Source: Chloroflexota bacterium
GTDB taxonomy: Bacteria; Chloroflexota; Limnocylindria; Limnocylindrales; CSP1-4
Assembly (NCBI GenBank): GCA_016191395.1
Contig: JACPOS010000030.1
Location: 4,235 to 68,234, forward strand
Reading direction: 5' to 3'
Length of the DNA stretch: 64,000 nt
Part shown: in pieces, positions 1-64,000 of the stretch
How the letters are laid out: every line of letters begins with the position of its first letter
Position numbering within the stretch: the first letter of the stretch is position 1
Program-made: the position numbers and the translations under genes
Notes under the pieces: generated by a model
What the model saw: the letters and a program-made list of their open reading frames with translations, nothing else
Databases searched by the model: none
What the model was told of the DNA's origin: nothing

Positions 1-231
1 GGAGCGCCTCGGGTGGAGCTGGGATCACGCTACGTGTTCGTCGTGAGCGAAGCGCTGGACTCCGAAGGGCAGAAGCCGCTGCTCCTGAGCAAGGCGAGGT
101 TCGCGTGGCCAGTCGACTCGAAAGGCATAGTCACGACGGTCGACGGGCCGATGTCCATCGACCAACTTACGGAGGTCGTCGCGGCTGCGGCCTCCTCGCC
201 TGATCCGAAGGCCACCATGGCTGGCAACTAG
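1..231 (+). CDS. hypothetical protein, probable C-terminal fragment (gene likely starts upstream of window)
   Basis: Frame is open from nt 1 (GTG at 13) to the stop at 231. Composition is protein-like (VFVVSEALDSEGQKPLLLSKARFAWPVDSKGIVTTVDGPMSIDQL), not the Arg/Pro-rich artefact type. No family recognised. Confidence 0.3.
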   Translation, partial: GAPRVELGSRYVFVVSEALDSEGQKPLLLSKARFAWPVDSKGIVTTVDGPMSIDQLTEVVAAAASSPDPKATMAGN

Positions 232-283
232 GGCTACGACCTAGGCGGCGAGCGGGGAAGACGCACGGGGGCTCTTCGACGTC

Positions 284-988
284 CTAGTCGCTGAAATCTG
301 GGCGCCCGGGCTCCACGCGGTAGGTGCAGCAGCGATCCCCGGCCGCGATGTGCGTTTCGCGCTCGACGCCCGGACCGAGGAGCTCTCGGAACAGGTCCAG
401 CTCCGCGTCACACGCGGCGGTGGTTCGGCGGGAGATCTGGTCGATCGCGCAGTTGTGCTCGCGCAGGCGGATCGCGCCGTCGTCGGCGATCAGCGCCTCG
501 GCCAGGTAGCCGGCCTCGTCCTGGAGCACGGCGAGGAAGCGGACGCGATCCGCGAGCCCTGCGTCCTCGGGCAGCCGATCTGCCATCCGACGGCGGATCC
601 GGTCGCCCACCTGTCGCCGCCGGGCGGCGAACACCTGCTCCACGAGATCGTCGCCGCCGACGGCCTCGATCGCCTTCACGAGACCCGACGCGAAGCCGCC
701 GTAGTCGGTCGGGAAGAGGCCCTGTGCATCGGCGGTGACGTCGTACAGATGGCGGGGCCGCCCGACGCCATGCTTCTCGGCGGCGTGGCTCACGAGGCCC
801 GCATCCTCCAGCGCATAGAGCTGCTGCAGCACGCCCGTGCGGCTCGCGGTGAGGGCGGCGGCGAGGCCGTCGGGCGAGGTTGGGCCCGCCTGCCGAAGGT
901 GCACGAGGATGTCGTGCCGAAGGGCGGACGGGGGAGGCGCGCCGTTGGTGGCTCGGGGCTGCGAAGGCACCCCGGCGGGCTGTGCCAT
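284..988 (-). CDS. winged helix-turn-helix transcriptional regulator (ArsR-like N-terminal wHTH plus ~150 aa C-terminal domain)
   Basis: 234-aa ORF. N-terminal wHTH signature DILVHLRQAGPTSPDGLAAALTASRTGVLQQLYALEDAGLV...GRPRHLY. Balanced composition. Diverges from the acyl-CoA dehydrogenase gene. Confidence 0.6.
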   Translation of the reverse strand: MAQPAGVPSQPRATNGAPPPSALRHDILVHLRQAGPTSPDGLAAALTASRTGVLQQLYALEDAGLVSHAAEKHGVGRPRHLYDVTADAQGLFPTDYGGFASGLVKAIEAVGGDDLVEQVFAARRRQVGDRIRRRMADRLPEDAGLADRVRFLAVLQDEAGYLAEALIADDGAIRLREHNCAIDQISRRTTAACDAELDLFRELLGPGVERETHIAAGDRCCTYRVEPGRPDFSD

Positions 989-1170
989 CCCCGGACACTA
1001 GCAGGAAACCAGCTCGCCCGAGGCGGCCCGCTGGCGGCGTCGGCTTCGCTGCGCTCTCGCTCACGCACGTCGGAGTGCGCTCGCTCAATGCTCGCTCGCC
1101 TCCTTGCCATCGGGCCGCCTCGGGCGAGCTCGGATTCGGGCTGGCGGCGGCCGATGGTACGCTCGGTTCG

Positions 1171-2343
1171 ATGGACTTCGACCTCTCCACGGAGCACGCG
1201 CTGCTCCGCTCAACGATCCGTGACTTCATGGAGAGCGAGGTTGCGCCGGTCGTCGAGGAGCACGAGCGGGAGCACAGGTTCCCGGTGGAGGTGGTCCGGC
1301 GCCTGGGCGAGATGGGCTGGCTCGGCATCCCGATCCCCGAGGACGAGGGCGGGGCGGGGATGGACACCCTCTCGTACGCCATCGCGATCGAGGAGATCGG
1401 GCGGGTGTGGGGCTCGCTGGGCCTCATCGTCGCCGCCCACACGTCCCTCGGCTGCGGGCCGCTGCACCTCGCCGGCACGAAGGAGCAGAAGGACCGCTAC
1501 CTCATCCCGATGGCCAGCGGCAAGGTGATCGGGGCCTACGGGCTGACGGAGCCGGGCGCTGGCTCGGACGCCGGCGGGACGCGCACCACCGCGCGACTCG
1601 AGAGCGACACCAACGGCGCCGGTGGCGAGTGGGTCATCGACGGCAGCAAGCGGTTCATCACGAACGCGGGCCAGGCCGGCACCTACATCATCACGGCACG
1701 GACCGGCACGAAGGAGGGCGGCGGCGCGGAGATCTCCGCGTTCATCCTGCCCGCGGACACGCCGGGCTTCCGCGTGGTGCGGATCGAGGACAAGCTGGGG
1801 CTCCACGCCTCTGCAACCGGCGAGCTCGCGTTCGACCGCTGCCGCGTCCCGGCCGAGAACCTGCTCGGCGAGCGCGGCGATGGCTTCCGGACCTTCCTCA
1901 AGATCCTCGACGGCGGGCGGATCAGCATCGCCGCCCTCGCCCTGGGCCTCGCGCAGGCCGCGTATGACGCGGCCGTGCCCTACGCGCAGACCCGCGAGCA
2001 GTTCGGCAAGCCGATCGGCAGCTTCCAGGGGGTCGCGTTCATGATCGCGGACATGGCCACGGAGATCGAGGCGGCGCGGGCGCTGGTCTGGAAATCCGCG
2101 TGGCTCAAGGACCAGGGCCGCGACTATTCGCTGGTCGCCGCACAGGCCAAGCTGTTCGCGTCCGAGGTCAGCTCACGGGTGACGAATGCCGCGATCCAGG
2201 TCCACGGCGGCTATGGCTACGTGACGGAGTACCCGGTGGAGCGCTTCCTCCGCGACGCGAAGCTGACGGAGATCGGCGAGGGGACCAGCCAGGTCCAGCG
2301 CCTCGTGATCGCGAGGAAGATCCTCGGCCTGCGCATCGGCTGA
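1171..2343 (+). CDS. acyl-CoA dehydrogenase
   Basis: ATG at 1171 (MDFDLSTEHALLRSTIRDFMESEVAP). ACAD motifs GLTEPGAGSD, C-terminal FGKPIGSFQGVAF and YEGTSQ-like EIGEGTSQVQRLVIAR. The listed 487-aa ORF has a spurious N-terminal extension. Confidence 0.9.
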   Translation: MDFDLSTEHALLRSTIRDFMESEVAPVVEEHEREHRFPVEVVRRLGEMGWLGIPIPEDEGGAGMDTLSYAIAIEEIGRVWGSLGLIVAAHTSLGCGPLHLAGTKEQKDRYLIPMASGKVIGAYGLTEPGAGSDAGGTRTTARLESDTNGAGGEWVIDGSKRFITNAGQAGTYIITARTGTKEGGGAEISAFILPADTPGFRVVRIEDKLGLHASATGELAFDRCRVPAENLLGERGDGFRTFLKILDGGRISIAALALGLAQAAYDAAVPYAQTREQFGKPIGSFQGVAFMIADMATEIEAARALVWKSAWLKDQGRDYSLVAAQAKLFASEVSSRVTNAAIQVHGGYGYVTEYPVERFLRDAKLTEIGEGTSQVQRLVIARKILGLRIG

Positions 2344-2390
2344 CCGCCGGCGCCGGCCCCGGCGCTGTGGGGCCCCGGTGACGTCGGACC

Positions 2391-3218
2391 TCAGTCGACC
2401 GCCACCAGCCGGACGTTCAGCCGCAAGCTCCCATTGGGCCCCACGCACGTCTGCAGCGTCATGCTCGGGACCGGCTGGCTGGCCTTCGCCCAGGCCGCGT
2501 CGACAGGATCGACGACGCGCCACTCCGTGACCCGATACGACCGGATGCGGCCGTTGCCGTCCGCGTAGATGGCGATCATCCCAAGCCGCAACCGGCCCGA
2601 TGTGTAGGCGTCGTGGAGCGGCTTCATCACGCCCCACGCGTGACCCAGCAGGTACAAGTTGTTCCGACCTGCGCAGCCCCAGCGGTACATGAGGTTGTCC
2701 GGCGGGCGGCTGCGGGTGCACGGGAAGAGGTAGACCGGGCGCGAGATCCCGAGCGACGGGATCCAGACGTGGTTCGTGCCGGAATACGCGCGGACGGTCG
2801 CCTTCACGACCGCGCGCGCCTTGACGACCGGCGCCGGCGCGGGCGCCGCGACTCGAGCCGGCTCGGGCAGTCGTACGGCGAGCTGCCTCGCCTGGAGCAG
2901 CGGCCGCGCGCCGACGATCAGCGCCGCCTCCGCCGACCGGTCCGAGACGAGATGCTTCCAGCCGGGCGCCTCGCGAATCCCGGCCTTGTCCGCCGCGAGG
3001 GCAATGTCGGCGCCCCGCGTGGCTTCCAGGCTTCGCGCCGGCACGGGTTCGAAGCGGGACGCGGCTTGGACCCAGCCCGTGGTGATCGCGAGCACCGTGA
3101 TCAACGCTGCGGCGCTCCGCACGGGGCGGCGGCGCAGCCTCGATTCGGGCATGGGTGCAGCGTCGTCGAGGCATGCCCGCTTGGCCCCTACCCGCTGGTC
3201 CCGGGCGGCATGCGGCAT
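2391..3218 (-). CDS. class F-like sortase (transpeptidase)
   Basis: C-terminal catalytic motif SMTLQTCVGPNGS (TLxTC). Conserved His region LLGHAWG. N-terminal TM segment RSAAALITVLAITTGWV. Alternative start at internal Met (nt 3152). Confidence 0.75.
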   Translation of the reverse strand: MPHAARDQRVGAKRACLDDAAPMPESRLRRRPVRSAAALITVLAITTGWVQAASRFEPVPARSLEATRGADIALAADKAGIREAPGWKHLVSDRSAEAALIVGARPLLQARQLAVRLPEPARVAAPAPAPVVKARAVVKATVRAYSGTNHVWIPSLGISRPVYLFPCTRSRPPDNLMYRWGCAGRNNLYLLGHAWGVMKPLHDAYTSGRLRLGMIAIYADGNGRIRSYRVTEWRVVDPVDAAWAKASQPVPSMTLQTCVGPNGSLRLNVRLVAVD

Positions 3219-3296
3219 AGGAACGGTCCCGGTCCCGTCCGGTCATACGACCGTGACGGGACATAGGTCCGGAGCACGGGCGCACCGGTTGCACGA

Positions 3297-3761
3297 TCAG
3301 CCGCCGGTGCCAGCGGCCTCCTTGAGCCCCTTCCGGAGGGCGGCATCGAACTGGGGCGGCCATGGGCCCTGGCCGGCCACGACGTATGGCGAGACCTGCA
3401 CGATGACGAACGTGGCCGGGTCGTCCGCCCACGCGGCGACGCAGGCATCGACGTCGGCGAGCCGCCGCTCCCAGGCGTCGCGGTCGCGGAAGATGTAGAT
3501 CCGGAGGTGGACCGGCGTCGCCTGGTCCAGGCCCGCCGCATCGAACCGGATCGCGGTGGGGCTCAGGGTCGGATCGTCGCAGCCCTCGTCTCCAGACGTC
3601 CAGCTCGCCACGTCGACACCGAACCGGCCGAGCTGCCCCGCGATCCCCGGGAACGGCTCCGGGTCGGGGACAGGCGGAGACTGCAGGATGCCGGCGCACG
3701 CAGACAGGGTCATCGCCAGCAGCAGGCAAGTGGCGGCGAGCCGCCGTGGGATGCGGGTCAC
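3297..3761 (-). CDS. hypothetical lipoprotein
   Basis: Signal peptide with lipobox (LAMTLSAC AG). 154 aa. Sits upstream of the sortase in the same orientation. Confidence 0.55.
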   Translation of the reverse strand: MTRIPRRLAATCLLLAMTLSACAGILQSPPVPDPEPFPGIAGQLGRFGVDVASWTSGDEGCDDPTLSPTAIRFDAAGLDQATPVHLRIYIFRDRDAWERRLADVDACVAAWADDPATFVIVQVSPYVVAGQGPWPPQFDAALRKGLKEAAGTGG

Positions 3762-5791
3762 GGCCGGATACCTCCAGGCCGCGCCCGCTCGCGTGCAAGC
3801 GCCTCGAACGGGACGAGCGAGCCAGGATCCGCGAGGGCGTCCTTCGACGCGGCTACGTCCGGCGGGGCGCCGAGAAGGATCCGCTTCACGGGCACCTCCA
3901 GCTTCTTGCCCGACAGGGTCCTGGGCACGACCGGGACGCCGATGATCGCGTCCGGGACATGGCGGGGGGACAGCTCGTCACGGAGCGCGGCACCGATTCG
4001 ACGCCGGAGCACCTCGTCCAAGGCCACGCCCTCGCGCGGCACGACGAACAGGAGCAGCTCGCCCGGCCCGTCGCCGGCCGAGTCCTCCAGGTGCACGACG
4101 AGGCTGTCCGCGATCTCGGGGAGCCCCTCCACGATCCCATAGAACTCCGACGTCCCGATGCGGACGCCGCCGCGCTTGAGCGTCGCGTCGCTGCGCCCGG
4201 TGACGACGCACGAGCCGCGCTCGGTGATCGTCAGCCAGTCGCCATGCCGCCAGACGCCCGGATACGTCGCGAAGTAGGCGTCACGTAGTCGGGACCCGTC
4301 GGCGTCGCCCCACAGCCCGACCGGCATCGACGGCATGGGCGCGGTGATCACGAGCTCGCCCTCCCGCCCGATGACCGAGTGGCCGCCCTCGTCGAACGCC
4401 TCCACCCGGGCCCCGAGCATCCGGCAGCTGATCTCGCCCGACCACACCGGCACGAGCGGGCTGGGCCCCAGGAAGCCGGTGCACACGTCCGTGCCGCCGC
4501 TCAGCGAGCCCACGGGGATGGACGCGGAGACCGCGTCGCGGAGCCACTCGAAGCCGGTCGCCGGCAGCGGCGCACCCGTGGAGCCGACACCGCGCAGCCC
4601 GGCGAGATCCAGGTCACGGCCCGGCGTCAGCTCCGCCTTCCGACAGGCCATCAGATACGGCGCGCTGGTCCCGAGGTACGTCGTCCCGGTTTCTGCCGCG
4701 AGGCGCCACAGGCCGGAAAGGTCCGGCCAGGCCGGGTTGCCGTCGAACGTGACCACGGTCGAGCCCACGAGGAGCCCGGAGACCAGGTAGTTCCACATCA
4801 TCCAGCCGGTCGTCGTGAACCAGCAGAAGCGATCGCCGGGTCCCAGGTCCGTGTGCAGGCCGAGCGCCTTGAGGTGCTCCAGGGTGATGCCGCCGTGGCC
4901 GTGCACGATCGGCTTGGGAAGGCCGGTGGTGCCGGACGAATACAGGATGTACAGCGGGTGATCGAACGGGACGGCCTCGAAGGCGAGCGACCCCGGCTCC
5001 GAGAGCAGGTCAGTCCAGGAGACCGCACCCGGGATCATTTGCGTACCCGCGGGATCGAGGTATGGCAGCACGACCGTGGCCTCGAGCGAGGGCAGTGCCG
5101 CCCGGATCTCCTGGACCTCGGCCCGCCGGTCGACCGCCTTGTCGCCGTACCGGTAGCCGTCGATGACCAGCAGGACCCGTGGCTCGATCTGCCCGAACCG
5201 GTCGATCACGGCGCGGATCCCGAACTCCGGCGCGCACGACGACCAGATCGCGCCAAGGCTCGCGGTGGCGAGGAGCGCGACGATCGCCTCCGGGACGTTC
5301 GGCAGGAACGCGGCCACGCGATCGCCTCGGCGGACGCCCAGCCGCAGCAGGCCCGTGCGGCACCGAGCGACCGCATCTCGCAGCTCATCGGACGTGAGCC
5401 TCGACGGCGCGCGCGTCTGGGATCGCCCGATCACGACGACGTCGCCCGGCCCGCGCCCGGGCAGCCGGAGCGCGTGCTCCGCGTAGTTCAGGGTCGCTCC
5501 GGGAAACCACTCGGCCCCCGGCATCGTGGCGCTGGCGAGCGCGCCGGTTGGCTGCACGAGCGCCCTGACCTCGAAGAAGTCCCAGATCGACTGCCAGAAC
5601 GCGCCCGGCTCGTCCACCGACCAGCGCCAAAGTGCGTCGTAGCCGTCGAACTGAAGGCCGCGCTCGGATGCCAGCCAGGCAACGTAGCGGCCCATCCGCG
5701 AGGCGGCGATGGCGTCCGGCGATGGCGACCACAGGACCGCGGGTGCGGTGCCGCCGATGTCCGTGCTCGTCACGGGAGCACGGTAGCGCAA
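3758..5791 (-). CDS. acetoacetyl-CoA synthetase (acetoacetate--CoA ligase, ANL superfamily)
   Basis: 677 aa. N-terminal YVAWLASERGL...YDALWRWSVDEPGAFW typical of AACS. AMP-binding motifs YSSGTTGLPKPIVHGHGG, TGWMMWNY and core lysine SGKK. Confidence 0.85.
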   Translation of the reverse strand: MRYRAPVTSTDIGGTAPAVLWSPSPDAIAASRMGRYVAWLASERGLQFDGYDALWRWSVDEPGAFWQSIWDFFEVRALVQPTGALASATMPGAEWFPGATLNYAEHALRLPGRGPGDVVVIGRSQTRAPSRLTSDELRDAVARCRTGLLRLGVRRGDRVAAFLPNVPEAIVALLATASLGAIWSSCAPEFGIRAVIDRFGQIEPRVLLVIDGYRYGDKAVDRRAEVQEIRAALPSLEATVVLPYLDPAGTQMIPGAVSWTDLLSEPGSLAFEAVPFDHPLYILYSSGTTGLPKPIVHGHGGITLEHLKALGLHTDLGPGDRFCWFTTTGWMMWNYLVSGLLVGSTVVTFDGNPAWPDLSGLWRLAAETGTTYLGTSAPYLMACRKAELTPGRDLDLAGLRGVGSTGAPLPATGFEWLRDAVSASIPVGSLSGGTDVCTGFLGPSPLVPVWSGEISCRMLGARVEAFDEGGHSVIGREGELVITAPMPSMPVGLWGDADGSRLRDAYFATYPGVWRHGDWLTITERGSCVVTGRSDATLKRGGVRIGTSEFYGIVEGLPEIADSLVVHLEDSAGDGPGELLLFVVPREGVALDEVLRRRIGAALRDELSPRHVPDAIIGVPVVPRTLSGKKLEVPVKRILLGAPPDVAASKDALADPGSLVPFEALARERARPGGIRP

Positions 5792-5800
5792 CCCCCTCGA

Positions 5801-6070
5801 TCAGCCCTGCGCGCGCGACACCTGCGCGTACACGACCGCCACCGCGACCTTCGTCTCGTAACCGCTGCCGTCGTTGCCGAACATCGCCCCGGCGTGCCGC
5901 AGCGCCATGGAGGTCATCGACACGATGCGGAGGCCGTTCTCGGCTCGCACGGCCGCGTCCGCCGCCACCTCGCCGAAGATCTCGAGCGGGTTCAGCTCCG
6001 CGCCGATGTCGCCGGGCGTGTAGACGACGAGGGTCTGATCCGGTCCCGCCTCGAACTCGCCACCGATCAT
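5801..6070 (-). CDS. small hypothetical protein (weak YbjQ/UPF0145-like resemblance), co-operonic with AACS
   Basis: 89-aa ORF from the internal ATG at 6070 with a GGAGGA RBS 7 nt upstream. Ends 9 nt before the AACS start. Motifs YTPGDIGAEL..EIFGEV and ALRHAGAMFGNDGSGYETKV loosely resemble YbjQ. Confidence 0.45.
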   Translation of the reverse strand: MIGGEFEAGPDQTLVVYTPGDIGAELNPLEIFGEVAADAAVRAENGLRIVSMTSMALRHAGAMFGNDGSGYETKVAVAVVYAQVSRAQG

Positions 6071-6263
6071 CGCCGGTCCTCCATCGTCACCGCTCCCGCC
6101 TGCGCCGCTGCGCCTCGCGCAGCCTGGCCAGCGTATCGGGCTCCTCCGCCTTCGGTTCGGGCGCCTTCGGGGCCGGCGTTGCTGCCACCCTGATCTCGGG
6201 CACCGTTCGCCCGGCGGTCCCCTGGAAGTTGCACAACGTGGGGCTATCGTACGATTCCCGCCC

Positions 6264-7604
6264 GTGCCCACGATCCGCCCGTTCCGCGCGCTCCGCTACT
6301 CCCGCGAGCAGGTCGCAGACCTCTCGGCCGTGGTCGCGCCCCCGTACGACGTCATCGGGCCGGAGCGGCACGGGCGACTCCTGGCGCGCGACCCCCGCAA
6401 CGTGGTCCGGCTGGACCTGCCCGAGGAGGTCGCCGGCGACCCACCGGACGAGCGGTATCGGCGCGCCGCCCGCACGCTGTCCACGTGGCGGACCGACGGG
6501 ACCCTGCACCGCGACCCGCGCCTCGCGCTGTACCCGTACGAGCAGGCATACCGCGTCCCGGGCACGGACCGGATGGCGACGCGTCGGGGCGTGTTCGCCC
6601 GAGTGGTGCTGGAGCCATTCGGTCCCGACGCCGGCATCCGCGCCCACGAGCGGACGCTCGCAGAGCCTCGTGAGGATCGCTACCGGCTGCTGCGGGCGAC
6701 TGGCGTTAACACGAGCCCGGTCGTTGGGATCGGCCAGGACGCGATCGGGCGCGTGGCAGCGTGGCTGCGCGAGATCTCCGCGACGGCGCCGGTCGCGGAG
6801 CTCGTGGATGACGACGAGGTCCAGCACCGGCTGTGGATTGCGCCCGTCGGCGAGGACGAGGCCGGCGACGTGACGGTGCGGGACGTCTGCGAGCGAATCG
6901 GGGCCGCGCCGATCACCCTCGCTGATGGGCACCACCGCTACGAGACGGCGCTGCGGTACGCCGACGAGCGGCGCCGTGGGCCGGTCCTCGAGGAGGCGCC
7001 CGCGTGGGCGGAGATCCTGATGCTGATCCTGGAGCCGATCGAGGGCGCGCTCACCGTCCTGCCGACGCACCGTGTGCTGCTCGGCCTGGAGCCGGCCGCG
7101 GTGACGAACCTGGTCGCCCGGCTGCCGGAGCTGTTCGACGTGGAGCAGCCGGTGAGCGCGGACGCGCTGCGCGCGGCGTTCGGAGCGGGTGCCGAGGCGC
7201 CCGGTGGCGAGGGCCGGTTCGGTCTTTGGACGCGCGACGGTGGCGCGATCCTGCGGGCCCGGCGCGGCGCATTCGCGCCGTGGCTGCCGGCCGGCGGCTC
7301 GGCCGTCCGGCGCCTGGACGTGACGCTCGCTTCGGTCGCGATCGAGCGGCTGGCGGGCATCGATCCAGGTGCCGTGGCCGAGGGGCGGATCGCGTTTACG
7401 ATGTCCGCGGCCGAGGCGATCGCGTGGGTCGACGAGGGATCGGCCCCGACGGGCTCGCAGCCCGCCGCCGTTGCGCTCCTCCTGGACCCGACACCCGCCG
7501 CCGAGATCGTCGCCGTCGCCGCCGAGGGCGACGTAATGCCGCAGAAGAGCACGTACATCTATCCGAAGGCCCTGACGGGCCTCGTCATCAACCCCCTCGA
7601 ATAG
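6264..7604 (+). CDS. DUF1015 domain-containing protein
   Basis: N-terminus MPTIRPFRALRY, central ADGHHRYETA, C-terminus MPQKSTYIYPKALTGLVINPL. These are hallmark DUF1015 motifs. Confidence 0.85.
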   Translation: MPTIRPFRALRYSREQVADLSAVVAPPYDVIGPERHGRLLARDPRNVVRLDLPEEVAGDPPDERYRRAARTLSTWRTDGTLHRDPRLALYPYEQAYRVPGTDRMATRRGVFARVVLEPFGPDAGIRAHERTLAEPREDRYRLLRATGVNTSPVVGIGQDAIGRVAAWLREISATAPVAELVDDDEVQHRLWIAPVGEDEAGDVTVRDVCERIGAAPITLADGHHRYETALRYADERRRGPVLEEAPAWAEILMLILEPIEGALTVLPTHRVLLGLEPAAVTNLVARLPELFDVEQPVSADALRAAFGAGAEAPGGEGRFGLWTRDGGAILRARRGAFAPWLPAGGSAVRRLDVTLASVAIERLAGIDPGAVAEGRIAFTMSAAEAIAWVDEGSAPTGSQPAAVALLLDPTPAAEIVAVAAEGDVMPQKSTYIYPKALTGLVINPLE

Positions 7605-7620
7605 CCGCCCCGGAGGACCG

Positions 7621-8481
7621 ATGCCCCCGTCGCCAGACGCCACGCTGCCGCCGCCGGCCAGCCGGCCCATCCGCAAGGACGAGATCGAGCTGCACGAGCG
7701 CGGCCTGTACATCGAGTCGTGGCTGCCGGAGCGGCGGTCGCGCCGGAAGCCCCTCCTGTTCGTGCACGGCGAGCTCGGCGGGTCGTGGGCCTGGGAACGC
7801 TACCTGGGCTACTTCGCCGGCCGCGGCTGGGAGGGCCACGCCCTCAACCTGCGCAATCACCACTGGAGCCAGACCGCCGATCCCGCGGAGCTCTCGTTCG
7901 AGTCGTTCGTGGAGGACGTTGGGGCCGCGATCGAACGGCTCGGGCCGTCGGTCGTCGTCGTGGGTCACGGCATGGGCGGGCTGCTCGCGCTGAAGGCCGC
8001 CGAGCGCCGCCCGGTCAGCGGCCTGGTCCTCGTCGCGCCGGAGCTGCCCGGCGACGTCCGCGAGCCGACGGAGCCGCATGCGATCCGCGAGGTGCCGGAG
8101 CTGTTCGGTCCATCGCTGCTCGGCTGGGCGACGCTGCCCGAGAAGCTCCAGCGCGATCGCCCCGACCTGACGCTCGCCGACGTGCTCCGTGTCCAGCACC
8201 TCATGGGCCAGAAGCCGCACGAATCGGGCCGCGCCCGCCGGACGATGCTCCGCGGCGTGAAGGTCGATCCGGCCAAGCTTGCCGAGGTGCCGAAGCTGGT
8301 GATCGGCGGCGGCATCGACCGGGTCGTGTCGCTCGCGGCGACGGAGCGGCTCGCGACCTGGCTCGGCGCAGAGTTCGAGCCGTTCGGCGCGCATTCGCAC
8401 TACGGCCTCATTCTCGGCGAGGAGGGCTACACGCAGGTCGCCGACGCCATCCGTGGCTTCCTGGAGGCCCATCGGCTGTAA
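7621..8481 (+). CDS. alpha/beta hydrolase fold protein
   Basis: 286 aa. Nucleophile elbow GHGMGG (GxSxG-like). LLFVHGELGGSWAW N-terminal region typical of AB hydrolase_1/6. Confidence 0.8.
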   Translation: MPPSPDATLPPPASRPIRKDEIELHERGLYIESWLPERRSRRKPLLFVHGELGGSWAWERYLGYFAGRGWEGHALNLRNHHWSQTADPAELSFESFVEDVGAAIERLGPSVVVVGHGMGGLLALKAAERRPVSGLVLVAPELPGDVREPTEPHAIREVPELFGPSLLGWATLPEKLQRDRPDLTLADVLRVQHLMGQKPHESGRARRTMLRGVKVDPAKLAEVPKLVIGGGIDRVVSLAATERLATWLGAEFEPFGAHSHYGLILGEEGYTQVADAIRGFLEAHRL

Positions 8482-8550
8482 TCGGCTGTCGCCGTGCGTG
8501 CTGGTAGAATTCCGGCCGGCCCGGAGGTCACCCCTTCGCGCGTCGCCCGT

Positions 8551-8627
8551 GCCGCATTCGTCTAGAGGCCCAGGACACCGCCCTCTCAAGGCGGAGATCA
8601 TCGGTTCGAATCCGATATGCGGTACCA
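8551..8627 (+). tRNA. tRNA-Glu (anticodon CTC)
   Basis: Cloverleaf readable by eye. Acceptor GCCGCAT pairs with ATGCGGT. D-arm TCGTCTAGAGGCC. Anticodon stem CCGCC/GGCGG with loop CTCTCAA (anticodon CTC). T-arm ATCGG-TTCGAAT-CCGAT. 3' ACCA. Confidence 0.85.
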
Positions 8628-8794
8628 CTCCAACCCGGCCATGCACGGCCATTGCGGCGTTGGCCGCCTGTGCGCGGTCGCTCACGCACGTTCGAGTGCG
8701 CTCGCGACCGTGCTCGGCGGCCGCCTGGCACTGGCCGCACCTGGCCGTGTTGGAGGTCCTCTCGCTCGTGCCCAGAGCTGCCTTGGCCTGCGGA

Positions 8795-8985
8795 CGGCAT
8801 GCCTATACCGGGCAGGGATAGGAAATTCACGACGAGCGTCGTCCGAATACCGGGCAGGTATAGGGATAGCGGCAGACACGCCCGGATCCGCTCCGAGTCG
8901 GGTGAAACGTTGTCGCGCGTATCCCTGAGAGGCATAGCGCCGCCCGGCTGTGGGCGGAAGCTATACCGGACAGGTATAGGGTCCC
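8795..8985. repeat. cluster of short inverted-repeat motifs TATACCGG(G/A)CAGGTATAGGG (3 copies) plus reverse-orientation CAGGGATA/TATCCCTG half-sites
   Basis: Copies at ~8803 (cctataccgggcagggatagg), ~8851 (ataccgggcaggtatagggatag) and ~8960 (ctataccggacaggtataggg). Each is a 6-bp-arm palindrome TATACC-N5-GGTATA. Locally lower GC. Lies between the tRNA-Glu 3' end and the 3' end of the convergent channel gene. Confidence 0.5.
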
Positions 8986-9024
8986 GCCCAGCGGCGACCG
9001 GGAACGCAACGTGACCGCTGGTGG

Positions 9025-10959
9025 CTACCCCGCGGCGAGGACGATGACCTTGTCGTCGGGGGAGAAGGTGACCGTCGCGCTCTTCCGCGGGTTCACGTGC
9101 ACGCCGTACGCCAGCCCGGCGTCGTTCGACTCAGTTCGAACGCGGTAGCCGATGGCGACCTCCTCCAGGCGGCGCGCCGCCTCGACGATGGTTGCGACCG
9201 TGACCGGCCGGCCCGTCGCCACGTAGTCCGCGACGGGGCGCAGGTAGACCTCGGAGCCGTCCGCGTCGAACAGGTCGGCGAAGACCGCGTTCAGCTGCTT
9301 GTTCTCGGAGACCTGGGTAAGCAGCAGGCTGATCAACCGGTCCGACACGATGAAGTCGTCGGCACGCGTCACCTCCGCGAGCGTTCGATTGCGGACGTCC
9401 GCCATCTCCGAGGTGATCGAGAACGGGTGGCCAATGGCTGTCGCGATGTCGCGCAGGTGCAGCAGCGTCACGAGCGTCCGAGCGTCCGCGCGCTGGGCGT
9501 CGTAGCGATCGATGGGGCTGATGACGAGGACGTGCTGGTAGCTCGCGACGTCGAGCTCGTCGAGCACGGCGCGATTGGACGATGACTTGTGGACGAACTG
9601 GAGCGCCTGGTTCTCGAGCTCGGAGCGCAGGAGCTCCAGGCCGCCGACCGCCACGGGGTCGTCGGTGACCACCGTGATCGTCGAGCCCTTGGCGACATAC
9701 GCGTCCAGCTCGCGCGCGATCTGGAGCACGCGATGGTTCCAGCCAAGCACGAGCGTCCGCTCCCGAGCGACCGGCGTGGGGACGCACACGATGATCGACT
9801 GATCGTCGATCGAGGGTGGCTCACCGTCGCGCAGGTGGATCGCGTCGTCGTCCGCGGCGATGAGGATCAGCCGGTCGTCCGCGCCGATCACGGTCGCGGG
9901 CGGCGGATTGAGGCGAACGCCGCCCTCGACCGTCGACAGGCCGATGAGCGTCGAATCCTCGAACGCGTGCTGGGCGTCACCGAAGGTCCGGCCCTCGAGC
10001 GCGGGCTGCCGGCTGAAGTAGATCTCGTCGCCGGCGAAGTCGAGGAGCTCGCCGTAGACGATGGACAGCCCTGCCTGGCGACAGGTCTGGGCGATGATCC
10101 GGGAGACCACGTCGCCGACCGCGATGAGCTCCACCTCGTCGCGGCCGACGAGCCGCGCGGCCTCGAGATTGGCCGGGTCGTGGATCTCGGCGACCACGTG
10201 GTATGGCTCCGGTCGCCGGTTCGGGTCATTCGTGATGGCGAGGATCGTCTTGATGACCTCGATGTCGGGCTCGTCGACGTCCGGCGCGAGCACGATGATG
10301 GCGCGCGAGCCTTGGATCCCTGCGATGTCGATCTCGTCGAGGTCCACCGGGCTGCCGGAGCGGCACACGATCTTGGTGCCGCGGGTGTCCGCGATGCGGG
10401 CCCGGATCTCGTCGTCCATCGCAACTTTGTCCCGGTCCGCAAGGACCACGATGTTCCGGCCTCGCTGGTTCGCGTTCGCGCCCACGAGCTCGGTGATGAT
10501 GGTGAAGACCTGCTGGTTCCAGCCCAGGATGACGGTGTGGTTGGACTCGATCACCCTCGAGCGGCCCTTGCGCAGCTCATCGAGACGGTTCTGGATGCCG
10601 GAGTTGATGATGCCGATCAGGGCGCTGATCACGAAGATGCCGCCGAGTGTCACGAGCAGCATTGCCCCCAGGAACGTCGCAGAGCCCGTGTCACTGCCCA
10701 TGGTCCCCGAGTCGAGCGTTCGCATCAGGCCCATCCAGATGAGGTCGAAGACACTCGGGTTGTCGCCCGCGCTCGATCCCTGGCTCGCACCGGTTGCCAC
10801 GACAACCAACGCCACGATCACGAGGAGCAGCGCGGAGAGGAGGAACAGGCCCAGGATCAGGGCGATCGTGCCGCGCGCGAAGAACTCGTCGACCCGGTAG
10901 CGGAGGCGGTCTCGCCAGCTCGTGGCCACGGCGATGGGGCTGCCCCCGTGTGGCGCCAT
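9025..10959 (-). CDS. CASTOR/POLLUX (DMI1)-type ion channel with tandem RCK/TrkA-N domains
   Basis: 644 aa from the ATG at 10959. N-terminal TM helices and a pore-like segment. NHTVILGWNQQVFTIITELVGANANQRGRNIVVLADRDKVAMDDEI matches the CASTOR/DMI1 first RCK motif (NHILILGWSDK...). A second RCK follows (RTLVLGWNHRVLQIAREL). The listed 1180-aa ORF has a ~535-aa Arg/Pro-rich N-terminal extension judged spurious. Confidence 0.85.
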   Translation of the reverse strand: MAPHGGSPIAVATSWRDRLRYRVDEFFARGTIALILGLFLLSALLLVIVALVVVATGASQGSSAGDNPSVFDLIWMGLMRTLDSGTMGSDTGSATFLGAMLLVTLGGIFVISALIGIINSGIQNRLDELRKGRSRVIESNHTVILGWNQQVFTIITELVGANANQRGRNIVVLADRDKVAMDDEIRARIADTRGTKIVCRSGSPVDLDEIDIAGIQGSRAIIVLAPDVDEPDIEVIKTILAITNDPNRRPEPYHVVAEIHDPANLEAARLVGRDEVELIAVGDVVSRIIAQTCRQAGLSIVYGELLDFAGDEIYFSRQPALEGRTFGDAQHAFEDSTLIGLSTVEGGVRLNPPPATVIGADDRLILIAADDDAIHLRDGEPPSIDDQSIIVCVPTPVARERTLVLGWNHRVLQIARELDAYVAKGSTITVVTDDPVAVGGLELLRSELENQALQFVHKSSSNRAVLDELDVASYQHVLVISPIDRYDAQRADARTLVTLLHLRDIATAIGHPFSITSEMADVRNRTLAEVTRADDFIVSDRLISLLLTQVSENKQLNAVFADLFDADGSEVYLRPVADYVATGRPVTVATIVEAARRLEEVAIGYRVRTESNDAGLAYGVHVNPRKSATVTFSPDDKVIVLAAG

Positions 10960-11181
10960 CTCACGATTTCCGGGCCGTTCGGGGCCAGCGCCGCCGCCCG
11001 TCGGGCGGGCCATGCGGCCCCGCATGATCCGGGCTCGCGCCATTCGCGAGCGGGTCATGCGAGCCCTCGCGCCCTGTCGTAGGCATTTGCGGCCACGTCG
11101 AACATCGTCCCCGAACTGTAGCGGTGCGTACAGCCCCGCCGCGTTCCGCCATCGAGAAGCCGCGCCGGTAGGCTGCACGAC

Positions 11182-12087
11182 GTGACCCGACCCGGACTCC
11201 TCGGCTTCCGCGTCTCGCCGACGTCCACGCAGGGCATCGACTGGGCGGCGCTCGACGCGATCTGGGCGGCCGGTGGCTCGCTCGACGTCTTCTCGGCGGG
11301 CTGGCTCAGCGACCACCTCAGCGACGCGAGCATGGAGCGTGGCGGCACGGGCTTCGAGTCGCTGACGACCGCGGCAGCGCTCGCGCATCGCGTCCAGGGC
11401 AAGTGGATCGGGATCGCCGTGCTCGCGAACACGTTCCGGCACCCGGCACTCGTCGCGAAGGCCGCCACCGCGATCGACAACGCGACCGGCGGGCGGTTCG
11501 TCGTGGGCCTCGGCGCAGGCTGGCACGGGGGTGAGCACGCGGCGTTCGGGATCCGGCTGCCACCGATGGAAGAGCGATTCGCGCGCTACGAGAGCGCGGT
11601 CGCGACGCTCCGTGCGCTGTTCTCGGACGCGGCTCGCGAGGCACCCGGCGTGACGCGCCCGGACCCGTTCTACCCGCTCGATGGCGCGACGCTGGCGCCT
11701 GCGCCGATCCGTCCCGGAGGCCCGGCGCTGTGGCTCGGCGGGCAGCGGCGTCGAGGGATCAGCCTCGCGGCTCGCTACGCCGACGGGTGGATCATGCCCG
11801 GCACGCTGGCGGGCGCCGTGGCGTACTTCGGCGAGCGTCGAGAGGAGCTGCTCCGCACGCTCCAGGCAGCCGGACGCGATCCGGCGGCCTTCGCGCTCGC
11901 GGGCCAGGTCGAGGTCGTCCTGGATGCCGCGGGGATGCGAGTCGCCCGAGAGACGGCGCTCGGCTTCATCCGGGCCGGCGCCGACCACGTGACGCTCGGG
12001 ATCCCGGGTCGCGCGGGCCCCGCCGGACTGGAGCTGATGGCCCGGGAGGTTGCGGAGCCGATCCGGCAGGCGGCAGGCGGGGGCTGA
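11182..12087 (+). CDS. LLM-class (luciferase-like monooxygenase) flavin/F420-dependent oxidoreductase
   Basis: 301 aa. Luciferase-like motifs LSDHL, GIAVLANTFRHPALVAKAATAIDNATGGRFVVGLGAGW. Confidence 0.85.
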   Translation: MTRPGLLGFRVSPTSTQGIDWAALDAIWAAGGSLDVFSAGWLSDHLSDASMERGGTGFESLTTAAALAHRVQGKWIGIAVLANTFRHPALVAKAATAIDNATGGRFVVGLGAGWHGGEHAAFGIRLPPMEERFARYESAVATLRALFSDAAREAPGVTRPDPFYPLDGATLAPAPIRPGGPALWLGGQRRRGISLAARYADGWIMPGTLAGAVAYFGERREELLRTLQAAGRDPAAFALAGQVEVVLDAAGMRVARETALGFIRAGADHVTLGIPGRAGPAGLELMAREVAEPIRQAAGGG

Positions 12088-12140
12088 GCCTGGCGACCAG
12101 GGGCCTGAGCGCGGAGGCCGCGCCACCGTACACTCCGGCC

Positions 12141-13247
12141 ATGTCGACGACCCGCCGCCTCGTGATCCTGACCGAGGGCCAGTTCGGGGCCCACCACGCG
12201 AAGACCGCCATGGGCGTGATCCGCTACGCGACGGACCGGACCGTCGCGGTGCTCGATTCCTCGATCGCGGGCCGGAACGTGTCGGAGTGGCTGCCCGGCC
12301 ACGACATCCCGGCGGTCGCCACGCTCGCCGAGGCGCTCGCGCTGCCGGAGCCGCCGGACACCTTGCTGATCGGCATCGCCCCGACGGGTGGCAAGCTCCC
12401 GGCCGAGTGGCGCGCGACGATCCTGGAGGCGATCGACAAGGGCCTCGAGGTGCACTCGGGCCTGCACACCTTCCTCGGCGACGACCCCGAGTTCTCGGCG
12501 GAGGCGGCCGCCAAGGGCGTCCGGATCGTCGACTACCGGCGGCCGCCGGAGCGGCACGAGACCGCAATCGGGCGCCCGCACGCCCCTGGCAAGCGGGTGA
12601 TCCTGACGGTCGGGACGGACTGCGCGATCGGCAAGATGTCGGTGGCCTTGGAGCTCAGGAAGTCGGCCCTCCGGCAGGGCGACAAGGCCGTGTTCGTGCC
12701 CACCGGCCAGACCGGGATGATGATCGATGGCTGGGGCGTCGCGGTGGACCGGGTGATCAGCGACTTCGTGCAGGGCACGGTGGAATGGATGATCGAGGAG
12801 GCAGAGGGCCGGGGCGACTGGATCATCGTCGAGGGCCAGGGCTCCCTGGACCACCCGGCGTACTCGTCCGTCACCCTGGGCCTGATCCACGGCGCGACGC
12901 CGCATGCGATGGTCATGGTCCACAAGCCGGGCCTCGCCGAGCACGACTGGGACCACATCGCGGGCCACGCGTTCCCGATCGCGAAGCTGCCCGGGTTCAT
13001 CCGGCTCCACGAGACCGTCGCGGGCCTGGTCGCTCCGTCGAAGGTCGTCGGGATCGCGCTCAACACCATGCTCTACCCCGACGAGGCAGAGGCCCGCGAG
13101 GTCGTCGCCCGAATTGCCGAGGAGACGGGCCTCCCCGCCGCCGATCCAGTGCGCTTCGGCGGCGACGGCCTGTGGGCGGCGGTGCACAAGGCCGTGGACG
13201 AGCTGCCCTGGGTCGCGCGGGCCCTGCCGGTCGTGCCCTCGACGTGA
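12141..13247 (+). CDS. DUF1611 domain-containing protein (N-terminal Rossmann-like plus P-loop domain)
   Basis: Starts MSTTRRLVILTEGQFGAHHAKTAMGVIRY. P-loop-like LTVGTDCAIGKMSVALEL. Classic partner of the downstream dipeptide epimerase. The listed 505-aa ORF has a spurious N-terminal extension. Confidence 0.8.
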   Translation: MSTTRRLVILTEGQFGAHHAKTAMGVIRYATDRTVAVLDSSIAGRNVSEWLPGHDIPAVATLAEALALPEPPDTLLIGIAPTGGKLPAEWRATILEAIDKGLEVHSGLHTFLGDDPEFSAEAAAKGVRIVDYRRPPERHETAIGRPHAPGKRVILTVGTDCAIGKMSVALELRKSALRQGDKAVFVPTGQTGMMIDGWGVAVDRVISDFVQGTVEWMIEEAEGRGDWIIVEGQGSLDHPAYSSVTLGLIHGATPHAMVMVHKPGLAEHDWDHIAGHAFPIAKLPGFIRLHETVAGLVAPSKVVGIALNTMLYPDEAEAREVVARIAEETGLPAADPVRFGGDGLWAAVHKAVDELPWVARALPVVPST

Positions 13248-14290
13248 CGCTCTCCCTCCGGCACGAGGTCCTGCACCTCGCCCTGCGCGATCCGTTCCGC
13301 ATCGCGCGTTCCGACCACGACGCCGGGCACGCCGTCACGACGCTCGTCATCGAGCTTCGCGACCCGCGCTTTCCGGGCCTCGTGGGCCTCGGCGAGGGGT
13401 ACCCGGACCGGTTCTACGGCGAGACGATCGACACGATGGTCGCGGTCTTCCCCATGCTGCTCGCCGCGGTGGAGGGCTTCGAGCCGACCGCGGCAGGCGT
13501 GCGCGCCGCCACCGCTCGCCTGCAGGCCGCCATCCGCTGGAACGGCGGCGCGAAGTGCGCCATCGACACGGCGATGCACGACCTGGCGGGCAAGGTGTCC
13601 GGCCTGCCGGTGCATCGACTCCTGGGGCTCTCGACCGACATCCCGCCGACGGACTTCACGCTGGGTCTCGATGAGCCCTCGATCGTCGCGGAGCGGGCCC
13701 GGCGAGCGAGCGGCTTTCCGGCCCTCAAGATCAAGTGCGGCGGCCCCGCGGACATCGCGACGCTGGAGGCGGTCCGCGCCGTGTACGACCACCCGCTGCG
13801 GGTCGACGCCAACACGGGCTGGACGCCCGACATCGCCCGGCAGCTGCTGCCCGCGCTCGTGGACCTTGGCGTGGAGCTGATCGAGCAGCCGTTCCCAGCG
13901 GGCCGGCTGGACTGGCTCCGCGACCTCCAGGCGACGTCACCCCTGCCGATCGTGGCCGATGAATCCTGCGTGACGATCGGCGACCTCGATGCGCTCGTGG
14001 GCGTCACTGCCGGCGTCAACGTCAAGCTCGCCAAGTGCGGTGGTCCGGGGGCTGCGGCGCTCATGCTCGCGCGCGCACACGAGCTCGGGTTCCGCACGTT
14101 CCTGGGCTGCATGGAGGAGACCTCCGTGGCCATCGCCGCCTCCGCGGCGGTGGCGTCACTCGCGGACTGGGTGGACCTCGATGGCAACCTCCTCCTCGCC
14201 GACGAGCCCTTCGAGGGCCTCGTCCTGGGCGAGGATCACCGCTGGCAGCTCTCCGATCGGGCCGGCCTGGGGGTCTCGCGTCGGGCCTGA
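13244..14290 (+). CDS. dipeptide epimerase (enolase superfamily, L-Ala-D/L-Glu epimerase-like)
   Basis: GTG start overlaps the upstream stop (GTGA). Enolase-superfamily motifs KIKCGG, VDANTGW, IEQPF, ADES, VKLAKCGG. It is the C-terminal half of the listed 746-aa ORF. Confidence 0.85.
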   Translation: MTLSLRHEVLHLALRDPFRIARSDHDAGHAVTTLVIELRDPRFPGLVGLGEGYPDRFYGETIDTMVAVFPMLLAAVEGFEPTAAGVRAATARLQAAIRWNGGAKCAIDTAMHDLAGKVSGLPVHRLLGLSTDIPPTDFTLGLDEPSIVAERARRASGFPALKIKCGGPADIATLEAVRAVYDHPLRVDANTGWTPDIARQLLPALVDLGVELIEQPFPAGRLDWLRDLQATSPLPIVADESCVTIGDLDALVGVTAGVNVKLAKCGGPGAAALMLARAHELGFRTFLGCMEETSVAIAASAAVASLADWVDLDGNLLLADEPFEGLVLGEDHRWQLSDRAGLGVSRRA

Positions 14291-14512
14291 GCAGGCCGCG
14301 AACGGGCTGTGGATAAGTTGGTGGACGAAAAGGTGGACATCCCCTCTTCCGGGGAATCCGCCCTCCGCCGTACCATTCTCGGCACTGGAGGGACCCCGCC
14401 GGGAAGCGGGTCGCCGGTCACCTGAAAGCCCAACCGCGGGCCACGGTCCATCACGCCGTGGACCCTAGGTCAGCCCCGCTGCGCCCCACCGGGGACGAGG
14501 AGGTTCGTATTG

Positions 14513-14833
14513 ATGGTCGCGCGCCCCGCGACCCCGCACGCGATCACGGCCGAGGCCGTGGAGTTCATCCGGTTCTGCTATGCCCGGCGCCGGGTGGGCT
14601 GGCCGGAGCTGTACGACGAGATGTGCGCCGTCGCCAGCCGGGGCCTGTTCCGGGGGTGGGGCCCGGATGACCTCGCGGAGCACGGCATCGGCTTCGGGCT
14701 GTTCGAGATGCCCCGCCTCGCATCGCGGGTGTGCGAGATCGTCGCCGAGGACCGCGCGCGCGCCAAGGCCGCGACGACTGCCGCGGCTCCCGAGGTCACG
14801 ACCGTGCCCGCGACGGTGACCGCGGTCGCGTGA
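14513..14833 (+). CDS. hypothetical protein
   Basis: ATG at 14513 with a GAGGAGG RBS 10 nt upstream. 106 aa of balanced composition (FIRFCYARRRVGWPELYDEMCAVASRGLFRGWGPDDLAEHGIGFGLFEM). No family recognised. Confidence 0.45.
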   Translation: MVARPATPHAITAEAVEFIRFCYARRRVGWPELYDEMCAVASRGLFRGWGPDDLAEHGIGFGLFEMPRLASRVCEIVAEDRARAKAATTAAAPEVTTVPATVTAVA

Positions 14834-14866
14834 TCCCGGGCGCCGCCCGGTGGCGGCGCTGTTCGG

Positions 14867-15085
14867 CTAGGCCCGGATCCGGCGCCTCGCCATCTCGCCC
14901 TCGATCTGGCGCTCGGCCTCGACGTAGCCATCGATCTGCTCGCGCAGCTGGTTCGCCTCCGGCGTGTACAGGTGCACCTGCTGCTGGAGGATGTAGCTGA
15001 GCCTCCGGCTCGTCATCCGGACGTGATCCAGATTCTTCATCAGGACCAGCGGATCCATCGCCGCGAGATCGGACGGGTGGTACAT
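14867..15085 (-). CDS. small hypothetical protein downstream of pspA
   Basis: 72-aa ORF (MYHPSDLAAMDPLVLMKNLDHVRMTSRRLSYILQQQVHLYTPEANQLREQIDGYVEAERQIEGEM...). Composition is not GC-artefact-like. Starts 11 nt after the pspA stop. No strong RBS. Confidence 0.4.
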   Translation of the reverse strand: MYHPSDLAAMDPLVLMKNLDHVRMTSRRLSYILQQQVHLYTPEANQLREQIDGYVEAERQIEGEMARRRIRA

Positions 15086-15096
15086 CTGCTTCAACG

Positions 15097-15810
15097 TCAG
15101 CCGCCCGCCTTCAGGCCGGCAAGGCGAGCGCTGACCTCTGCCTCGTCCTCGTCCGCCTCGAGCCCGGCGAACTGCTGGTCGAGCGACGATGCTGCGACCT
15201 CGTCCATGCCGCGGACCTGGGCCTCCTGGCGGCGGACTCGGTCCTCGAAGCGGTTGAGCTCGCTCGTCGGATCCATGATCGATGCGCTCTTCATCGCCTG
15301 CTGGACCTGGCCCTGAGCCTGCGCCATCTTCGCCCGGCTCACGAGCTCGTTGCGCTTCTGGACCAGCTCCTCGCGGCGGGCGCGCAGCTTGTTCAACCCG
15401 TCCTTGAGCTTGTCGGCGAGCTCGGTCTGGCCGGCCGCCTGCGTCTCGAGGGTCTTCGCCTGGCTCTCGTAGCCGATCTGGCGCCGAAGCGCGACCTTGG
15501 CGAGGTCGTCGAACTTGTCCGCCTCCGCTGCGTTGCCGGCGGCCCGCAGGTCGTCGGCGCGACGGGAAGCGGCCTTGGCCTTGCCACCCCACTCGTCGAC
15601 CGCGGCGCGCGCCTCGCGAGCGTCGTCCTCCACCATCCGAAGGTTGCCGATGGTCTGCGCGACGGCCTCCTCGGCCTCCGCGATGTTGTTCGTGAAGTCG
15701 CGGACGAGCTGGTCGAGCATCTTCTCGGGATCCTCGGCGCTGTCCAGCATCGCGTTGATGTTCGCGCGGACGAGCTGCCCGATCCTCCCCAGGATCGACG
15801 TCTGAGCCAT
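15097..15810 (-). CDS. pspA: PspA/IM30 family protein (phage shock protein A-like)
   Basis: 237 aa, all-helical. N-terminus SILGRIGQLVRANINAMLDSAEDPEKMLDQLVRDFTNNIAEAEEAVA is canonical PspA/Vipp1. Confidence 0.9.
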   Translation of the reverse strand: MAQTSILGRIGQLVRANINAMLDSAEDPEKMLDQLVRDFTNNIAEAEEAVAQTIGNLRMVEDDAREARAAVDEWGGKAKAASRRADDLRAAGNAAEADKFDDLAKVALRRQIGYESQAKTLETQAAGQTELADKLKDGLNKLRARREELVQKRNELVSRAKMAQAQGQVQQAMKSASIMDPTSELNRFEDRVRRQEAQVRGMDEVAASSLDQQFAGLEADEDEAEVSARLAGLKAGG

Positions 15811-15878
15811 GGAGTGCCTCCTTCGATGTGTCTGCGCACAGCCTACTCAGCCGGGCGCAACGATGCCGTGTGGAATAC

Positions 15879-17852
15879 CTACCAATGACCGCCCGCGGAA
15901 TGGCCGCCGCCACCTCCGCCACCGAAGCCCCCGAAGCTGCCGCCAGAGCTGTGGCCGCCGCCCCAGCCACCGCCACTGCCGCCGAAGAGCCCGCCGCCGC
16001 GCGGCGCGGATGACCCGGGGCTGCCCCACGAGGAGCCGCCCCAGCCGGCGCCGCGACCACCGCCGCTGAGAATTCCGCCGATGATGCCGCCCAGGATCGC
16101 GCCGGCGAAGTCGCCGCCGCCACTTGCCGCGGACCCGCGGCCAGTCCGGTCCCATTGCGTGAAGTCGAGGGTCGCGAGCGAGTAGGCCTCGCCGGCGAGC
16201 TTGTCCGCTCGCTGCGCGTCGGCCATCGCCTGCTTCGGGTCCGTGGCGCGCTCGGCCTCCGCGACGCCGAGCATGCGTTCCGCCTCGGCGAGGCGCGTGC
16301 GTGCCCGCCGGCCGACGCCGCCGCGGCGGGTCGCGACGAAGTCGCTCGCGCGGTCCATCTCGGCGCGAGCTGCGGCTATGGACGCCTCCAGGGCAGCGGC
16401 GAATCTCGCTGACTGCTCCGCATCAGCGCGGACCGCCGCGAGCAGCTCGCCGGCGAGTCGCTGGGCGGTCGCCGCGCTCCTGGCTGCGCCGATCGGCTCG
16501 GCTGGCCTCGCGGCTGCGGCAGCCCTCGCGGACCGCAGCGCGGCCCTGGCGGCCTCGACGTCTGCGGCGTGGGAGGGCATGCCGTCGGGTCCATCCCTCG
16601 GCGTGGCGGCGAGCGCGGCATCAAGGTCGGCCTCGGCGGCGTCCAGCTGGGCGCCGAGGCCGGCCTCGGTCTCGCGGATCGTCCGCGCGGCGACGTCGAT
16701 GGCGTCGAGCAGTCGCGCTGCGCCGGCGATGCCCTGCTGGGCGGTGACGATCTCGTGGGCGACGCCCGTGCCAGTCGCTGTCACCGCGGCAGTGCCGCGA
16801 TCGATGGCGGCACGCGCGCCCGCGATGCCCTTGGTCGCCTCGGCAACGTTGCCCTTCACGGCCGCCCACGCGGGCTCGGCGTAGGCGGCGCTCAGCTGAT
16901 CCAGCGTGGCCGTGGCCGCCGGGAGACGTGCCGCGAGGGCGTCCACCTGCGCGGGGAGCGACGCGAGGACCGCCGGCGCCTGCCGCTCGAGGTTGCGCAG
17001 CTCCTCGATCCGCGCCGTCTGGGCGTCGAGGGCGGCCGCGGCGCGCCCGAGCCGCTCGAGGATGTCGTTCAGCATCGCCTCCCGCGTCGGTGCGTCCTCC
17101 GGCTGGTCGTCGTCGAGGCGCTGGCGGATCTCGAACGCCCCACCGAGCTCGGTCTTCGCCTGCGCGACAGCTGCCCTGAACGGAGCCGCCTCGTCAGCCT
17201 CGAACTGTGCCTCGACGAAGCCGGCCTCCTGGTCGGATGAGCGAATCCGATCGTCGATCGCGATGAGCTGCGCGTTCGCTGCGCGAGCGAGCTTGCCGGT
17301 CCGGCGGTCGCGCTCCTCCGTCTCGCGCCACGACGAGACCCGGGAGGCGAGCCACACGAGGAGGATCGCGAGCCCGACGCCGAGGAGCACGATGCCGACG
17401 AGCCCGATGAGCACCCCGTCGACCGACTCCATGATGCCTCCGCTCGGCGGTGGCGTGACGCCGCCGCCTGGTGGTCCGGTCTCGCCGATACCCGGGTTGG
17501 GTTGCGTCGTGGAGGCCGCTGCGCCGAGGGCTCGGGCTGCCTCGATCACGGCGATGTCGAAGGTGCCCGTGCGAAGCGCGGGCTCCAGCGTGTCCGAGAT
17601 GACCCGGTTGAGCTCGTCGTTGGTGATGGCGAGCGAATCCGACACCCAGATTGCGTCGGTCCGGTCATCGACCGCGACGAGGAGGAGCACGTCGTCGCCG
17701 CCGAGCGAATTGATCCGCGCCGTCTCGTCGACGAATTCGGTGGAGGTCAACGCACCAGTCGAGCCGACGAACAGGACGAACACCTGGACACGCTGCTTGG
17801 CGAGCAGATCGTCGAGGGACGCCTTGATGGCGTCGGTGGAACTCGCGAGCAC
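15879..17852 (-). CDS. TPM-domain (YgcG-like) membrane protein with a Gly-rich C-terminal tail
   Basis: TPM domain start ITDQTGVLASSTDAIKASLDDL...VFVLFVGS. Central TM helix VLIGLVGIVLLGVGLAILLVWLA. Long coiled-coil region. C-terminal GGGWGGGHSSGGSFGGFGGGGGGGH. The annotated start is GTG at 17852. An in-frame signal-peptide-like extension lies upstream (see findings). Confidence 0.8.
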   Translation of the reverse strand: MLASSTDAIKASLDDLLAKQRVQVFVLFVGSTGALTSTEFVDETARINSLGGDDVLLLVAVDDRTDAIWVSDSLAITNDELNRVISDTLEPALRTGTFDIAVIEAARALGAAASTTQPNPGIGETGPPGGGVTPPPSGGIMESVDGVLIGLVGIVLLGVGLAILLVWLASRVSSWRETEERDRRTGKLARAANAQLIAIDDRIRSSDQEAGFVEAQFEADEAAPFRAAVAQAKTELGGAFEIRQRLDDDQPEDAPTREAMLNDILERLGRAAAALDAQTARIEELRNLERQAPAVLASLPAQVDALAARLPAATATLDQLSAAYAEPAWAAVKGNVAEATKGIAGARAAIDRGTAAVTATGTGVAHEIVTAQQGIAGAARLLDAIDVAARTIRETEAGLGAQLDAAEADLDAALAATPRDGPDGMPSHAADVEAARAALRSARAAAAARPAEPIGAARSAATAQRLAGELLAAVRADAEQSARFAAALEASIAAARAEMDRASDFVATRRGGVGRRARTRLAEAERMLGVAEAERATDPKQAMADAQRADKLAGEAYSLATLDFTQWDRTGRGSAASGGGDFAGAILGGIIGGILSGGGRGAGWGGSSWGSPGSSAPRGGGLFGGSGGGWGGGHSSGGSFGGFGGGGGGGHSAGGHW

Positions 17853-18098
17853 GCCCGTCTGATCCGTGATGGCGCCCTCGAGCCGCGGCGGGTCGGCCGC
17901 GAGCGCGGTCGTGGCGACCGAGAGGGCGAGGAAGACCGCGGCAACCGCGGATCGACGAGCGATCGAACGCCTCCGGAGAGCGGGCGCGCCGTCATGGCGG
18001 CCTCGGCCATCGTAGTGCCAGCGGCCGATTTGGGCAGGAGCCGCGCGACCCGTCCGACCGGTCCGGATGGACGGGGGGGGTCAGGAGCGCGCAGCTCG

Positions 18099-19442
18099 TC
18101 AGACGGAGCGAAGGCCTCGCGGCGGCCAGGTCCAGTCGACCGGCAGGTGGGCGGCCGCAAGCGCGCGCCGGCGGCCTGCCTCGCCCGCGCCGAGAATCAC
18201 GATTCGATCCACCTGGGTGGCGCGCCCAGCCTCCGCGCCCCACAGCCTGGTCATCTTGCGGTGGGCGTGGACGTCGTCGGCCGCGATCCCGGCGAGGCGG
18301 AACCCTGCCGGCGCCGCGGCCGCCTCCCACACCCGCTCTGCCAGGTCGTGGCCGTCGGTCACGTCCCGGCCGCGGTCCGTGGTGACGTCGCCGATCACGA
18401 GCACCACGATGCCGTCATCGGTCATCGCCGGCCGCAGGTCGGCCAGGACCGTCTTCATGAAGTCGAGGTACGGCGCGCGCCGGTGCGCGTCATCGAGCGA
18501 CGCGTCGATGGCCCGCGAGTCGAAGCCGAGGAACCACGTCCGAAGCCAGTTGTAGTACCCGTACTTGACGACGCGCAGGTACGGCGGCGACGTCACCACC
18601 AGCCGCGCGCGGTCCGGCAGGCCTCGCCCGCGGAGCGCCTGCGCGGCGCGCGTCCCGGCGTCGCGCGCGTCGCCGAGCAGGGCAAGGCCGGCGGCGCGGG
18701 GCAGGGGATCGCGGTAGAGCCGCGTCAGCTTGGCGTCCAGGCCATCGAACGCGTCGCGCTGCGGTGATTGGAATTCCGTCCGGGCGGCAAAGTCGCGGAC
18801 GTAGCGCGGGGCCATGCTGAACGTGTTGGGCATGAGCGTTGACAGGTAGGACGGGCTCTTCCCGTGGAGGATGCCCACGGTCGCGGCGGCGAGGAATCGA
18901 TCCACCGGGACGCGGAGGTCCAGCGCGTCCCGCAGGAACAGCAGCTGCGCGAAGGTCCGCGGGTGGAACGCGAGGATGACCTCGTCCGGAACGGGCTCGG
19001 GGCCGCCGGTCGCCGGTGACTCGCGGATCGCGTCGGCGAGGTCCCGCCACCGGTTGCCGGCCGATGCCCAGGCAAGCCGGAGTGCCGTCGCACGCGTCCG
19101 GGCCTGTGCGGCGGTCGGCGCGTCCACCTTGGCGGCGGTCAGCAGGTGCGCAAACGGGTTGAGGTCGTTGCCGACGCCGATCCGACCCTCCGCGGATGCC
19201 TGGAGGGGCGCGGTACCCCGGCCTGAGAAGGGATCCAGGACGACGTCACCGGGGCGGCTGTAGCGGGCGATGAACGCGTGCGTGAGTGCGGCCGGGAAGC
19301 TCGCGAGATACGAGCACATCGGGTGGAGCGAGTGGCCCCATAGCCGGGGCTGCGCCTTCCACTCCGGCTCCAGGGCAAGGCGCGGGATGCCGAGGCCAAG
19401 CTCGAGCTGAAGGGTGCTGCCGCTGGTTGGGCCCGCGGTCAT
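18099..19442 (-). CDS. DNA methyltransferase, beta-class N6-adenine/N4-cytosine (DNA_methylase_N-4/N-6 family), apparently orphan
   Basis: AdoMet motif I VLDPFSGRGTAP precedes the catalytic motif IV VVTSPPYL. This motif order is typical of beta-class amino-MTases. Start taken at internal Met MTAGPTSG (19442). No adjacent endonuclease-like gene. Confidence 0.8.
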   Translation of the reverse strand: MTAGPTSGSTLQLELGLGIPRLALEPEWKAQPRLWGHSLHPMCSYLASFPAALTHAFIARYSRPGDVVLDPFSGRGTAPLQASAEGRIGVGNDLNPFAHLLTAAKVDAPTAAQARTRATALRLAWASAGNRWRDLADAIRESPATGGPEPVPDEVILAFHPRTFAQLLFLRDALDLRVPVDRFLAAATVGILHGKSPSYLSTLMPNTFSMAPRYVRDFAARTEFQSPQRDAFDGLDAKLTRLYRDPLPRAAGLALLGDARDAGTRAAQALRGRGLPDRARLVVTSPPYLRVVKYGYYNWLRTWFLGFDSRAIDASLDDAHRRAPYLDFMKTVLADLRPAMTDDGIVVLVIGDVTTDRGRDVTDGHDLAERVWEAAAAPAGFRLAGIAADDVHAHRKMTRLWGAEAGRATQVDRIVILGAGEAGRRRALAAAHLPVDWTWPPRGLRSV

Positions 19443-19549
19443 CGAGCGATCTGCACTCCGATCGGGGCCCGTTCGGGCCACCGGGCGGCGGAGCATAGCA
19501 CCAGCGGTTCGTGGCTCCGGGCGCCCCGGGGAGGCCGGCCGGTACTGGG

Positions 19550-20935
19550 CTAGGGCTGGATGAAGATGAAGTTCTGGAGGTCCAGGCCGCCGATCTGGCG
19601 GTCATAGATGCTGTCCAGGAAGATCGTGCCGCCGCCGGCGTCCGGTGGCGGGGTGGGCTGTGGTGCGAGGATCGCCCCGTCGTAGAGCTGCCGGAACAGC
19701 GCCTCCGCGTCTGCCTTGGCGATCACGAAGGTGAAGCGTGCCCCGCTCGCGTCCTGGACCAGCGCGTACGACGGCGCGCCGACGAGCAGCGGCGCAAGAT
19801 CGATGGAGACCTGGGTCAGGTCGCCCTTCGTTCCGTCAGCCGCGCTGTACGGGTAGTGCCAGGTCTTCCAGGTGGCCGTGATGGGCAGGGTGCCGCTCGG
19901 CGTGCTCGTGAACGAGATCAGGCGAGCGCCCTGGGCCTTCCCCTGCAGGCCGGCCAGCATCGTGATGATCCGATCCTTCACCCCGTCGCGACACGGATCC
20001 TTGGGCGGGCAGACGAAGCTCATCATCGGTGTCTCGAACCCGTTCTTGTCGCCCGCGGCCACGAGCAGATCCGGTGGCCCGAGCTTCGGCGTGGGGGTGG
20101 GTCCGGCGGTGGGCGGCGGACCGGTGGGCGCGACCGTTGGTGCCAGGGTGACGACCGGGGTCGCCGTGGCGACCGCCGCGGCCGTTGGGGTCGGCTTCGC
20201 ATCGAGGCCAAGCATGCGCGGCAGGACCAGGACCGCAGCGATGGCCGCGATGAGCAGGCCACCGGCCGGCTTGATCCAGCCGGGGATGATCGCGCGCTGC
20301 TCGAGGGTAGCGGGGACCTGGAAGGAGCCCGCCGTCGGCTCGTCGATCTGGACGGCGAATGGAACGCGCTTCGGCGAGCCCAGCCAGAACGTCGTCTTCG
20401 GCTTGACCCGGGTGCGAATCGTCGCCGAGCCGCCCGGGCGAAGACCGGCGCGGTCCGGGATGACCTCGAAGTTGAGCAGGCGGTCCGGATCGCTCGCCTT
20501 GACCGAGACCTCCGCGACCGAGTTGCCGACGTTCTGGATCGTGACGTCGTGCGAGCCCGAGCGGCTGCCGCGCGACGTCTGCGGCACGATCTCCGAGGCC
20601 AGCTGGACGAACGGCGCGACGACGATGTGCCCTTCCTCGACGGTGGACGCGCTCGCGTCCGATGCGGCACGGACGGCGATGCCGAAGGGGTAGGTGTCGG
20701 CCGCCGGATCCGGCGCTCGATGCGGAGCGAAGGTGACCCGAGCCTCACCCTCCTTGTCCGGGAAGAGGCGCAACGACGGGGGGTCGACGGTCGCCCACGG
20801 CGCGGTGGGCCCGACCACGGTGATGTCGAACTGGTCGACGATCGTGCCGCGGTTCCTGACCCGGACGACGAGGGAGGTGGCGGCGCCGGCTTCGACCTGG
20901 AGGTTGGCCGGGTCAATGGTCGCGAGGACGCTCAT
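19550..20935 (-). CDS. membrane protein with two N-terminal Ig/CARDB-like beta-sandwich domains, one TM helix, a Pro-rich linker and a C-terminal globular domain
   Basis: 461 aa. Repeated beta-sandwich segments (LVVRVRNRGTIVDQFDITVVG...; HDVTIQNVGNSVAEVSVKAS...). TM helix GGLLIAAIAAVLVLP. Linker PTPTAAAVATATPVVTLAPTVAPTGPPPTAGPTPTP. Function unknown. Confidence 0.6.
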   Translation of the reverse strand: MSVLATIDPANLQVEAGAATSLVVRVRNRGTIVDQFDITVVGPTAPWATVDPPSLRLFPDKEGEARVTFAPHRAPDPAADTYPFGIAVRAASDASASTVEEGHIVVAPFVQLASEIVPQTSRGSRSGSHDVTIQNVGNSVAEVSVKASDPDRLLNFEVIPDRAGLRPGGSATIRTRVKPKTTFWLGSPKRVPFAVQIDEPTAGSFQVPATLEQRAIIPGWIKPAGGLLIAAIAAVLVLPRMLGLDAKPTPTAAAVATATPVVTLAPTVAPTGPPPTAGPTPTPKLGPPDLLVAAGDKNGFETPMMSFVCPPKDPCRDGVKDRIITMLAGLQGKAQGARLISFTSTPSGTLPITATWKTWHYPYSAADGTKGDLTQVSIDLAPLLVGAPSYALVQDASGARFTFVIAKADAEALFRQLYDGAILAPQPTPPPDAGGGTIFLDSIYDRQIGGLDLQNFIFIQP

Positions 20936-21017
20936 GGCCCGAGTCTACACCGGGGTTTCGGCGGACTACACTGCCCCGGTCGGCGGCTCGTCATGAGACA
21001 AAGGGGATCCCCAGGTC

Positions 21018-22460
21018 GTGATCAAATGCGGCGTTTGCGGCTCGGAGAACGAGGCAGCGGCCCTGTTCTGCGGCACGTGCGGGAGCCCGCTTGCGCCCGC
21101 CGAGGCGACGGCCATCGCCGACGACGCCACCAGGACGGTCGAAGCCACGACTCCCGAGCCGGACGAGGCCGTGGTGCCCGGCAAGGGTGGCGCCCGGCGC
21201 GACCTCGGGACCGGTGGCGAGAGCACCACCGTGCCCGATGCCACGACGGTCACGCCGACGCCGGAGCCAATCGCCGACGTGGAGACCGCGCCCGGCGGCC
21301 CGACCATCACGTGCGGCGTGTGCGGCACGATCAACGACGCGTCGCGGACCTACTGCCGCAAGTGCGCGAGCGAGCTCAGGCCCGCGCCGCCCCCGCCCCC
21401 GCCGCCGCCGCCTCCGCCACCTGCCAGGCGGATCTCGCCCCTCGCCCTGGGCCTCGGCGCCGGTGCGATCGTCGTGGCGATCGCCCTCGTTGCCGTCCTC
21501 GTGCTTGGTGGGGGCAAGCCCGGCGCGACGCTCGCTCCAACGGCCCAGGCGACCACGCCGGCGCCCACGGGTACACAGGCCGCCGTGGTGCCAACGACCG
21601 GGCCGACCGTCGCCCCGACGGCGACCGCCAGGACCTTCACCGAAGGCGCCCTGTCCGGCCAGATCGCGTTCTCTCGCTGCGTGGCCGGCACCAAGTGCGC
21701 CATCTTCCTGCGCCCGGCCGACTCCTCCGCGAAGCCGCGCCGAATCATCGGCGTGAACAACGCCGACGCTCTTGACCCGGCGATCTCTCCGGATGGCAAG
21801 ACGATCGTGTACGTCACCGAGCCCGGACTGGACATCGTGACCATCGCGAGCCGCCAGGTTGTGCAGCACTCCACGGGCGCCGGCGACACGACTCCGGCCT
21901 GGTCGCCGGACGGCACGCAGATCACCTTCGCCGGCCACCGAGATCGAGACAAGAACGGCACCGACCTGGAGATTCGGATCGACGGCCTTGCCGCCTCCAG
22001 CTCGTCGCGGGCACTGACGGTCAACGACGTTGCCGATCACGACCCGGTCTTCACCCCTGACGGCCTGTCCATCATCTTCGTCCAGGGCTCGGGGGACGAG
22101 CGCGAGCTGAAGATGCTCACGATCGCCACCGGCGAGATCAAGGCCCTCACCACGGATGCGTTCGCGGACGAGGACCCGGCCGTCTCGCCCGACGGAACGT
22201 TGCTCGCCTTCGCCAGCAAGCGCGGTGACGGCAGCACGTTCGACCTGTTCCTGATGGACCTCAAGACGCTCCAGATCACCCCGCTGCCGGCGAGGGACGG
22301 GAACGACAACGATCCGGCGTGGTCGCCCGGCGGTCGCTACATCGTCTTCTCCGGCGGCCCCGACGGCGCCAAGGACCTGTTCATCCTGGACCTGTCAACG
22401 ATGAAGACGTCGACGTTCACCAAGGACGCAGGGAGCGACATCCAACCGTCCTGGCGCTGA
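21018..22460 (+). CDS. double zinc-ribbon / TM / TolB-like (PD40) beta-propeller protein
   Basis: N-terminus MIKCGVCGSENEAAALFCGTCG and second ribbon ITCGVCGTINDASRTYCRKCA. 12-Pro run. TM helix LALGLGAGAIVVAIALVAVLVLGG. At least 5 PD40-type repeats (DPAISPDGKTIVYV, TPAWSPDGTQITFA, DPVFTPDGLSIIFV, DPAVSPDGTLLAFAS, DPAWSPGGRYIVFSG). Confidence 0.75.
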   Translation: MIKCGVCGSENEAAALFCGTCGSPLAPAEATAIADDATRTVEATTPEPDEAVVPGKGGARRDLGTGGESTTVPDATTVTPTPEPIADVETAPGGPTITCGVCGTINDASRTYCRKCASELRPAPPPPPPPPPPPPARRISPLALGLGAGAIVVAIALVAVLVLGGGKPGATLAPTAQATTPAPTGTQAAVVPTTGPTVAPTATARTFTEGALSGQIAFSRCVAGTKCAIFLRPADSSAKPRRIIGVNNADALDPAISPDGKTIVYVTEPGLDIVTIASRQVVQHSTGAGDTTPAWSPDGTQITFAGHRDRDKNGTDLEIRIDGLAASSSSRALTVNDVADHDPVFTPDGLSIIFVQGSGDERELKMLTIATGEIKALTTDAFADEDPAVSPDGTLLAFASKRGDGSTFDLFLMDLKTLQITPLPARDGNDNDPAWSPGGRYIVFSGGPDGAKDLFILDLSTMKTSTFTKDAGSDIQPSWR

Positions 22461-22566
22461 TCAGAGCCGTCATCGCCTGCCGAAAAAGGCTGGACCCGGC
22501 AGGAACCACAATGGCACCATACGAAACCCTTCCCATCGACCCATCGACACTCCAGGGGGCCTGACG

Positions 22567-25500
22567 TTGCCAGAGGAGCGGCACGATGCTCGGGCCCGAC
22601 GCCCGTCGCCTGCGGGTGCCCAGCCGCCCTCGGTGGTCCCGGCGAAGGTTCGCGTCCCCACGGCCGAGGCACTCCCGCGGGAGCGCCTGGAAGGACAGCT
22701 CGCCGCAGCGGTGGAGCGGCATCGGCTGACCCTCGTCATCGCTCCCGCCGGCGCCGGCAAGACGACGCTCCTGGCCCGCTTCGCCGCGTCGACGCGCCTG
22801 CCCGTGGCCTGGTACCGGGCGGAGACCTGGGACGACGATCCGTCGCGCATGCTCCGGCATCTGGAGGCGGCGCTCGGCGCGGCGCTGCCGGGACTGCCAT
22901 CGGGCTGGTCCGACGTCGAGGACGCGGCCCGGTCGTTGGAGCGGTGGACCGGCGGGCCCGCCGCGCTCGTCATCGACGACCTTCACGCCCTCGAGGGCAC
23001 GGCGGCCGAGGCGGTCCTGAGCCGGCTGGTGGACTACGCGCCGCCATGGCTCCGGATCCTCGCAGCGTCGCGTGTCAGGCCCGACTTCAACCTGCCGCGC
23101 CTCCGCGTGTCGGGTGACCTCCTGCAGATCGAGGGCGACGACCTCCGCTTCCGGTCATGGGAGGTGGAGCGGCTGTTCCGGGACTTCTACCGCGATCCCG
23201 TGCCCCCGAGCGAGCTGGCCGTCCTCGCCCGACGCACGGAGGGCTGGGCCGCGGGCCTGCAGCTGTTCCACCTCGCCACGCGGGGCAAGTCTGCCGACGA
23301 GCGACGCCGGATCCTGGGCGGGGTGGGCTCCAGCACGCGACTGCTGCGCGACTACCTGGCCCGCAACGTTCTCTCCGAGCTGCCCGACGACCTCCGCCGA
23401 TTCCTCGTGGACACGTGCGTCCTCGTTCGCCTCACGGGTGACCTCTGCGACGAGCTGCTCGACCGGCGGGGGAGCGCGCTCCTGCTCGAGGAGCTTGCCC
23501 GCCGGCAGCTGTTCACGGTGGTCGTCGACGAGAGCGAGGGCTCGTATCGGTACCACGAGGTGCTCCGCTCGCACCTCGACCGGATGCTGGTAGAGGAGGT
23601 CGGCGAGGCGGAGGCGCGCCGGCGCCACCAGCGCGCCGCGAGCCTCCTGGAGCGCAGCGGCGCGCTGTCCGAGGCGCTCGTCGGGTACTGCCGGGCGGAG
23701 GACTGGCCGGCGGTGTCCAGCCTTGTCGGCAATCGGGGCGAGCAGGTCGCCGGCGGAGCCGGCCTGCGCCTGGAGCTGCTGCCCCCGGCGCTCGTCCGCG
23801 ACAGCCCATGGCTCGCCCTCGCCTCGGCTCGCCGAGCCCGGGCCGAAGGCCGCTGGGGGGCCGCCCTGGAGTCGTACGCCCGCGCCGAGGCCGCGTTTGG
23901 GGCCTCGACGGCCGGCTCCACCTGCCGCGGTGAGCGCCTCGCCCTGTCCGCCTGGCTTGACCCGGTTGCGATCCCGCCCGCGGACTGGACCGGGGTCCTT
24001 CGCGCAGGCCTCGTCCGCGAGCCGCTGGCCGCGGCGCGCGATTCGCGCCTGGACCCGGAGCACCGCGACCTGGTGCGAGGGCTTCTCCTCCTCGCCGCCG
24101 GCGAGGTTGCCGAGGCGCGTCGCGCGCTGACGGAGGCCAGCCAGCTCGAGGAGCTGGACCCGTCGCTTGGCGCGGCCGCGGCGGTTGGTGCGGCGGTTGC
24201 CGCCCTCCTCGCGGGGGAGCCCGGGGCGGTTCGCCAGCTCGCCGACGCGATCGACATCGCCGAGCGCACGGGCCTGCCATGGCTCGCTCGAATGGGCCGC
24301 CTGGCGGCGAGCATCGGCAACGCGGAGCTGGACCGGAGCTCGTCGGACGAGCCCGTTCACCCCGATGCGATCAGTGCGGAGACGGACCCGTGGGGCGCGC
24401 TGCTCGCCGCCCTGGTCGAGGCGTGGGTCGCCGAGTCGACGGCCACCGAGGTCGTGGGCGAGATTCGAATCGCGGCCGCGGAGCGTGCCGCAGCCCTCGC
24501 GCGCCGGCTCGGCGCGGGCGTCCTCGAGGCGCTGGCCCGCGGCCTGGCCGCGTACGGGATGGCCGAGACGAATGCGCCGGAGGTACGCGAGACCGCGCTC
24601 GCGGTCGAGAGCCTGGCGCGTGCAACCGGCACGTCCGCGCCGCGCCTCCTCGCCTACGCCGCGCTCGCCGACGCGAGCCCGGCTCGCAGGGAGGAGTACG
24701 AGCTGCTCGCGGACAACGTCCGCCGCGAGACCGGCCTTCGCCTGCCAGTCCGGCATGACGCCGCGCCAACTCCCGGCGCGGTCGAGCCGCAAAGCGGCTC
24801 CGTGTTGCAGGACAGCCGGGTCGTGCTGCCGCCCCTGGCGCGCGGGCACGGCATCGACATCCGAGCATTCGGTGGCTTCGCGGTGGAGGTCGAAGGCCGC
24901 GCCGTCCCACTGGACGGGGTCAAGCCGCGCGCCCGCGCCGTCCTTCGATTCCTCGCCGTACGCCCGGGTGTGGCGATCCACCGGGAGGTGATCCAGGAAG
25001 CCCTCTGGCCGGACGTGGACTCGCCCACGGGCGCCCGAAGCCTCCACGTCGCCGTATCGGCGCTGCGTGGGCTCTTCGCGGAGGCCCTCGCCGCGGACGC
25101 GACCCGGCTCATTGCCCGCGAGGGTGACGCGTACCGGCTCGCGGTGGATCCGACCTCCGTCGACGTGGGGCGGTTCGAGCGCGAGATGGCCCGAGCGCGG
25201 GCCTCGCGGAACGGCGCCGGCAAGGTCGGCACCGGAACGGCGGAGTTCGCGGCCGCGCTCGCCCTGTACCGGGGCGACCTCCTGCCCCAGGACGGACCGG
25301 CCGAGTGGGCCGTGGAGCGTCGGGAGCACTTCCGCCGCGAGGCCGTCGAGGCCGCGACGATCGTGGCCGAGGATGCCCTCGCATCGGGCGATCTCGAGGA
25401 GGCGATCCGCGTCTGCCGCCGCGGGCTTGAGCTGGACCGGTTCCACGATCCACTGTGGCGCGTGCTCATCGCGGCTCGCGACCAGGCTGGGGACGCCGGT

Positions 25501-25584
25501 GCAGCGAGTCGCGATCGCCGGGAGTACGCCTCCATCCTGGAGGGCTTGGGCCTCAGCCCGGAGCTGGCCGCGAACTCGGCCTGA
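22567..25584 (+). CDS. STAND-type NTPase transcriptional regulator with C-terminal SARP (OmpR-type winged helix plus BTAD) DNA-binding module
   Basis: Walker A LVIAPAGAGKTTLLARF preceded by a MalT-like N-terminal pattern. Long helical/TPR-like middle. C-terminal OmpR-type wHTH (IDIRAFGGFAVEVEGRAVPLDGVKPRARAVLRFLAVRPGVAIHREVIQEALWPD) followed by BTAD (ALALYRGDLLPQD...RVLIAA). TTG start at 22567; the true start may be ~20 codons downstream. Confidence 0.8.
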   Translation: MPEERHDARARRPSPAGAQPPSVVPAKVRVPTAEALPRERLEGQLAAAVERHRLTLVIAPAGAGKTTLLARFAASTRLPVAWYRAETWDDDPSRMLRHLEAALGAALPGLPSGWSDVEDAARSLERWTGGPAALVIDDLHALEGTAAEAVLSRLVDYAPPWLRILAASRVRPDFNLPRLRVSGDLLQIEGDDLRFRSWEVERLFRDFYRDPVPPSELAVLARRTEGWAAGLQLFHLATRGKSADERRRILGGVGSSTRLLRDYLARNVLSELPDDLRRFLVDTCVLVRLTGDLCDELLDRRGSALLLEELARRQLFTVVVDESEGSYRYHEVLRSHLDRMLVEEVGEAEARRRHQRAASLLERSGALSEALVGYCRAEDWPAVSSLVGNRGEQVAGGAGLRLELLPPALVRDSPWLALASARRARAEGRWGAALESYARAEAAFGASTAGSTCRGERLALSAWLDPVAIPPADWTGVLRAGLVREPLAAARDSRLDPEHRDLVRGLLLLAAGEVAEARRALTEASQLEELDPSLGAAAAVGAAVAALLAGEPGAVRQLADAIDIAERTGLPWLARMGRLAASIGNAELDRSSSDEPVHPDAISAETDPWGALLAALVEAWVAESTATEVVGEIRIAAAERAAALARRLGAGVLEALARGLAAYGMAETNAPEVRETALAVESLARATGTSAPRLLAYAALADASPARREEYELLADNVRRETGLRLPVRHDAAPTPGAVEPQSGSVLQDSRVVLPPLARGHGIDIRAFGGFAVEVEGRAVPLDGVKPRARAVLRFLAVRPGVAIHREVIQEALWPDVDSPTGARSLHVAVSALRGLFAEALAADATRLIAREGDAYRLAVDPTSVDVGRFEREMARARASRNGAGKVGTGTAEFAAALALYRGDLLPQDGPAEWAVERREHFRREAVEAATIVAEDALASGDLEEAIRVCRRGLELDRFHDPLWRVLIAARDQAGDAGAASRDRREYASILEGLGLSPELAANSA

Positions 25585-25602
25585 GCGTTCGCGTCGGCCG
25601 CG

Positions 25603-27651
25603 TCAGGGCCGGCGCCACCATGGATTCTTCGGGTCCGGCTCCGACGGCGGCTCGATCAGCGCCGTGCCGCACTTCATGCAGAACCGCCGGGCGGGATTGT
25701 TCGGCGTCGAGCAGTTGGGGCAGATCCGGGGCGGGATGACCTCGCCCTCCGGCATCTTCTGCCCGCACTTCATGCAGAAGCGCCGCTCGGCGTGGTTGGG
25801 CGTCCCGCAGTTGGCGCAGATCCGCATCAGCTCTGGCTTGGGCTCGGGGACCGGCTCGGGCTGCGGTGTGCCGGGAATCACGGTGCCGTCCGTCCTGTCG
25901 TCGACGGTGGCGGGCTCCGCCGTCGCATCGGGCTGCGCGGGGGTTGCAGCGACGCCCCGACCAGCCGCTCGCAGCGCTGCCCGATAGGCGTCGCGCGCGG
26001 CCTTCGCGGCCGCCGCGCGCTCCGCTTCATGGGCGGCCCGCCGCGCCTCGATGCGGGCCTGGCGCATTGACTCCTCGTCCGCGGCGGCCTTCTCCGCTGC
26101 GAGCCGATCCGCTTCCGCCTGCCTGGCCGCCGCCTGCTCGTCCGCCGCCGCCTTCTCGGCGGCCAGGCGATCCGCCTCCGCCTTCTCGGCAGCACGTTGT
26201 TCGGTTGCTGCCGCCTCAGCCGCAGCCTCCTCGCGTTCCGCCTTCTCCGCGGCGGCCTGCACTGCCGCCGCCTCCTCCTCGGCCGCCTTCTCCGCCGCGA
26301 TTCGGTCCGCCTCGGCGTGTTCTGCGGCGGCCTTCTCTGCGGCCACTCGTTCTGCTTCAGCGGCCTCGATGGCGGCAAGCTCGTTGGCGATCCGATCGGC
26401 TTCCGCCTTCTCGGCCGCGGCCTTCTCTACCGCTGCCTTCTCTGCCGCTGCTCGGTCGGCCTCGGCCTTTTCGGCTGCCGCCTTCTCCGCGGCGACTCGT
26501 TCCGCCTCGGCTCGTGCATCGGCGGCTTCCTTGGCTGCCTGTTCCGCCGCGGCCTTCTCCGCCGCTGCCTGCTTTGCCGCGGCCTGGTCCGCGGCGGCCT
26601 TCTCCGCCGCGGCTTGTGCTGCGGCTGCCGCGGCCGCGCGCTCGGCTGCCTCCTCTTCCTCGGCCGCCCGCTTCGCGGCCGCCGCTGCCTCCGCTGCGGC
26701 CCGGTCCGCGGCGGCCTTCTCGGCCGCTGCCTTTTCTTCAGCCTCGGCCATGTCCGCGGCGGCTTTCTCCGCGGCGGCTTTCTCGGCAGCGACCCGGTCT
26801 GCTTCGGCACGCTCGCGAGCGGTCTGTTCCGCTGCCTCGCGCTCCGCCCTGGCCTTCTCGGCAGCAACCCGATCCGCAACGGCCTTCTCCGCTGCCTTCC
26901 GTTCGGCCTTCGCGGCCTCTGCGTCGCCCTTCGCCGCCGCGGCCTTCTCGGCCGCGATATGCGCGGCTTGCTCATCGGCAAGGCGCGCCGCCTCGGCTTG
27001 TTCGGCGGCGACCCGAGCGGCCCTCTCGGCGGCCGCCTGCTCCTTCGCCACGCGCTCTGCTTCGGCCTTGTCAGCGGCCGCCTTCTCCGCTGCGATGCGC
27101 TCCGCCTCGGCCTTCGCCGCCGCAGCGGCCTTGTCCGCCGCGACCTTCTCTGCCGCCATGCGGTCGGCCTCGGCCTTTGCGGCGGCCGCCGCTTCCGCGG
27201 CGAGGCGCTCAGCCTCTGCCTTCTCAGCCTCTGCCTTCGCCGCTGCCTCGCGATCTGCGGCGGCCTTCTCCGCTGCGATGCGGTCGGCCTCGGCCTGATC
27301 GGCGGCAGCCTGTTCGGCGGTAGCCTTCGCCGCGGCGAGGCGCTCAGCCTCTGCCTTCTCAGCCTCTGCCTTCGCCGCGGCCGCCTTCTCCGCCGCGATC
27401 CGATCTGCCTCGGCCTTCTCGGCCGCCCTCCGGTCCGCCTCCGCCTGTTCCGAGGCGGCCTTCTCCGCGGCCGCCTTGTCTGCGGCCGCCTTGGCGACCG
27501 CTGCGGCGGCATCGGCCTTCGCTGCCTCGGCCTTCGCCTTCTCGGCGGCCTCGTCGTACGGCTCGCCGGTGTCGGGCAGGAAGTTGCCGCATCCGCCGCA
27601 GAAGACGACAGACGCTTCATTGATCGTGCCGCAGACCTTGCAGCGGATCAC
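25603..27651 (-). CDS. zinc-ribbon-capped Ala/Glu/Lys/Arg-rich helical repeat protein (N-terminal zinc ribbon, ~530-aa low-complexity helix, two C-terminal zinc ribbons)
   Basis: GTG start at 27651 with a GGGAGGGA RBS 5 nt upstream. N-terminus MIRCKVCGTINEASVVFCGGCG. Approximately residues 35–565 are degenerate AEKAAAEKAEADRIAAEKAAA-type repeats. C-terminal ribbons ICANCGTPNHAERRFCMKCG and ICPNCSTPNNPARRFCMKCG. The underlying DNA is tandemly repetitive (25.96–27.56 kb). Lies 76 nt downstream of the gpI-like gene. Confidence 0.75.
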   Translation of the reverse strand: MIRCKVCGTINEASVVFCGGCGNFLPDTGEPYDEAAEKAKAEAAKADAAAAVAKAAADKAAAEKAASEQAEADRRAAEKAEADRIAAEKAAAAKAEAEKAEAERLAAAKATAEQAAADQAEADRIAAEKAAADREAAAKAEAEKAEAERLAAEAAAAAKAEADRMAAEKVAADKAAAAAKAEAERIAAEKAAADKAEAERVAKEQAAAERAARVAAEQAEAARLADEQAAHIAAEKAAAAKGDAEAAKAERKAAEKAVADRVAAEKARAEREAAEQTARERAEADRVAAEKAAAEKAAADMAEAEEKAAAEKAAADRAAAEAAAAAKRAAEEEEAAERAAAAAAAQAAAEKAAADQAAAKQAAAEKAAAEQAAKEAADARAEAERVAAEKAAAEKAEADRAAAEKAAVEKAAAEKAEADRIANELAAIEAAEAERVAAEKAAAEHAEADRIAAEKAAEEEAAAVQAAAEKAEREEAAAEAAATEQRAAEKAEADRLAAEKAAADEQAAARQAEADRLAAEKAAADEESMRQARIEARRAAHEAERAAAAKAARDAYRAALRAAGRGVAATPAQPDATAEPATVDDRTDGTVIPGTPQPEPVPEPKPELMRICANCGTPNHAERRFCMKCGQKMPEGEVIPPRICPNCSTPNNPARRFCMKCGTALIEPPSEPDPKNPWWRRP

Positions 27652-27727
27652 TCAGGTCCCTCCCGGCACCATGCTACCGGGCCGGACGCGGACCGCGAGG
27701 CAGCGCGATCACCCGTTCCCGCGGCGA

Positions 27728-28477
27728 TCAGGTCGCCGGCGCCTCAGGCTCCGCCGGCGCCTCAGGCTCCGCCGGTTTCTCTGCCGCCGGGGTCTTCTTC
27801 GCCGCCTCGTCCGGCGCCGGTGTTGCGGCCTTGGCCTTGCGACTGGCTCGCTGCTCCGTGCCCACGATCTCCACGCGATGGACGACGTGCGCGGGCTTCG
27901 AGGCATGGACCATCGCCTCGAGCTTCGTGCGATCGATCGAATCCGGGTCGTCCACGGTCACGCGGACCACGACGACCGGTTCCGGGCTGCCGGGCAGCTT
28001 GCCCTCCGGCTTCGGGGACCAGCTGCTCGCCCCGTTCTCGACGATCTCGACGATTCCGCCGGTGTGGATCTGGACGTGGTCACGCAGGCCCGCCGCGGTC
28101 CCGCGCCGGCGGTACAGCTCCGCCGCCTGGCCCACGAATGCACGTCGCCGATCCTCCGGCCAGCCGTCATCGACCGACGCCGCGACCCACTCGCCGAGCC
28201 AGGCCAGGAAGTCCTCCGGCGTCGTGTCGGCGTCGAAGTACGCGGGAAGGTTGTCCAGGGTGGCGAGGACCGGTGCGAGCACCGTGTCGAGCGCCGAGAT
28301 GAAGCGCGTGCCGAACGGCTCCCGCGCCGTCCGCCGCCGCTCGTCGATCCAGGCGTCGCGATAGACGCCCGGCAGGCTCTCGGCGAGCGGGTGGGGGTTG
28401 ATGAGCTCGAACTCGGACCCGGTGGCGAGGGCGGTCTCGCCGTCCGTCCGTGCGAGTGCCACCACGGCGGCTCGCAT
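27728..28477 (-). CDS. phage tail protein I-like baseplate protein (P2 gpI / eCIS Cis12-like)
   Basis: ATG overlaps the baseplate-J stop (ATGA). The segment FLAWLGEWVAASVDDGWPEDRRRAFVGQAAELYRRRGTAAGLRDHV aligns to the P2 gpI motif LPWLAWAFSVDRWDEKWPE..KRAVIRDAYFIHCHKGTIGAIRRVV. Low-complexity Pro/Glu/Ala C-terminal tail. Confidence 0.8.
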   Translation of the reverse strand: MRAAVVALARTDGETALATGSEFELINPHPLAESLPGVYRDAWIDERRRTAREPFGTRFISALDTVLAPVLATLDNLPAYFDADTTPEDFLAWLGEWVAASVDDGWPEDRRRAFVGQAAELYRRRGTAAGLRDHVQIHTGGIVEIVENGASSWSPKPEGKLPGSPEPVVVVRVTVDDPDSIDRTKLEAMVHASKPAHVVHRVEIVGTEQRASRKAKAATPAPDEAAKKTPAAEKPAEPEAPAEPEAPAT

Positions 28478-30459
28478 CAGGCGACCGACGCCGCGGCGCC
28501 CGGGACGGTGACCACGTGCCCAACGCTGAAGACGAGCACGTTCGGCTTCAGCTCGAGTCGCGGCGTCGCCTCGCGGCCCTCGCACGTCTCGGCGTTCGTG
28601 CCGAACAGGTTCACCGAGTCCACCACCTCCGACCCGGGCACACGCTGCAGCACGGAGTAGATCTCGCCGATGGTGACCGGCCGGCCGAACGGCCAGCCCT
28701 TCCCGTCCGGGCCCCCGGTGATCGGATGCAGGTATTCGTACAGGGCACGCTCGGCGTCGGCCTTCAGTCGGTTCGGGTTCGCGCCGGCAGCCGGCTTGAC
28801 GGTCGCCTCGACGGTGACGCCCCGATACCCCGGCGGCTCCACGCTGATGCGCGTCCCGATGACCCGGCATTCCTCGAGCCGCTGGGTGATGGCCTCGAGG
28901 AGGGTTGGATCGGGGACCAGCTGGTCGAAGCGGATGCGGCCGTCGATGCTCGGCAGCGAGGGCACCACGAGCAGGCGAACGGCGCCTGCGAGCGCACCGT
29001 CGCCCGCCGCGATCGCGCGGACGCGGCCCACGTTGGGGGCGGCTTCGCGCGCGAGGTGCTCGAAGTCCTCCGTCGTGACCGCCCGGCCGCGCGTGCGCAG
29101 CCGGATCGGCCCGCGGACCTTCGCGTTCTCGATGTCCTCGCCGTCGACGCCGCCCCGCGCGTCGCGCCGGTTCTCCACCCGGGAGACGAACGGGTTCGCC
29201 GACTTCACGACCTTGATGGAGCCCGTCGCCGCGTTGCCGCGCTGGCCGCCGCCGGTGTGGTACTCCAGCATCCGGATGTAGCGGTCCTTCTCGGGCGTCG
29301 CGCCGTACTGGCGAAGCGAGCCGTCCGGCTGCCGGATCGCGGGGCCAAACCGGACCTCGCCGGTCGCGCCGTCGATCACGAAGTGGCGGTCGGTGGGGCC
29401 GCTGGCCGCGAAGTCCTCCACCTGGTCCCATGTCTGCCAGGTCGGGCTGCCGTCGGCGTCCGAGCCCGTGGACACGGCGAGCGTGGCCGCCTCGTCCGTG
29501 GACAGGACGGGCTTGCGCCGGAGCTCGAAGCGCTGGCCCGGCACACCCTCGGAGACGCCGAGGTCCTCGTCGCGAACCACCGAGGCGTTGACCGCCGCGA
29601 CCGTGCCGCCGACGGTGATGGAGCTCGCCGCGTTGACCGTGGGCGAGGCCTCGTACCCGGACATGCCCGGGATGGGCTCCACGACCCGCGCCCGGACCCA
29701 GGCGGCGTGCCTGGTGCCGATGGTGTGCGCGGCATGGCCGCGGGGGACGTGGATCACGACGTCGCCGTCCCGGTTGAGACCGCCGGTGGAATCAGAGTCC
29801 TGCTCGCACGGGATCCAGTCCTCGCCGTTCCACGCCTCCCAGAGAAGTGGCGGGTGGTCCGGGTTGACGCCGACGCCCTCGATGTCGCACTTGAAGCGGA
29901 GCTGGATCGCGTTCGACGGCACCGCCTGCGACAGGCCGATGAGCAGCGCATCGCCGAGGGCGGGCTTCTCCTGGAAGCAGTACGCATCCTTGCCCAGCTC
30001 CACGAGCGGCAGGAGGTCGCGGTAGGCCGATTTGCCCTTCGCCATCGAGCCGAGCTCGATCAGCGTCGCCGGGATGATCGGGAGCTCCTCGGTGGTCGCG
30101 AAGATGATGGCCTCGTCCGTCTCGGTGCGGACCGTCGCTACCTGCGTCGCCGGCGGGATGCGGACGACGTCCGGCTGCGGCCCGGCGAGCCAGAACGTGA
30201 CGTCCGTCCGTGCCGCGGTCGGCGGGAACAGGGTCACGCCGATCAGCTCCAGGAACTTGATGTAGTTCCGGTCCGGGACGCGGTTCAGCCGGTAGATCAG
30301 CTGGTCCGTCATCCACGCGAACGTCTCGATGAGCGTCACGCCCGGGTCCGACACGTTGTGGTCGGTCCACTCCGGGCAGCGCTGCTGGACGAGCCGCTTG
30401 GCCTCGTCGACGAGGTCCTGGAAGCGACGATCGTCAAGGTTGGGGACGGGTAGCGCCAT
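28477..30459 (-). CDS. baseplate J-like protein (gp6/gpJ family; eCIS Cis11/Afp11-like)
   Basis: 660 aa. N-terminus MALPVPNLDDRRFQDLVDEAKRLVQQRCPEWTDHNVSDPGVTLIETFAWMTDQLIYRLNRVPDRNYIKFLELIGV is the canonical baseplate-J/gp47 family start. Confidence 0.9.
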   Translation of the reverse strand: MALPVPNLDDRRFQDLVDEAKRLVQQRCPEWTDHNVSDPGVTLIETFAWMTDQLIYRLNRVPDRNYIKFLELIGVTLFPPTAARTDVTFWLAGPQPDVVRIPPATQVATVRTETDEAIIFATTEELPIIPATLIELGSMAKGKSAYRDLLPLVELGKDAYCFQEKPALGDALLIGLSQAVPSNAIQLRFKCDIEGVGVNPDHPPLLWEAWNGEDWIPCEQDSDSTGGLNRDGDVVIHVPRGHAAHTIGTRHAAWVRARVVEPIPGMSGYEASPTVNAASSITVGGTVAAVNASVVRDEDLGVSEGVPGQRFELRRKPVLSTDEAATLAVSTGSDADGSPTWQTWDQVEDFAASGPTDRHFVIDGATGEVRFGPAIRQPDGSLRQYGATPEKDRYIRMLEYHTGGGQRGNAATGSIKVVKSANPFVSRVENRRDARGGVDGEDIENAKVRGPIRLRTRGRAVTTEDFEHLAREAAPNVGRVRAIAAGDGALAGAVRLLVVPSLPSIDGRIRFDQLVPDPTLLEAITQRLEECRVIGTRISVEPPGYRGVTVEATVKPAAGANPNRLKADAERALYEYLHPITGGPDGKGWPFGRPVTIGEIYSVLQRVPGSEVVDSVNLFGTNAETCEGREATPRLELKPNVLVFSVGHVVTVPGAAASVA

Positions 30460-30469
30460 CGTCAGCTCC

Positions 30470-30862
30470 TCACTCGCCGGGAATCACGTAGAACGGGAAG
30501 ACCAGGTTGTGGCGGTCGTTGGTTCGCTTCATGCGGTACTGGATGTCGATGTAGAACACGGTCGGGTCCTCCGCCGTGAACAGCACCACGACGTCCCCGA
30601 CGTCGATCCGGTGCTCCCAGCGGGTGAGCGCGCTCTTGACCTCGGCGGAGATCGCGGCGGCGGTCGTGCTGTCCGCAGGGCTGAACACGAAGTCGTGGAT
30701 CCGGCAGCCGAACTCCGGGCGCATGGGGCGCTCGCCCGGCGAGGTGGACACGATCACCCGGATCGCCTCCTGGATCTCGCGCTCGCTCGACACCAGGGCG
30801 ATGCCACCGTTGGCATCCGTCCGGATCGGGAAGGCCCAGCCGCGGCCGATGAAGTCCGTCAT
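30470..30862 (-). CDS. GPW/gp25 family baseplate wedge protein (eCIS Cis9-like)
   Basis: 130 aa. N-terminal signature FIGRGWAFPIR, the gp25 'GRGWxFP' motif. Start overlaps the VgrG stop. Confidence 0.9.
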   Translation of the reverse strand: MTDFIGRGWAFPIRTDANGGIALVSSEREIQEAIRVIVSTSPGERPMRPEFGCRIHDFVFSPADSTTAAAISAEVKSALTRWEHRIDVGDVVVLFTAEDPTVFYIDIQYRMKRTNDRHNLVFPFYVIPGE

Positions 30863-32622
30863 CAGTTGATCCCCACCGTCTGGCCCTTGATGGTCATGGC
30901 CTGGGTGGCCTTCACGTCGAGCGTCTTGCCGGCCGAGATCTTCATCGCCCCCTCGGCCTTCAGCTCGAGGTCGCCCTTGGCGAGGATGCTGATGGCGCTC
31001 TCCGAGGTGATGGACAGCTCCTTGTCACCCTGGCCGAGCGAGATCTGGATCTTGTTGTCGGCGGTGATCAACATGATCCCGGCGTCGTCGTCCTTGTCGT
31101 AGAACATGATCTTGTGGCCCGCCGGCGAGACGATGCCGTGGACCTTGACCTTGCCATTGCTGATGCTGTCCATGAGCTTGTCGGGCATCTTGGCCTGGCC
31201 GTTCCAGAGCGAGCCGAGGATGAGCGGGTGGGCGAGGTCACCCTGCTCGAAGCCGACGACGACCTCCTCGTTGATGTCAGGGATCCACAGGAACCCCGCG
31301 TCCGTGCCGGCCGCCGGGCGGGAGATCCGTGCCCAGAACGACTCCGCCTTGTCGTCCATCCACGGGTACTTGACCTTCACCCGCCCCAGCTTGTCGGGGT
31401 CGTCGTTCTTCGTGACGACGGCGATGACGATGCCCGGGATCGGCGTACGCGCGGCGGGGACGGACAGCCCGCCGGACACGAGGCCGTGGAGCGATCGATC
31501 CTGCCGGCCGCTGAACTCCAGGTGCGTGCGGTAGGCCCCGGCGCCGAACTCGTGGCGCGCCGTGGAGATGACCCAGTTGCCTTCCAGTGCCGGGTCGACG
31601 TTGGACACCGGCACGGCCACGCCGGCCTTCAGCTCCGGCGCGCCGATCGCGACAGCGGTCGCCTCATAGGCAGCGCTCGCCACCTGGTCGGCGATCGCCT
31701 TCGCCATGTCGCCGGCGGCGCCCTGCTCGCCGACCGGCCGGTCGACCACGACCAGCGTCTCGCCGCCGACCGCATTGGCGAGGTCCGCCGGGCTCATCTT
31801 AAGCTTCGTGCTGTCCGTCTCTGCCGACGCCTCGCCGATCACGGCCTCGCGGTTCTTCACGTTCCAGCCGCGGACCTTCACGTCCGTGACCTGGGCAACC
31901 GCGCTCATCCGCGCTCGGAACTCCAGGAGTCGCTTGCCCCAGCGCAGCTGGGTCGGCTTGTCGATGTCGGCGTCGCCCGGGGCGGCCGGCGCCGTGCTCG
32001 CCTTCGTCGGCTTCTTGAAGTGGAGCGTCTTGTCCTCGATGGTGATGTCGAAGCCGACGCGCTGGGAGATCTGGTACAGGAAGTCCAGGTCGGACACGTT
32101 GCCCTGGATGACGTGGTCCAGCGTGCCGCCGGAGCTCTCCATCTGGGCGTCCAGGTGGGCCGCCGAGACGATCTCCTGGACGACGTCCGCGTACGTGACG
32201 TTCGTCCACGTCTTGGTCCGGCGCCCGGACGAGAGCCGGTGCAGGAAGTCGTAGCCGCGAACGACGGCCTTGGCGCCGAGCAGGTCGTACTCGGCCTCGA
32301 TGGAGGTGACCTCACCAGAGATGAGCTCCTTCGGGGAGTCGCCGCCGGGCATGCTCGCCTTGATCTTCACCTTTGCCCCGACCTTGAAGCCCCCGGTCTC
32401 CAGCGTGGTGTGCGTCTCGTCCCGGAACACGATCACGAACGCGTCCGGCATCCGCAGTCGATCGATCACGACCACGTTGATCAGGAGCTTCTCGATGGCC
32501 TCGTCGAGCTTCTTGCCACCCACCTCGATGACGCTGGTGGTGACGGGTGGGAGCTTGGACTCGGTCCCGCCGCCCGCGGCTCCGCCGCCGGTGGCGAGGT
32601 CCACGAGTCCGCCGATGCCCAT
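30862..32622 (-). CDS. VgrG-like spike/baseplate hub protein (gpD-like plus gp5/gpV-like beta-helix; eCIS Cis8-like)
   Basis: 586 aa. Size and domain order fit a Phage_GPD-like N-terminal region followed by a beta-helical repeat C-terminus (KIMFYDKDDDAGIMLITADNKIQISLGQGDKELSITSESAISILAKGDLELKAEGAMKISAGKTLDVKATQAMTIKGQTVGIN). Located between the LysM protein and gp25, as in eCIS/T6SS. Confidence 0.85.
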   Translation of the reverse strand: MGIGGLVDLATGGGAAGGGTESKLPPVTTSVIEVGGKKLDEAIEKLLINVVVIDRLRMPDAFVIVFRDETHTTLETGGFKVGAKVKIKASMPGGDSPKELISGEVTSIEAEYDLLGAKAVVRGYDFLHRLSSGRRTKTWTNVTYADVVQEIVSAAHLDAQMESSGGTLDHVIQGNVSDLDFLYQISQRVGFDITIEDKTLHFKKPTKASTAPAAPGDADIDKPTQLRWGKRLLEFRARMSAVAQVTDVKVRGWNVKNREAVIGEASAETDSTKLKMSPADLANAVGGETLVVVDRPVGEQGAAGDMAKAIADQVASAAYEATAVAIGAPELKAGVAVPVSNVDPALEGNWVISTARHEFGAGAYRTHLEFSGRQDRSLHGLVSGGLSVPAARTPIPGIVIAVVTKNDDPDKLGRVKVKYPWMDDKAESFWARISRPAAGTDAGFLWIPDINEEVVVGFEQGDLAHPLILGSLWNGQAKMPDKLMDSISNGKVKVHGIVSPAGHKIMFYDKDDDAGIMLITADNKIQISLGQGDKELSITSESAISILAKGDLELKAEGAMKISAGKTLDVKATQAMTIKGQTVGIN

Positions 32623-32634
32623 GCCGCCCGCGCC

Positions 32635-33432
32635 TCAGGACCGCTGCGCCGCGTCGGCGGCGCTCGGGATGAGGAGGAACTGCCCGGGCTTGATGCGCAG
32701 CGGATCGTCGATGCCGTTCGCCTCGGCGATGGCGCGCCAGTAGCCGCTGCGGCCGAGCTCGACGAAGGCGATCATCGCGATCGTCTCGCCCTCGACCACG
32801 CTGTGCACCCGGCGCATGTCCGTGGCATGCGAGGTCGGGTTGGTGCCCGGCGGCGGGTCGATCTTGCCGTCCAGCGTCAGGTCGACCTTGGCCTGGATCG
32901 GTGTCCCGTTCTTGCTGAACACCGTGTAGTTGACGTTCACGGACGTGATCACGCCCTTGAAGTTCTTGAGCTGGTCGTTGCCCCATTCGAACTTCACGAA
33001 CGGCGGGCCGACCTTCTTCTTCGGATCGGCGTACTGCCACGACAGGAGCTTCGTGATCTTGGGCGTGACGTCGCCCTTCATCGACGCGAAGTCGTCGAAG
33101 AACAGCTGCATCTGGACGGTCATGCCGGACGTGCCCGTGTACTCGATGTGGCCGCCCGGATCGAACACGCTCTGGCTGTGGGTGATGTTCGCGGTCTGCG
33201 AGATCCGGTATTCCGTGGGGTTGAACATGAACGTGATCTCGGAGTCCTTGTCCTCCGCACCCAGGCCGGGGATCGGCAGCGCTGACGCGACCGCCGAGCC
33301 CACGGCGGACAGGGCCCCACCGAGGCCGCCGCCGTCGTCCCCACCGGCGGGCGCGTCGAGGCGGATCAGCTTGGCCTTGCCGTGCAGCAAGATCCCGGCG
33401 ACGGCTCCGACGGCTCCGACGGCGAGGTCCAT
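32635..33432 (-). CDS. LysM-domain baseplate protein (P2 gpX / eCIS Cis7-like)
   Basis: 265 aa. C-terminal LysM (ETIAMIAFVELGRSGYWRAIAEANGIDDPLRIKPGQFLLIP). N-terminal ITFMFNPTEYRISQ domain. Positioned between the second tube-like protein and VgrG. Confidence 0.75.
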   Translation of the reverse strand: MDLAVGAVGAVAGILLHGKAKLIRLDAPAGGDDGGGLGGALSAVGSAVASALPIPGLGAEDKDSEITFMFNPTEYRISQTANITHSQSVFDPGGHIEYTGTSGMTVQMQLFFDDFASMKGDVTPKITKLLSWQYADPKKKVGPPFVKFEWGNDQLKNFKGVITSVNVNYTVFSKNGTPIQAKVDLTLDGKIDPPPGTNPTSHATDMRRVHSVVEGETIAMIAFVELGRSGYWRAIAEANGIDDPLRIKPGQFLLIPSAADAAQRS

Positions 33433-33441
33433 CTCCGTCCC

Positions 33442-33936
33442 CTAGAAGCTGACGCTGCCGGAGAGGCTGCCGCCGATGCTCATCGCGCCCGCGAGCGCGG
33501 CCCCGACCATGCCGCCGAGGCCGATCATCTCGTCGTAGGCGATCTCCAGCGTCTCCATCGCGACCTGGTTGCCGTTGATGTCCAGCGACGGCCCGCTCCA
33601 CTTCACGGGCACCACGCCCGCGAGGTTCCAGGTCGTGACCTCCTGGCCCTCGGAGTCCAGGGCGGTGATGGCCATGGTCTGGGGCACGATCTTGATGAGG
33701 TTCGCGGCCAGCCAGATGTAGATCAGCTCGGAGTCGGAATCCACCGGGCGCGACAGGCGGACGTTCTCGAACCGCGCCGGCCCGATGATCTTGCGCATGT
33801 AGGTGTTGAGCCCGCCCTCGCGGTACTCGGTCACCTGGAACGAGAACCCGAGGCCCTCGATCTTGCTCCACGTCCCGAGCGGGATGATCCCGTCGATCGT
33901 GCACTTGTAGGTCAGGGTCAGCGCCGGCTCGCCCAT
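33442..33936 (-). CDS. tail tube-like protein (T4 gp19 fold; probable tube initiator, eCIS Cis5-like)
   Basis: 164 aa. LTYKCTIDGIIPLGTWSKIEGLGFSFQVTEYREGG is the gp19-family 'WskveGL..e.e..EYrEGG' signature. Second paralogue in the locus. Confidence 0.75.
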   Translation of the reverse strand: MGEPALTLTYKCTIDGIIPLGTWSKIEGLGFSFQVTEYREGGLNTYMRKIIGPARFENVRLSRPVDSDSELIYIWLAANLIKIVPQTMAITALDSEGQEVTTWNLAGVVPVKWSGPSLDINGNQVAMETLEIAYDEMIGLGGMVGAALAGAMSIGGSLSGSVSF

Positions 33937-33945
33937 CAGGTCTCC

Positions 33946-42307: not shown

Positions 42308-43018
42308 GTGCGCGATCCCGTGCCCTCGACGCCCGACCTCACCGACGCCATCGCGGACGCCCGCGCGGAGGTGGTGGCTGCGAGCCGGCAGCTGACCGAT
42401 CGCGCGAACGACGTCTTCCGAGCCACCGTGTCGGTGATCGTCGAGACGGTCGAGCAGCGGCTCGAGGCCGTCGTGCTGGGCCAGGCGGAGCGCACCCAGA
42501 AGCTGGGCAAGTCCGGTGTGGACCGGCTTCGCGCCGACCTCGTCGCGGCGACCGCCAAGCTTCCCGGCGAGAGCGCGAAGCGCCTCGTGGGCGCCTTCTC
42601 GTGGACGTTCCCGCAGGAGGCCGCGTGGATCGGGGACAGCGACCGGACGCCGCTGTACCAGGGCGGCGCCGACCTGCCGTGGATGATCGACGACGCCATC
42701 CGCACCTCGGCCGCCATCGCCGGCCGCCTTGCCCTGGACGCGGGCTACGAGATCACGCCGCGGAGCCAGTGGGAGATCTCCTCGGACGGCACCGTCCAGC
42801 GCTACCTCGGCCCGTTCGCGGTCCCGTCCAAGCTTGTCGTGGCGCTCCGGAGCTACTCCGATGCGCGGCTGCGCTACTTCCGCAAGCTGCGGGCACTTCG
42901 TCGCCTGGAGGCGGAGAAGAGCGCACGGGACGCGCGCATCGAGTCGGAGGTGGTGCGCGACGCGGCGCTGTTGCCCGCGACCGTGCTCTGGTCCAACTCG
43001 GCCAAGCCGAGCGCGTGA
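42308..43018 (+). CDS. hypothetical protein immediately downstream of the DUF4157 gene (candidate cargo/partner)
   Basis: GTG directly follows the DUF4157 stop (TAG-GTG). 236 aa, helical N-terminal half, no recognisable family. Balanced composition. Confidence 0.5.
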   Translation: MRDPVPSTPDLTDAIADARAEVVAASRQLTDRANDVFRATVSVIVETVEQRLEAVVLGQAERTQKLGKSGVDRLRADLVAATAKLPGESAKRLVGAFSWTFPQEAAWIGDSDRTPLYQGGADLPWMIDDAIRTSAAIAGRLALDAGYEITPRSQWEISSDGTVQRYLGPFAVPSKLVVALRSYSDARLRYFRKLRALRRLEAEKSARDARIESEVVRDAALLPATVLWSNSAKPSA

Positions 43019-43034
43019 CCCCGGCGCTCGACCG

Positions 43035-43682
43035 CTAGATCAGGCCCTCGCGGATCGCATACGCGACGGCGTGCGCGCGGTTGCGCAGGTCCAGGCGGGA
43101 CGTGACGTCGTGGATGATGTTCTTGACCGTGCGCTCGGAGTAGAACAGGCGCCGGCCGACCTCGGCCGTGTCGTAGCCCTCGGCCAGGAGGCGGAGGACC
43201 GCCGTCTCGCGCTCGGTCAGGCCTGAGAACGTCAGGCCGCGCGGCGACAGGACCTGGCGCTGGAGCTCGCCGACCTGGCGGAGGAGCCGACCGAGCAGGT
43301 CCGGAGGGAGCGTGCCCTCGCCGGCTGCAGCGGACCGGATCGCCAGCGCGAGGTTGTGCGCCGTGGCCTCGCTTCGCCGGATGACGCCGGAGACGCCGGC
43401 CTCGGCGGCCGCGAGCAGGCCCTTGTCGTTGACCCAGGTGACGAGCAGGACCACCTTGGAGACGCCGCGCGCGCGGAGCGATCGGATCTCCGTCGTGATC
43501 GCATCGGTGACGTCGTCTGCCACGACCAGGGACACGCCGTCGACGTGCGGGGTGTCGCCGGAGCTGACGATGAAGCCCTGCGCGCTGCGCAGCTGGCTCA
43601 CGATCCCGGCCTTGGTGAGCGGGTCCGCCGCGGACACGTGGACCCCGATCGACGGGTTGAAGGGAACCGGCTCGGCAACCAT
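43035..43682 (-). CDS. LuxR-family response-regulator-like transcriptional regulator (REC-like plus LuxR HTH)
   Basis: 215 aa. C-terminal LuxR HTH LTERETAVLRLLAEGYDTAEVGRRLFYSERTVKNIIHDVTSRLDL. N-terminal receiver-like domain. Confidence 0.8.
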   Translation of the reverse strand: MVAEPVPFNPSIGVHVSAADPLTKAGIVSQLRSAQGFIVSSGDTPHVDGVSLVVADDVTDAITTEIRSLRARGVSKVVLLVTWVNDKGLLAAAEAGVSGVIRRSEATAHNLALAIRSAAAGEGTLPPDLLGRLLRQVGELQRQVLSPRGLTFSGLTERETAVLRLLAEGYDTAEVGRRLFYSERTVKNIIHDVTSRLDLRNRAHAVAYAIREGLI

Positions 43683-43855
43683 CGGACGCTCTCCCCTGAC
43701 CGCTCGGCCGCCCCCGATTGCCCTGGTGGACGCTGGCTGGCCGCCCGTTCTGCGACCCTAGCGGGCAGCCCTTTCCGGTCGCTGAACGCCGGCTTAACGG
43801 GCACCGATCCGGCGGCGATTCGGCTGCCCCTTCGGGCAAAGGCGTCGCCGCGCGA

Positions 43856-44257
43856 TCAGGCGGAGCCCGACTCCAGGCTCGCCATCAGGTCCGCGATCGC
43901 GACGGAGACGCGGTGGCCCGCGCCGGCGACCGGCGCGTCCAGCTTCGGGCTGCGAAGCCGAACCACCCAGCCCACGCGCGGGACCTCTTCGTCCGGGGGC
44001 TCGATCTGCACGTCGTCCAGCTGCGGCGCCGCCCGCGCGACGAGGCGCCTCACGACGTCGACCGTATCGTCCGGCTCCCACTGGCCGCGCCAGTACTCCT
44101 CGCGCAATGCGCGCTCGATGCAGGCCGCGTGGGGATCGTCCGGGTGGAACGTGTGCGACGGCCACTCTTCCCATGGATCGTCGACCGACAGCACGGTCCC
44201 GCACGTGCAGGCCAGGGTGCCTCGTTCGGAGCCGCCCTCGAACTCGATCGGGCTCAT
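43856..44257 (-). CDS. hypothetical protein
   Basis: 133 aa from internal Met MSPIEFEGGSERGTLACTCGTVLSVDDPWEEWPSHTFHPDDPHAACIERALREEYWRGQWEPDD. Protein-like composition. The upstream part of the listed 282-aa ORF is Arg-rich and judged spurious. Confidence 0.45.
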   Translation of the reverse strand: MSPIEFEGGSERGTLACTCGTVLSVDDPWEEWPSHTFHPDDPHAACIERALREEYWRGQWEPDDTVDVVRRLVARAAPQLDDVQIEPPDEEVPRVGWVVRLRSPKLDAPVAGAGHRVSVAIADLMASLESGSA

Positions 44258-44354
44258 TCGATGCCAGGGCTCGCCTTCGCGGGCCCGGATCCAGACGCTC
44301 ACGCCGTGGATTCTACGGCGGGCACGATTTCGACCCGATGCGCGAGACTTCGGT

Positions 44355-45586
44355 CCGTGAACGTTCTGTCCGCTCGTGCGTCGACCGTAGCTCGCTCGCT
44401 CGCGCTCGCCGGGCTCGCCATGGGCGCCTTCGGCTGCGGCTCGCTGGCGCCACAGGCGTCTACGCCGCCGGTGCTCGGCATCGACTGGGGCCGCGCCGCA
44501 TCGGTGGAGCGGCCGGCCAACTACGAGGAGACGGTGTCGCCCACCTACCAGGCGAAGCACCCGATCCTGCGCATCCAGGGCCAGGCGACGATGGCCGACC
44601 TCATCGGGCTGCCGAAGGGCGGGTTTGTCTCCGTTGGGTACGCACCGCCGGACTGGGTGCCGGTCGCATGGACCTCGGCGGACGGCAACAGGTGGGCGTT
44701 CCACGCGACGCTGGACGAGACGGACTTCACCTTTCCGCTATCGCTCGCGGTCGGCGGCGATGGCACGGTCGTGGCCGTCGGTCGGTCGGGCAGGGAGCCG
44801 ATCGCCTGGACGACGAAGGACGGCATCGATTGGCAACGTCACACCGTGGCCATCCTTGGCGGCGACGGCACCGCGGAACGGATGACGGCCGTCGTCGGCG
44901 GACCGAGCGGGTTCGTCGCCGGCGGCTCCGTCGGGCCGGAGCTGTTCGAGCGGCATGCGCGTTTCTGGCGGTCCGCCGACGGCATCGACTGGACCCCCGT
45001 CGCGGACGATCGTGTCGCCTTTGCCAATGCCGAGGTTCGGGCGATCACCCGACTCGGGAACGGCTTTGTCGCTGTGGGCGTGGTGGGCACCGCCCAGGAG
45101 CACACCGGCGCCGTGGCATGGACCTCGCCGGACGGCGCGACCTGGACCCGGGTGGACGACCACGCGCTCGACGGCGGCGAGGCGGTCGCGGTCGCGCCCG
45201 CGCCGTGGGGCGGCGTCATCGCCGTGGGCGCCACGGTCGGACGGCAGAATGCCGCTGCATGGATCTCCCCCGATGGTCGCAGCTGGACACGCGCGCCGGA
45301 CGAGGCGTCGCGCCAGCACAGCGGCGGGTTCGCATGGATGACCGATGTCGTCGCGATCGGCGACCAGGTGATCGGCGTCGGAGACGTCCAGGGGCTGCAG
45401 CGCGGCACTGCGGTCTCCTGGGTCACTCGCGACGGGCTCACCTGGGCGATGTCGCTCGAGGCGCCTGTCCAGGAGGGGGCCGAGTTCTATGCGATCACCC
45501 CTGGCGGAGCAGGGGCCTTCGCGGTTGGCGCATTCGGAGCGCCCGACTCGTACGTTCCGGAGGTCTGGGTGACCCCCGGCCGCTGA
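44355..45586 (+). CDS. lipoprotein with repeated W-x-[ST]-x-DG-x-x-W motifs (beta-propeller/BNR-like)
   Basis: GTG start. Signal peptide with lipobox (LAGLAMGAFGC GS). Six repeats (WTSADGNRW, WTTKDGIDW, WRSADGIDW, WTSPDGATW, WISPDGRSW, WVTRDGLTW). Confidence 0.65.
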
Positions 45587-45652
45587 TTCTGGGGGGAGCG
45601 CCCGGCATCGTCGGGATTGGCGTGAAAACCTGTCCGCGTAAACTCAAACCGA

Positions 45653-45728
45653 GTCCCCGGAGCTCAGTGGACAGAGCGGCTGCCTTCTAAGCAGCGGGTC
45701 GCAGGTTCAAATCCTGCCGGGGACGCCA
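45653..45728 (+). tRNA. tRNA-Arg (anticodon TCT)
   Basis: Acceptor GTCCCCG pairs with CGGGGAC. D-arm AGCTCAGTGGACAGAGC. Anticodon stem GCTGC/GCAGC with loop CTTCTAA (anticodon TCT). T-arm GCAGG-TTCAAAT-CCTGC. 3' GCCA. Confidence 0.85.
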
Positions 45729-45799
45729 ACCTCCAGCACCGCCAGAAGGGCTGGCGGGCCCGGTAGCCCGGGCGATGCCTGATGGGTGTGGGGCCGAAG

Positions 45800-47032
45800 C
45801 TAGCTCGCCGGCTCTGCCTCCACCGCCCCCACGCGCGCCACCAGCCGCTCGGCCGTGGTGCCCTGCACGAACAGCGTGAACAGGACGACCCCGAAGGTGA
45901 TCTCCTGGAGCAGGGCTCGCTGCGGGAAGTCCGAGGGGAGCGAGAGCGCCATCGCGACGGCAACGGCGCCGCGCAGGCCCGCCCAGAACATGACGTGCAG
46001 CCAGCTGAGGGGCACGTGGGTCCGCGGCCGTCGATTGCGCACGAGGCGCGCCGCGCCGCCAAGCAGGCCGTACACGACGACCGCGCGACCCGCGAGGATC
46101 GCGACCAGCCCCCACAGGATCGACGGCGCGGCGGCGACCAGGTCGCTGAACGAGATCGCCAGGCCGACGAGCAGGAACGCGAAGGCCGTGAGCAGGAAGG
46201 CGATGAACTCCCAGACGACGTCGAGGGTTTCCAGGGCGCGGGCGCTGAGGCCCACCGCGCGCCCGTACGTCCCGATGACCACGCCCGCCACGACCGTCGC
46301 GATGATCCCGGACTGGTGGAGCCCATCGGTCAGCAGGTACGTGCCGTACGCGGTCGCGAGCGAGATCGTCAGCTCGATCGAGTGGTCGTCGATGAGCTTG
46401 ATGAGCCGTGACGCGAGCCAGCCCGCAGCCAGGCCGATCGCGATGCTGCTCACGACCGTCACGATGACCGTGCCCGCGGTCTCGCCGATCGTGACGCTGC
46501 CCGTGACCGAGTTGACCGTCACCACGAACAGCACGAGCGCGGTGCCGTCGTTGAACAGGCTCTCGCCCTCCACCAGCGTCGCGAGCCGCCGCGGCGCCCC
46601 CAGGTTCCGGAACGTGGAGATGACCGCCACCGGATCCGTCGCCGCGACCATCGCCCCCACCACCATCCCGAGCTGAAGCGGCAGGGCCGTGGCGAGATTC
46701 AGCACGACCGCGACGATCGCCGCCGAGACGAGGACGCCGGGCGCGGCGAGCAGGACCATCCAGCCGAACGTCTGGCGGAGCTCCGCGAGCTCCAGGCGCA
46801 GGGCCGCCTCGAAGACGAGCCCCGGCACGAGCACGAGCAGCACGAGCTCCGGCGTCACGGTGATCGCGCCGGCCGGCAGGAGCGCTCCCGCCACGAGCCC
46901 GAGCACCACGAGGGCCACGCTGTAGGGGATGCGCAGCCGCCGGACGACCACCGCGGTCACCGCCGCGACCGCCGCGAGCGCGACGAAGACCCGGATCGCC
47001 TCCAGCGTCGCCGCGCCGCTTGCCTCGGTCAC
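45800..47032 (-). CDS. Na+/H+ antiporter (CPA1, NhaP-type)
   Basis: 410 aa, ~11 TM helices. Motifs ESLFNDGTALVLF and ATDPVAV typical of NhaP/CPA1. Confidence 0.85.
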   Translation of the reverse strand: MTEASGAATLEAIRVFVALAAVAAVTAVVVRRLRIPYSVALVVLGLVAGALLPAGAITVTPELVLLVLVPGLVFEAALRLELAELRQTFGWMVLLAAPGVLVSAAIVAVVLNLATALPLQLGMVVGAMVAATDPVAVISTFRNLGAPRRLATLVEGESLFNDGTALVLFVVTVNSVTGSVTIGETAGTVIVTVVSSIAIGLAAGWLASRLIKLIDDHSIELTISLATAYGTYLLTDGLHQSGIIATVVAGVVIGTYGRAVGLSARALETLDVVWEFIAFLLTAFAFLLVGLAISFSDLVAAAPSILWGLVAILAGRAVVVYGLLGGAARLVRNRRPRTHVPLSWLHVMFWAGLRGAVAVAMALSLPSDFPQRALLQEITFGVVLFTLFVQGTTAERLVARVGAVEAEPAS

Positions 47033-47223
47033 CCGTCCTCCCGCAAACCCACCTCACTCGCCCACGCCGGAGGGTACTGCCCCGAACCGGACCGAAGTAC
47101 GGCTTGGAAGCCCGCACGGTCATTCGTATGGTCCGGTCGACGACGAGTCATGGGCGCAGCCAATCGTCGCGGGGACACATCTGCGCCGGACTCATCGATC
47201 ATCGTCTCGAGAGGCTTATACGG

Positions 47224-47418
47224 ATGGGCTCGATGGCACTGAACGAGCTGGGAAAGATGCTCACCGCCGCCGAAGTCGCGGAGATGCTCCATCTCCACGT
47301 CAACACGGTGAAGCGGCTGGGTGATCGCGGCGAGCTGAAGTACTACCGCGTGTGCAAGCGCGGCGACCGACGCTTCCTGCTCGAAGACGTCCGCCGCTTC
47401 CTCGACAACAACCGCTAA
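47224..47418 (+). CDS. small helix-turn-helix DNA-binding protein (excisionase/MerR-like HTH_17 family)
   Basis: 64 aa MGSMALNELGKMLTAAEVAEMLHLHVNTVKRLGDRGELKYYRVCKRGDRRFLLEDVRRFLDNNR, the classic 'excisionase family' HTH. The listed 132-aa ORF has a spurious N-terminal extension. Confidence 0.6.
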   Translation: MGSMALNELGKMLTAAEVAEMLHLHVNTVKRLGDRGELKYYRVCKRGDRRFLLEDVRRFLDNNR

Positions 47419-47461
47419 CTCCGGCGGCCCGAGGCCGCCCAGCCGCATCGCGCAATTCGAA

Positions 47462-47490
47462 GCGCCGGCGACCCTCGCCGGCGCTTCGTG
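47462..47490 (+). terminator. GC-rich hairpin (9-bp stem GCGCCGGCG / loop ACCCT) with a weak T-tract; a second hairpin lies at 47423-47439
   Basis: Stem 47462-47470 / 47476-47484, followed by TTCGTGG. Lies downstream of the HTH gene and upstream of the AT-richer operator-like region. Confidence 0.45.
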
Positions 47491-47660
47491 GCGTGTCGGG
47501 GCCGCTGCACCATGTCTCGTTTCGGCACCCGATGATGAAATTCGTTGCATCAAATTGAACGCGGGCCGGGACGCCGCACCGGTTGATGCAGTGAATCTCA
47601 TCAAATTCCGCCGAAACGGGACATCGCCCCGAAGCCGGACACGCCGCATATCATCCCGGC

Positions 47661-48896
47661 GTGATCGACTTCCGCCCGACCGAGGAGAACCGACTCGTCC
47701 AGCAGTCCGTGCGCGAGTTCGCCGAGGCGGAGATCAACCCGCACATCCGCGAGTGGGATGCGAAGGGCGAGGTCCACCGCGAGATCTTCAACCGCATGGC
47801 CGACCTGGGGCTGCTCGGGGCGCCGGTACATACCCGTTGGGGCGGCTCGGGGATGGACTACGTCAGCTTCGCCATGATCTGCGAGGAGCTGGAGCGCGCG
47901 GACACGGCATTCCGCGTCGTCCAGAGCGTCCACGTCGGGCTCAACTCGCTGACACTGATGCAGTGGGGGACCGACGAGCAGAAGACGCGCTGGCTCATCC
48001 CCCAGGCGAAGGGCGAGAAGCTCGCGACCTTTGGGCTGACGGAGCCCGGCGTGGGCACGGACGCGGGGAACCTCGCGTCCACGGCACGCCGCGACGGCGA
48101 TTCCTACGTGCTCAACGGCCAGAAGATCTGGATCAGCCTCGCGGACATCGCGGACCAGTTCCTCGTCTTCGCGTCCGTCGACCGCTCCAAGGGTCACCGC
48201 GGCGTCACGGCGTTCGTGCTGGAGCGGGGCATGAAGGGCCTGTCCACCGGCACGCTCCACGGCAAGCTCGGCATCCGTGCCGGCAACACCGGCCTGATCA
48301 ACATGGACGACGTCCGCGTGCCGATGGAGAACCGGATCGGCGAGGAGGGCGAGGGCTTCCTCATCGCGATGAGCGCCATCGACCAGGGGCGGTTCACGGT
48401 CGCGGCGGGCAACGTGGGCCTCGCGCAGGCGTGCCTGGACGCCTCGCTCAAGTACGCCCACGAGCGCAGGACGTTCGGGGACGAGATCGGCAAGCACCAG
48501 CTCGTCAAGCAGATGCTGGCCAAGATGGTCGCCGGCATCGAGGCGGGCCGGCTCCTGGTGTGGCGTGCAGGCTTCCTCAAGAATCACGGGGTCCGGAACA
48601 CCCGCGAGACGTCGCTCGCCAAGTGGCACGCGACCGATCACGCCGTCGCCAGTGCGCTCGACGCGATCCAGATTCACGGCGCGAACGGCTACTCCAACGA
48701 GTTCCCGCTGGAGCGCTACCTGCGCAACTCGAAGGCCGCCGTGATCTACGAGGGCACGAGCCAGCTGCACACGCTGATCCAGGCGGACTTCGCGCTCGGC
48801 TATCGCGAGGATCGGCCTCTCCGCTGCGAGCCCCTGCCGGCGGAGGGATTCGAGCGACTGCCCGCATCGACGGCCGCCGCCGCCGGCCGGGCCTAG
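47661..48896 (+). CDS. acyl-CoA dehydrogenase
   Basis: 411 aa. GLTEPGVGTDAG, ERRTFGDEIGKHQ, YEGTSQLHTLIQADFAL motifs. Confidence 0.9.
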   Translation: MIDFRPTEENRLVQQSVREFAEAEINPHIREWDAKGEVHREIFNRMADLGLLGAPVHTRWGGSGMDYVSFAMICEELERADTAFRVVQSVHVGLNSLTLMQWGTDEQKTRWLIPQAKGEKLATFGLTEPGVGTDAGNLASTARRDGDSYVLNGQKIWISLADIADQFLVFASVDRSKGHRGVTAFVLERGMKGLSTGTLHGKLGIRAGNTGLINMDDVRVPMENRIGEEGEGFLIAMSAIDQGRFTVAAGNVGLAQACLDASLKYAHERRTFGDEIGKHQLVKQMLAKMVAGIEAGRLLVWRAGFLKNHGVRNTRETSLAKWHATDHAVASALDAIQIHGANGYSNEFPLERYLRNSKAAVIYEGTSQLHTLIQADFALGYREDRPLRCEPLPAEGFERLPASTAAAAGRA

Positions 48897-48926
48897 CCTC
48901 TCCGGCGCACGGCGCCGCGACCAGGC

Positions 48927-50951
48927 GTGAGCGCGTTCAGCCAGTCCGAGCTCGCGACCCTTCGGGCGCTGTCGTCCACGTTCGTTCCCGCAGCGGATGC
49001 CGCCCGGGTGGCCTCGATCGCCGCCGACGCGCTCGTTCGTGCCGTGGATCCATCGCAGCTGGTCCAGCTTCGCCTGGTCCTCCGGGTGCTCGAGCAGCCC
49101 ATCGCGAATCTCGCCACCGGCGGTGGCTTCGCTGCGTTCCGCGACATGGACGCGCCGACGCGCGAGGGCCTCCTCCTGCGCTGGGCCAACTCGCCGCTGC
49201 TGCTGCGCCGCTCCGGCGTCCACGCGTTCCGGAAGCTCCTGACCTTCATTGCCTACGCTGACCCGGGACCGCCGGAGGCCCCGAACCCGCTCCCGCAGGC
49301 GCTCGGCTACGTCCGGGACGACCCGCCGCTCCCGGGCGTGCTCGCGCAGATCCGGCCGCTCGAGGTGGAGCGATCCGCCCCTGGGCCGCGCGACGCGCCG
49401 ATCGAGCTGACGGCGGACGTGATCGTCGTCGGTTCCGGAGCGGGAGCGGGCGTCATCACGGCCGAGCTGGCCCGCGCCGGCCGACGGGTCCTCGTCATCG
49501 AGGCCGGACCGTTCGTCGACGAATCCACGATGCCGCGGGACGAGCTCGACGCGTACGGGCGCCTGTACCTGAACTATGGCCTGCTCTCGACCTGGGACGG
49601 GGCGGTCACGATGCTCGCCGGCTCGGGGGTGGGAGGCGGGACGCTCGTCAACTGGATGACCTGCCTCGACGCCCCGGAGGCGGTCCGCGCCGAGTGGGCA
49701 CATGAGCACGGCCTCGACGGGCTCGACGGTGCCGAGTGGTCAGCCGATGTCTCGGCGATCGAGGAGGAGATCGGGGTGGCACCGTCCGCCGTCGTGCCGG
49801 CGAAGGACGAGCTGATCCGGCGGGGAGCGACGGCGCTCGGGTGGGAGTCCGCCGTCATCCGGCGCAACGCCACGGCCTGCGGCGACTGCGGCTCGTGCCC
49901 GTTCGGCTGCCGGCGCGGCGCCAAGCAGTCCGGGATCCGGGCGCACCTCTCGGAGGCGGCCGGGCTCGGCGCGGTCGTGCTCGATCGGGCCCGCGTTCGC
50001 ACGCTGATCCGGGATGGGGCGGACGGCCACGTGGTTGGCGTATCCGGCTCGCTCGCACCCGCGGACCTCAACGCGCCGGCGAACGCCATGACGCGACCCT
50101 TCGAGGCGCGTGCCGGCCAGGTGGTGCTCGCTGCGGGGGCGCTCCGGAGCCCGGCGATCCTGCAGGCGTCCGGGTTCGGGCACCCGGCGATCGGGCGCTA
50201 CCTGCGCATCCACCCGGTCCCGGTCATCGGCGCGCTCATGCCGGAGCCCGTGGACATGTGGCGGGGCACGATGCAGGCGGTTCGATCGATGGAGTTCGGG
50301 CAGGACGAGCCCGGGCATCGAAGGTACGCGATCGAGTCCGCTCCCGGGCACCTTGGGCTGCTGTCCCTGGTGCTGCCCTGGGAGGGCGCCGCCGCCCACG
50401 CGGAGCTCATGGCCCGAGCACGCCACTTCGCGCCGCTCGTGGCGATCACCCGCGATGGCGGCGAGGGCCGCGTTCGACTGACAGGCGCAGGTCGCGTGCG
50501 GATCGACTATCGGCTGGACGACGCGGGTCGCGCGACCGCACGGCACGCCCTCGTCTCGATGGCGCGTCTCGCCCGAGCGGCCGGGGCGGCCGAGATCCTC
50601 GCGGTCGCGATGCCGATCGTCCGCCATCGCGTCGACGGAGCCGGCGACGAGGGGCGGCGCTTCGCCGCGTTCGAGCGGACCCTGGCCGCGACCGACTTCT
50701 CGCCGCATCGCGGGACGATCGCGTCGGCCCACCAGATGGGCACGCTGCGGATGGGCGCCGACCCTGCGCTGCACCCAGCCGACCCCCGCGGCAGGCTCCG
50801 CAGCGATTCACGCGGGAGCGTCGTCCCGGGGCTCTACGTCGCCGACACGTCGACGTTCCCGACGGCGATCGGCGTGAACCCGATGATCACCGTGATGGCG
50901 ATGGCGCGGCGGGTCAGCCGGACGGTGATCGCGGAGGGGCAGCCGGTCTGA
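48927..50951 (+). CDS. GMC-family FAD-dependent oxidoreductase (long-chain alcohol oxidase-like)
   Basis: 674 aa. FAD motif DVIVVGSGAGAGVITAELARAGRRVLVIEAG. GMC C-terminal region GTLRMGADP...LYVADTSTFPTAIGVNPMITVMAMARR. Confidence 0.85.
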   Translation: MSAFSQSELATLRALSSTFVPAADAARVASIAADALVRAVDPSQLVQLRLVLRVLEQPIANLATGGGFAAFRDMDAPTREGLLLRWANSPLLLRRSGVHAFRKLLTFIAYADPGPPEAPNPLPQALGYVRDDPPLPGVLAQIRPLEVERSAPGPRDAPIELTADVIVVGSGAGAGVITAELARAGRRVLVIEAGPFVDESTMPRDELDAYGRLYLNYGLLSTWDGAVTMLAGSGVGGGTLVNWMTCLDAPEAVRAEWAHEHGLDGLDGAEWSADVSAIEEEIGVAPSAVVPAKDELIRRGATALGWESAVIRRNATACGDCGSCPFGCRRGAKQSGIRAHLSEAAGLGAVVLDRARVRTLIRDGADGHVVGVSGSLAPADLNAPANAMTRPFEARAGQVVLAAGALRSPAILQASGFGHPAIGRYLRIHPVPVIGALMPEPVDMWRGTMQAVRSMEFGQDEPGHRRYAIESAPGHLGLLSLVLPWEGAAAHAELMARARHFAPLVAITRDGGEGRVRLTGAGRVRIDYRLDDAGRATARHALVSMARLARAAGAAEILAVAMPIVRHRVDGAGDEGRRFAAFERTLAATDFSPHRGTIASAHQMGTLRMGADPALHPADPRGRLRSDSRGSVVPGLYVADTSTFPTAIGVNPMITVMAMARRVSRTVIAEGQPV

Positions 50952-51975
50952 GCGTGGCGGCGTCGCCGCCGGGAACCGCCTCGAACTCGTCCTCGGGATT
51001 GCCGGCACCCACCTCGTCGCTCGCATCGACGCCGGCGAGGCGGCCGCGGGCGGTCACGATGATCGCGACCGCCGTGATGATCACGGCAGAGGCGATGAGC
51101 GTGCGGACGCTGATCGCCTCGTGCAGGAAGATCGTCCCGAGGCCCACCGCCACCACTGGGTTCACGTACGCGTAGGTACCGACGAGCGACAGCGGCGCGT
51201 TGCGCAGGAGCCAGGCGTACGCCGTGTACGCGAGCATGGAGCCGAACAGGATCAGGTAGATGACAGCGATGATCGACGCGGTGGAGACGGTGCCGGGGTT
51301 GAACGTGGCCGGCTCGCCGACGATCAGCGACTCGATCCCGGTGACTGCCGCACCAGCCAGCATCTGGAGGCCCGACGCGGTGAGCGGGCTGGGCGGCAGC
51401 TTCGCGCGCTGCACCGAGTAGATGGATCCATGCGCCCAGCCGAGCGGCGCGAGGAACAGGATGAAGATCCCGAGCGGGTCGAAGTGATTCGCGCCGTCGC
51501 CCGACGGCCAGATCAGCAGCGCCACGCCGCCGAACCCGATCGCGATCGCGGCCACCACGATCCGCGGGAGCCGCTGGCGGAGGTACAGCCAGCCCAGCAG
51601 GGCGAACCACAGCGGCATCATCCCGATGAGGATCGCGGCGATCCCCGACGGCACGGTCTTCTCGCCGAACACGACGAAGCCGTTGCCGATGCCGAGCAGC
51701 AGCCCGCCGACGATCGCGGAGTCGATGACCTCGCGGCGGGTGGGCAGGCGCCGCGCCTCGGGGTGCCGGAGGAGATCCCAGGCCAGGAGGATCAGGCCCG
51801 CGATCGCGAACCGGATCGCGGCCATGAGGAACGGCGGGATCGTCTCGATGGAGATCGCGATGCCGAAGTACGTCGAGCCCCAGATGACGTAGACGATCCC
51901 GAGGTTCCCCCAGAGGGCGAGCGAGCTCGGCCCGGACTTCGCGGCCCTGGTGGCCTTCGCGGGGGAACTTGGCAT
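50914..51975 (-). CDS. EamA/DMT-family transporter
   Basis: Start at internal ATG MPSSPAKAT (51975). 10 TM helices. Two EamA-like halves. The Arg/Pro-rich N-terminal extension of the 481-aa ORF is rejected. 3' end overlaps the convergent GMC gene by 38 nt. Confidence 0.8.
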   Translation of the reverse strand: MPSSPAKATRAAKSGPSSLALWGNLGIVYVIWGSTYFGIAISIETIPPFLMAAIRFAIAGLILLAWDLLRHPEARRLPTRREVIDSAIVGGLLLGIGNGFVVFGEKTVPSGIAAILIGMMPLWFALLGWLYLRQRLPRIVVAAIAIGFGGVALLIWPSGDGANHFDPLGIFILFLAPLGWAHGSIYSVQRAKLPPSPLTASGLQMLAGAAVTGIESLIVGEPATFNPGTVSTASIIAVIYLILFGSMLAYTAYAWLLRNAPLSLVGTYAYVNPVVAVGLGTIFLHEAISVRTLIASAVIITAVAIIVTARGRLAGVDASDEVGAGNPEDEFEAVPGGDAATLRPAAPPRSPSG

Positions 51976-52055
51976 AGTCTGATGGTCCAAGGTTCGGATA
52001 CTAGCGCAGATCCGGCCCGGGCGGCAGCCCCGCCGGAGGGCCTCAGGCGAGGGCC

Positions 52056-52865
52056 TCAGGCCACTCCCGCGAGGGAGACCGGCCGGCAATGCTTGCACGG
52101 CCGGTAACCGGCACTCGCCGCCGCGGCCAGGCTCGGGAAGTGCACCCGGTGCCGGTCCGTGACGCGCCGCGCGTCGCGGCATGTCGTGTGGCAGACGATG
52201 TGGGTCGTGTCGGAGCCCGTGTAGCGGTTGCCGCGCGCCGCCTCCGCCTCCAGCCAGCGCGTGTCCAGGCCCTCCGCCGCAAGGATCCGGCGCTTCGCGT
52301 CCGGCCCGCCCATGGAGTACTGGCCGATCATCCCGTCGCTGCGGACCACGCGGTGGCACGGCACGACGAGGGGGACGGGGTTGTGGGCGAGCGCCGTCCC
52401 GACGGCACGGACGGCCTTCGGCTTGCCGATCTCCGCGGCGATCCAGCCGTACGGCCGCACCTCGCCGCGCGGGATCTCCAGCGCCTTGGTCCAGACGGCG
52501 ACCTCGAACGGCGTGCGGCCGCGAAGGTCGAGGGGGATCCGGACCCGGCGGTCGCCGGCGAGCCGGCGGGTGATGGCCTGCCCGAGGTCATTCGGCAGCG
52601 CCTCGGCGGGCTGGATCTCGCGACCGACGGCCACCCGGAAGCGCAGCTCGAAGTCGTCGCGCTCGCCCGCTTTCGTGACCCACGAGACACCGCGGCCGTT
52701 CCACGCCACGAAGACCGCACCGAGCTCGGTCGGGATCGTCGCGTACCGGTCGGCGAGTCCGGCCTCGACCAGCGCGCCGTATCCGATGGATGCGGGGGCG
52801 GCGGACCGGAGGTCGCGGAGCGACGCGGCGAGGGCGTCATCGGAGAGGGGGAGCGTGGTGGTCAT
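52056..52865 (-). CDS. methylated-DNA-protein-cysteine methyltransferase (MGMT/Ogt) domain fused to a C-terminal Ada-type zinc-binding (methylphosphotriester sensor-like) domain
   Basis: MGMT active site PCHRVV plus DNA-binding helix RAVGTALAHNPVPLVVPCHRVVRSDG. C-terminal HIVCHTTCRDARRV...AGYRPCKHCRP matches the Ada_Zn_binding pattern (CRPSCRAR...GFRPCKRCQP). Start overlaps the ECF sigma stop (ATGA). Confidence 0.8.
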   Translation of the reverse strand: MTTTLPLSDDALAASLRDLRSAAPASIGYGALVEAGLADRYATIPTELGAVFVAWNGRGVSWVTKAGERDDFELRFRVAVGREIQPAEALPNDLGQAITRRLAGDRRVRIPLDLRGRTPFEVAVWTKALEIPRGEVRPYGWIAAEIGKPKAVRAVGTALAHNPVPLVVPCHRVVRSDGMIGQYSMGGPDAKRRILAAEGLDTRWLEAEAARGNRYTGSDTTHIVCHTTCRDARRVTDRHRVHFPSLAAAASAGYRPCKHCRPVSLAGVA

Positions 52866-53515
52866 CGAACGGCCTCCAGGGCGCGGAGCGGCTGGCCGGC
52901 GGAGGCCGGCGCGTGGATGGGGACGAGTGGCTCGGGCGCAACCTCGAGCATGGCGCGAAGCTCGCGAAGCCCGCGAAACACCTGCGCCTTGATCGTGCCC
53001 TCGGGCCGGCCGAGGGCCTGGGCGGTCTCCGCAAGGCTCAGGCCATCGATATGCCGGAGCACGATCGCGGTACGGACTGCCGGCGTGAGCCGCAGGAGCA
53101 GCGCCGCCAGCTCGCGTTGCGTCTCCCGCCGGGCTGCCGTGACGGCGGGCGCCGCGGCACCGTCGGACGGTGGGTCATACCCCGCGTCGAGCATCGGCTC
53201 GAGCGAGCTGGGCGGCTGTCGGTCATCGATGCGACGCCGGCGATTGCGCGCGAGGTTGACCGTGATGGACGCCAGCCACGGCCGGAGCCTGAGCTCGGCG
53301 ATCCGCTCGTGCGGGTACTCGTGCATGGCTCGGAACGCACGCACGAGCGCGTCCTGGGCGACCTCCTCCGCGTCGCGCCCATCGCCGAGGAGGCGGAGCG
53401 CGATCGTGTACAGGCGGTCCGAGTGTTCTGCGACGAGCGTCGGGAACGCCGCGTCGACGTCCCCGGCGAGCCGGATCGCGAGCGCGACGTCGGTGTCCAT
53501 CGAGTCGTTCAACAC
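52862..53515 (-). CDS. ECF-subfamily RNA polymerase sigma-70 factor
   Basis: 217 aa. Region 2 DAEEVAQDALVRAFRAM...WLASITVNLARNRRRR. Region 4 IVLRHIDGLSLAETAQALGRPEGTIKAQVFRGLRELRAML. Confidence 0.85.
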   Translation of the reverse strand: MLNDSMDTDVALAIRLAGDVDAAFPTLVAEHSDRLYTIALRLLGDGRDAEEVAQDALVRAFRAMHEYPHERIAELRLRPWLASITVNLARNRRRRIDDRQPPSSLEPMLDAGYDPPSDGAAAPAVTAARRETQRELAALLLRLTPAVRTAIVLRHIDGLSLAETAQALGRPEGTIKAQVFRGLRELRAMLEVAPEPLVPIHAPASAGQPLRALEAVR

Positions 53516-53567
53516 GGCGACCCGGGATTCGGTTTCGTGGGCGAACCCCGGGTCCCGCGCGCGGCGC

Positions 53568-53966
53568 CTACGAGGCCGTGATCGTGATCGTGCCCTTCAT
53601 GCTCGGGTGAACGGAGCAATGGAAGGGATACGTGCCCGCCTTCGTGAACACGAGGCTCTTGGAGCCGCCGCCCGGGATGTTGTCCTTCATCCCGCACGAC
53701 GAGTCGTCGAGCACGACCTTGTGTGGGACGCCGTCGTTGTTCGTCCAGGTGATGACGTCGTTGACCCTGGCGTTCACGGGCTGCGACCAGGTGTTGTCCT
53801 TGACGCTCGCCGCGACGACGGTCGTGCCGGTGGAGTCGTCGCATGGCTTGGCGGCGGCGGTCCCGCCGGGCGCCGAGGTCTGGGCGCTGCTTCCACCCGA
53901 GCACGCCGCAAGGAGCAGGGCTGCCGACAGGGCGGCGAGTCTGTGCATGGGGCGCATGGGGCGCAT
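53568..53966 (-). CDS. cupredoxin-like (plastocyanin/azurin family) blue-copper lipoprotein
   Basis: Start at MRPMRPMHRLAALSAALLLAAC SGG (lipobox). Type-1 copper ligands H...C..H..M in VPHKVV...YPFHCSVHPSMKG. The upstream part of the listed 184-aa ORF is judged spurious. Confidence 0.75.
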   Translation of the reverse strand: MRPMRPMHRLAALSAALLLAACSGGSSAQTSAPGGTAAAKPCDDSTGTTVVAASVKDNTWSQPVNARVNDVITWTNNDGVPHKVVLDDSSCGMKDNIPGGGSKSLVFTKAGTYPFHCSVHPSMKGTITITAS

Positions 53967-54040
53967 GGGTGTCCTCCTGGGGCAGATCGTGTGCGCGCCA
54001 CGATAGCGCGGCGGTCGCTGCTTCCTCGTATGGTTCGCCC

Positions 54041-54943
54041 GTGGGCGGCGTTCGGATCTTCGACACCGACCTTGCGCGCCGCCTCGTGCTCCACGAGGCT
54101 CGCGCCCAGCAGACGCCGGCACGCGAGCTGCGCGACCTCGGGGACGGCTGGCTGTTCCACGACCCCAACGATGCGGAGCCCTTCTGGAACCGGCTGATCG
54201 CGCCCTCGTGGCCTGCCGGCTACGCCGCGTTCGATCGGCGCCTGGACGAGGTCATCACCCTCTTCGCGACCCTCGGGCGACTGCCGCATATTCGCCCGCT
54301 GCCACTCGGCGGCACGCCGTCGGACATGGCCCAGCGCCTCTCGTCCGCGGGCTTCGAGACCCTGGGAGCGGACCGCCGCATGGTGCTGGTGCAGCACGGT
54401 GACGGGGACGCCCTGGTGGCTGCGATGACCTCGCGCGTGGAGCACGCGTTCGGCGGCGGCACGAAGGTGACCGTGAGCCGGCGCGAAACCCGGCGCGAGC
54501 CCGGCTCCCGCGGACCCGGTGCGGGTGGCAGGACGTGGGCGGAGCGCCGGCGATGGGCGGTCGACGCGTCGCTCGTCCTGGCGGACGCGTTCGGCGTTGA
54601 TGCGGATAGGCGCGTGGCGCTGGAGAACGACGTCCTCGCTTGCGTATCACGACCGGGCTGCTCTGTCCTGCTCGTGTCGGTGGCCGGTGTCCCGGCGGCC
54701 ATCGCACGACGGGCATCGACGGACGACGGCAGCTACCTCTCGTCCATCGGCACCAGGCCGGCGTTCCGCGGACGCGGTCTCGGCACGCTGGCGACGGCGC
54801 TCGCGGTCCGCGACGCGCTCCACGCCGGCAGCCCCGTCGTGCACCTTGCCGTGGAGGAGGACAACGATTCCGCGCTTCGCCTGTACGAGCGGCTGGGTTT
54901 CGCGACCGTTGGCGAGGCGGCGCCGGACCTGCTTCTCCGATGA
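54041..54943 (+). CDS. GNAT-family N-acetyltransferase (two-lobed)
   Basis: GTG start chosen to avoid antisense overlap with the cupredoxin gene. C-terminal GNAT motif A TRPAFRGRGLGTLATALAV..VVHLAVEEDNDSALRLYERLGF. Confidence 0.7.
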   Translation: MGGVRIFDTDLARRLVLHEARAQQTPARELRDLGDGWLFHDPNDAEPFWNRLIAPSWPAGYAAFDRRLDEVITLFATLGRLPHIRPLPLGGTPSDMAQRLSSAGFETLGADRRMVLVQHGDGDALVAAMTSRVEHAFGGGTKVTVSRRETRREPGSRGPGAGGRTWAERRRWAVDASLVLADAFGVDADRRVALENDVLACVSRPGCSVLLVSVAGVPAAIARRASTDDGSYLSSIGTRPAFRGRGLGTLATALAVRDALHAGSPVVHLAVEEDNDSALRLYERLGFATVGEAAPDLLLR

Positions 54944-55344
54944 CCCTGGACGAGCTCCTTGCCGATGCGGCCCGAATTCGGGACGCGGTCGTTCGCGAGG
55001 ACGCCACGCTCGCGGCCCTGCCGCTCGCGGCGATCGGTTGGGCGACGGTTGAGCACGAACGCGCCGAGCGAGAGCTCGAGGCCGCGCTTGGACCGGGGGC
55101 GCCCTGGCTGCCGCTGGATCGCGACCCCGCGCTTGGCGCCAGGCGGTGGGCACGCGCCGCTGTGGGCAGGTCCCCGGCCGTCGTCATCCTCGAGCCGGAC
55201 ACGGAGGGCCGCCTCGCCGCGTCCCTCGCCCGATTCGGCGAGGCGGTCGCGACGGTCTATCTCGGAACCGGTCCGGTGGGTCAGGGTCGGCTCATCCGTG
55301 GCGGCCATGCGTGGGGTCCGCACGTCGTGGTGCTCGCCCCATGA
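54940..55344 (+). CDS. hypothetical protein
   Basis: ATG overlaps the GNAT stop (ATGA). 134 aa (MTLDELLADAARIRDAVVREDATLAALPLAAIGWATVEHERAERELEAALG...). Stop overlaps the next start (ATGA). Confidence 0.45.
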   Translation: MTLDELLADAARIRDAVVREDATLAALPLAAIGWATVEHERAERELEAALGPGAPWLPLDRDPALGARRWARAAVGRSPAVVILEPDTEGRLAASLARFGEAVATVYLGTGPVGQGRLIRGGHAWGPHVVVLAP

Positions 55345-56549
55345 CCGATCCGTCCTTCCCGGTCCTGCGGCTGCGCCGCGCCGAGGGGCTCCTGGACCTG
55401 CCGTGGGAGCTGCCGCTCGCGGACTGGCCGGACGACCTCGCGTTCCGGCAGCTCGACGTGGGACCGTCCCGCCACCTGGTTCGCTTCCTCGTCGTGGATG
55501 GCGCCCTCGTCGCGCTGAAGGAGGAGCCGATCGACGTCGCGCGGCGCGAGTACGCGGTGCTGGGCCACCTGGAGCGCGTCGGGCTGCCGGCCGTCCTCCC
55601 GATCGGCATCGCGGAGCACGTGGCGCTCGGCAGCGCAATCCTCGTGACCGAGTACCTCGCGCATTCGCTCCAGTTCCGACGCCTCCTGGCCCGCTTCCCG
55701 CTTGGGCCCGGGCCATACCGCTCGCGCCTGCTCGATGCGATGGCGTGGCTGCTCGTGGACCTCCACCGCGGCGGCGTGTTCTGGGGTGACTGCTCGCTCG
55801 CCAACACCCTGTTCCGGCGGGACGGCGACCGGATCCAGGCGTTCCTCGTGGACGCGGAGACGAGCGAGATCCACCCGGAGCTGTCCGACGGCCAGCGCGC
55901 GTTCGATCTCGAGATCCTCGTCGAGAACGTGGGCTACGGCCTCGCGGACGTCGCCGCGCTGCAGGGCCGGCCGGAGGACTTCGACAACGCCGTCGACGCC
56001 GCGGAGGCCGTCCGCGAGCGGTATCGGGCGATCTGGCATGAGCTCCACCTGGAGCCGGCGCTGCCGGCCGGAGACCGGCACGCCATCCGGAGCCGGCTGC
56101 GGCACCTCAACGAGCTCGGGTTCGCGGTGGACGAGATCGAGGTCACGCCGCAGGACGCACGGTCGGAGGTCCGGCTCCGCGTGACGACCTCCAACCGTGC
56201 CTTCCACGCGCACGAGCTGGAGCGGCTGACCGGCGTCGTCGCGCTGGAGGGCCAGGCGCGACTCCTGCTGAATGACCTCCGCGAGCACGTGGCCTGGCTT
56301 CGCTACACGAGCGGCGAGCAGATCCCGGAGGAGCTCGGCGCGCGGCGATGGCGGCGCGAGGTCTTCGAGCCCGCGATCGCGCGACTCAGGCCCGCGATCG
56401 GGCAGCGGGATCCGCTCCAGGCGTACTCCGACGTCCTTGAGCACAAGTGGCTGCTGTCCGAGCGCGAGGGCCGCGACGTTGGCCTGGAACGGGCGATCGC
56501 CGCCTACCTGGAGGTCGGCGCGCCGGCGCCGGAGCCGCCGACTCTCTAG
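55341..56549 (+). CDS. DUF4032 domain-containing protein (Kdo/WaaP-like kinase fold family)
   Basis: 402 aa. Starts MTDPSFPVLRLRRAEGLLDLPWELPLADWPDD...VVDGALVALKEEP...LHRGGVFWGDCSLANTLF (kinase-like catalytic loop). Confidence 0.7.
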   Translation: MTDPSFPVLRLRRAEGLLDLPWELPLADWPDDLAFRQLDVGPSRHLVRFLVVDGALVALKEEPIDVARREYAVLGHLERVGLPAVLPIGIAEHVALGSAILVTEYLAHSLQFRRLLARFPLGPGPYRSRLLDAMAWLLVDLHRGGVFWGDCSLANTLFRRDGDRIQAFLVDAETSEIHPELSDGQRAFDLEILVENVGYGLADVAALQGRPEDFDNAVDAAEAVRERYRAIWHELHLEPALPAGDRHAIRSRLRHLNELGFAVDEIEVTPQDARSEVRLRVTTSNRAFHAHELERLTGVVALEGQARLLLNDLREHVAWLRYTSGEQIPEELGARRWRREVFEPAIARLRPAIGQRDPLQAYSDVLEHKWLLSEREGRDVGLERAIAAYLEVGAPAPEPPTL

Positions 56550-56570
56550 CAGTCGTTGCCGTGGTTGCGG

Positions 56571-57095
56571 CTACCAGCGCTCGCGGTGGAGGACGTCGGC
56601 GAGCGGTCGACGCCCGCCTGCCTTGGGCGGCCGTGTGAGGTCCTCGGGATCCGCCGGATAGCCGAACGAGAGGACGTAGCCGCACCAGCGGTCCTCCGGG
56701 TACCCGAGGATCTCCCGCGCCAGCGGCTGCTCGTAGACGGTTGCCGGGCAGCTGCCCACGCCGAGCTCCCAGGCCGCCAGCATCATGTTCTCGGCGGCGA
56801 GGCCGGCGTCCCAGACCAGCGACAGCGAGGCGCGGGGCGCCCTTGGATCCGGAGTTACGAGACCGACGGCAGCCGCCGCGCCCGCGACATGGCTGGCGAA
56901 CGGCCCGACTGACGCCAGGCGCTGCAGCGTCGCCCGCTCCTCGACGACCACGAAGTCCCAGCGCTGCGTGTTCTTGGAGCTGCCGGCGTGGCGGCCCGCA
57001 TCCACGATCTGCGACACGTGCTCCGGCGCGAGCGGACGGTCCGCGAAGACGCGGACCATGCGCTTTGTCCTGATCGCCGTCCAGACGGCGGTCAC
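56571..57095 (-). CDS. nitroreductase-family protein
   Basis: 174 aa. RMVRVFADRPLAPEHVSQIVDAGRHAGSSKNTQRWDFVVV is a typical nitroreductase N-terminus. Confidence 0.8.
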   Translation of the reverse strand: MTAVWTAIRTKRMVRVFADRPLAPEHVSQIVDAGRHAGSSKNTQRWDFVVVEERATLQRLASVGPFASHVAGAAAAVGLVTPDPRAPRASLSLVWDAGLAAENMMLAAWELGVGSCPATVYEQPLAREILGYPEDRWCGYVLSFGYPADPEDLTRPPKAGGRRPLADVLHRERW

Positions 57096-58207
57096 GCGGG
57101 CACCTCGGGCGCTGCCGCCCCACCCGTCTCCACCTGCTCCACCTTGGCGCCGCCGGCCATGCGGATGGCCTTCGCCAGGGTCCTGAGCCCGCCCTCGTCG
57201 GGCGTGATCGACGAGAACGGATGCTCCCGCTGCGGCAGCCGCGTCGCGGGCGTCGCGCGCGCGATCGTCTCCGCCTCGTCGGGAGCCAGGGGTCCCCCGA
57301 ACGCCTCGGTGAGGAACCGCGCGACCGCGCCGCGGTAGGCGGCGAACTCGTACAGCCAGCTGTGCTGGCCCCCGGGAACGGCAAGGACCTCGACGTCGGG
57401 CGCCGCGGGGTCGTCCTCACGGGCGCGCTGCGCCGCGTCCTCGAGCGTCGCGAGGTGGCTGAACGGCACCACCCGGTCGTCGGCGCCATGGATGAGCAGC
57501 ACCGGGCCTGCGTACTCGCCGATCGCGTGCGTCGCGGACACGGAGCGCACGGTGTGCCCGCGCGGAAGCAGGAAGACGTGGGTGGTCAGCCACGCGAGCG
57601 GCCATGCGAACGGACCGGGCAGCGGCAGCTTCGCGAGCCGGAACGTCTGGCGCGTGAGCCGATATGGATCCGCCGGCGTGGACGCGGCGACGACCGCGGC
57701 AACGCGAGGCTCGGAGGCCGCCGCCAGCAGCGCCCCGATCGCCCCCATCGAATGCCCCAGGATTCCGACCGCCGTCACGTCCGGCCGGGCCAGCAGCGCG
57801 CGCACGCCGGCGAGGGCGTCCTCGCCGAACTCGCCAGCCGTGAGCGGCAGCTCCTCCGGCGGATTCGCACCGTGGCCCCGGACGTCGAGCGTGAGGACGT
57901 GCACGCCGATCGCGTGGAGGATCAGCGCGTTCGGCAGCGTGCGGTCGCGAGCCGATTCCCAGCCATGGATCAGCAGGACCGCCGGTCCCGGCGCCCCGCC
58001 ACGAGCCGGAATCCACCAAGCGGGCAGGTCCACGCCGGCGGACGGGATCAGGAGCTCCTCGAAGGCGAGACCGAGCGCGCTCGGGTCGTCGGCCGGGGGA
58101 TGGCGGTGCGGGTAGCCCGCGCGTGCCTTGTACGCCTGCGCGAACCGCCACGCGGCGATGGGCCCCACGGTCAGCGCGGCGGTGAGGCCGACCTTCCGAC
58201 TCGTCAT
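57092..58207 (-). CDS. alpha/beta hydrolase (dienelactone hydrolase/peptidase S9-like)
   Basis: 371 aa. VLLIHGWESARDR, nucleophile elbow GHSMGA, HGADDRVVP. Start overlaps the nitroreductase stop. Confidence 0.8.
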   Translation of the reverse strand: MTSRKVGLTAALTVGPIAAWRFAQAYKARAGYPHRHPPADDPSALGLAFEELLIPSAGVDLPAWWIPARGGAPGPAVLLIHGWESARDRTLPNALILHAIGVHVLTLDVRGHGANPPEELPLTAGEFGEDALAGVRALLARPDVTAVGILGHSMGAIGALLAAASEPRVAAVVAASTPADPYRLTRQTFRLAKLPLPGPFAWPLAWLTTHVFLLPRGHTVRSVSATHAIGEYAGPVLLIHGADDRVVPFSHLATLEDAAQRAREDDPAAPDVEVLAVPGGQHSWLYEFAAYRGAVARFLTEAFGGPLAPDEAETIARATPATRLPQREHPFSSITPDEGGLRTLAKAIRMAGGAKVEQVETGGAAAPEVPA

Positions 58208-58215
58208 CGAGGCAG

Positions 58216-58929
58216 ATGGTACCGGGAGGGCCCCGCGGCGCCCCTCGATACACTGGCGACGTGCCCAAACGGAACCCTCATGATGTGCTCGGCGTGCCCC
58301 GCGATGCCGGGCAGGCGACGATCAAGGCGGCATGGCGCAAGCTCGCTCGCGAGCACCACCCGGATCTGACCCCTGGTGATCCCGCGGCCACCGAGAAGGC
58401 CACCCGGCGCATGGTGGAGATCAACCGCGCGTACGCGGAGCTCCGGGCCGGCTTCCCGGCCGGGGCCGACGGGGACGGCAAGCCCAAGGGACGCGGGACG
58501 TGGCCGCCGGAGCCGCCACCGACGCGCCCGGTGACCGGCCGGGTGGACACGACCGCGACGTTCCGGCCGCGCAACACCACCACGGGTCCGCGAATCCGCC
58601 ACGAGCCACAGCCGCCGGCGCCGTCGGATCGCCTGCGCCGCGAGCCACTCCGCGCCTCGCAGCCGAACGGGCCCCTGAGCCGCGGACGGCAGCGCGGGTT
58701 CCGACCGCCCGTGCCGCCCACCCTGGAGGAGGCACGCGCCTGGCCGATCGAGTTCGGCAAGTTCCACGGCCACTCGCTGGGCCAGGTCGCCGACTTCGAG
58801 CCCACGTACATCGACTGGCTGGCGCGCACGATCTCTCGTGACCCGGACCTCGTCGCCGCGGCGCGCGTCCTCCAGGACGACCTGGACGTCCGCGGGATCC
58901 TGCGGCAGCCGCGGCCGGCGCCCTCTTGA
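58216..58929 (+). CDS. J-domain (DnaJ-like) protein
   Basis: J-domain with HPD motif: DVLGVPRDAGQATIKAAWRKLAREHHPDL...EINRAYAEL. Alternative in-frame GTG start at 58261. Pro-rich low-complexity middle. Confidence 0.6.
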   Translation: MVPGGPRGAPRYTGDVPKRNPHDVLGVPRDAGQATIKAAWRKLAREHHPDLTPGDPAATEKATRRMVEINRAYAELRAGFPAGADGDGKPKGRGTWPPEPPPTRPVTGRVDTTATFRPRNTTTGPRIRHEPQPPAPSDRLRREPLRASQPNGPLSRGRQRGFRPPVPPTLEEARAWPIEFGKFHGHSLGQVADFEPTYIDWLARTISRDPDLVAAARVLQDDLDVRGILRQPRPAPS

Positions 58930-59561
58930 TCCTGCCCGGCGCCAGGAGGGCTGCGACGACCCTCGTCTTCGGCGTCCTCCTGGCGATCGTCGGCGCGGGC
59001 TGTGGCGCCCTTGGATCGGCGGCGACGCCGAACCCCTCCTGTCCCGCCGGTGATGTCCGCGCTCCGGGCACGCTGCCGGGCCTCGAGGCGCTCCTGCCAC
59101 GGGTCATGATCCAGCGAGCGCCGGACACCGTCGACTCGGGCTGGAACTGCACGGCGACGGCGCTCGGCTCGTACGTCGCCCATGGCGTGACGAAGCTGCA
59201 GTTCGCGGGCGCGACATGGGAGCAGCCCAACGGCGGCGGGATCGTCACCGCGATCCTTTCCCTCCCGTCCGGCCCCCTCGATGCCGCATGGGTCGAGGAG
59301 TTCTACACGGCCGGCGCGGTCGCGGGCAAGCAGACCGGCGCCGTCAAGACCGACCGGCCCACCTACCAGGTGGCGGGCCAGGTGTTCCGGCTGGAGACGA
59401 TCAACGACCTCTCGCTCCAGACCGTGGTCATCTGGCCGGCCGGACCGTACGTCCACGTCGTGATCGTCGCGACACAGGTCTCGCCCGATGCCGTCCGTGC
59501 GGACCACGACGATCGCGTCCGGATCGCCGTCGAGGTCGCGGCCGGCGTGCCGGTGAGGTAG
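58926..59561 (+). CDS. hypothetical lipoprotein
   Basis: Signal peptide with lipobox ([14 protein letters not shown]). 211 aa. Start overlaps the upstream stop (ATGA). Confidence 0.55.
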
Positions 59562-59581
59562 GCGGTGCTACTGTCCCGCCC

Positions 59582-61258
59582 ATGACCGACCCGATCGACT
59601 GGCAGGCTCGCAGGCGGGCGTGGAAGGTCGACCGACTGGACCCGGCCCTCGAGCGCGCGCCGGAGCGCCAGTCGGGCTTCCGGACCCTCGGCGAGATCGA
59701 CCTGGCGCCCGTCTACGGCCCGTGGGATCCGCGCGACGACGATCGGATCGGGCTGCCCGGCGAGGCGCCGTTCACCCGCGGCATCCACCCGTCCGGCTAC
59801 CGCTCGCGCCTGTGGACGATGCGCATGTTCGCGGGCTTCGGGGCCGCGGAGGACACGAACCGGCGGTTCAAGGACCTGCTCGCCGCGGGCCAGACCGGCC
59901 TGTCGATCGCGTACGACATGCCAACCCTGTACGGCTACGACACGGACGACCCCGAGGCGGAGGGGGAGTTCGGGACGTGCGGCGTCGGGGTCAGCTCCCT
60001 TGCCGACATGGAGGTCCTGCTCTCGGGCCTGCCGCTCGACAAGGTCTCGACGTCGATGACGATCAACTCGCCGGCCGCCCCGATCTGGGCGATGTACATC
60101 GTCGCGGCGGAGAAGGCCGGCTTCCCGCGGGCGGCACTCGAGGGCACCACCCAGAACGACATCCTCAAGGAGTTCATCGCCCAGAAGGAGTTCCTGTTCC
60201 CGCCGGAGCCGTCCATGCGCCTCGTGACCGACACGATCGAGTTCGGGACGAAGGAGATGCCGCGCTGGAACACGATCTCCATCTCCGGCTACCACATCCG
60301 CGAGGCCGGCTCCACCGCGGTCCAGGAGCTCGCGTTCACGATCGCCGACGGGATGGCCTACGTGGAGGCCGCGATCGAGCGCGGGCTGCGTGTCGACGAC
60401 TTCGCGCCGCGCCTGTCCTTCTTCTTCAACAGCCACAGCGACTTCTTCGAGGAGATCGCCAAGTTCCGCGCCTCGCGCCGGATCTGGCATCGCCTCATGA
60501 CGGAGCGGTATCACGCCGAGAACGAGCGCTCCAGCTGGATGCGCTTCCACACGCAGACCGCAGGCGTCTCGCTCACGCCGCAGCAGCCGCTCAACAACCT
60601 GACCCGCGTCGCGATCCAGGCGCTCGCCGCGGTCCTCGGCGGGACGCAGTCCCTGCATACCGACGCGTACGACGAGGCCCTGGCGGTCCCCACGGCCGAG
60701 GCCGCTCTCCTCGCGCTCCGCCAGCAGCAGGTCATCGCGGAGGAGACCGGCGTCACGGGCACCATCGACCCGCTCGGCGGCTCGTGGTTCGTGGAATCGC
60801 TCACCGACGAGGTGGAGCGCCAGGTCTGGGTGTACCTCGACGAGATCGACCGGCGTGGCGGCATGGTCGCGTCGGTGGTGGACGGCTACCCCCAGCGCGA
60901 GATCGCCGAGGCCGCGTACCGCTTCCAGCGTGAGTTCGACCTGCGCGAGCGCCGGATCGTGGGCGTGAACGCCTACGTCGACGACCGCGAGGTCACCACC
61001 GTGCCGGTGCTCCAGGTGCCGGCGGGCTCGCTCGAGGCGCACATGGCGCGCCTCGAACGCACGCGCAGGGAGCGGGACGGGAGCGCGGTGGAGGCGGCGC
61101 TCCGTGGACTGCGCGAGGCGGCCGCTCGATCCGGCTCGTCGGACTCGAACCTGATGCCGCACTTCATCCGCTGCGCGGCGGCCTACGCGACGCTCGGTGA
61201 CATGTGCAACGTCCTCCGCGGCGTGTTCGGCGAGTACCGCGAGCCGGTGGGGGTGTAG
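59582..61258 (+). CDS. methylmalonyl-CoA mutase-family catalytic (N-terminal, B12-independent part) subunit
   Basis: 558 aa. [41 protein letters not shown]...[11 protein letters not shown] are canonical MCM alpha/ICM large-subunit motifs. No C-terminal B12-binding domain. The listed ORF has a spurious N-terminal extension. Confidence 0.9.
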
Positions 61259-61262
61259 GGCC

Positions 61263-61739
61263 GTGTATCTCAACGCCCTTGAGTTCCTCGAGGAAGAGCG
61301 CGAGGCATTCCGCCCGTTCGAGGCGCTGGGCGCGCTGTCCGACGAGCACCTCTCCCGCCCCATCTCCGAGGCCCACGACTGGTCCGGGCGCGACCTGATT
61401 GCCCACGTCGTCGCCTGGCTGGACGACGCCCTTGCCGCGGCACAGGAGCTCGCGGTCGGGGAGCGGGCCGAAGCGATCGAGCGCTCGCAGCGGGAGTTCG
61501 CCACGCGCGGCGACGAGATCAACGCCGAGATCCAGACGACCTGGCGCGGCCTGCCGATGGCCGAAGTCCGGCGACGCTTCCGGGAGACACCGGGCGAGCT
61601 CAGGGGCCACCTGACGGTCGTGCCCGAGTCACGCTGGGTCAAGCACGCCGATCATCTGCGGTTCTTCCACATCTACACGATCGAGCACTACGAGGAACAC
61701 CTCGCCGACCTCGAGGCGATCCTCGACGGGGCGTCGTGA
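61263..61739 (+). CDS. DinB_2/ClbS-like four-helix-bundle protein
   Basis: GTG start. 158 aa: SDEHLSRPISEAHDWSGRDLIAHVVAWLDDAL...HYEEHLADL (HxxxH-type helical-bundle pattern). Family assignment tentative. Confidence 0.5.
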   Translation: MYLNALEFLEEEREAFRPFEALGALSDEHLSRPISEAHDWSGRDLIAHVVAWLDDALAAAQELAVGERAEAIERSQREFATRGDEINAEIQTTWRGLPMAEVRRRFRETPGELRGHLTVVPESRWVKHADHLRFFHIYTIEHYEEHLADLEAILDGAS

Positions 61740-62077
61740 GCCGATCGACCCCGTCGCTCGGCGCGCTCGTCAAGGAGCTCGCCGCTCAGCTCCCCGAGGT
61801 CGTGGGCTCGGCGGGCCCCGGTGCCCCGGGCGCGGCCCGTCCCGCGGGCGCGACCACGCTGTCGTTCCGCGGGAAGCCCTTCGCCGTGCTCAGCCCAACG
61901 GGCATAGAGCTCAGGCTGGATCCTCCGATCGCCGCCGCGGCGACGCGCACCCCGGACACCGCGCCCTCACCGCGCGGGAAGGAATGGGTCCGCTTCAGCC
62001 CGCGCGAGCTGGACGGCCACGCGGTCGATCGCCTCGAGGCCTGGTTCGAGCTCGCCTATCGCCGCGCCGGCGCCTGA
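61736..62077 (+). CDS. hypothetical protein
   Basis: 113 aa. Start overlaps the upstream stop (GTGA/ATGA-type). Moderately protein-like composition. No family recognised. Confidence 0.4.
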   Translation: MSRSTPSLGALVKELAAQLPEVVGSAGPGAPGAARPAGATTLSFRGKPFAVLSPTGIELRLDPPIAAAATRTPDTAPSPRGKEWVRFSPRELDGHAVDRLEAWFELAYRRAGA

Positions 62078-62463
62078 CCTGAGGGCCGCGCACTGCGGCG
62101 TCGCGCGCCAACCATCCGCGACAGGCACCGAATGCTCGCGAGGTGGTCCAACTTGACGAGACCACGCGGCGACTCGCGCTTCCGGGACCGGATCCGTACG
62201 AATTGACCGCGTGAAGTGCAATCGCGACCAACTGTTGGTCCAAAGCGGTCAATCTCCTCGGTCCACCGGATCCGACCGCGCACTTCTGGTTCGGATTGCT
62301 CGTCGAGCGGTCATGACCGACGGGCGTTGGCATAAGACCGGCGATTTCGCGACCGACCGTGTCGAAGTTGCGCGCCCAGCGGTCATCCCGACGAGGAGGT
62401 CCCAGCCAGGGCACCGCGGGATCCCACGGCACCGCGGGATCCTTGAATCGAAGAGCCCGCCCC

Positions 62464-62489
62464 GGGCGGGACGGGCTCGACGACGTTGG
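62464..62489 (-). terminator. probable intrinsic terminator of trxA (GAGCCCG-CCCCGGGCGGGA-CGGGCTC hairpin)
   Basis: 7-bp outer stem with an inner CCCGCCC/GGGCGGG stem, 14 nt downstream of the trxA stop on the minus strand. Followed by a U-containing tract (UCUUCGAUUC). Confidence 0.45.
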
Positions 62490-62502
62490 AGGAGCGGAGG
62501 AG

Positions 62503-62889
62503 CTAGGCGGCGTCGCTCGCGCTGGTGGGCGCCGCGGCCGCGTCGGCGGCTGCTGGGGCGGCCACCTTGGGATAGCCGGCGAGGCCGAACTGGACCTCGA
62601 GCTGCTCGGCGGGCCGGAACCCGACGACGCCCATCGGCTGCTTGCCCGGGGCGAAGAAGGCGATGGTGGGGATGCTCATGATGTTGAACGCGCGGGACAG
62701 GCCCGGGTTCGCGTCGACGTCAACCTTGACGATGTCGATCGCGCCCTCGTACTTGGCGGCGAGCTTCTCCATCTCGGGCGCGACGAGCTTGCAGGGCCCG
62801 CACCAGGCGGCCCAGAAGTCGACGACCACGGGCTTGTCGTTCTGGAGAACCTCGGCCTCGAAGGTCGCGTCGGTCGCGGTCTTGATCAT
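62503..62889 (-). CDS. trxA: thioredoxin with Ala-rich C-terminal extension
   Basis: RBS GGAGAAAGG then ATG. Active site WAAWCGPCK. FNIMSIPT. 128 aa. Confidence 0.9.
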   Translation of the reverse strand: MIKTATDATFEAEVLQNDKPVVVDFWAAWCGPCKLVAPEMEKLAAKYEGAIDIVKVDVDANPGLSRAFNIMSIPTIAFFAPGKQPMGVVGFRPAEQLEVQFGLAGYPKVAAPAAADAAAAPTSASDAA

Positions 62890-62912
62890 CGAAATGGATC
62901 CTTTCTCCCGCC

Positions 62913-63227
62913 TCAGCGGGCGATGGACTGGAGCAGCTGGTAGGCCTCCAGGACACGCGGGTCCGTGAGGCGGTAGAACACGGTGCTGCCCTCGCGCCGC
63001 GTGGTCACCAGACCTGCGGAGCGGAGCACGGCCAGGTGCTGGCTCATGTTCGGGACCTGGCAGGCGACGCGACCGGCGAGGTCGCTGACCGAGAGCTCGC
63101 CCGCGGCGAGCGATTCGAGCACGCACAGCCGCTTGGGATCAGCGAGGGCGCGACCGACGACGGCCGTCCGTTCGTAATCCTTCTCGCGGCTGTCGACCGC
63201 GGGGGACGTGGTGAGCTCGATTGCCAT
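62913..63227 (-). CDS. ArsR/SmtB-family transcriptional regulator
   Basis: 104 aa. LADPKRLCVLESLAAGELSVSDLAGRVACQVPNMSQHLAVLRSAGLVTTRREGSTVFYRL is the canonical ArsR HTH. Confidence 0.8.
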   Translation of the reverse strand: MAIELTTSPAVDSREKDYERTAVVGRALADPKRLCVLESLAAGELSVSDLAGRVACQVPNMSQHLAVLRSAGLVTTRREGSTVFYRLTDPRVLEAYQLLQSIAR

Positions 63228-63331
63228 CGCGGTGAATCATGTCACAACTTGCGCAATCGCGCAAACTGCTGGCACGGGATGCGGCGGCGCGGCACGCCGG
63301 GCCGGGCCCCGCGCGCCCTATGCTCGGCCCG

Positions 63332-64000
63332 ATGAGCACCTTCCGGAACGTCCCCCTGTCGGAGATCGAGGCAGCCCGGGGCGTGATCAGCGGCGCCGTC
63401 CACCGGACGCCGATGCTGTCGAGCAGGACGGCCGCCGGGATCGTGGAGGCCGCAACGGGCTCGAAGCCCGCCGACGGCCGCGTGTTCCTCAAGGCGGAGC
63501 ACCTCCAGAAGACGGGCTCGTTCAAGCCTCGCGGCATGGTGGCGAAGGTCGCGTCGCTGACGGACGCGGAGCGGCGCGCAGGGATCATCACGATCTCCGC
63601 CGGCAACGCGGCGCAGGGCTACGCGTATGCGGGGGCGGCCGTCGGCGTGCCGGTGACCGTCGTGATGCCCGCGGCGGCCAACCCGCTCAAGGCTGCCGCG
63701 GCGGCGGGCTACGGTGCGGAGGTCGTGCTCGAGGGCGCGGATACCGGCGAGGCCTTCGCGGCCGTTGAGCGAATTCGCTCCGAGCGCGGACTCACCTTCT
63801 GCCACCCGTTCGACGACCCGCTCGTCATCGCCGGCCATGGCTCGGTCGGGATCGAGATCATCGAGGACCTGCCGGACGTGGACGTCGTGATCGTCCCCAT
63901 CGGAGGCGGCGGCCTCATCTCCGGCGTCGCCGGCGCGGTCCGGCAGTCGCGTCGCAGCGTTCGTGTCTACGGCGTCGAGCCGGCCGGCTCCAACGCGATG
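63332..64000 (+). CDS. threonine dehydratase / serine-threonine ammonia-lyase (PLP fold type II), 5' part; continues beyond the window
   Basis: ATG at 63332. PLP lysine motif KAEHLQKTGSFKPRG. SAGNAAQGYAYAG. Gly-rich loop PIGGGGLISGVA. Confidence 0.85.
   Translation, partial: MSTFRNVPLSEIEAARGVISGAVHRTPMLSSRTAAGIVEAATGSKPADGRVFLKAEHLQKTGSFKPRGMVAKVASLTDAERRAGIITISAGNAAQGYAYAGAAVGVPVTVVMPAAANPLKAAAAAGYGAEVVLEGADTGEAFAAVERIRSERGLTFCHPFDDPLVIAGHGSVGIEIIEDLPDVDVVIVPIGGGGLISGVAGAVRQSRRSVRVYGVEPAGSNAM

Follow-up and report, generated by a model that had tools for sequence, protein, structure and literature searches.

The membrane factor CisA of Streptomyces coelicolor is needed for firing of the cytoplasmic CIS (PMC12237407; PMC10020575), and AlphaFold-Multimer modelling in the CisA study gave Cis11 as the predicted partner of its cytosolic part (PMC12237407). 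In Sco4242, a Cys-rich putative Zn domain precedes the TM helix and has been proposed to function in baseplate attachment (PMC12237407; PMC10020575). Sco4256-4258 have been described as CIS-associated membrane effectors (PMC10020575, PMC10066040), and in the thylakoid-anchored CIS of Anabaena the TM segments of baseplate-attached proteins provide the anchor to the membrane (cited in PMC10020575). Here we analyzed a stretch of 64,000 nucleotides (the window) from a member of the Chloroflexota, class Ca. Limnocylindria, and not from an actinomycete, in which four genes, designated X, A, B and C, adjoin the baseplate genes of a CIS cluster.

The baseplate wedge genes cis12 (Tail_P2_I, 27728-28480) and cis11 (Baseplate_J, 28477-30459), both on the minus strand (27728-30459), define the cisA position. 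The rest of the CIS core extends over 30470-41466 on both strands, with genes for gp25, VgrG, a LysM-tube protein, a gp19-like tube protein, a 614-aa ORF, a tube protein and the sheath (true start around 38429) on the minus strand, and cis16/Pvc16_N (38615-39340) and an AAA ATPase gene (39337-41466) on the plus strand. Cis11 shows 52-55% identity to Streptomyces Cis11, and the assignment to subtype IId derives from this identity together with a published tree. A first-pass annotation had placed A, B and C next to an eCIS; a CIS is indeed next door (core genes 27728-41466) but, going by the literature, it is probably a cytoplasmic type IId system rather than an extracellular one. Within the overall explanation presented at the end, and with the same moderate confidence as that explanation as a whole, the region 19550-27651 would be the accessory end (docking, regulation and cargo) of this CIS.

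The comparison set consisted of 80 related CIS loci, 61 of them with at least 2 kb beyond cis12. The gene right after cis12 has the CisA/Sco4242 layout in 56 of these 61: a zinc ribbon of a first type (ZnR1, residues 4-20), a low-complexity linker of 53-620 aa, a ribbon of a second type (ZnR2), the motif [PS]W[WY][RK][RK] located 12-16 residues past ZnR2 (50/52 members), a TM helix and an outer domain of 150-175 aa (~160). The two ribbon types in this order, together with PWWRR, are found after cis12 in Streptomyces as well as in other Actinomycetota and in Chloroflexota. From Streptomyces to Limnocylindria, the C-terminal domains of the cisA-position proteins are homologous to one another and match F5/8-type-C and APC10-like models, which fits the 'sugar-binding' domain published for Sco4242. 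A [VI]xPG motif precedes ZnR2 in 28 of 55 CisA-like proteins (1.2 expected), and also in 46 of 52 A proteins.

In the window, the cisA position is occupied by C (25603-27651, minus strand; 682 aa), which is separated from the end of cis12 by 76 bp, has GGGAGGG as its ribosome-binding site and is not preceded by a terminator. Its elements, all on the minus strand, are ZnR1 (27589-27642), an Ala/Glu/Lys/Arg helical spacer of 533 residues (~25972-27555), a VIPG motif (25870-25881), two copies of ZnR2, a (25765-25818) and b (25669-25722), and PWWRR (25609-25623), followed by the stop codon. A ZnR2+PWWRR profile aligned with residues 643-681 (48.9 bits), placing PWWRR at offset 15 from ZnR2, in register with the family, and all C orthologues finish in WW[RK][RK]x. 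No TM helix was predicted in C, and a profile of the outer domain found no match in the window or in loci L001-L008, the controls L010 and L012 giving 1e-40 and 2e-47, respectively. As in CisA/Sco4242 (PMC12237407; PMC10020575), the gene lies directly after cis12 and encodes an N-terminal ribbon, a long low-complexity cytoplasmic linker and a Cys-rich ribbon (located before the TM helix in CisA) with PWWRR 15 residues beyond it; unlike CisA/Sco4242, C lacks the TM helix and the ~160-aa discoidin-like outer domain, its ZnR2 is duplicated and its linker is helical instead of Pro-rich. On the grounds of sequence and position, C is a homologue of CisA/Sco4242 that has lost both the TM helix and the periplasmic domain, very probably a truncated CisA.

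The repeat region of C has a 5/15-residue period, with 49% Ala, 18% Glu, no Pro and 5.6% large hydrophobic residues, and is for these reasons closer in appearance to one long charged helix, ~80 nm in length if fully helical, than to a classical coiled coil. The spacer is long in every intact orthologue (610-725 aa). We take its Ala/Glu/Lys-rich composition, and only the composition, to resemble that of the long helix of TolA domain II; no evidence of a Tol-Pal system was found at the CIS locus. C had been described earlier as a soluble rod with matching ribbons, and of this the solubility (no TM helix) and the ribbon types held, the rod appearing as a single long helix.

The window contains five CxxC-x10-CxxC ribbons, one N-terminal and two C-terminal in C and the others in A (21018-22460, plus strand); a regular-expression scan of all six frames located no such module in a real coding frame outside these two genes. 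When run against all 807 six-frame ORFs from the window, profiles built from the ribbons of cisA-position genes in other genomes matched C, at E 1e-20 to 5e-26, and A, at E 3e-12 to 1e-15, but none of the remaining ORFs (next best E 0.07-0.9). Across the 22-kb loci, ribbons are found almost only in the A and cisA-like gene families. Bit scores assigned A1 (35.2 with ZnR1 vs 25.1 with ZnR2) and C1 (43.0 vs 16.3) to the first type, and A2 (37.0 with ZnR2 vs 26.4 with ZnR1), C2 (38.7 vs 31.4) and C3 (44.9 vs 30.0) to the second. The first-pass annotation had paired A1 with C1 and A2 with C2/C3, which agrees with these classes; all the features it described in A and C were recovered in place, and the scan and the outside-genome profiles indicate more than chance. 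Generic Pfam ribbon models (Zn_Ribbon_1, DZR and DUF7577) match all five ribbons with scores about as good, so that ribbon similarity alone is weak evidence. The case draws its weight from the order and position of the ribbons, the motifs that flank them and the genomic context.

The product of gene A is a bitopic protein of 480 aa, with a ZnR1-type ribbon (residues 4-21, 21027-21080), a VVPG motif (21171-21182), a ZnR2-type ribbon (residues 99-116, 21312-21365) followed by a poly-Pro stretch, a TM helix (residues 144-162, 21447-21503) and an extracytoplasmic TolB-type propeller (~21657-22457) carrying PD40 repeats, all on the plus strand. AlphaFold2 and Foldseek matched the outer domain to the TolB-type propellers 4r40 and 2hqs (E ~1e-20, rmsd 2.5 Å, 278 columns). 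This domain superposes on the six-bladed propeller of TolB with 22-24% identity, whereas the N-terminal TolA-binding domain is missing and A is, unlike TolB, membrane-anchored and provided with cytoplasmic ribbons. The single predicted TM helix and the fold match uphold the previous description of A as a membrane-anchored extracytoplasmic propeller with cytoplasmic ribbons. The family comprises 88 full-length members, all Limnocylindria-type, and outgroup A proteins retain the family FLEW tail behind ZnR1. When the N-terminal part of A was compared with a CisA-like profile using hhalign, ZnR1, ZnR2 and the TM helix aligned colinearly with their counterparts with a probability of 99.8, a score driven by Cys-rich columns and obtained with one template only. 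A shares with CisA/Sco4242 the order ZnR1, ZnR2, TM helix and the N-in bitopic topology, and differs in its propeller outer domain, in having no PWWRR and in its location outside the cisA position, 6 kb away and on the other strand. We consider it likely that A carries the two-ribbon cytoplasmic module of CisA.

Truncated C is always accompanied by A, and loci devoid of A always retain the TM helix and outer domain. Two observations hint at an A-C pair: the anchor of C was lost only in a clade that already held A, and the near-invariant Trp after ZnR1 is missing from both A1 and C1 in the truncated-C clade (0/77 A proteins retain it). These losses carry little statistical weight because they are single-lineage events. 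A is not simply a replacement anchor, since it coexists with a full-length CisA-like protein in four loci (L009, L010, L012 and L088). Regarding the membrane-tether reading proposed earlier, the connection with CisA is strengthened, C being a homologue and not merely analogous, while the receptor/tether pairing of A and C stays at the level of these hints.

X (19550-20935, minus strand; 461 aa), divergent from A, encodes a bitopic protein that begins with two PapD-like beta-sandwich domains (residues 1-213); its TM helix (residues 221-241) leads through a Pro/Thr linker into an alpha/beta domain at the C-terminus (residues 290-445). Pfam matches were to Cep192_D3 and HYDIN Ig-like, and those of Foldseek (AF2 pLDDT 87.5) to hydin, CEP192 SPD-2, FimC and CsuC. 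The N-domain recurs in actinobacterial CIS loci, fused to ZnR1 in L028. According to published descriptions, Sco4256-4258 also combine a PapD/pilus-chaperone-like N-domain, one TM segment and a variable C-domain in a type IId locus, although X is at the baseplate end of the cluster and not between the sheath and ATPase genes. By likeness to this published three-domain architecture, X is a candidate Sco4256-family CIS effector. It adjoins A in 12/12 other A-holding loci (13/13 contexts with the window), and X and B lie alongside A in all 13 sampled contexts, as does the CIS wherever the contig extends far enough. The A-B-C triad of the first-pass annotation is incomplete: X, outside its coordinates, is part of the same conserved block. 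A large part of the A/X/B/C synteny is confined to one class and could be accounted for by vertical inheritance; on the far side of X the flanks vary, with a methyltransferase in the window and PPDK in L088.

B (22567-25584, plus strand; 1005 aa) encodes a MalT-type STAND ATPase, with a Walker A motif GAGKTT (22750-22767, plus strand), a NOD spanning residues 24-448 and a SARP module (wHTH+BTAD) at residues 763-998 (24853-25560, plus strand). The earlier identification as a STAND NTPase with a C-terminal SARP is backed by matches of residues 24-387 to the MalT-like NOD of PDB 8bob (E 3.5e-28) and of residues 763-998 to the EmbR-like wHTH+BTAD of 2fez (E 8.7e-12). The NCBIfam MalT score was 176 against an equivalog cut-off of 537, and PADLOC gave no meaningful defence match for B. 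Like MalT/LAL STAND regulators, the protein combines a P-loop NOD of the MalT type with an arm or sensor region, and like EmbR it has an OmpR-type wHTH plus BTAD module; its output domain, however, is SARP and not LuxR, and is C-terminal instead of N-terminal as in AfsR and SARP-LAL proteins (e.g. PimR). As previously noted, B converges on C, leaving an 18-bp gap (25585-25602). Across 29 loci, homologues invariably adjoin the cisA-like gene and are encoded on the other strand from the CIS operon; they converge on the cisA-like gene in 15/15 Chloroflexota-type and 7/19 non-Streptomyces actinobacterial loci. The conservation of this convergent position across phyla supports B as a locus-linked regulator, and on balance we think that B regulates the CIS locus.

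Two repeats are candidate regulatory sites, their function being inferred only. The direct repeat TCTACA-N16-CTACA (20944-20970, plus strand), in the 82-bp divergent X/A intergenic region, is unique in the window (0 expected from shuffles) and in register in 8 orthologous loci. The candidate activator site GGGCA-N7-GGGCA-N17-GGGCA (38531-38568, minus strand), in the 185-bp divergent sheath/cis16 promoter region, is kept across Limnocylindria-type loci and has 1 match in the window vs 0.1 expected, for a pattern picked post hoc. The two motifs differ from one another.

The first-pass annotation had also suggested a dedicated regulatory circuit. In such a circuit, A would be an envelope sensor whose ribbons, as regulatory contacts rather than CIS-docking modules, signal to B, which turns on the CIS genes, C being a separate fibre-like protein. 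A zinc ribbon-TM-ectodomain layout is frequent among membrane-bound signalling proteins, and A conforms to it; the MalT-type NOD of B implies sensing of a ligand or partner, and both genes are adjacent and co-directional, with a conserved motif (CTGGACC...TGGCACCATACGAA) in the 106-bp gap between them. However, this same motif suggests that B has its own promoter, the ribbons of A are of the two CisA types, which Streptomyces has without any B, and 18 loci without A (11 Chloroflexota-type and 7 actinobacterial) have B in this convergent position, because of which an A-B sensor pair is unsupported. We regard the circuit as unlikely, its part concerning a locus-linked regulator excepted.

Little probability is given to C being a decoy or brake that, by competing with A or some other membrane-bound adaptor, would keep particles away from the membrane until its removal by a signal. 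C would suit such a role in having every cytoplasmic element of the family and no anchor, in its duplicated ZnR2, which may raise avidity, and in being probably co-transcribed with the baseplate genes and therefore made stoichiometrically with the particles, but it is not obvious why a decoy would need a C-terminal PWWRR or a conserved helical spacer of ~500 residues, variable in length but long in all intact orthologues. Finally, generic double-zinc-ribbon proteins and a regulator could lie beside a CIS through vertical synteny, with no functional link. The generic Pfam matches to all five ribbons fit this, as does the inclusion in the Limnocylindria synteny of a methyltransferase and a TPM/PspA pair with no evident CIS role; against it are the recurrence of ribbon types, order and PWWRR after cis12 in both phyla, the position of B across phyla, the maintenance of the block while the flanks vary, and the lack of other ribbon-profile matches in the 64 kb. 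Such a coincidence is very improbable and largely refuted.

The explanation we favour, with moderate confidence as a whole, is that of a split CisA-like adaptor with B as regulator and X as cargo. The homology, architecture, positions and cross-phylum co-conservation are observed here. In this explanation, C is the member of the CisA/Sco4242 family expected behind cis12, which in this clade has lost the TM helix and discoidin-like outer domain, keeping ZnR1, a duplicated ZnR2 and the juxtamembrane PWWRR while its linker turned into a proline-free helix of ~533 residues, and A is a second protein on the same plan (ZnR1, VxPG, ZnR2, TM), with a TolB-type propeller in place of the CisA outer domain. 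The ribbons and nearby short motifs may form a module that docks onto the baseplate wedge, so that C could decorate the baseplate as a long soluble arm. B, a signal-sensing ATPase with a SARP DNA-binding output, would activate the locus, and X would be a membrane-active cargo of the Sco4256 type. More tentatively, A might act in trans as the membrane anchor missing from C and make docking and firing depend on the state of the envelope. The concept is that of the Anabaena CIS, an intracellular particle bound to the host membrane by a baseplate-associated TM protein, with different proteins and with the putative anchor A separate from the baseplate-adjacent C.

The window has a GC content of about 72% throughout, and true coding frames were distinguished by codon-position GC. 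The 461-aa protein X is encoded on the reverse strand (19550-20935), followed on the forward strand by A (21018-22460; a 480-aa protein with zinc ribbons, a transmembrane (TM) helix and a propeller) and B (22567-25584; a 1005-aa STAND ATPase with a SARP module), and again on the reverse strand by C (25603-27651; 682 aa, with ribbons separated by a helical spacer) and cis12 (Tail_P2_I; 27728-28480), the first of the genes of a contractile injection system (CIS). After cis12 come, on the same strand and in this order, cis11 (Baseplate_J), gp25, VgrG, a LysM-tube gene, a gp19-like tube gene, a 614-aa ORF, a tube gene and the sheath gene. Divergent from the latter lies cis16 (Pvc16_N; 38615-39340, forward strand), followed in the same orientation by genes for an AAA ATPase and an eCIS_core/DUF4157 protein, and past these by a LuxR-type regulator (43035-43682, reverse strand). 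The source is no actinomycete: close homologues are labelled Chloroflexota or Candidatus Limnocylindria, and a 'Chloroflexi bacterium' MAG encodes a protein 100% identical to X. The only Rfam matches were two tRNAs outside the region, and a promoter and terminator scan gave no useful result at 72% GC. On the ATPase side of the CIS, a tRNA (45653-45725, forward) directly follows the last unassigned gene, which encodes 622 aa without family match (43718-45586, forward), and may be the boundary of an integrated island. The 614-aa ORF (33946-35790, reverse), located amid tube-like genes where the GC content is 78%, has no Pfam or NCBIfam match and sits where a tape-measure protein would be expected; the tape-measure gene has been reported missing from the S. 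coelicolor CIS cluster.

Domain searches, fold comparisons and topology prediction bore out the first-pass annotation, which had described A as a membrane-anchored TolB-type propeller with zinc ribbons, B as a STAND NTPase with a C-terminal SARP module and C as a soluble helical protein with matching ribbons. A six-frame scan of the window for the CxxC-x10-CxxC pattern returned only five instances in true coding frames, all of them in A (A1, A2) and C (C1, C2, C3). All five are also recognized by generic Pfam ribbon models, so that a generic DZR consensus could account for the sequence likeness taken by itself; the deciding evidence came from other genomes. Profiles of two ribbon types, ZnR1 (N-terminal) and ZnR2, were built from other genomes, leaving out the truncated clade, i.e. 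the Limnocylindria-type loci in which the gene directly after cis12 (the cisA position) encodes a C-type protein lacking the TM helix and outer domain. A1 (35.2 bits with ZnR1 vs 25.1 with ZnR2) and C1 (43.0 vs 16.3) were assigned to ZnR1, while A2 (37.0 bits with ZnR2 vs 26.4 with ZnR1), C2 (38.7 vs 31.4) and C3 (44.9 vs 30.0) were assigned to ZnR2. The pairing of A1 with C1 and of A2 with C2 and C3 proposed earlier thus holds, and it mirrors two old ribbon types. Across 22-kb loci, these ribbons are nearly confined to the cisA-position gene and A.

The family to which these ribbons belong was defined by an exhaustive search for Cis11 homologues, followed by alignment and the scanning of one genome per species. 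This yielded 80 loci with Cis11 identities of 52-89%, from Limnocylindria and other Chloroflexota-labelled MAGs, Dormibacterota-labelled MAGs, many Actinomycetota and about 30 Streptomyces. A CisA-like gene lies directly after cis12 in 56 of the 61 loci with at least 2 kb beyond cis12. Its product starts with ZnR1 (residues 4-20, consensus MIVCxxCGxxNxxxDxFCGSCGxFLEW), continues with a low-complexity linker of 53-620 aa, Pro-rich in most relatives, and reaches ZnR2 (DLxCxxCGxxNxPxRxFCRRCGxxL), beyond which, at 12-16 residues, 50 of 52 members show the motif [PS]W[WY][RK][RK] (PWWRR hereafter). A basic stretch, one TM helix and a C-terminal domain of 150-175 aa complete the protein; these domains are homologous to one another from Streptomyces through Limnocylindria and match F5/8-type-C and APC10-like models. 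Ahead of ZnR2, a [VI]xPG motif is found in 28 of 55 CisA-like proteins (shuffling predicts 1.2; many of the 28 are sequences from related Streptomyces) and in 46 of 52 A proteins. The published Sco4242/CisA, the membrane factor needed for CIS contraction and firing and for stress-induced cell death in Streptomyces, agrees with the family in its position and size, in where the TM helix lies and in having a C-terminal domain, described as 'sugar-binding'. A Cys-rich, possibly Zn-binding segment ahead of the Sco4242 TM helix was pointed out by Vladimirov et al. (2023), who suggested attachment to the baseplate. The CisA paper (PMC12237407) describes the cytosolic part of the protein as 'largely unstructured', never mentions zinc and gives Cis11 as its AlphaFold-Multimer match. 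CisA is essential in Streptomyces and its contact with the particle is still undemonstrated; in Roseiflexus (Chloroflexota), no close homologue of cisA was detected by a 2026 study. Two loci known from long-read or MAG assemblies have a cisA-like gene (L004:14627-17103 and L088:2403-5206) that is split into at least two ORFs inside the repetitive linker, probably as a result of frameshift or assembly errors in low-complexity DNA, and such broken genes are likely to be under-called in databases.

C occupies the cisA position: it shares the strand of cis12 and starts (27651) 76 bp past the end of that gene, preceded by a GGGAGGG ribosome-binding site, and no terminator separates the two. The ZnR2+PWWRR profile derived from other genomes aligns with residues 643-681 (48.9 bits, iE 1.4e-14), the PWWRR motif lies at an offset of 15 from ZnR2, and the protein ends one residue beyond it. 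C therefore has in common with CisA/Sco4242 the post-cis12 position, ZnR1, ZnR2 and PWWRR, but lacks the TM helix and the periplasmic C-terminal domain of about 150-170 aa. No 19-residue window of C, nor of any orthologue seen, came up to the hydrophobicity threshold for a TM helix. A profile of the CisA C-terminal domain had no match in the six-frame window or in loci L001-L008, while the controls L010 and L012 gave 1e-40 and 2e-47; the silence of this profile ruled out that the outer domain is encoded elsewhere in the 64 kb. X was also discarded as the missing outer domain, as phmmer detected no match between its C-terminal domain and those of CisA-like proteins. All C orthologues seen end in ...WW[RK][RK]x, beside the stop codon of B, which indicates that the truncation is real and old. 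Judged by its sequence, C is a CisA homologue without the anchor. Its linker consists of 533 residues with a period of 5/15, 49% Ala, 18% Glu, no Pro and two Gly, only 5.6% large hydrophobic residues and 77 i/i+4 pairs of opposite charge. From this composition and periodicity we infer an uninterrupted helix about 80 nm in length, which would resemble a single alpha-helix more than a coiled coil. When the C-terminal 132 aa of C served as a database query, only 10 matches came up, mostly orthologue fragments, with neither a wider family nor a generic-ribbon background set.

In A, ZnR1 and ZnR2 precede a TM helix (residues 144-162), and the N-terminus is predicted to be cytoplasmic. Global profile-profile alignment (hhalign) of this N-terminus with short-linker CisA-like proteins was colinear, pairing ZnR1, ZnR2 and TM helix with their counterparts at a probability of 99.8, although Cys-rich columns drive this score and a single template was used. 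According to these comparisons, A carries the same two-ribbon module as the CisA-like proteins. It differs from CisA in having poly-Pro instead of PWWRR, in lacking the CisA C-terminal domain, and in the location of its gene, 6 kb from cis12 and on the other strand. The outer domain is a TolB-type propeller (Foldseek matches 4r40, 2hqs and 1crz, E ~1e-20, target TM-score 0.59-0.61, rmsd 2.4-2.6 Å), with PD40 repeats scoring 99.7 bits and the six-bladed PD40 arrangement of TolB. However, the match spans only positions 173-417 of the TolB profile, the N-terminal alpha/beta TolA-binding domain being missing, and the TIGR02800 score (107 against a cut-off of 343) is under equivalog level; TolB is in addition a soluble periplasmic protein, unlike A. 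The ZnR-ZnR-TM-PD40 family has 88 full-length members, and further matches were PD40 proteins with other N-termini. At an Amycolatopsis locus (L058:12520-17576, forward), a gene for a short-linker CisA-like protein of 326 aa is followed directly by one for a 1359-aa protein that begins with a TM helix and contains a PD40 region resembling the A propeller, and in Streptomyces sp. a PD40 match lies close to the CIS (L069:11808-12383, reverse). PD40 propellers may recur at CIS loci outside Limnocylindria.

X, A and B were found together in all 13 A contexts sampled (the window, L001-L010, L012 and L088), and the CIS was also present wherever the contig extends far enough. Neighbours past X differ, with a methyltransferase gene in the window, PPDK in L088, and TPM/PspA genes present or absent, so that the conserved block stops at X. 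In loci without A, the cisA-like gene always keeps the TM helix and outer domain; the truncated form appears only in the clade possessing A, and in L009, L010, L012 and L088 A exists alongside a full-length form. In the truncated clade, the near-invariant Trp that follows ZnR1 is gone from both copies: it is absent from all 77 A proteins, and the tail of C1 reads FLPD in place of the usual FLEW, which is kept by the outgroup A proteins of L009, L010 and L012. Loss of the anchor in the A-bearing clade and the paired Trp loss are single-lineage events, and as such suggestive only.

The gene following X in the window (18099-19496, reverse) encodes an orphan type II N6/N4 DNA methyltransferase according to PADLOC type II models; it follows X in every locus of the truncated clade, and not in L088. 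Past it lies a membrane-stress pair, a TPM-domain protein and PspA/IM30 (15879-17852 and 15097-15810, both reverse), which is a single 998-aa fusion in L004 and missing in L003 and L006. It may or may not be of significance that a membrane-repair module sits beside a CIS that induces lysis.

The AF2 model of X (pLDDT 87.5) comprises two PapD-like sandwiches, a TM helix (221-241), a disordered linker and an alpha/beta C-terminal domain. Foldseek matched it to the pilus chaperones FimC and CsuC, and also to CEP192 and hydin. In actinobacterial loci only the N-domain of X is conserved. This layout recalls the Sco4256 putative effectors, described as having, in this order, a PapD/pilus-chaperone-like domain, a TM domain and a variable domain, Chloroflexi type IId loci included (PMC10020575, PMC10066040); the three-domain organization and the type IId locus agree, as far as published descriptions allow comparison. 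The post-cis12 gene of an Actinomycetota MAG (L028:7908-10901, forward) encodes a 997-aa fusion in which ZnR1 and a linker are followed by PapD-like domains of the X type and a TM helix; the C-terminal domain of the fusion (469 aa) has no relationship to that of CisA. This gene constitutes a Rosetta-stone-type link between the ribbon module and the putative effector family.

In B, the NOD (residues 24-387) matches MalT (8bob, E 3.5e-28) and has the Walker A sequence GAGKTT, and WHD_MalT is recorded in its orthologues. The P-loop NOD and winged-helix arm are common to MalT/LAL regulators, but B lacks their C-terminal LuxR-type HTH, with no GerE match and an NCBIfam MalT score of 176 against a cut-off of 537. 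Residues 763-998 match EmbR (2fez, E 8.7e-12) and have the OmpR-type winged helix and BTAD domain of SARP regulators; BTAD scored 44.7 bits (cut-off 22.1), and Trans_reg_C, with 23.4, was slightly below its cut-off of 26.2. The SARP module is C-terminal in B, whereas it is N-terminal in ActII-ORF4, AfsR and SARP-LAL proteins. An assignment as an Avs-type defence STAND was discarded, PADLOC giving only a trivial P-loop match. B homologues are always on the opposite strand and convergent with the cisA-like gene. They are present in 15 of 15 sufficiently long Chloroflexota-type loci and in 7 of 19 other actinobacterial loci, and full-length B was found in none of 20 Streptomyces loci. The maintenance of this position across phyla argues for a functional link. 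Three further actinobacterial loci have a partial or SARP-region match only: L045 (1203 aa, C-terminal SARP region), and L085 and L087, with small SARP genes. In the latter two and in L032, a stand-alone SARP gene of 272-353 aa (about 13800-14580, reverse) occupies the slot of the 1000-aa STAND-SARP protein; the ATPase/sensor part of the B-type regulator seems to have been lost or gained repeatedly.

Two sets of repeats are candidate regulator sites. A TCTACA-N16-CTACA direct repeat (20944-20970, forward) between the divergent genes of X and A occurs nowhere else in the window and is conserved at eight orthologous loci. The other, GGGCA-N7-GGGCA-N17-GGGCA (38531-38568, reverse), is located in the 185-bp sheath/cis16 intergenic region (38430-38614); behind it come the inverted repeat GCCCGAG...CTCGGGC and then a CCTTGT box, and the arrangement is conserved in register among CIS loci of the Limnocylindria type. 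The GGGCA array could be an operator for the regulator of the locus, either B or the LuxR protein (43035-43682). In addition, a conserved block, CTGGACC...TGGCACCATACGAA (22470-22566), directly precedes the TTG start codon of B. In the A-B gap, TGGCAC was considered as part of a sigma-54 promoter, a reading that was dropped because no TTGC follows at the right distance. Full-text literature searches revealed no regulator of non-Streptomyces type IId loci, and papers pairing 'contractile injection' with 'SARP' dealt with other topics, according to their titles and abstracts.

Taking the observed homology, architecture, position and co-conservation of the A/B/C/X block as a starting point, we propose a probable mechanism in which the ribbons and their neighbouring motifs would dock on the baseplate wedge, C would form a soluble arm, A might serve as membrane anchor and envelope-facing sensor, B would be the activator of the locus and X the cargo. 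A bolder version, possible rather than probable, is that of a natural split adaptor. Here the ribbons, with VxPG and PWWRR, would be a portable module by which proteins dock on the type IId CIS baseplate; the anchor-less C would project from the particle over about 80 nm, and its paralogue A would take over the capture of the membrane, its propeller reading the envelope state and thereby gating firing. A and C would both have lost the ZnR1 Trp while adapting to a partner that they share. Of three rival explanations, a signalling circuit from A to B carries most weight. It is weakened by the finding of B without A, and since B is widespread in such loci, an obligate A-B sensor pair is unlikely. 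Next in weight, C may act as a decoy or brake. Coincidental association, the last of the three, is largely refuted by the cross-phylum pattern.

CisA, the position of its gene and a putative Zn domain were already known, and full-text literature yielded no paper joining 'contractile injection' with 'zinc ribbon'. The definition of a two-ribbon/PWWRR family reaching Limnocylindria appears to be new, as do the anchor-less helical-rod variant, the paralogous ribbon-TM-TolB protein and the conserved STAND-SARP partner. These results address the open question of how cytoplasmic CIS locate the membrane and fire, and should interest CIS specialists, as direct experiments follow from them. The CisA family is now defined by sequence into Ca. 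Limnocylindria, with two distinct ribbons, VxPG, PWWRR, a TM helix and a discoidin-like domain, and its ribbons and motifs are concrete mutable candidates for baseplate docking. The STAND-SARP protein is nominated as putative activator for many non-Streptomyces type IId loci. Finally, in the Limnocylindria loci the cytoplasmic module has become separated from its anchor and duplicated onto a TolB-like putative sensor, a naturally occurring variant through which the roles of the two halves of CisA become separable.

Follow-up and report, generated by a model that had tools for sequence, protein, structure and literature searches.

An anchorless, rod-extended relative of CisA/Sco4242 in a contractile injection system locus of Chloroflexota

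The gene directly following cis12 in the contractile injection system (CIS) locus described here encodes a 682-aa protein which, on sequence grounds, is homologous to the cytoplasmic part of the CisA/Sco4242 family. We are confident that it is a derivative of this family without transmembrane (TM) helix and C-terminal domain (CTD), and its novelty lies in the joint loss of TM helix and outer domain combined with a long rod. Among the relatives compared, the anchorless form is limited to one clade of Ca. Limnocylindrales (eight complete genes plus fragments), referred to below as the anchorless clade. With a probability of roughly 0.55, we propose that this anchorless, rod-extended protein serves as a CisA-like tether or licensing adaptor. 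The window, i.e. the whole stretch of DNA that was analysed, comprises 64 kb.

Sco4242 was named a 'putative fiber' by Vladimirov et al. 2023 (PMC10020575). It was found in purified particles, and its HHpred layout consists of zinc ribbons at residues 5-31 and 219-246, a TM helix and a discoidin-type C-terminal domain, with Cys-rich domain 2 being proposed as baseplate attachment (PMC10020575). CisA of S. coelicolor is a bitopic membrane protein required for firing and in situ contraction (Casu et al. 2025; PMC12237407); CIS-mediated cell death in this organism depends on CisA, for which a contact with Cis11 is predicted and which is absent from the particle structure (PMC12237407). An earlier note on this DNA had considered a rod with metal-binding ends in this slot as undescribed for eCIS. 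This view has to be abandoned because the slot family is that of CisA/Sco4242 in type IId systems (PMC10020575, PMC12237407).

The gene and the parts of its product

The gene and its immediate neighbours are as follows.

25603..27651 (-): anchorless CisA-like gene, 682 aa, GTG start, stop codon at 25603-25605
27657..27664 (-): Shine-Dalgarno sequence GGGAGGGA, 5 nt upstream of the GTG of the anchorless CisA-like gene
27728..28477 (-): cis12, P2 gpI-like baseplate wedge, the upstream neighbour (Pfam Tail_P2_I, 7.7e-16)
28477..30459 (-): cis11, gpJ-like baseplate wedge (Pfam Baseplate_J)
22567..25584 (+): AAA/BTAD (AfsR/SARP-like) regulator, 1005 aa, convergent, its stop 18 nt from the target stop

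The position after gpI/Cis12 on the same strand and the ribosome-binding site, both recognized in the earlier note, are borne out: 76 nt separate the stop of the Tail_P2_I gene from the 682-aa ORF, and a sequence scan of the region between the two genes detected neither a terminator nor a promoter above chance level. Evidence for the reading frame comes from Pfam zinc ribbons at both ends, from GC3 exceeding GC2 (0.81 vs 0.58) and from orthologues that hold the frame despite many indels. Ala (39.9%), Glu (15.8%) and Lys (7.9%) shape the composition of the protein. The degenerate tandem repeat that had been noticed in the underlying DNA is present, with periods of 15, 30, 45, 60 and 135 nt and 62-80% matches. 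Its suspected collapse in assembly is unlikely on a large scale because a k-mer check (k of at least 55) revealed no repeated 55-mer in the gene, the longest exact repeat being 49 nt; one 135-nt unit of the rod gene may have been gained or lost.

From N- to C-terminus the protein is composed of the following parts.

27553..27651 (-): ZnR1, residues 1-33, C4-C7...C18-C21 with a conserved FLPDxxEPYD tail; equivalent to Sco4242 domain 1
25966..27552 (-): Ala/Glu/Lys/Arg rod, residues 34-562, delimited by AF2 helices, composition and conservation
25828..25965 (-): acidic, Pro/Thr-rich disordered linker, residues 563-608 (pLDDT below 50 at 564-608)
25732..25827 (-): ZnR2a, residues 609-640, an extra, clade-specific copy of the membrane-proximal ribbon
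25606..25731 (-): ZnR2b, 15-residue spacer and PWWRR, residues 641-682; equivalent to Sco4242 domain 2
25609..25623 (-): PWWRR, residues 677-681, one residue ahead of the stop

Zinc ribbons at both ends, as read previously, are matched by Pfam at residues 2-23, 609-633 and 644-665. E-values are 1.5e-13 for Zn_Ribbon_1, 2.2e-12 for DZR and 1.2e-11 for DUF7577, the last value applying to the whole protein over three stretches of which 2-23 is the best. Apart from the ribbons, Pfam and NCBIfam returned low-complexity, HC2-like matches only, in agreement with the former statement that no fibre, collagen or knob domain is recognizable. A Foldseek search with the C-terminal module yielded only small zinc knuckles of the RanBP2/NZF type, none with an E-value of 0.001 or below. 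ZnR2a, which is matched by Pfam DZR, is modelled by AF2 with a pLDDT of about 81. Both tryptophans of the PWWR motif are invariant across all relatives, and PWWRR forms a short helical turn in the AF2 model. Net charges are +2 for ZnR2a and +4 for ZnR2b with PWWRR, the remainder of the protein being acidic. No TM segment is predicted since none of the 19-residue Kyte-Doolittle windows has a mean above 1.6; the earlier note had likewise recorded the missing TM segment, at that time outside the context of CisA. Within the anchorless clade ZnR1 is 76-100% identical, and the disordered linker 28-45% with the exception of a conserved VPG motif.

The repeat had been thought to extend up to the C-terminal ribbons. 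This is correct for about 529 helix-prone residues, which would measure about 79 nm if all were helical, after which the 46-aa disordered acidic and Pro-containing segment intervenes. Likewise, the prediction of a long single helix or coiled coil stands in so far as AF2 places helices at 34-239 and 246-562 and charge pairs resemble those of SAH domains; heptad periodicity is absent. AF2 models the rod with moderate confidence (pLDDT about 70-80, lower in places; mean of the whole model 63.6, pTM 0.20). The stretch from 34 to 560 is 49% Ala and contains no Pro and one Gly. Hydrophobic residues amount to 5.7% of the rod, spectral power at a period of 3.5 is absent, and charges recur with a period of 5 residues. 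Opposite charges are paired at i/i+3,4 more often than expected (z = +3.75), like charges less often (39 observed vs 86.6 expected). About 40% of the rod residues are charged, with a net charge of -33 to -34 depending on the boundaries chosen. While the rod drifts within the clade at 59-66% identity with composition and frame kept, the ends of the gene are 61-100% identical, and the last 40 rod residues (ARIEARR...AYRAALRA) form a conserved island.

Designed A(EAAAK)nA linkers are rigid, and ER/K SAH domains provide the class with which such a rod is best compared. The rod shares with these domains the helix-prone, Pro-free sequence with few hydrophobic residues, the lack of a heptad pattern and the i/i+3,4 salt-bridge pairs, features with which a stiff spacer is compatible. 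It differs from classical ER/K SAHs by its lower charge content and its Ala content, in which it resembles Ala-based E/K helices more than natural ER/K SAHs, and by its length of about 530 aa, far above that typical of SAH domains. Going by the model and the composition, it may adopt the form of a monomeric SAH, an antiparallel hairpin or an Ala-based coiled coil.

Family membership and the missing anchor

An HMM of ZnR2 and PWWR that was built from full-length relatives only recovers residues 642-681 as its top match in the six-frame translation of the window (44.7 bits, i-E 2.9e-13, model positions 5-42 of 43) and recognizes the second copy at 610-638 with 27.7 bits (i-E 5.6e-8). ZnR1 aligns column by column with ZnR1 of the relatives. 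A survey of related loci for zinc-ribbon genes after cis12, an idea contained in the earlier note, argues against a peculiarity of this locus: in 77 of the 80 loci with a Cis12 relative, cis12 is directly followed by a gene of the CisA/Sco4242 family that matches the ZnR2 HMM, and two of the three exceptions have less than 250 nt of DNA left. The layout common to this slot family is ZnR1, a variable linker, ZnR2 with PWWR, a TM helix and a discoidin-type outer domain. Specifically, in the products of the Streptomyces and Actinophytocola genes a Pro-rich linker joins ZnR1 to ZnR2-PWWR; the TM helix follows after 9-17 aa, and the tail of 191-193 aa matches NF047619 (NADase_discoid) above cut-off. 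This layout agrees with that published for Sco4242 based on HHpred and with the published topology of CisA, in support of the family assignment. Cis11 of the window is 52-54% identical to Cis11 of Streptomyces IId systems.

With CisA/Sco4242 the window protein shares the slot right after cis12, the N-terminal zinc ribbon and a second one with the signature CxxCxxPNxPxR[KR]FCxxC...PWWR, the two being connected by a low-complexity linker that varies in length. Unlike CisA/Sco4242, it possesses neither a TM helix nor the extracytoplasmic NADase-type discoidin domain, its ZnR2 is doubled, and the linker is a rod of about 530 aa rich in Ala, Glu and Lys instead of a Pro-rich disordered segment of 78-152 aa. 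The host also differs, being a member of the Chloroflexota (Ca. Limnocylindrales) rather than of the Actinomycetota.

Full-length relatives are present in Chloroflexota as well (loci L007-L016; P0004; P0012 in L081). They agree with the window protein in their slot, in ZnR1 and in ZnR2-PWWR and have in common with the window the convergent AfsR/SARP-like regulator (P0004 has no contig and was left out of this comparison), which is conserved in all Chloroflexota loci examined. Many of them also contain helical linkers rich in Ala, Glu, Arg, Gln and Lys, for example AEADRLAAEQAAA in P0004. By contrast to the window protein, they have a single ZnR2, a TM helix located 24-35 aa past PWWR and a subsequent tail of 208-215 aa which contains the discoidin domain (PF25302, NF047619). 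Their helix-prone part is followed by a Pro-rich segment and is about half as long as that of the window protein: Pro/Gly-free stretches total 223-329 aa in full-length Chloroflexota relatives vs 475-605 aa in the anchorless clade.

The 682-aa protein ends one residue past PWWRR, where all other relatives continue to the TM helix. The stop directly past PWWR thus means that the TM helix and the outer domain are missing. Eight complete genes (that of the window and those of L001, L004, L005, L006, L011, L086 and L090) end 0-2 aa past WW[RKH][RKG]; they come from assemblies made independently, among them contigs 0.5 and 1.2 Mb long. A corresponding end point, 0-2 aa past WW[RK][RK], is seen in seven metagenome fragments, one of which carries a stray Ala in the final column of the alignment, and in L003, which appears frameshifted. 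Cis11 proteins are at least 80% identical within the anchorless clade and at most 60% identical to those of others. An HMM of TM helix plus CTD, which scored 304 and 216 bits with positive controls, found no match in the 64-kb window or in about 20 kb of the anchorless loci examined (best E-value 0.15), and tblastn searches for the same region in the 64-kb window and about 20 kb of the anchorless loci were equally negative. NF047619 matches L023 and L008 and does not match the 682-aa protein. No full-length cisA is visible near the window gene within the 64 kb, and the regulator stop, only 18 nt away, leaves no space for a TM/CTD exon. As judged from these sequence comparisons, the truncation is genuine and conserved in the anchorless clade.

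Neighbouring genes

The eCIS genes on the strand of the target gene code for sheath, two tube proteins, LysM/CIS_tube, VgrG, gp25, gpJ and gpI, and the genes for an AAA ATPase and eCIS_core are oriented divergently from them. Two further genes lie beyond the regulator.

21015..22460 (+): ZnR-linker-ZnR-polyPro-TM-PD40 (TolB-like) propeller protein, a CisA-like bitopic layout with a different outer domain
19550..20935 (-): Ig(PapD/Cep192-like)-TM-CTD protein with the layout of Sco4256 (Pfam Cep192_D3, HYDIN/VesB Ig; TM at 222-249)

Sco4256 is a putative toxin of type IId CIS whose HHpred layout was published (PMC10020575). The presence of the Sco4256-like gene beyond the regulator indicates that the CIS locus reaches past the regulator in the anchorless clade. 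The PD40 and Sco4256-like genes are found together in all nine anchorless loci with flanking DNA and in none of six loci of the full-length type, in which housekeeping genes lie next to the regulator; near full-length Chloroflexota relatives, neither gene was found within 10 kb. The ribbons of the PD40 protein score 24-25 bits with the CisA ZnR2 model, lack PWWR and thereby perform no better than generic ribbons. The co-occurrence of the PD40 gene corresponds to one evolutionary event in one clade and hence constitutes weak evidence for functional coupling.

Proposed function and alternatives

As in the earlier note, a tether or spacer is the reading that we favour, and we infer that the protein is most likely a cytoplasmic tether or trigger adaptor that is coupled to the membrane in trans. 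The 682-aa protein would remain in the cytoplasm, where one zinc-ribbon end may bind the baseplate wedge, as suggested by the Cis11 contact predicted for CisA and by co-purification of Sco4242 with particles. The rod would serve as a spacer, semi-rigid and up to about 80 nm long, by which the reach of the opposite end is widened. Since the protein has no anchor of its own and no sensor domain, the membrane link that CisA provides in cis would have to come in trans. The best candidate for a membrane partner would be the ZnR-ZnR-TM-PD40 propeller protein, seen in the anchorless clade only; alternatively or in addition, the basic ZnR2a/ZnR2b/WWRR end might itself contact the membrane. The task would be that of CisA, namely to bring free-floating particles to the membrane and to license contraction. 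We regard tethering in trans as a tentative mechanism that could well turn out otherwise. Other CIS are attached to the membrane by a trans-envelope complex (T6SS) or by a baseplate extension with a TM segment (cyanobacterial tCIS; Casu et al., PMC12237407). The supposed task, joining a cytoplasmic contractile particle to the membrane before firing, is the same as in these systems; by contrast, they anchor in cis via integral membrane components, and the putative baseplate-side protein of the window has no membrane segment.

It is tempting to speculate further that a two-piece trigger replaces the one-piece CisA, consisting of a soluble, ribbon-tipped rod of about 80 nm and the bitopic ZnR-ZnR-TM-PD40 sensor which dock via their ribbons, though we consider this specific arrangement unlikely. 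In this arrangement, the rod would sit on the baseplate or fish for it and the sensor would reside in the membrane, so that a reversible protein contact, made at a defined distance from the membrane, would gate firing in place of a permanent anchor.

Somewhat less probable still is a self-sufficient peripheral tether, whose basic C-terminal end (two ZnR2 and WWRR) would bind the inner face of the membrane with no protein partner and for which the PD40 gene would be an unrelated neighbour or encode an independent sensor. Consistent with this, the invariant WW is kept at the extreme C-terminus in spite of the lost TM helix, PWWR is juxtamembrane in full-length relatives (9-35 residues ahead of the TM helix), both ZnR2 segments carry positive charge in an otherwise acidic protein, and doubling of ZnR2 would increase avidity. 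However, as a lipid anchor five residues and two small ribbons would be weak, WWR could equally belong to the domain-2 fold or to a protein interface, and AF2 depicts it as a short helical turn only.

We give slightly less credit to a role as safety catch or decoy, in which the soluble CisA fragment would fill the CisA sites of the baseplate, block membrane engagement and thus act as inhibitor rather than activator. The protein has the parts of CisA thought to touch the particle and lacks the membrane part, and the need of a lethal cytoplasmic CIS for a checkpoint was argued by Casu et al. (PMC12237407). Yet a decoy requires a competitor, and the gene itself sits in the cisA slot with no full-length cisA visible nearby. 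Moreover, a rod of more than 500 residues, with about twice the helix-prone length of anchored relatives, would be superfluous for a cap.

A crosslinker between particles or between particle and another structure (e.g. from baseplate to baseplate, bundling CIS in the cytoplasm) is improbable. With three ribbons distributed over its two ends the protein is bivalent, its spacer is long and looks stiff, and the Foldseek matches of the ribbons are protein-binding knuckles, all of them non-significant. Against this model, IId particles of Chloroflexota are described as unanchored and intracellular (PMC12998442). In addition, ZnR1 and ZnR2 belong to separate sequence types throughout the family, which suggests two different ligands.

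Cys4 zinc ribbons are typical of cytoplasmic proteins, and the 682-aa protein contains three of them. Together with the lack of an export signal and the intracellular nature of IId particles in Streptomyces and Chloroflexota (PMC12998442), this makes a non-canonical fibre in the extracellular, receptor-binding sense, as contemplated in the earlier note, highly improbable. It is suggested by the location of the gene in the fibre slot after gpI and by the first name given to Sco4242 (PMC10020575). However, the protein has neither signal peptide nor TM segment, Pfam detects no fibre, collagen, knob or carbohydrate-binding domain, the discoidin CTD as the sole domain of the family that could bind a surface is missing, and IId particles are fibre-free in the cryo-EM structure (PMC12237407, PMC12998442). 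With the fibres Afp13, Pvc13 and gpH it shares the slot after the gpJ/gpI wedge genes and an elongated shape, nothing else: fibre shaft, knob or chaperone-dependent domains were not detected, and it is predicted to be alpha-helical and most likely cytoplasmic, unlike the trimeric beta-structure of those fibres.

Equally remote is a functionless cisA, decayed by mutation or mis-assembled by repeat collapse, or a tape-measure-like or cargo helix: the DNA is repetitive, L003 appears frameshifted and short-read metagenomes break inside the gene, as evident from seven of seven C-terminal database matches being fragmentary and located on contigs not exceeding 3.2 kb, but the common end point in eight complete genes of independent assembly, the conservation of the ends relative to the drifting, in-frame rod and the lack of repeated k-mers of at least 55 oppose decay. 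A tape measure was rejected on two counts. Genes for tape measures are located between those for tube and chaperone and those for the baseplate hub, and the length of a tape measure is tied to that of the tail. The present gene, with its place after cis12 at the operon's far end, is on the wrong side of the baseplate for this role, and the span from ZnR1 to the next ribbon ranges between 519 and 680 aa in relatives with Cis11 at least 80% identical.

The favoured cytoplasmic tether bears on CisA, so far the one known factor by which a cytoplasmic CIS is linked to the site where it fires. CisA relatives are now extended to Chloroflexota, and a natural form with the cytoplasmic zinc-ribbon modules alone argues for these modules, rather than the TM helix or the outer domain, as the family's conserved core. 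ZnR1 and ZnR2 with PWWR are thereby indicated as candidate binding sites for experiments, and a concrete candidate for a membrane partner can be named along with a very long, probably stiff spacer. The length of this spacer, 71-91 nm across the anchorless clade, would be an easily tested parameter of firing geometry.

The gene after cis12 and its reading frame

The gene under study directly follows gpI/cis12 of a contractile injection system (CIS) and thus occupies the fibre slot, as the earlier note had stated:

25603-27651, minus strand: target open reading frame, 682 aa, GTG start

The start codon is preceded at a distance of 5 nt by GGGAGGGA and lies 76 nt past the stop of the 249-aa Tail_P2_I (gpI/Cis12) gene. 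Located upstream on the same strand are genes for gpJ/Cis11, gp25, VgrG, a LysM/CIS_tube protein, two gp19-type tube proteins and the sheath, while those for an AAA+ ATPase (Cis15) and an eCIS_core protein (Cis16) are divergent from this operon, which confirms the proposed injection-system context. Separation of the target from cis12 by a promoter or terminator, considered earlier as an argument against their coupling, was addressed by a crude sequence scan for this non-model, 72% GC organism. No promoter-like or terminator-like signal above chance was detected between the two genes, and hence there is no evidence for separate transcription of the target.

Pfam scores three zinc ribbons in the protein (residues 2-23, 609-633 and 644-665), consistent with their reported presence at both ends, and no hydrophobic segment was found, in agreement with the absence of a transmembrane (TM) segment noted before. 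Ala accounts for 40% of all residues, Glu for 16% and Lys for 8%. Exact-sequence look-ups returned no identical sequence on record for the proteins of the window.

The DNA underlying the gene (GC content of the window, 71.7%) indeed forms a degenerate repeat whose periods range from 15 to 135 nt (62-80% matches). Regarding the concern that assembly altered the copy number, gross mis-assembly is unlikely, the longest exact internal repeat being 49 nt and no 55-mer occurring twice; however, one 135-nt unit could be miscounted. Shadow open reading frames of up to 701 aa, rich in Pro/Arg or Ser/Ala, cover the repeat on both strands (including 25866-27323, plus strand); they arise as a side effect of the GC-rich repeat and do not merit annotation as genes. 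The 3' end of cis12 (27734-27775, minus strand), which immediately precedes the target, harbors a perfect 18-nt tandem repeat of 2.3 copies, which encodes a PAEPEA-type Cis12 tail.

Relationship to the CisA family

A protein scan with Cis12, limited to one genome per species, yielded 80 loci. The closest are from Chloroflexota metagenome-assembled genomes, mostly labelled Ca. Limnocylindrales (71-89% identity), followed by other Chloroflexota (41-50%) and many Streptomyces and other actinomycetes (approximately 38-47%). In 77 of the 80 loci the gene after cis12 matches a hidden Markov model (HMM) of the Cys-rich zinc-ribbon module, and two of the three misses have less than 250 nt of sequence left. 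Members of this family consist of an N-terminal zinc ribbon (ZnR1), a low-complexity linker of 78-680 aa, a second ribbon (ZnR2) with the signature CxxCxxPNxPxR[KR]FCxxC, a PWWR motif about 10 residues further on, a basic stretch, a TM helix and a C-terminal domain (CTD) of approximately 150-190 aa that ends in ...EIE[VFY]F. The CTD scores as an NADase-type discoidin (F5/8 type C-like) domain, based on PF25302 (30.7 bits in the Chloroflexota locus L014) and NF047619 (50.5 and 51.6 bits, cut-off 38, in a Streptomyces and a Chloroflexota member). The family is that of Sco4242/CisA. Mass spectrometry of purified particles identified Sco4242, the product of the gene after the wedge genes, which was named a 'putative fiber' (Vladimirov et al. 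2023, PMC10020575). It was later renamed CisA and described as bitopic, with residues 1-285 in the cytoplasm and 310-468 outside (Casu et al. 2025, PMC12237407). CisA is absent from the cryo-EM particle; contraction in situ and CIS-dependent cell death require it, and its cytoplasmic part is predicted to contact Cis11 (PMC12237407). Since a published family holds the slot (PMC10020575, PMC12237407), the claim that a zinc-ribbon protein at this position is undescribed was incorrect.

Homology of the target to the cytoplasmic part of CisA is well supported by profile comparison. An HMM of ZnR2 plus PWWR, built exclusively from full-length members outside the clade of the window, matches residues 642-681 with 44.7 bits (i-E 2.9e-13; model positions 5-42 of 43, PWWR included), residues 610-638 with 27.7 bits and the N-terminal ribbon with 12.9 bits. 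The only other match better than E = 0.2 in the six-frame translation of the window was a neighbouring protein with a PD40 domain, at 45.9 bits for the protein as a whole. Moreover, the ZnR1 modules of the target and of all relatives can be aligned column for column.

The target ends in ...NPWWRRP, one residue after PWWRR. All other relatives run on past PWWR: the TM helix follows after 9-17 aa in actinomycetes and after 24-35 aa in other Chloroflexota, and the tail measures 191-215 aa. The ending WW[RKH][RKG] plus 0-2 residues recurs in eight complete genes (those of the window, L001, L004, L005, L006, L011, L086 and L090), two of which are on contigs of 1.17 and 0.53 Mb. The frameshifted L003 shares this ending, as do seven short metagenome fragments, the sole matches to the C-terminal 145 aa; these fragments confirm the end point and provide no basis for a survey. 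The missing TM helix and CTD were not found by tblastn or a TM+CTD HMM in the 64-kb window or the anchorless loci examined (best E 0.15; positive controls, 304 and 216 bits), and the stop of a convergent regulator gene lies 18 nt from that of the target. Because of this recurrent end, the adjoining regulator and the lack of a displaced TM+CTD, the stop is not accidental. Cis11 identity is at least 80% within the anchorless clade and at most 60% to everything else, which argues that the anchorless form is a single derived event confined to a tight clade. This clade has two copies of ZnR2 in place of the one present in full-length forms.

The target amounts to the cytoplasmic half of a protein of the CisA type, in which the rod is longer, the membrane-proximal ribbon is doubled, and anchor and sensor domain are missing. 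It shares with CisA the position after cis12 and the cytoplasmic modules. Because it lacks the TM helix as well as the discoidin CTD, both of them defining for CisA, we file it as an anchorless derivative rather than as a CisA membrane adaptor. We put the probability that it is a CisA-family derivative without TM helix and CTD at roughly nine in ten, and it probably serves the same pathway.

The full-length family comprises 672 representatives at E 1e-10 or better, a number obtained with a profile that included the TM and CTD columns of the protein-database matches P0004 and P0012 and that therefore gauges full-length forms and under-samples anchorless ones. When the full-length target was compared with a set of 5.8 billion proteins, low-complexity Ala/Glu/Lys matches swamped the result, and the only true relatives were P0004 and P0012, both of the full-length CisA type. 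Matches to FtsY N-domains, Geobacter TPR/DUF11 proteins and a 'histone H1-like repetitive region' were rejected as compositional. Similar 'HC2-like' Ala/Glu/Lys stretches are linkers in unrelated bacterial proteins (FtsY N-termini, Geobacter TPR/DUF11 proteins, kinases and OmpA-like proteins among matches P0001-P0120), suggesting a widely reused spacer module.

The rod and the C-terminal ribbons

Residues 34-562, the rod, contain no Pro and one Gly. AlphaFold2 in single-sequence mode predicts helices at 34-239 and 246-562 (mean pLDDT 63.6, pTM 0.20), with block pLDDT of 66-83 over most of the helix and dips to about 40-60 around 150-180, 240-250 and 330-410; residues 564-608 are predicted to be disordered. 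Gly242 is not conserved in orthologues. The earlier note had left the choice between a long single helix and a coiled coil. Charges recur with a 5-residue period; at i/i+3,4, opposite charges are enriched (z = +3.75) and like charges depleted (39 observed vs 86.6 expected). A canonical coiled coil is disfavoured because the few hydrophobic residues (5.7%) show no heptad signal (no power at period 3.5), and the better fit to this pattern is a single helix of the (EAAAK)n type, rich in Ala and stabilized by salt bridges. Alternatively, the rod could form an antiparallel Ala-packed hairpin or dimer. If fully extended, its 529 residues would span approximately 79 nm. A DNA-binding, 'histone H1-like' rod was rejected: scores for Pfam HC2 (22.9 bits, cut-off 40) and NF038053 (23.2, cut-off 80) fall short of the thresholds, and the net charge of the rod is negative (-33 to -34).

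Helical Ala/Glu/Arg/Gln/Lys linkers are also present in full-length Chloroflexota CisA proteins (L008-L016, P0004, P0012), and hence the rod is older than the truncation. The stretch free of Pro and Gly measures 475-605 aa in the anchorless clade versus 223-329 aa in anchored forms. In Streptomyces, CisA has a Pro-rich linker of 148-152 aa, and the linker in Actinophytocola (L029) has 78 aa. Within the clade, identity is 76-100% for ZnR1, 61-85% for the C-terminal module and 59-66% for the rod. Modelled by AlphaFold2 from a shallow alignment, the two C-terminal ribbons reach pLDDT values of about 81-86, and WWR forms a short turn of helix. A Foldseek comparison of this model with the PDB returned only small zinc knuckles of the RanBP2/NZF and L40e type, none of them significant.

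Genomic neighbourhood and possible function

Three genes adjacent to the CIS operon are relevant here:

22567-25584, plus strand: regulator of 1005 aa (AAA_22/WHD/Trans_reg_C/BTAD; AfsR/SARP-like STAND), convergent on the CIS operon
21015-22460, plus strand: PD40 protein, with a zinc ribbon, a 70-aa linker, a second zinc ribbon, a run of 12 Pro, a TM helix, a Pro/Thr linker and a PD40/TolB-like beta-propeller
19550-20935, minus strand: Ig-TM protein (Cep192/PapD-like Ig domains), 461 aa, with a TM helix at 222-249 and a CTD of about 210 aa without family match, divergent from the PD40 gene

The AfsR/SARP-like protein is kept in all Chloroflexota CIS loci examined (54-86% identity) and probably is the CIS regulator. 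Housekeeping genes such as ppdK and rpoD follow it in full-length-type loci; the PD40 and Ig-TM genes precede it in all nine anchorless loci with enough DNA. The PD40 protein has the bitopic layout of CisA but a different outer domain. As judged from the published description, the layout of the Ig-TM protein matches that of Sco4256, a 'putative toxin' or effector of type IId (Streptomyces-type cytoplasmic) systems in which an Ig domain (2-216) precedes a TM helix (219-250) (PMC10020575). A metagenome scan with the PD40 protein gave only four loci, one of them close; protein search and context look-ups were more useful. They delineated a sharply bounded orthogroup of about 90 clusters (38-84% identity), in which the Ig-TM gene and a downstream gene are kept in all of the five contexts inspected. 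The downstream gene encodes a BTAD regulator in two of these; in the other three it is a truncated gene without assignment or an N-terminus resembling that of a regulator. In the two contexts long enough to show it, the PD40 gene is next to an anchorless cisA gene. The size of the orthogroup and its kept context indicate that the anchorless clade is commoner than intact copies of the repetitive gene suggest. Following the Sco4256-like gene is an N6/N4 DNA methylase gene (18099-19601, minus strand), a position kept in most anchorless-type loci (L001, L004-L006, L086, L087, L089, L090).

We infer that the target is cytoplasmic because it has three Cys4 ribbons and no export signal and because IId particles are intracellular, both in Streptomyces and in Chloroflexota (PMC12998442). 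One ribbon type may bind the baseplate wedge, with the rod acting as a spacer that would present the other end to a membrane-proximal ligand, for which the co-acquired PD40 protein would be the most economical candidate. This tether model is tentative and has about a one-in-three chance, since the PD40 co-occurrence amounts to one evolutionary event. The main alternative is that the basic end, with its doubled ZnR2 and WWRR, binds lipid directly. Less likely, the target is a decoy or safety catch, or a crosslinker. A true extracellular fibre, in keeping with the slot and at odds with the inferred cytoplasmic location, is likewise less likely, as is a pseudogene or artefact for a gene whose rod drifts within the clade yet retains composition and frame. 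A role as tape measure or cargo is also less likely.

The literature searched contained no mention of CisA relatives in Chloroflexota or of TM-less CisA forms; a 2026 study (PMC12998442) reported that close homologues are absent from Roseiflexus. A natural CisA that lacks TM helix and CTD, carries an 80-nm rod and has a candidate partner gives CIS specialists a useful, moderately surprising means of studying the triggering of cytoplasmic CIS, though it is not a categorically new machine.

Additional genes of the window deserve mention. A PspA/IM30 membrane-stress protein (15097-15846, minus strand) adjoins a TPM-domain membrane protein with a long helical region and a Gly-rich C-terminus (15879-18080, minus strand). 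Homologues of the two were not detected by tblastn in related loci, within a span of about 10 kb from cis12; it is speculative to connect this pair with a system harmful to the membrane of its own cell. An Ala/Pro/Ser-rich open reading frame of 616 aa (33946-35796, minus strand), flanked by the tube-type genes and close to where a tape measure would be encoded, has no Pfam or NCBIfam match and features about nine repeats of a [PAS][IV]QR motif, a charged, conserved-looking C-terminus and an unusually high GC2 of 0.74. At the other border of the CIS locus, cis16 is followed by a gene for a 236-aa protein without family match (42308-43018, plus strand), on which a second regulator gene, of the LuxR/GerE type, is convergent (43035-43757, minus strand).

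Follow-up and report, generated by a model that had tools for sequence, protein, structure and literature searches.

A putative class IId contractile injection system with an anchor-less CisA homologue in an uncultured Chloroflexota bacterium

The contractile injection system CIS-Sc of Streptomyces coelicolor (sco4242-sco4263; PDB 8bky, 9gtp, 9gtr, 9gts) belongs to dbeCIS class IId, and the SLP system of S. lividans is orthologous to it. Divergent promoters have been described in S. coelicolor (PMC10020575, PMC13277306), and CIS-Sc contains neither Afp13 nor Afp14, with PAAR being optional (PMC10066040). In S. coelicolor, the system depends on CisA to contract and to function (eLife 2025), and firing in Streptomyces needs membrane-anchored CisA, whose cytoplasmic Zn-ribbon modules have been proposed to contact the baseplate. 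CisA is missing altogether in 21-25% of Streptomyces IId loci and in Roseiflexus.

Class IId systems operate in a cytoplasmic mode (Casu 2023, PMC10066040; eLife 2025), which was also described for Chloroflexota (ISME J 2026, PMC12998442). The systems of Chloroflexota and Deinococcota (Roseiflexus castenholzii, Thermogemmatispora, Calidithermus, Deinococcus) form fibre-less, intracellular particles in hosts that are mostly extremophiles, it has been suggested that these systems were acquired by horizontal transfer with Streptomyces, and Roseiflexus was reported to lack close cisA homologues (PMC12998442). Here, we compare with these systems a locus in a 64-kb stretch of DNA, referred to as the window, from an uncultured Chloroflexota bacterium, with which they share the class and, in the case of the Chloroflexota, the phylum.

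Gene content and extent of the locus

Genes in the window, which has a GC content of approximately 72%, were called on the basis of GC3, and Pfam searches with the gathering score as threshold were used to assign families. The calls yielded 15 genes between 27,728 and 43,018, 11 on the minus and 4 on the plus strand; an earlier note on this DNA had counted 14, although its own list also sums to 15.

36903..38429, minus: Cis2 contractile sheath (Pfam Phage_sheath_1/1C)
36427..36861, minus: Cis1a inner tube protein (Phage_T4_gp19, 2.7e-23)
35952..36422, minus: conserved protein of 156 aa (phrog_508 tail assembly chaperone)
35797..35955, minus: small DUF6760 protein, 52 aa (DUF6760, 1.5e-12)
33946..35790, minus: Ala/Pro-rich protein, 614 aa, in the tape-measure position (position and [LIVM]QR motifs)
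33442..33936, minus: Cis1b, second tube-fold protein, tube initiator layer (Phage_T4_gp19, 1.1e-25)
32635..33432, minus: Cis7 tube initiator with LysM domain (CIS_tube, 2e-26, and LysM; PDB 9gtp_P, 2e-28)
30862..32622, minus: Cis8 VgrG-like spike (Phage_base_V and Phage_GPD; CIS-Sc 9gtr_q, 2.5e-80)
30470..30862, minus: Cis9, gp25-like (GPW_gp25, 3e-24)
28477..30459, minus: Cis11 baseplate wedge protein (Baseplate_J, 6.3e-16; CIS-Sc 9gtp_1K, 2.3e-218, full length)
27728..28477, minus: Cis12 baseplate wedge protein (Tail_P2_I, 5.8e-16; CIS-Sc 9gtp_E, 1.3e-35)
38430..38614: divergent intergenic region, 185 bp (both gene starts fixed by gene calling)
38615..39340, plus: Cis16 cap/tail terminator, DUF4255 (Pvc16_N, 7.7e-39; CIS-Sc cap 9gts_0A, 3e-52)
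39337..41466, plus: Cis15 AAA+ ATPase with N-terminal winged-helix domain (WHD, 2.9e-28; AAA, 8.5e-23)
41579..42307, plus: small eCIS_core (DUF4157) protein (eCIS_core, 2.7e-33)
42308..43018, plus: p236, helical orphan of 236 aa (AF2 model and gene linkage)

Every family that the note had predicted was recovered above the gathering score, and its domain assignments were all correct. Gene junctions measured -4 to +12 nt, apart from sheath-tube (41 nt) and cis15-eCIS_core (112 nt), which agrees with the tight or overlapping starts and stops described previously, and the calls likewise confirmed two divergent operon-like arms. The promoters of both arms presumably lie within 38430..38614, a region in which a sigma-70 consensus site was not detected and all repeats were weak. 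All 21 ORFs were intact with a strong GC3 bias (0.81-0.99); the locus is complete, intact and chromosomal.

The boundaries drawn by the note were too narrow, as they left out the CisA homologue that immediately follows the P2-I-like gene, and the conserved regulator and accessory block further on. The locus extends from about 19,550 to 43,682, which adds the following genes:

43035..43682, minus: LuxR/GerE-family regulator, 215 aa, convergent with the plus arm (Pfam GerE)
25603..27651, minus: CisA homologue, 682 aa (Zn_Ribbon_1, DZR, DUF7577)
22567..25584, plus: STAND NTPase with C-terminal winged-helix and BTAD regulator (STAND/SARP), 1005 aa (AAA_22/AAA_16, Trans_reg_C, BTAD)
21018..22460, plus: Zn-ribbon/TM/PD40 protein, 480 aa (Pfam PD40, DUF7577, DZR; NCBIfam TolB propeller)
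19550..20935, minus: Ig-TM protein, 461 aa (two PapD-like Ig domains)

Housekeeping metabolism genes flank the locus.

Comparison with CIS-Sc and other contractile systems

Among solved structures, CIS-Sc was the best match for the sheath, VgrG, LysM tube initiator, Cis11, Cis12 and cap (E 1e-203 to 2e-28, and 2.3e-218 for Cis11), whereas Afp and PVC components scored far more weakly (1e-5 to 1e-50). For the sheath, the chains 8bky_A (CIS-Sc) and 8bl4_V gave 1.8e-203 and 2.4e-200, respectively, compared to ~1e-50 for Pvc2/Afp2; Afp/PVC caps reached ~1e-7. All nine S. coelicolor particle proteins (Cis1a, Cis1b, Cis2, Cis7, Cis8, Cis9, Cis11, Cis12 and Cis16) have orthologues here, and Cis15, the DUF6760 protein, the 156-aa protein, the Ala/Pro-rich [IV]QR-repeat protein and a CisA-family gene directly downstream of cis12 are shared as well. 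The minus arm is collinear, gene for gene, with the dozens of Streptomyces class IId loci compared (30-68% identity per gene).

Nearest-homologue scores and synteny place the locus in class IId. The note had seen something unusual, and possibly a distinct lineage, in the P2-like gene order and in the divergent cap/ATPase arm, but the same minus-arm order occurs throughout these Streptomyces loci, and divergent promoters, missing Afp13/Afp14 and an optional PAAR are already known for Streptomyces IId. The locus is of the already studied Streptomyces 'cytoplasmic' type, real and largely ordinary, and not a new lineage. One protein has a 100% identical counterpart that is named as a Chloroflexi MAG protein. 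The closest relatives of the locus are Candidatus Limnocylindrales MAGs: all Cis12 relatives at 71-89% identity come from Chloroflexota/Limnocylindrales MAGs, and three related loci have the same two-arm layout.

As the note had stated, PAAR and fibre genes are absent: a relative's PAAR-like protein used as query matched nothing in the window, and VgrG is followed at once by gp25, with a stop/start overlap of 1 nt. Differences from CIS-Sc include the host phylum, the lack of counterparts of Sco4256-4258 between cis15 and the sheath, and p236, which has no Streptomyces homologue. Afp of Serratia and PVC of Photorhabdus (classes Ia/Ib) have a homologous sheath, tube, Afp5/7/8/9/11/12, Afp15 ATPase and Afp16 cap, but their tube gene precedes three sheath paralogues, and Afp13 fibres and a terminal Afp14 tape measure are encoded in one co-directional operon.

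The 156-aa protein has no Pfam match and belongs to a very large family (57-68% identity to Streptomyces loci, 87% to an Aeromicrobium MAG protein). It is the counterpart of the Streptomyces gene between tube and DUF6760 and, judging from its phrog_508 match, probably a tail-assembly chaperone; of the two small ORFs called chaperone-like earlier, it is the one for which the label is modestly supported (E 8.7e-6). The DUF6760 protein is 56-94% identical across all loci compared. For the Ala/Pro-rich protein, Pfam, PHROG and NCBIfam returned no match and no homology to tape-measure proteins was detected; 'tape-measure-like' describes its position only. It contains nine [LIVM]QR motifs versus 0.21 expected (0/500 shuffles) and ends in a conserved C-terminal helix, and its Streptomyces counterpart (900-1150 aa, ~1000 aa in CIS-Sc, against 614 aa here) has 6-12 motifs and a matching C-terminal helix motif. 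The protein is probably disordered and possibly a lumen or ruler protein.

On the plus arm, the eCIS_core protein carries a HELSH motif, an N-terminal LQRTAGN motif and enriched [LIVM]QR (3 vs 0.12 expected). The adjacent p236, a lineage-restricted protein, had no Pfam, PHROG, NCBIfam or PDB sequence match, and its AF2 model (pLDDT 84, three long helices) had no fold match. Its family comprises 99 clusters, and the few names among them that carry a taxon all point to Chloroflexota; its profile matched only 48 of 1.84 billion representatives, and it is linked to the plus arm in two related loci. A small DUF4157 protein beside a helical protein on the divergent arm is also found in S. lividans as Sle2/Sle1, in which Sle2 links cargo to the spike complex (PMC13277306). 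By analogy, the eCIS_core protein is a candidate Sle2-like cargo adaptor and p236 the best candidate for its cargo or partner, although similarity between p236 and Sle1 was not detected and p236 has no TM hairpin. The Tme CIS of S. davawensis (PMC11126660) also encodes a large protein just upstream of its baseplate genes and uses DUF4157 as effector core/adaptor domain. However, Tme fuses DUF4157, TMP and endonuclease into one protein of ~2250 aa with TM helices, while the protein in this position here lacks DUF4157, TM and nuclease, and DUF4157 forms a separate small protein.

The CisA homologue and the accessory block

The CisA homologue starts 76 nt downstream of cis12 and consists of an N-terminal Zn-ribbon, an Ala/Glu/Lys-rich helical spacer of ~530 aa, two Zn-ribbons and a PWWRR motif directly before the stop. 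Its termini are collinear with the Zn-ribbons and PWWR of CisA (pairwise E 3e-12 and 8e-14), but the protein stops where the transmembrane helix of CisA would begin: no TM segment was detected (maximum KD19 0.97 vs 2.1-2.9 in real CisA), and no TM+CTD homologue occurs anywhere in the window. Relative to CIS-Sc CisA, the TM helix and the outer domain of ~150 aa are missing, two Zn-ribbons precede the C-terminus, and the helical spacer replaces a Pro/Ala linker. The same form is present in four related loci, while seven other Limnocylindrales-type loci encode full CisA; Roseiflexus, by comparison, is reported to have no close homologue. This anchor-less homologue is the one unusual trait of the locus. 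Because firing in Streptomyces requires membrane-anchored CisA, the system might be non-firing or use another mechanism.

The STAND/SARP regulator is convergent with the structural operon and adjacent in every Chloroflexota locus that extends far enough (54-86% identity), whereas the Streptomyces loci compared contained no match. The LuxR regulator ends the plus arm in three related loci (78-96% identity), and both regulators probably control expression. The Zn-ribbon/TM/PD40 protein, whose gene is kept beside the regulator in nine related loci, combines two Zn-ribbons, a poly-Pro stretch, a TM helix (~138-165) and a PD40/TolB-like beta-propeller; it shares the topology of CisA, but its outer domain differs. 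The Ig-TM protein, with a single TM helix at ~219-240, a disordered linker and a C-terminal domain that varies, has a Sco4256-like layout and is a candidate locus-associated membrane effector of the Sco4256 type. The conserved block of STAND/SARP regulator, Zn-ribbon/TM/PD40 protein and Ig-TM protein was not seen in the Streptomyces loci.

Proposed mode of action and alternatives

We consider it likely (probability about 0.8) that the locus encodes a CIS-Sc-type class IId system that assembles and works as follows. By homology, baseplate, tube and sheath would come together in the cytoplasm as a particle with a cap but no fibres, in which the eCIS_core protein, acting like Sle2, would tie cargo, with p236 as the best candidate, to the spike complex, and the Ala/Pro-rich protein may fill the tube lumen. 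The particle would stay in the producer and fire there under stress or in development rather than being released against other cells; Streptomyces and Roseiflexus are the models from which cytoplasmic location, firing and cell death are extrapolated. Because the CisA homologue keeps the Zn-ribbon modules but has a ~530-residue Ala-rich helical spacer instead of a TM helix and outer domain, the trigger would have to differ from that in Streptomyces.

The label 'extracellular' used in the note is unsupported because Chloroflexota class IId systems have already been seen inside cells, and the nearest characterised relatives stay cytoplasmic (PMC10066040, PMC12998442). A true extracellular system, whose particles are freed by lysis and inject cargo into other cells as Afp/PVC do, is nevertheless the least improbable alternative, if an unlikely one. 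The general eCIS gene set is present, including cap and AAA+ ATPase, the Cis7 LysM domain and eCIS_core protein are common to extracellular systems, and the PD40 and Ig-TM proteins bear extracytoplasmic domains; however, the CisA homologue occupies the position of the missing fibre/receptor-binding gene, the 64 kb contain no lysis or holin genes, and the Afp/PVC components are far more distant than those of CIS-Sc.

We regard as quite improbable that the loss of the CisA anchor marks a disabled system heading to pseudogenisation. The requirement for CisA in S. coelicolor and the absence of PAAR fit such decay, but the reading frames are intact, the anchor-less form, its Zn-ribbon termini conserved, is found again in five or more independent assemblies (Cis12 identity 61-89%), PAAR is also optional in Streptomyces, and some Streptomyces IId loci and Roseiflexus have no CisA at all.

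A defective prophage tail or R-type tailocin is very improbable. The gene order follows that of phage P2 (FI-FII-chaperone-T...W-J-I), and CIS-Sc has a 2:1 Cis11:Cis12 wedge reminiscent of pyocin R2, but P2 and pyocins lack the cap-plus-AAA+ arm and eCIS_core, which are hallmarks of CIS, and the pyocin sheath matched at only 8e-14. When 30 more ORFs of the 64 kb were searched with Pfam, none proved to be a capsid, portal, terminase, integrase or lysis gene; the 64 kb also contain no head or immunity genes, and the flanks are metabolic, in agreement with the note's view of a complete contractile-injection locus that is not a prophage. A type VI secretion system, also rejected by the note, is the most improbable reading despite the VgrG-like spike and gp25-like protein, as the window lacks a TssB/C-type sheath pair, a TssM/L/J membrane complex, TssK and ClpV and instead encodes a single phage-type sheath protein that matches CIS-Sc.

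Gene content and class of the locus

The main result is a correction to an earlier note: the contractile injection system (CIS) locus that it had flagged at 27,728-43,018 is real but, judged by nearest-homologue scores and synteny, is a class IId CIS of the CIS-Sc type and thus of an already described lineage. CIS-Sc is the 268-nm Streptomyces coelicolor particle whose Cis1-Cis16 nomenclature is used here, and class IId is a dbeCIS class. Because the window has ~72% G+C, the raw ORF list was full of spurious frames; genes were called by third-position GC bias, and starts were set by inspection. The flagged interval holds 15 genes, 11 on the minus strand and 4 on the plus strand.

Genes of the flagged interval (window positions; families by Pfam)
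36903-38429, minus: sheath (Cis2)
36427-36861, minus: tube, gp19-fold
35952-36422, minus: 156-aa ORF without a Pfam family
35797-35955, minus: 52-aa ORF, DUF6760
33946-35790, minus: 614-aa Ala/Pro-rich ORF at the tape-measure position
33442-33936, minus: second gp19-fold protein
32635-33432, minus: CIS_tube and LysM (Cis7 tube initiator)
30862-32622, minus: VgrG (Cis8)
30470-30862, minus: gp25 (Cis9)
28477-30459, minus: Baseplate_J (Cis11)
27728-28477, minus: Tail_P2_I (Cis12)
38615-39340, plus: Pvc16_N/DUF4255 cap
39337-41466, plus: AAA+ ATPase with an N-terminal winged-helix domain, WHD and AAA (Cis15)
41579-42307, plus: eCIS_core/DUF4157 protein, 242 aa
42308-43018, plus: orphan protein of 236 aa without a Pfam domain (p236)

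The class IId gene set is complete and intact. The particle genes comprise a sheath, two tube-fold proteins, a LysM initiator, VgrG, gp25, Baseplate_J, Tail_P2_I and a DUF4255 cap, all with Pfam matches above the gathering score. Every family predicted in the earlier note was recovered by Pfam, with DUF6760 in the 52-aa ORF as an addition; its list of genes was correct, but its count of fourteen was one too low. The tight packing that it described was also borne out, with junctions of -4 to +12 nt except between sheath and tube (41 nt) and between cis15 and the eCIS_core gene (112 nt). A promoter and terminator scan and a repeat search of the 185-bp divergent region returned nothing usable. 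The G+C fraction is 0.66-0.68 in structural genes (30000-34000 and 36000-38000) against the window average of ~0.72, and reaches up to 0.78 in the Ala/Pro-rich gene; these differences could reflect amino-acid composition or foreign origin.

Two other system types had been excluded in the earlier note, and both exclusions held. Pfam searches, extended to 30 more ORFs over the whole 64 kb, detected none of the genes of a prophage or tailocin (capsid, portal, terminase, integrase or holin/endolysin) and in the window no TssB/C sheath pair, TssJLM membrane complex, TssK or ClpV of a type VI secretion system. Pfam assigned the flanking ORFs to acyl-CoA dehydrogenases, acetyl-CoA synthetase, methylmalonyl-CoA mutase, PspA, an ECF sigma factor, transporters and the like.

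In PDB searches, the best match was a CIS-Sc chain for the sheath (8bky, E 1.8e-203; Pvc2/Afp2 ~1e-50, pyocin 8e-14), Cis11 (9gtp, 2.3e-218, full length), Cis12 (9gtp, 1.3e-35), the cap (9gts, 3e-52; Afp16 2e-7), VgrG (9gtr, 2.5e-80) and the LysM tube initiator (9gtp, 2e-28). Chains of CIS-Sc outranked those of Afp, PVC, AlgoCIS and cyanobacterial CIS by 50-150 orders of magnitude.

A Cis12 scan with one genome per species yielded 80 loci; related loci carry the handles L001-L089, and those named here are from Streptomyces (L017-L080) or mostly from Chloroflexota (the others). The minus-arm order is sheath, tube, X, DUF6760, Ala/Pro-rich protein, tube2, Cis7, Cis8, (Cis10), Cis9, Cis11, Cis12 and CisA. 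From cis12 to the sheath, the Streptomyces loci are collinear with the window at 30-68% identity per gene, and this collinearity extends to the 156-aa protein, DUF6760 and a long Ala/Pro-rich protein at the tape-measure position. The divergent cap/ATPase arm is also present in L081, L087 and L089; two divergent promoter regions have been described in S. coelicolor (PMC10020575), and in S. lividans effector genes lie upstream of the sheath in reversed direction (PMC13277306). Because the same traits are found in Streptomyces loci and in these papers, the gene order and the divergent arm, which the earlier note had regarded as unusual and as a possible mark of a distinct lineage, are the signature of class IId. 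What that note had observed is confirmed, and its interpretation is supported in part.

Neither Pfam nor PHROG matched an Afp13 fibre or a canonical Afp14 tape measure, and CisA-like and Ala/Pro-rich genes hold those positions; Afp/PVC-like tail fibres or receptor-binding proteins were not found downstream of the baseplate. CIS-Sc itself is without an Afp13 fibre and a typical Afp14 tape measure, and PAAR occurs only in some species (PMC10066040). A PAAR-like gene of ~130 aa lies between VgrG and gp25 in L002, L003, L007-L014, L084 and L087 and is absent from the window (30862), L005, L006, L011 and L016. Close loci (L002 and L003) are among those that have it, so PAAR is often gained or lost within the clade.

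The closest Cis12 relatives (71-89%) are from Chloroflexota MAGs labelled Candidatus Limnocylindrales or Chloroflexia, with Streptomyces at ~45%. The structure, cytoplasmic action, CisA adaptor and Sle-type effectors of class IId have been described since 2021, the lineage has already been reported in Chloroflexota, and class IId regions in Chloroflexi were noted in 2023. Our literature search found no paper in which Limnocylindria and contractile injection occur together, and one modest point of value of the locus is that it places this CIS type in Limnocylindrales-type Chloroflexota. Cytoplasmic retention and firing inside the producer with cell death are known from S. coelicolor and S. venezuelae (PMC10066040), and intracellular particles have been observed in Roseiflexus and Deinococcota (PMC12998442). 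By homology, a capped and fibre-less particle would be assembled in the cytoplasm and cargo would be joined to it via an adaptor; as in relatives, firing would take place inside the cell and be tied to stress or development.

An anchor-less CisA homologue and the extended locus

The boundaries drawn in the earlier note left out a homologue of CisA (SCO4242), the membrane adaptor of CIS-Sc, which lies directly downstream of cis12. Beyond both arms there are further genes, as follows.

Genes outside the flagged interval (window positions)
25603-27651, minus: CisA homologue, 682 aa, 76 nt downstream of cis12
22567-25584: STAND-NTPase/winged-helix/BTAD regulator (Pfam), beyond the CisA-like gene
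21018-22460: PD40 protein; two Zn-ribbons, one TM helix, PD40 propeller of TolB-like type
19550-20935: Ig-TM protein, 461 aa; two Ig domains of PapD-like type, single TM helix, variable C-terminal domain
43035-43682: LuxR/GerE regulator, beyond the plus arm

The functional locus thus exceeds the flagged interval. The LuxR regulator is 78-96% identical in L081, L083 and L087 and ends their plus arms; together with the genes beyond cis12, it gives limits of ~19,550-43,682. As L083 and L085 are frameshift-ridden assemblies, they were used for synteny only.

The CisA homologue has a zinc ribbon at its N-terminus, then a ~530-residue repeat and two more zinc ribbons, and its reading frame stops right after PWWRRP. 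Ala makes up 49% and Glu 18% of the repeat, in which charges recur every five residues and which has a single Gly and no Pro over its ~530 residues. This Ala/Glu/Lys pentad-repeat spacer also accounts for the extreme AT skew of the 26-28 kb region (-0.55). Histone-H1-like and HC2 matches to the protein were below the cut-off and were dismissed as reflecting its Ala/Lys composition.

Streptomyces CisA, encoded at the same position, has a Zn-ribbon, a Pro/Ala linker, a Zn-ribbon, LPWWRTRWPF, a TM helix and a ~150-aa outer domain. The whole layout is also found in more distant Chloroflexota (L007-10, L014, L016), where the linker is Ala/Glu-rich or Pro-Glu and the outer domain is a homologue of the one in Streptomyces CisA (E 3e-11). 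The termini of the window protein are collinear with those of Streptomyces and Chloroflexota CisA (pairwise E 3e-12 and 8e-14), and identity to full CisA is 51-52% over the last Zn-ribbon plus PWWR. A TM helix was not detected in the window protein, in which the maximum KD19 is 0.97 versus 2.1-2.9 in real CisA. The stop codon of the convergent neighbour is 18 bp from the end of the gene, and tblastn found no homologue of the TM helix and C-terminal domain of CisA anywhere in the window (E > 0.5). The C-terminal domain of CisA is present in L007-10, L014, L016 and L086 and in 61 of 84 loci overall. The anchor-less form recurs in L001, L004, L006 and L084 and is therefore conserved rather than the product of an assembly error.

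Every Chloroflexota locus that extends far enough has the STAND regulator, at 54-86% identity; the Streptomyces loci have no match to it. The whole block of regulator, PD40 and Ig-TM genes (19550-25584) occurs in L001, L003-6, L011 and L084-L086, which represent three Chloroflexota sublineages, and is absent from the Streptomyces loci. Its place is behind cis12/cisA in the close clade, in L084 (Ig-TM protein 49% identical) and in L085/L086 (~44%). The Zn-ribbons of the PD40 protein are paralogous to those of CisA. With its PapD-like N-domain, single TM helix and variable C-terminal domain, the Ig-TM protein matches by architecture the Sco4256-4258 layout, a layout of the kind described by Vladimirov et al. 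for the conserved Sco4256-type toxin. A homologue of the Ig-TM protein is present in Fodinicola. On the plus-arm side of L089 (16395-16732), a protein has Zn-ribbon/DUF7577, F5/8-type-C and NADase_transloc matches, which suggests that such CIS are repeatedly accompanied by accessory proteins with a Zn-ribbon head and differing outer domains. This variation in accessory genes is modestly interesting.

A strict model in which the PD40 protein replaces the lost CisA anchor was considered and not retained: the two were mutually exclusive in 8 loci versus 6, but the model was then weakened because L086 has a full-length CisA together with the PD40 and Ig-TM genes.

Candidate adaptor and cargo, and a shared motif

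The eCIS_core protein (242 aa) has a HELSH motif and an N-terminal LLHLQRTAGNAGVVQML stretch, and the p236 gene follows directly with a 0-nt gap; both lie on the arm that runs away from the sheath. A precedent is known from S. lividans, where Sle2, a small DUF4157 protein, binds both the proteins of the spike complex and Sle1, a helical cargo encoded next to it. Pairs of this type are widespread in Actinobacteria, and Sle1-type cargo is remotely related to tape-measure proteins and has a TM hairpin at its C-terminus (PMC13277306). By architecture only, eCIS_core and p236 would fit this adaptor-cargo pattern. The AlphaFold model of p236 is a confident three-helix bundle (pLDDT 84) for which Foldseek against the PDB gave no fold match (best E 0.8); p236 is without a hydrophobic hairpin and without a PHROG or Pfam match.

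The p236 family comprises 99 clusters at 52-96% identity, all unnamed or "hypothetical" and none with a Pfam domain, and the few taxon-bearing names are Chloroflexota/Limnocylindrales. A profile search of 1.84 billion representatives returned only 48 matches, to unnamed proteins. Relatives of p236 belong to the CIS plus arm of L081 and, in a more distant form, follow cis15 directly in L089; the weakest relatives are without CIS linkage. The slot looks variable because in L087 it is occupied by an fn3/CW_binding_2 protein. Between cis15 and the eCIS_core gene, L081 (5550-9009) has two extra genes that are absent from the window. One encodes a helical protein of 661 aa that has hydrophobic segments, the other a protein of 435 aa that matches Peptidase_M15_4 faintly; both are probably additional effectors.

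The motif [LIVM]QR occurs 9 times in the Ala/Pro-rich protein (0.21 expected) and 3 times in the eCIS_core protein (0.12 expected), and in neither case did any of 500 shuffles reach the count. Its over-representation in these two proteins (33946-35790 and 41579-42307) amounts to 25-40 times. The Streptomyces equivalents of the Ala/Pro-rich protein (900-1150 aa) have 6-12 motifs and the same C-terminal helix motif, with [LIVM]QR conserved in, for example, L023, L053 and L077. The extra cargo candidates of L081 begin with LQRxxGNxxV or GNRAV...PVQR. [LIVM]QR may be a loading or interaction motif; the tape-measure role of the Ala/Pro-rich protein is proposed from its position only.

Few genes of the locus are as well conserved between phyla as that of the 156-aa protein, which is 57-68% identical to the Streptomyces loci and 87% identical to a protein of an Aeromicrobium MAG. 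Its family is very large, with 7,938 of 8,000 scored candidates at E <= 0.001, and has no Pfam domain; a weak PHROG match to "tail assembly chaperone" (E 8.7e-6) is the sole annotation clue. Together with the [IV]QR-repeat protein and the p236 family, it represents conserved unannotated components of class IId and could aid annotation.

According to a proposal by Vladimirov et al., CisA is attached to the baseplate through the Cys-rich module that precedes its TM helix; Casu et al. predicted a contact of the cytosolic part of CisA with Cis11 and showed that CisA is necessary for firing. We tentatively propose a joint reading, to which we give a probability of roughly one in five as a whole. 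CisA of the Limnocylindrales-type clade would have been remodelled to a soluble tether of up to ~80 nm, made of a Zn-ribbon, a ~530-aa Ala-rich helix and two Zn-ribbons. Membrane coupling would have been handed to, or abandoned for, the PD40 and Ig-TM proteins, and the [IV]QR/LQRxxGN motifs of the tape-position protein, the adaptor and the neighbouring cargo candidates could be a class IId loading signal. If this is true, a cytoplasmic CIS would here be positioned and triggered in a different way, with the baseplate-binding and membrane-anchoring functions of CisA naturally separated. The full-length and anchor-less CisA of these genomes offer a natural comparison for the baseplate-contacting part and for the need of membrane anchoring in firing.

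Neighbourhood of the locus

Beyond the LuxR gene, the ORF at 43718-45586 has no Pfam match and is not conserved beside the locus. Rfam identified only two tRNAs in the window, at 45653-45725 (plus) and 8551-8624 (plus); one is ~2 kb past the end of the LuxR gene, and there is no integrase nearby. An N6/N4 DNA methylase gene (18099-19496, minus) shares synteny with the locus only within the close clade (82-90% identity). About 2 kb beyond the extended locus, 15097-17852 (minus) encodes PspA/IM30 and a TPM-domain membrane protein with a Gly-rich tail. Because these membrane-stress genes are not beside the locus in L084, their link to the CIS is probably coincidental. At 9025-13247, a 1180-aa Castor/Pollux and TrkA-type channel ORF (minus) overlaps a 505-aa DUF1611 ORF (plus) by ~840 nt, and one of the two starts is probably miscalled.
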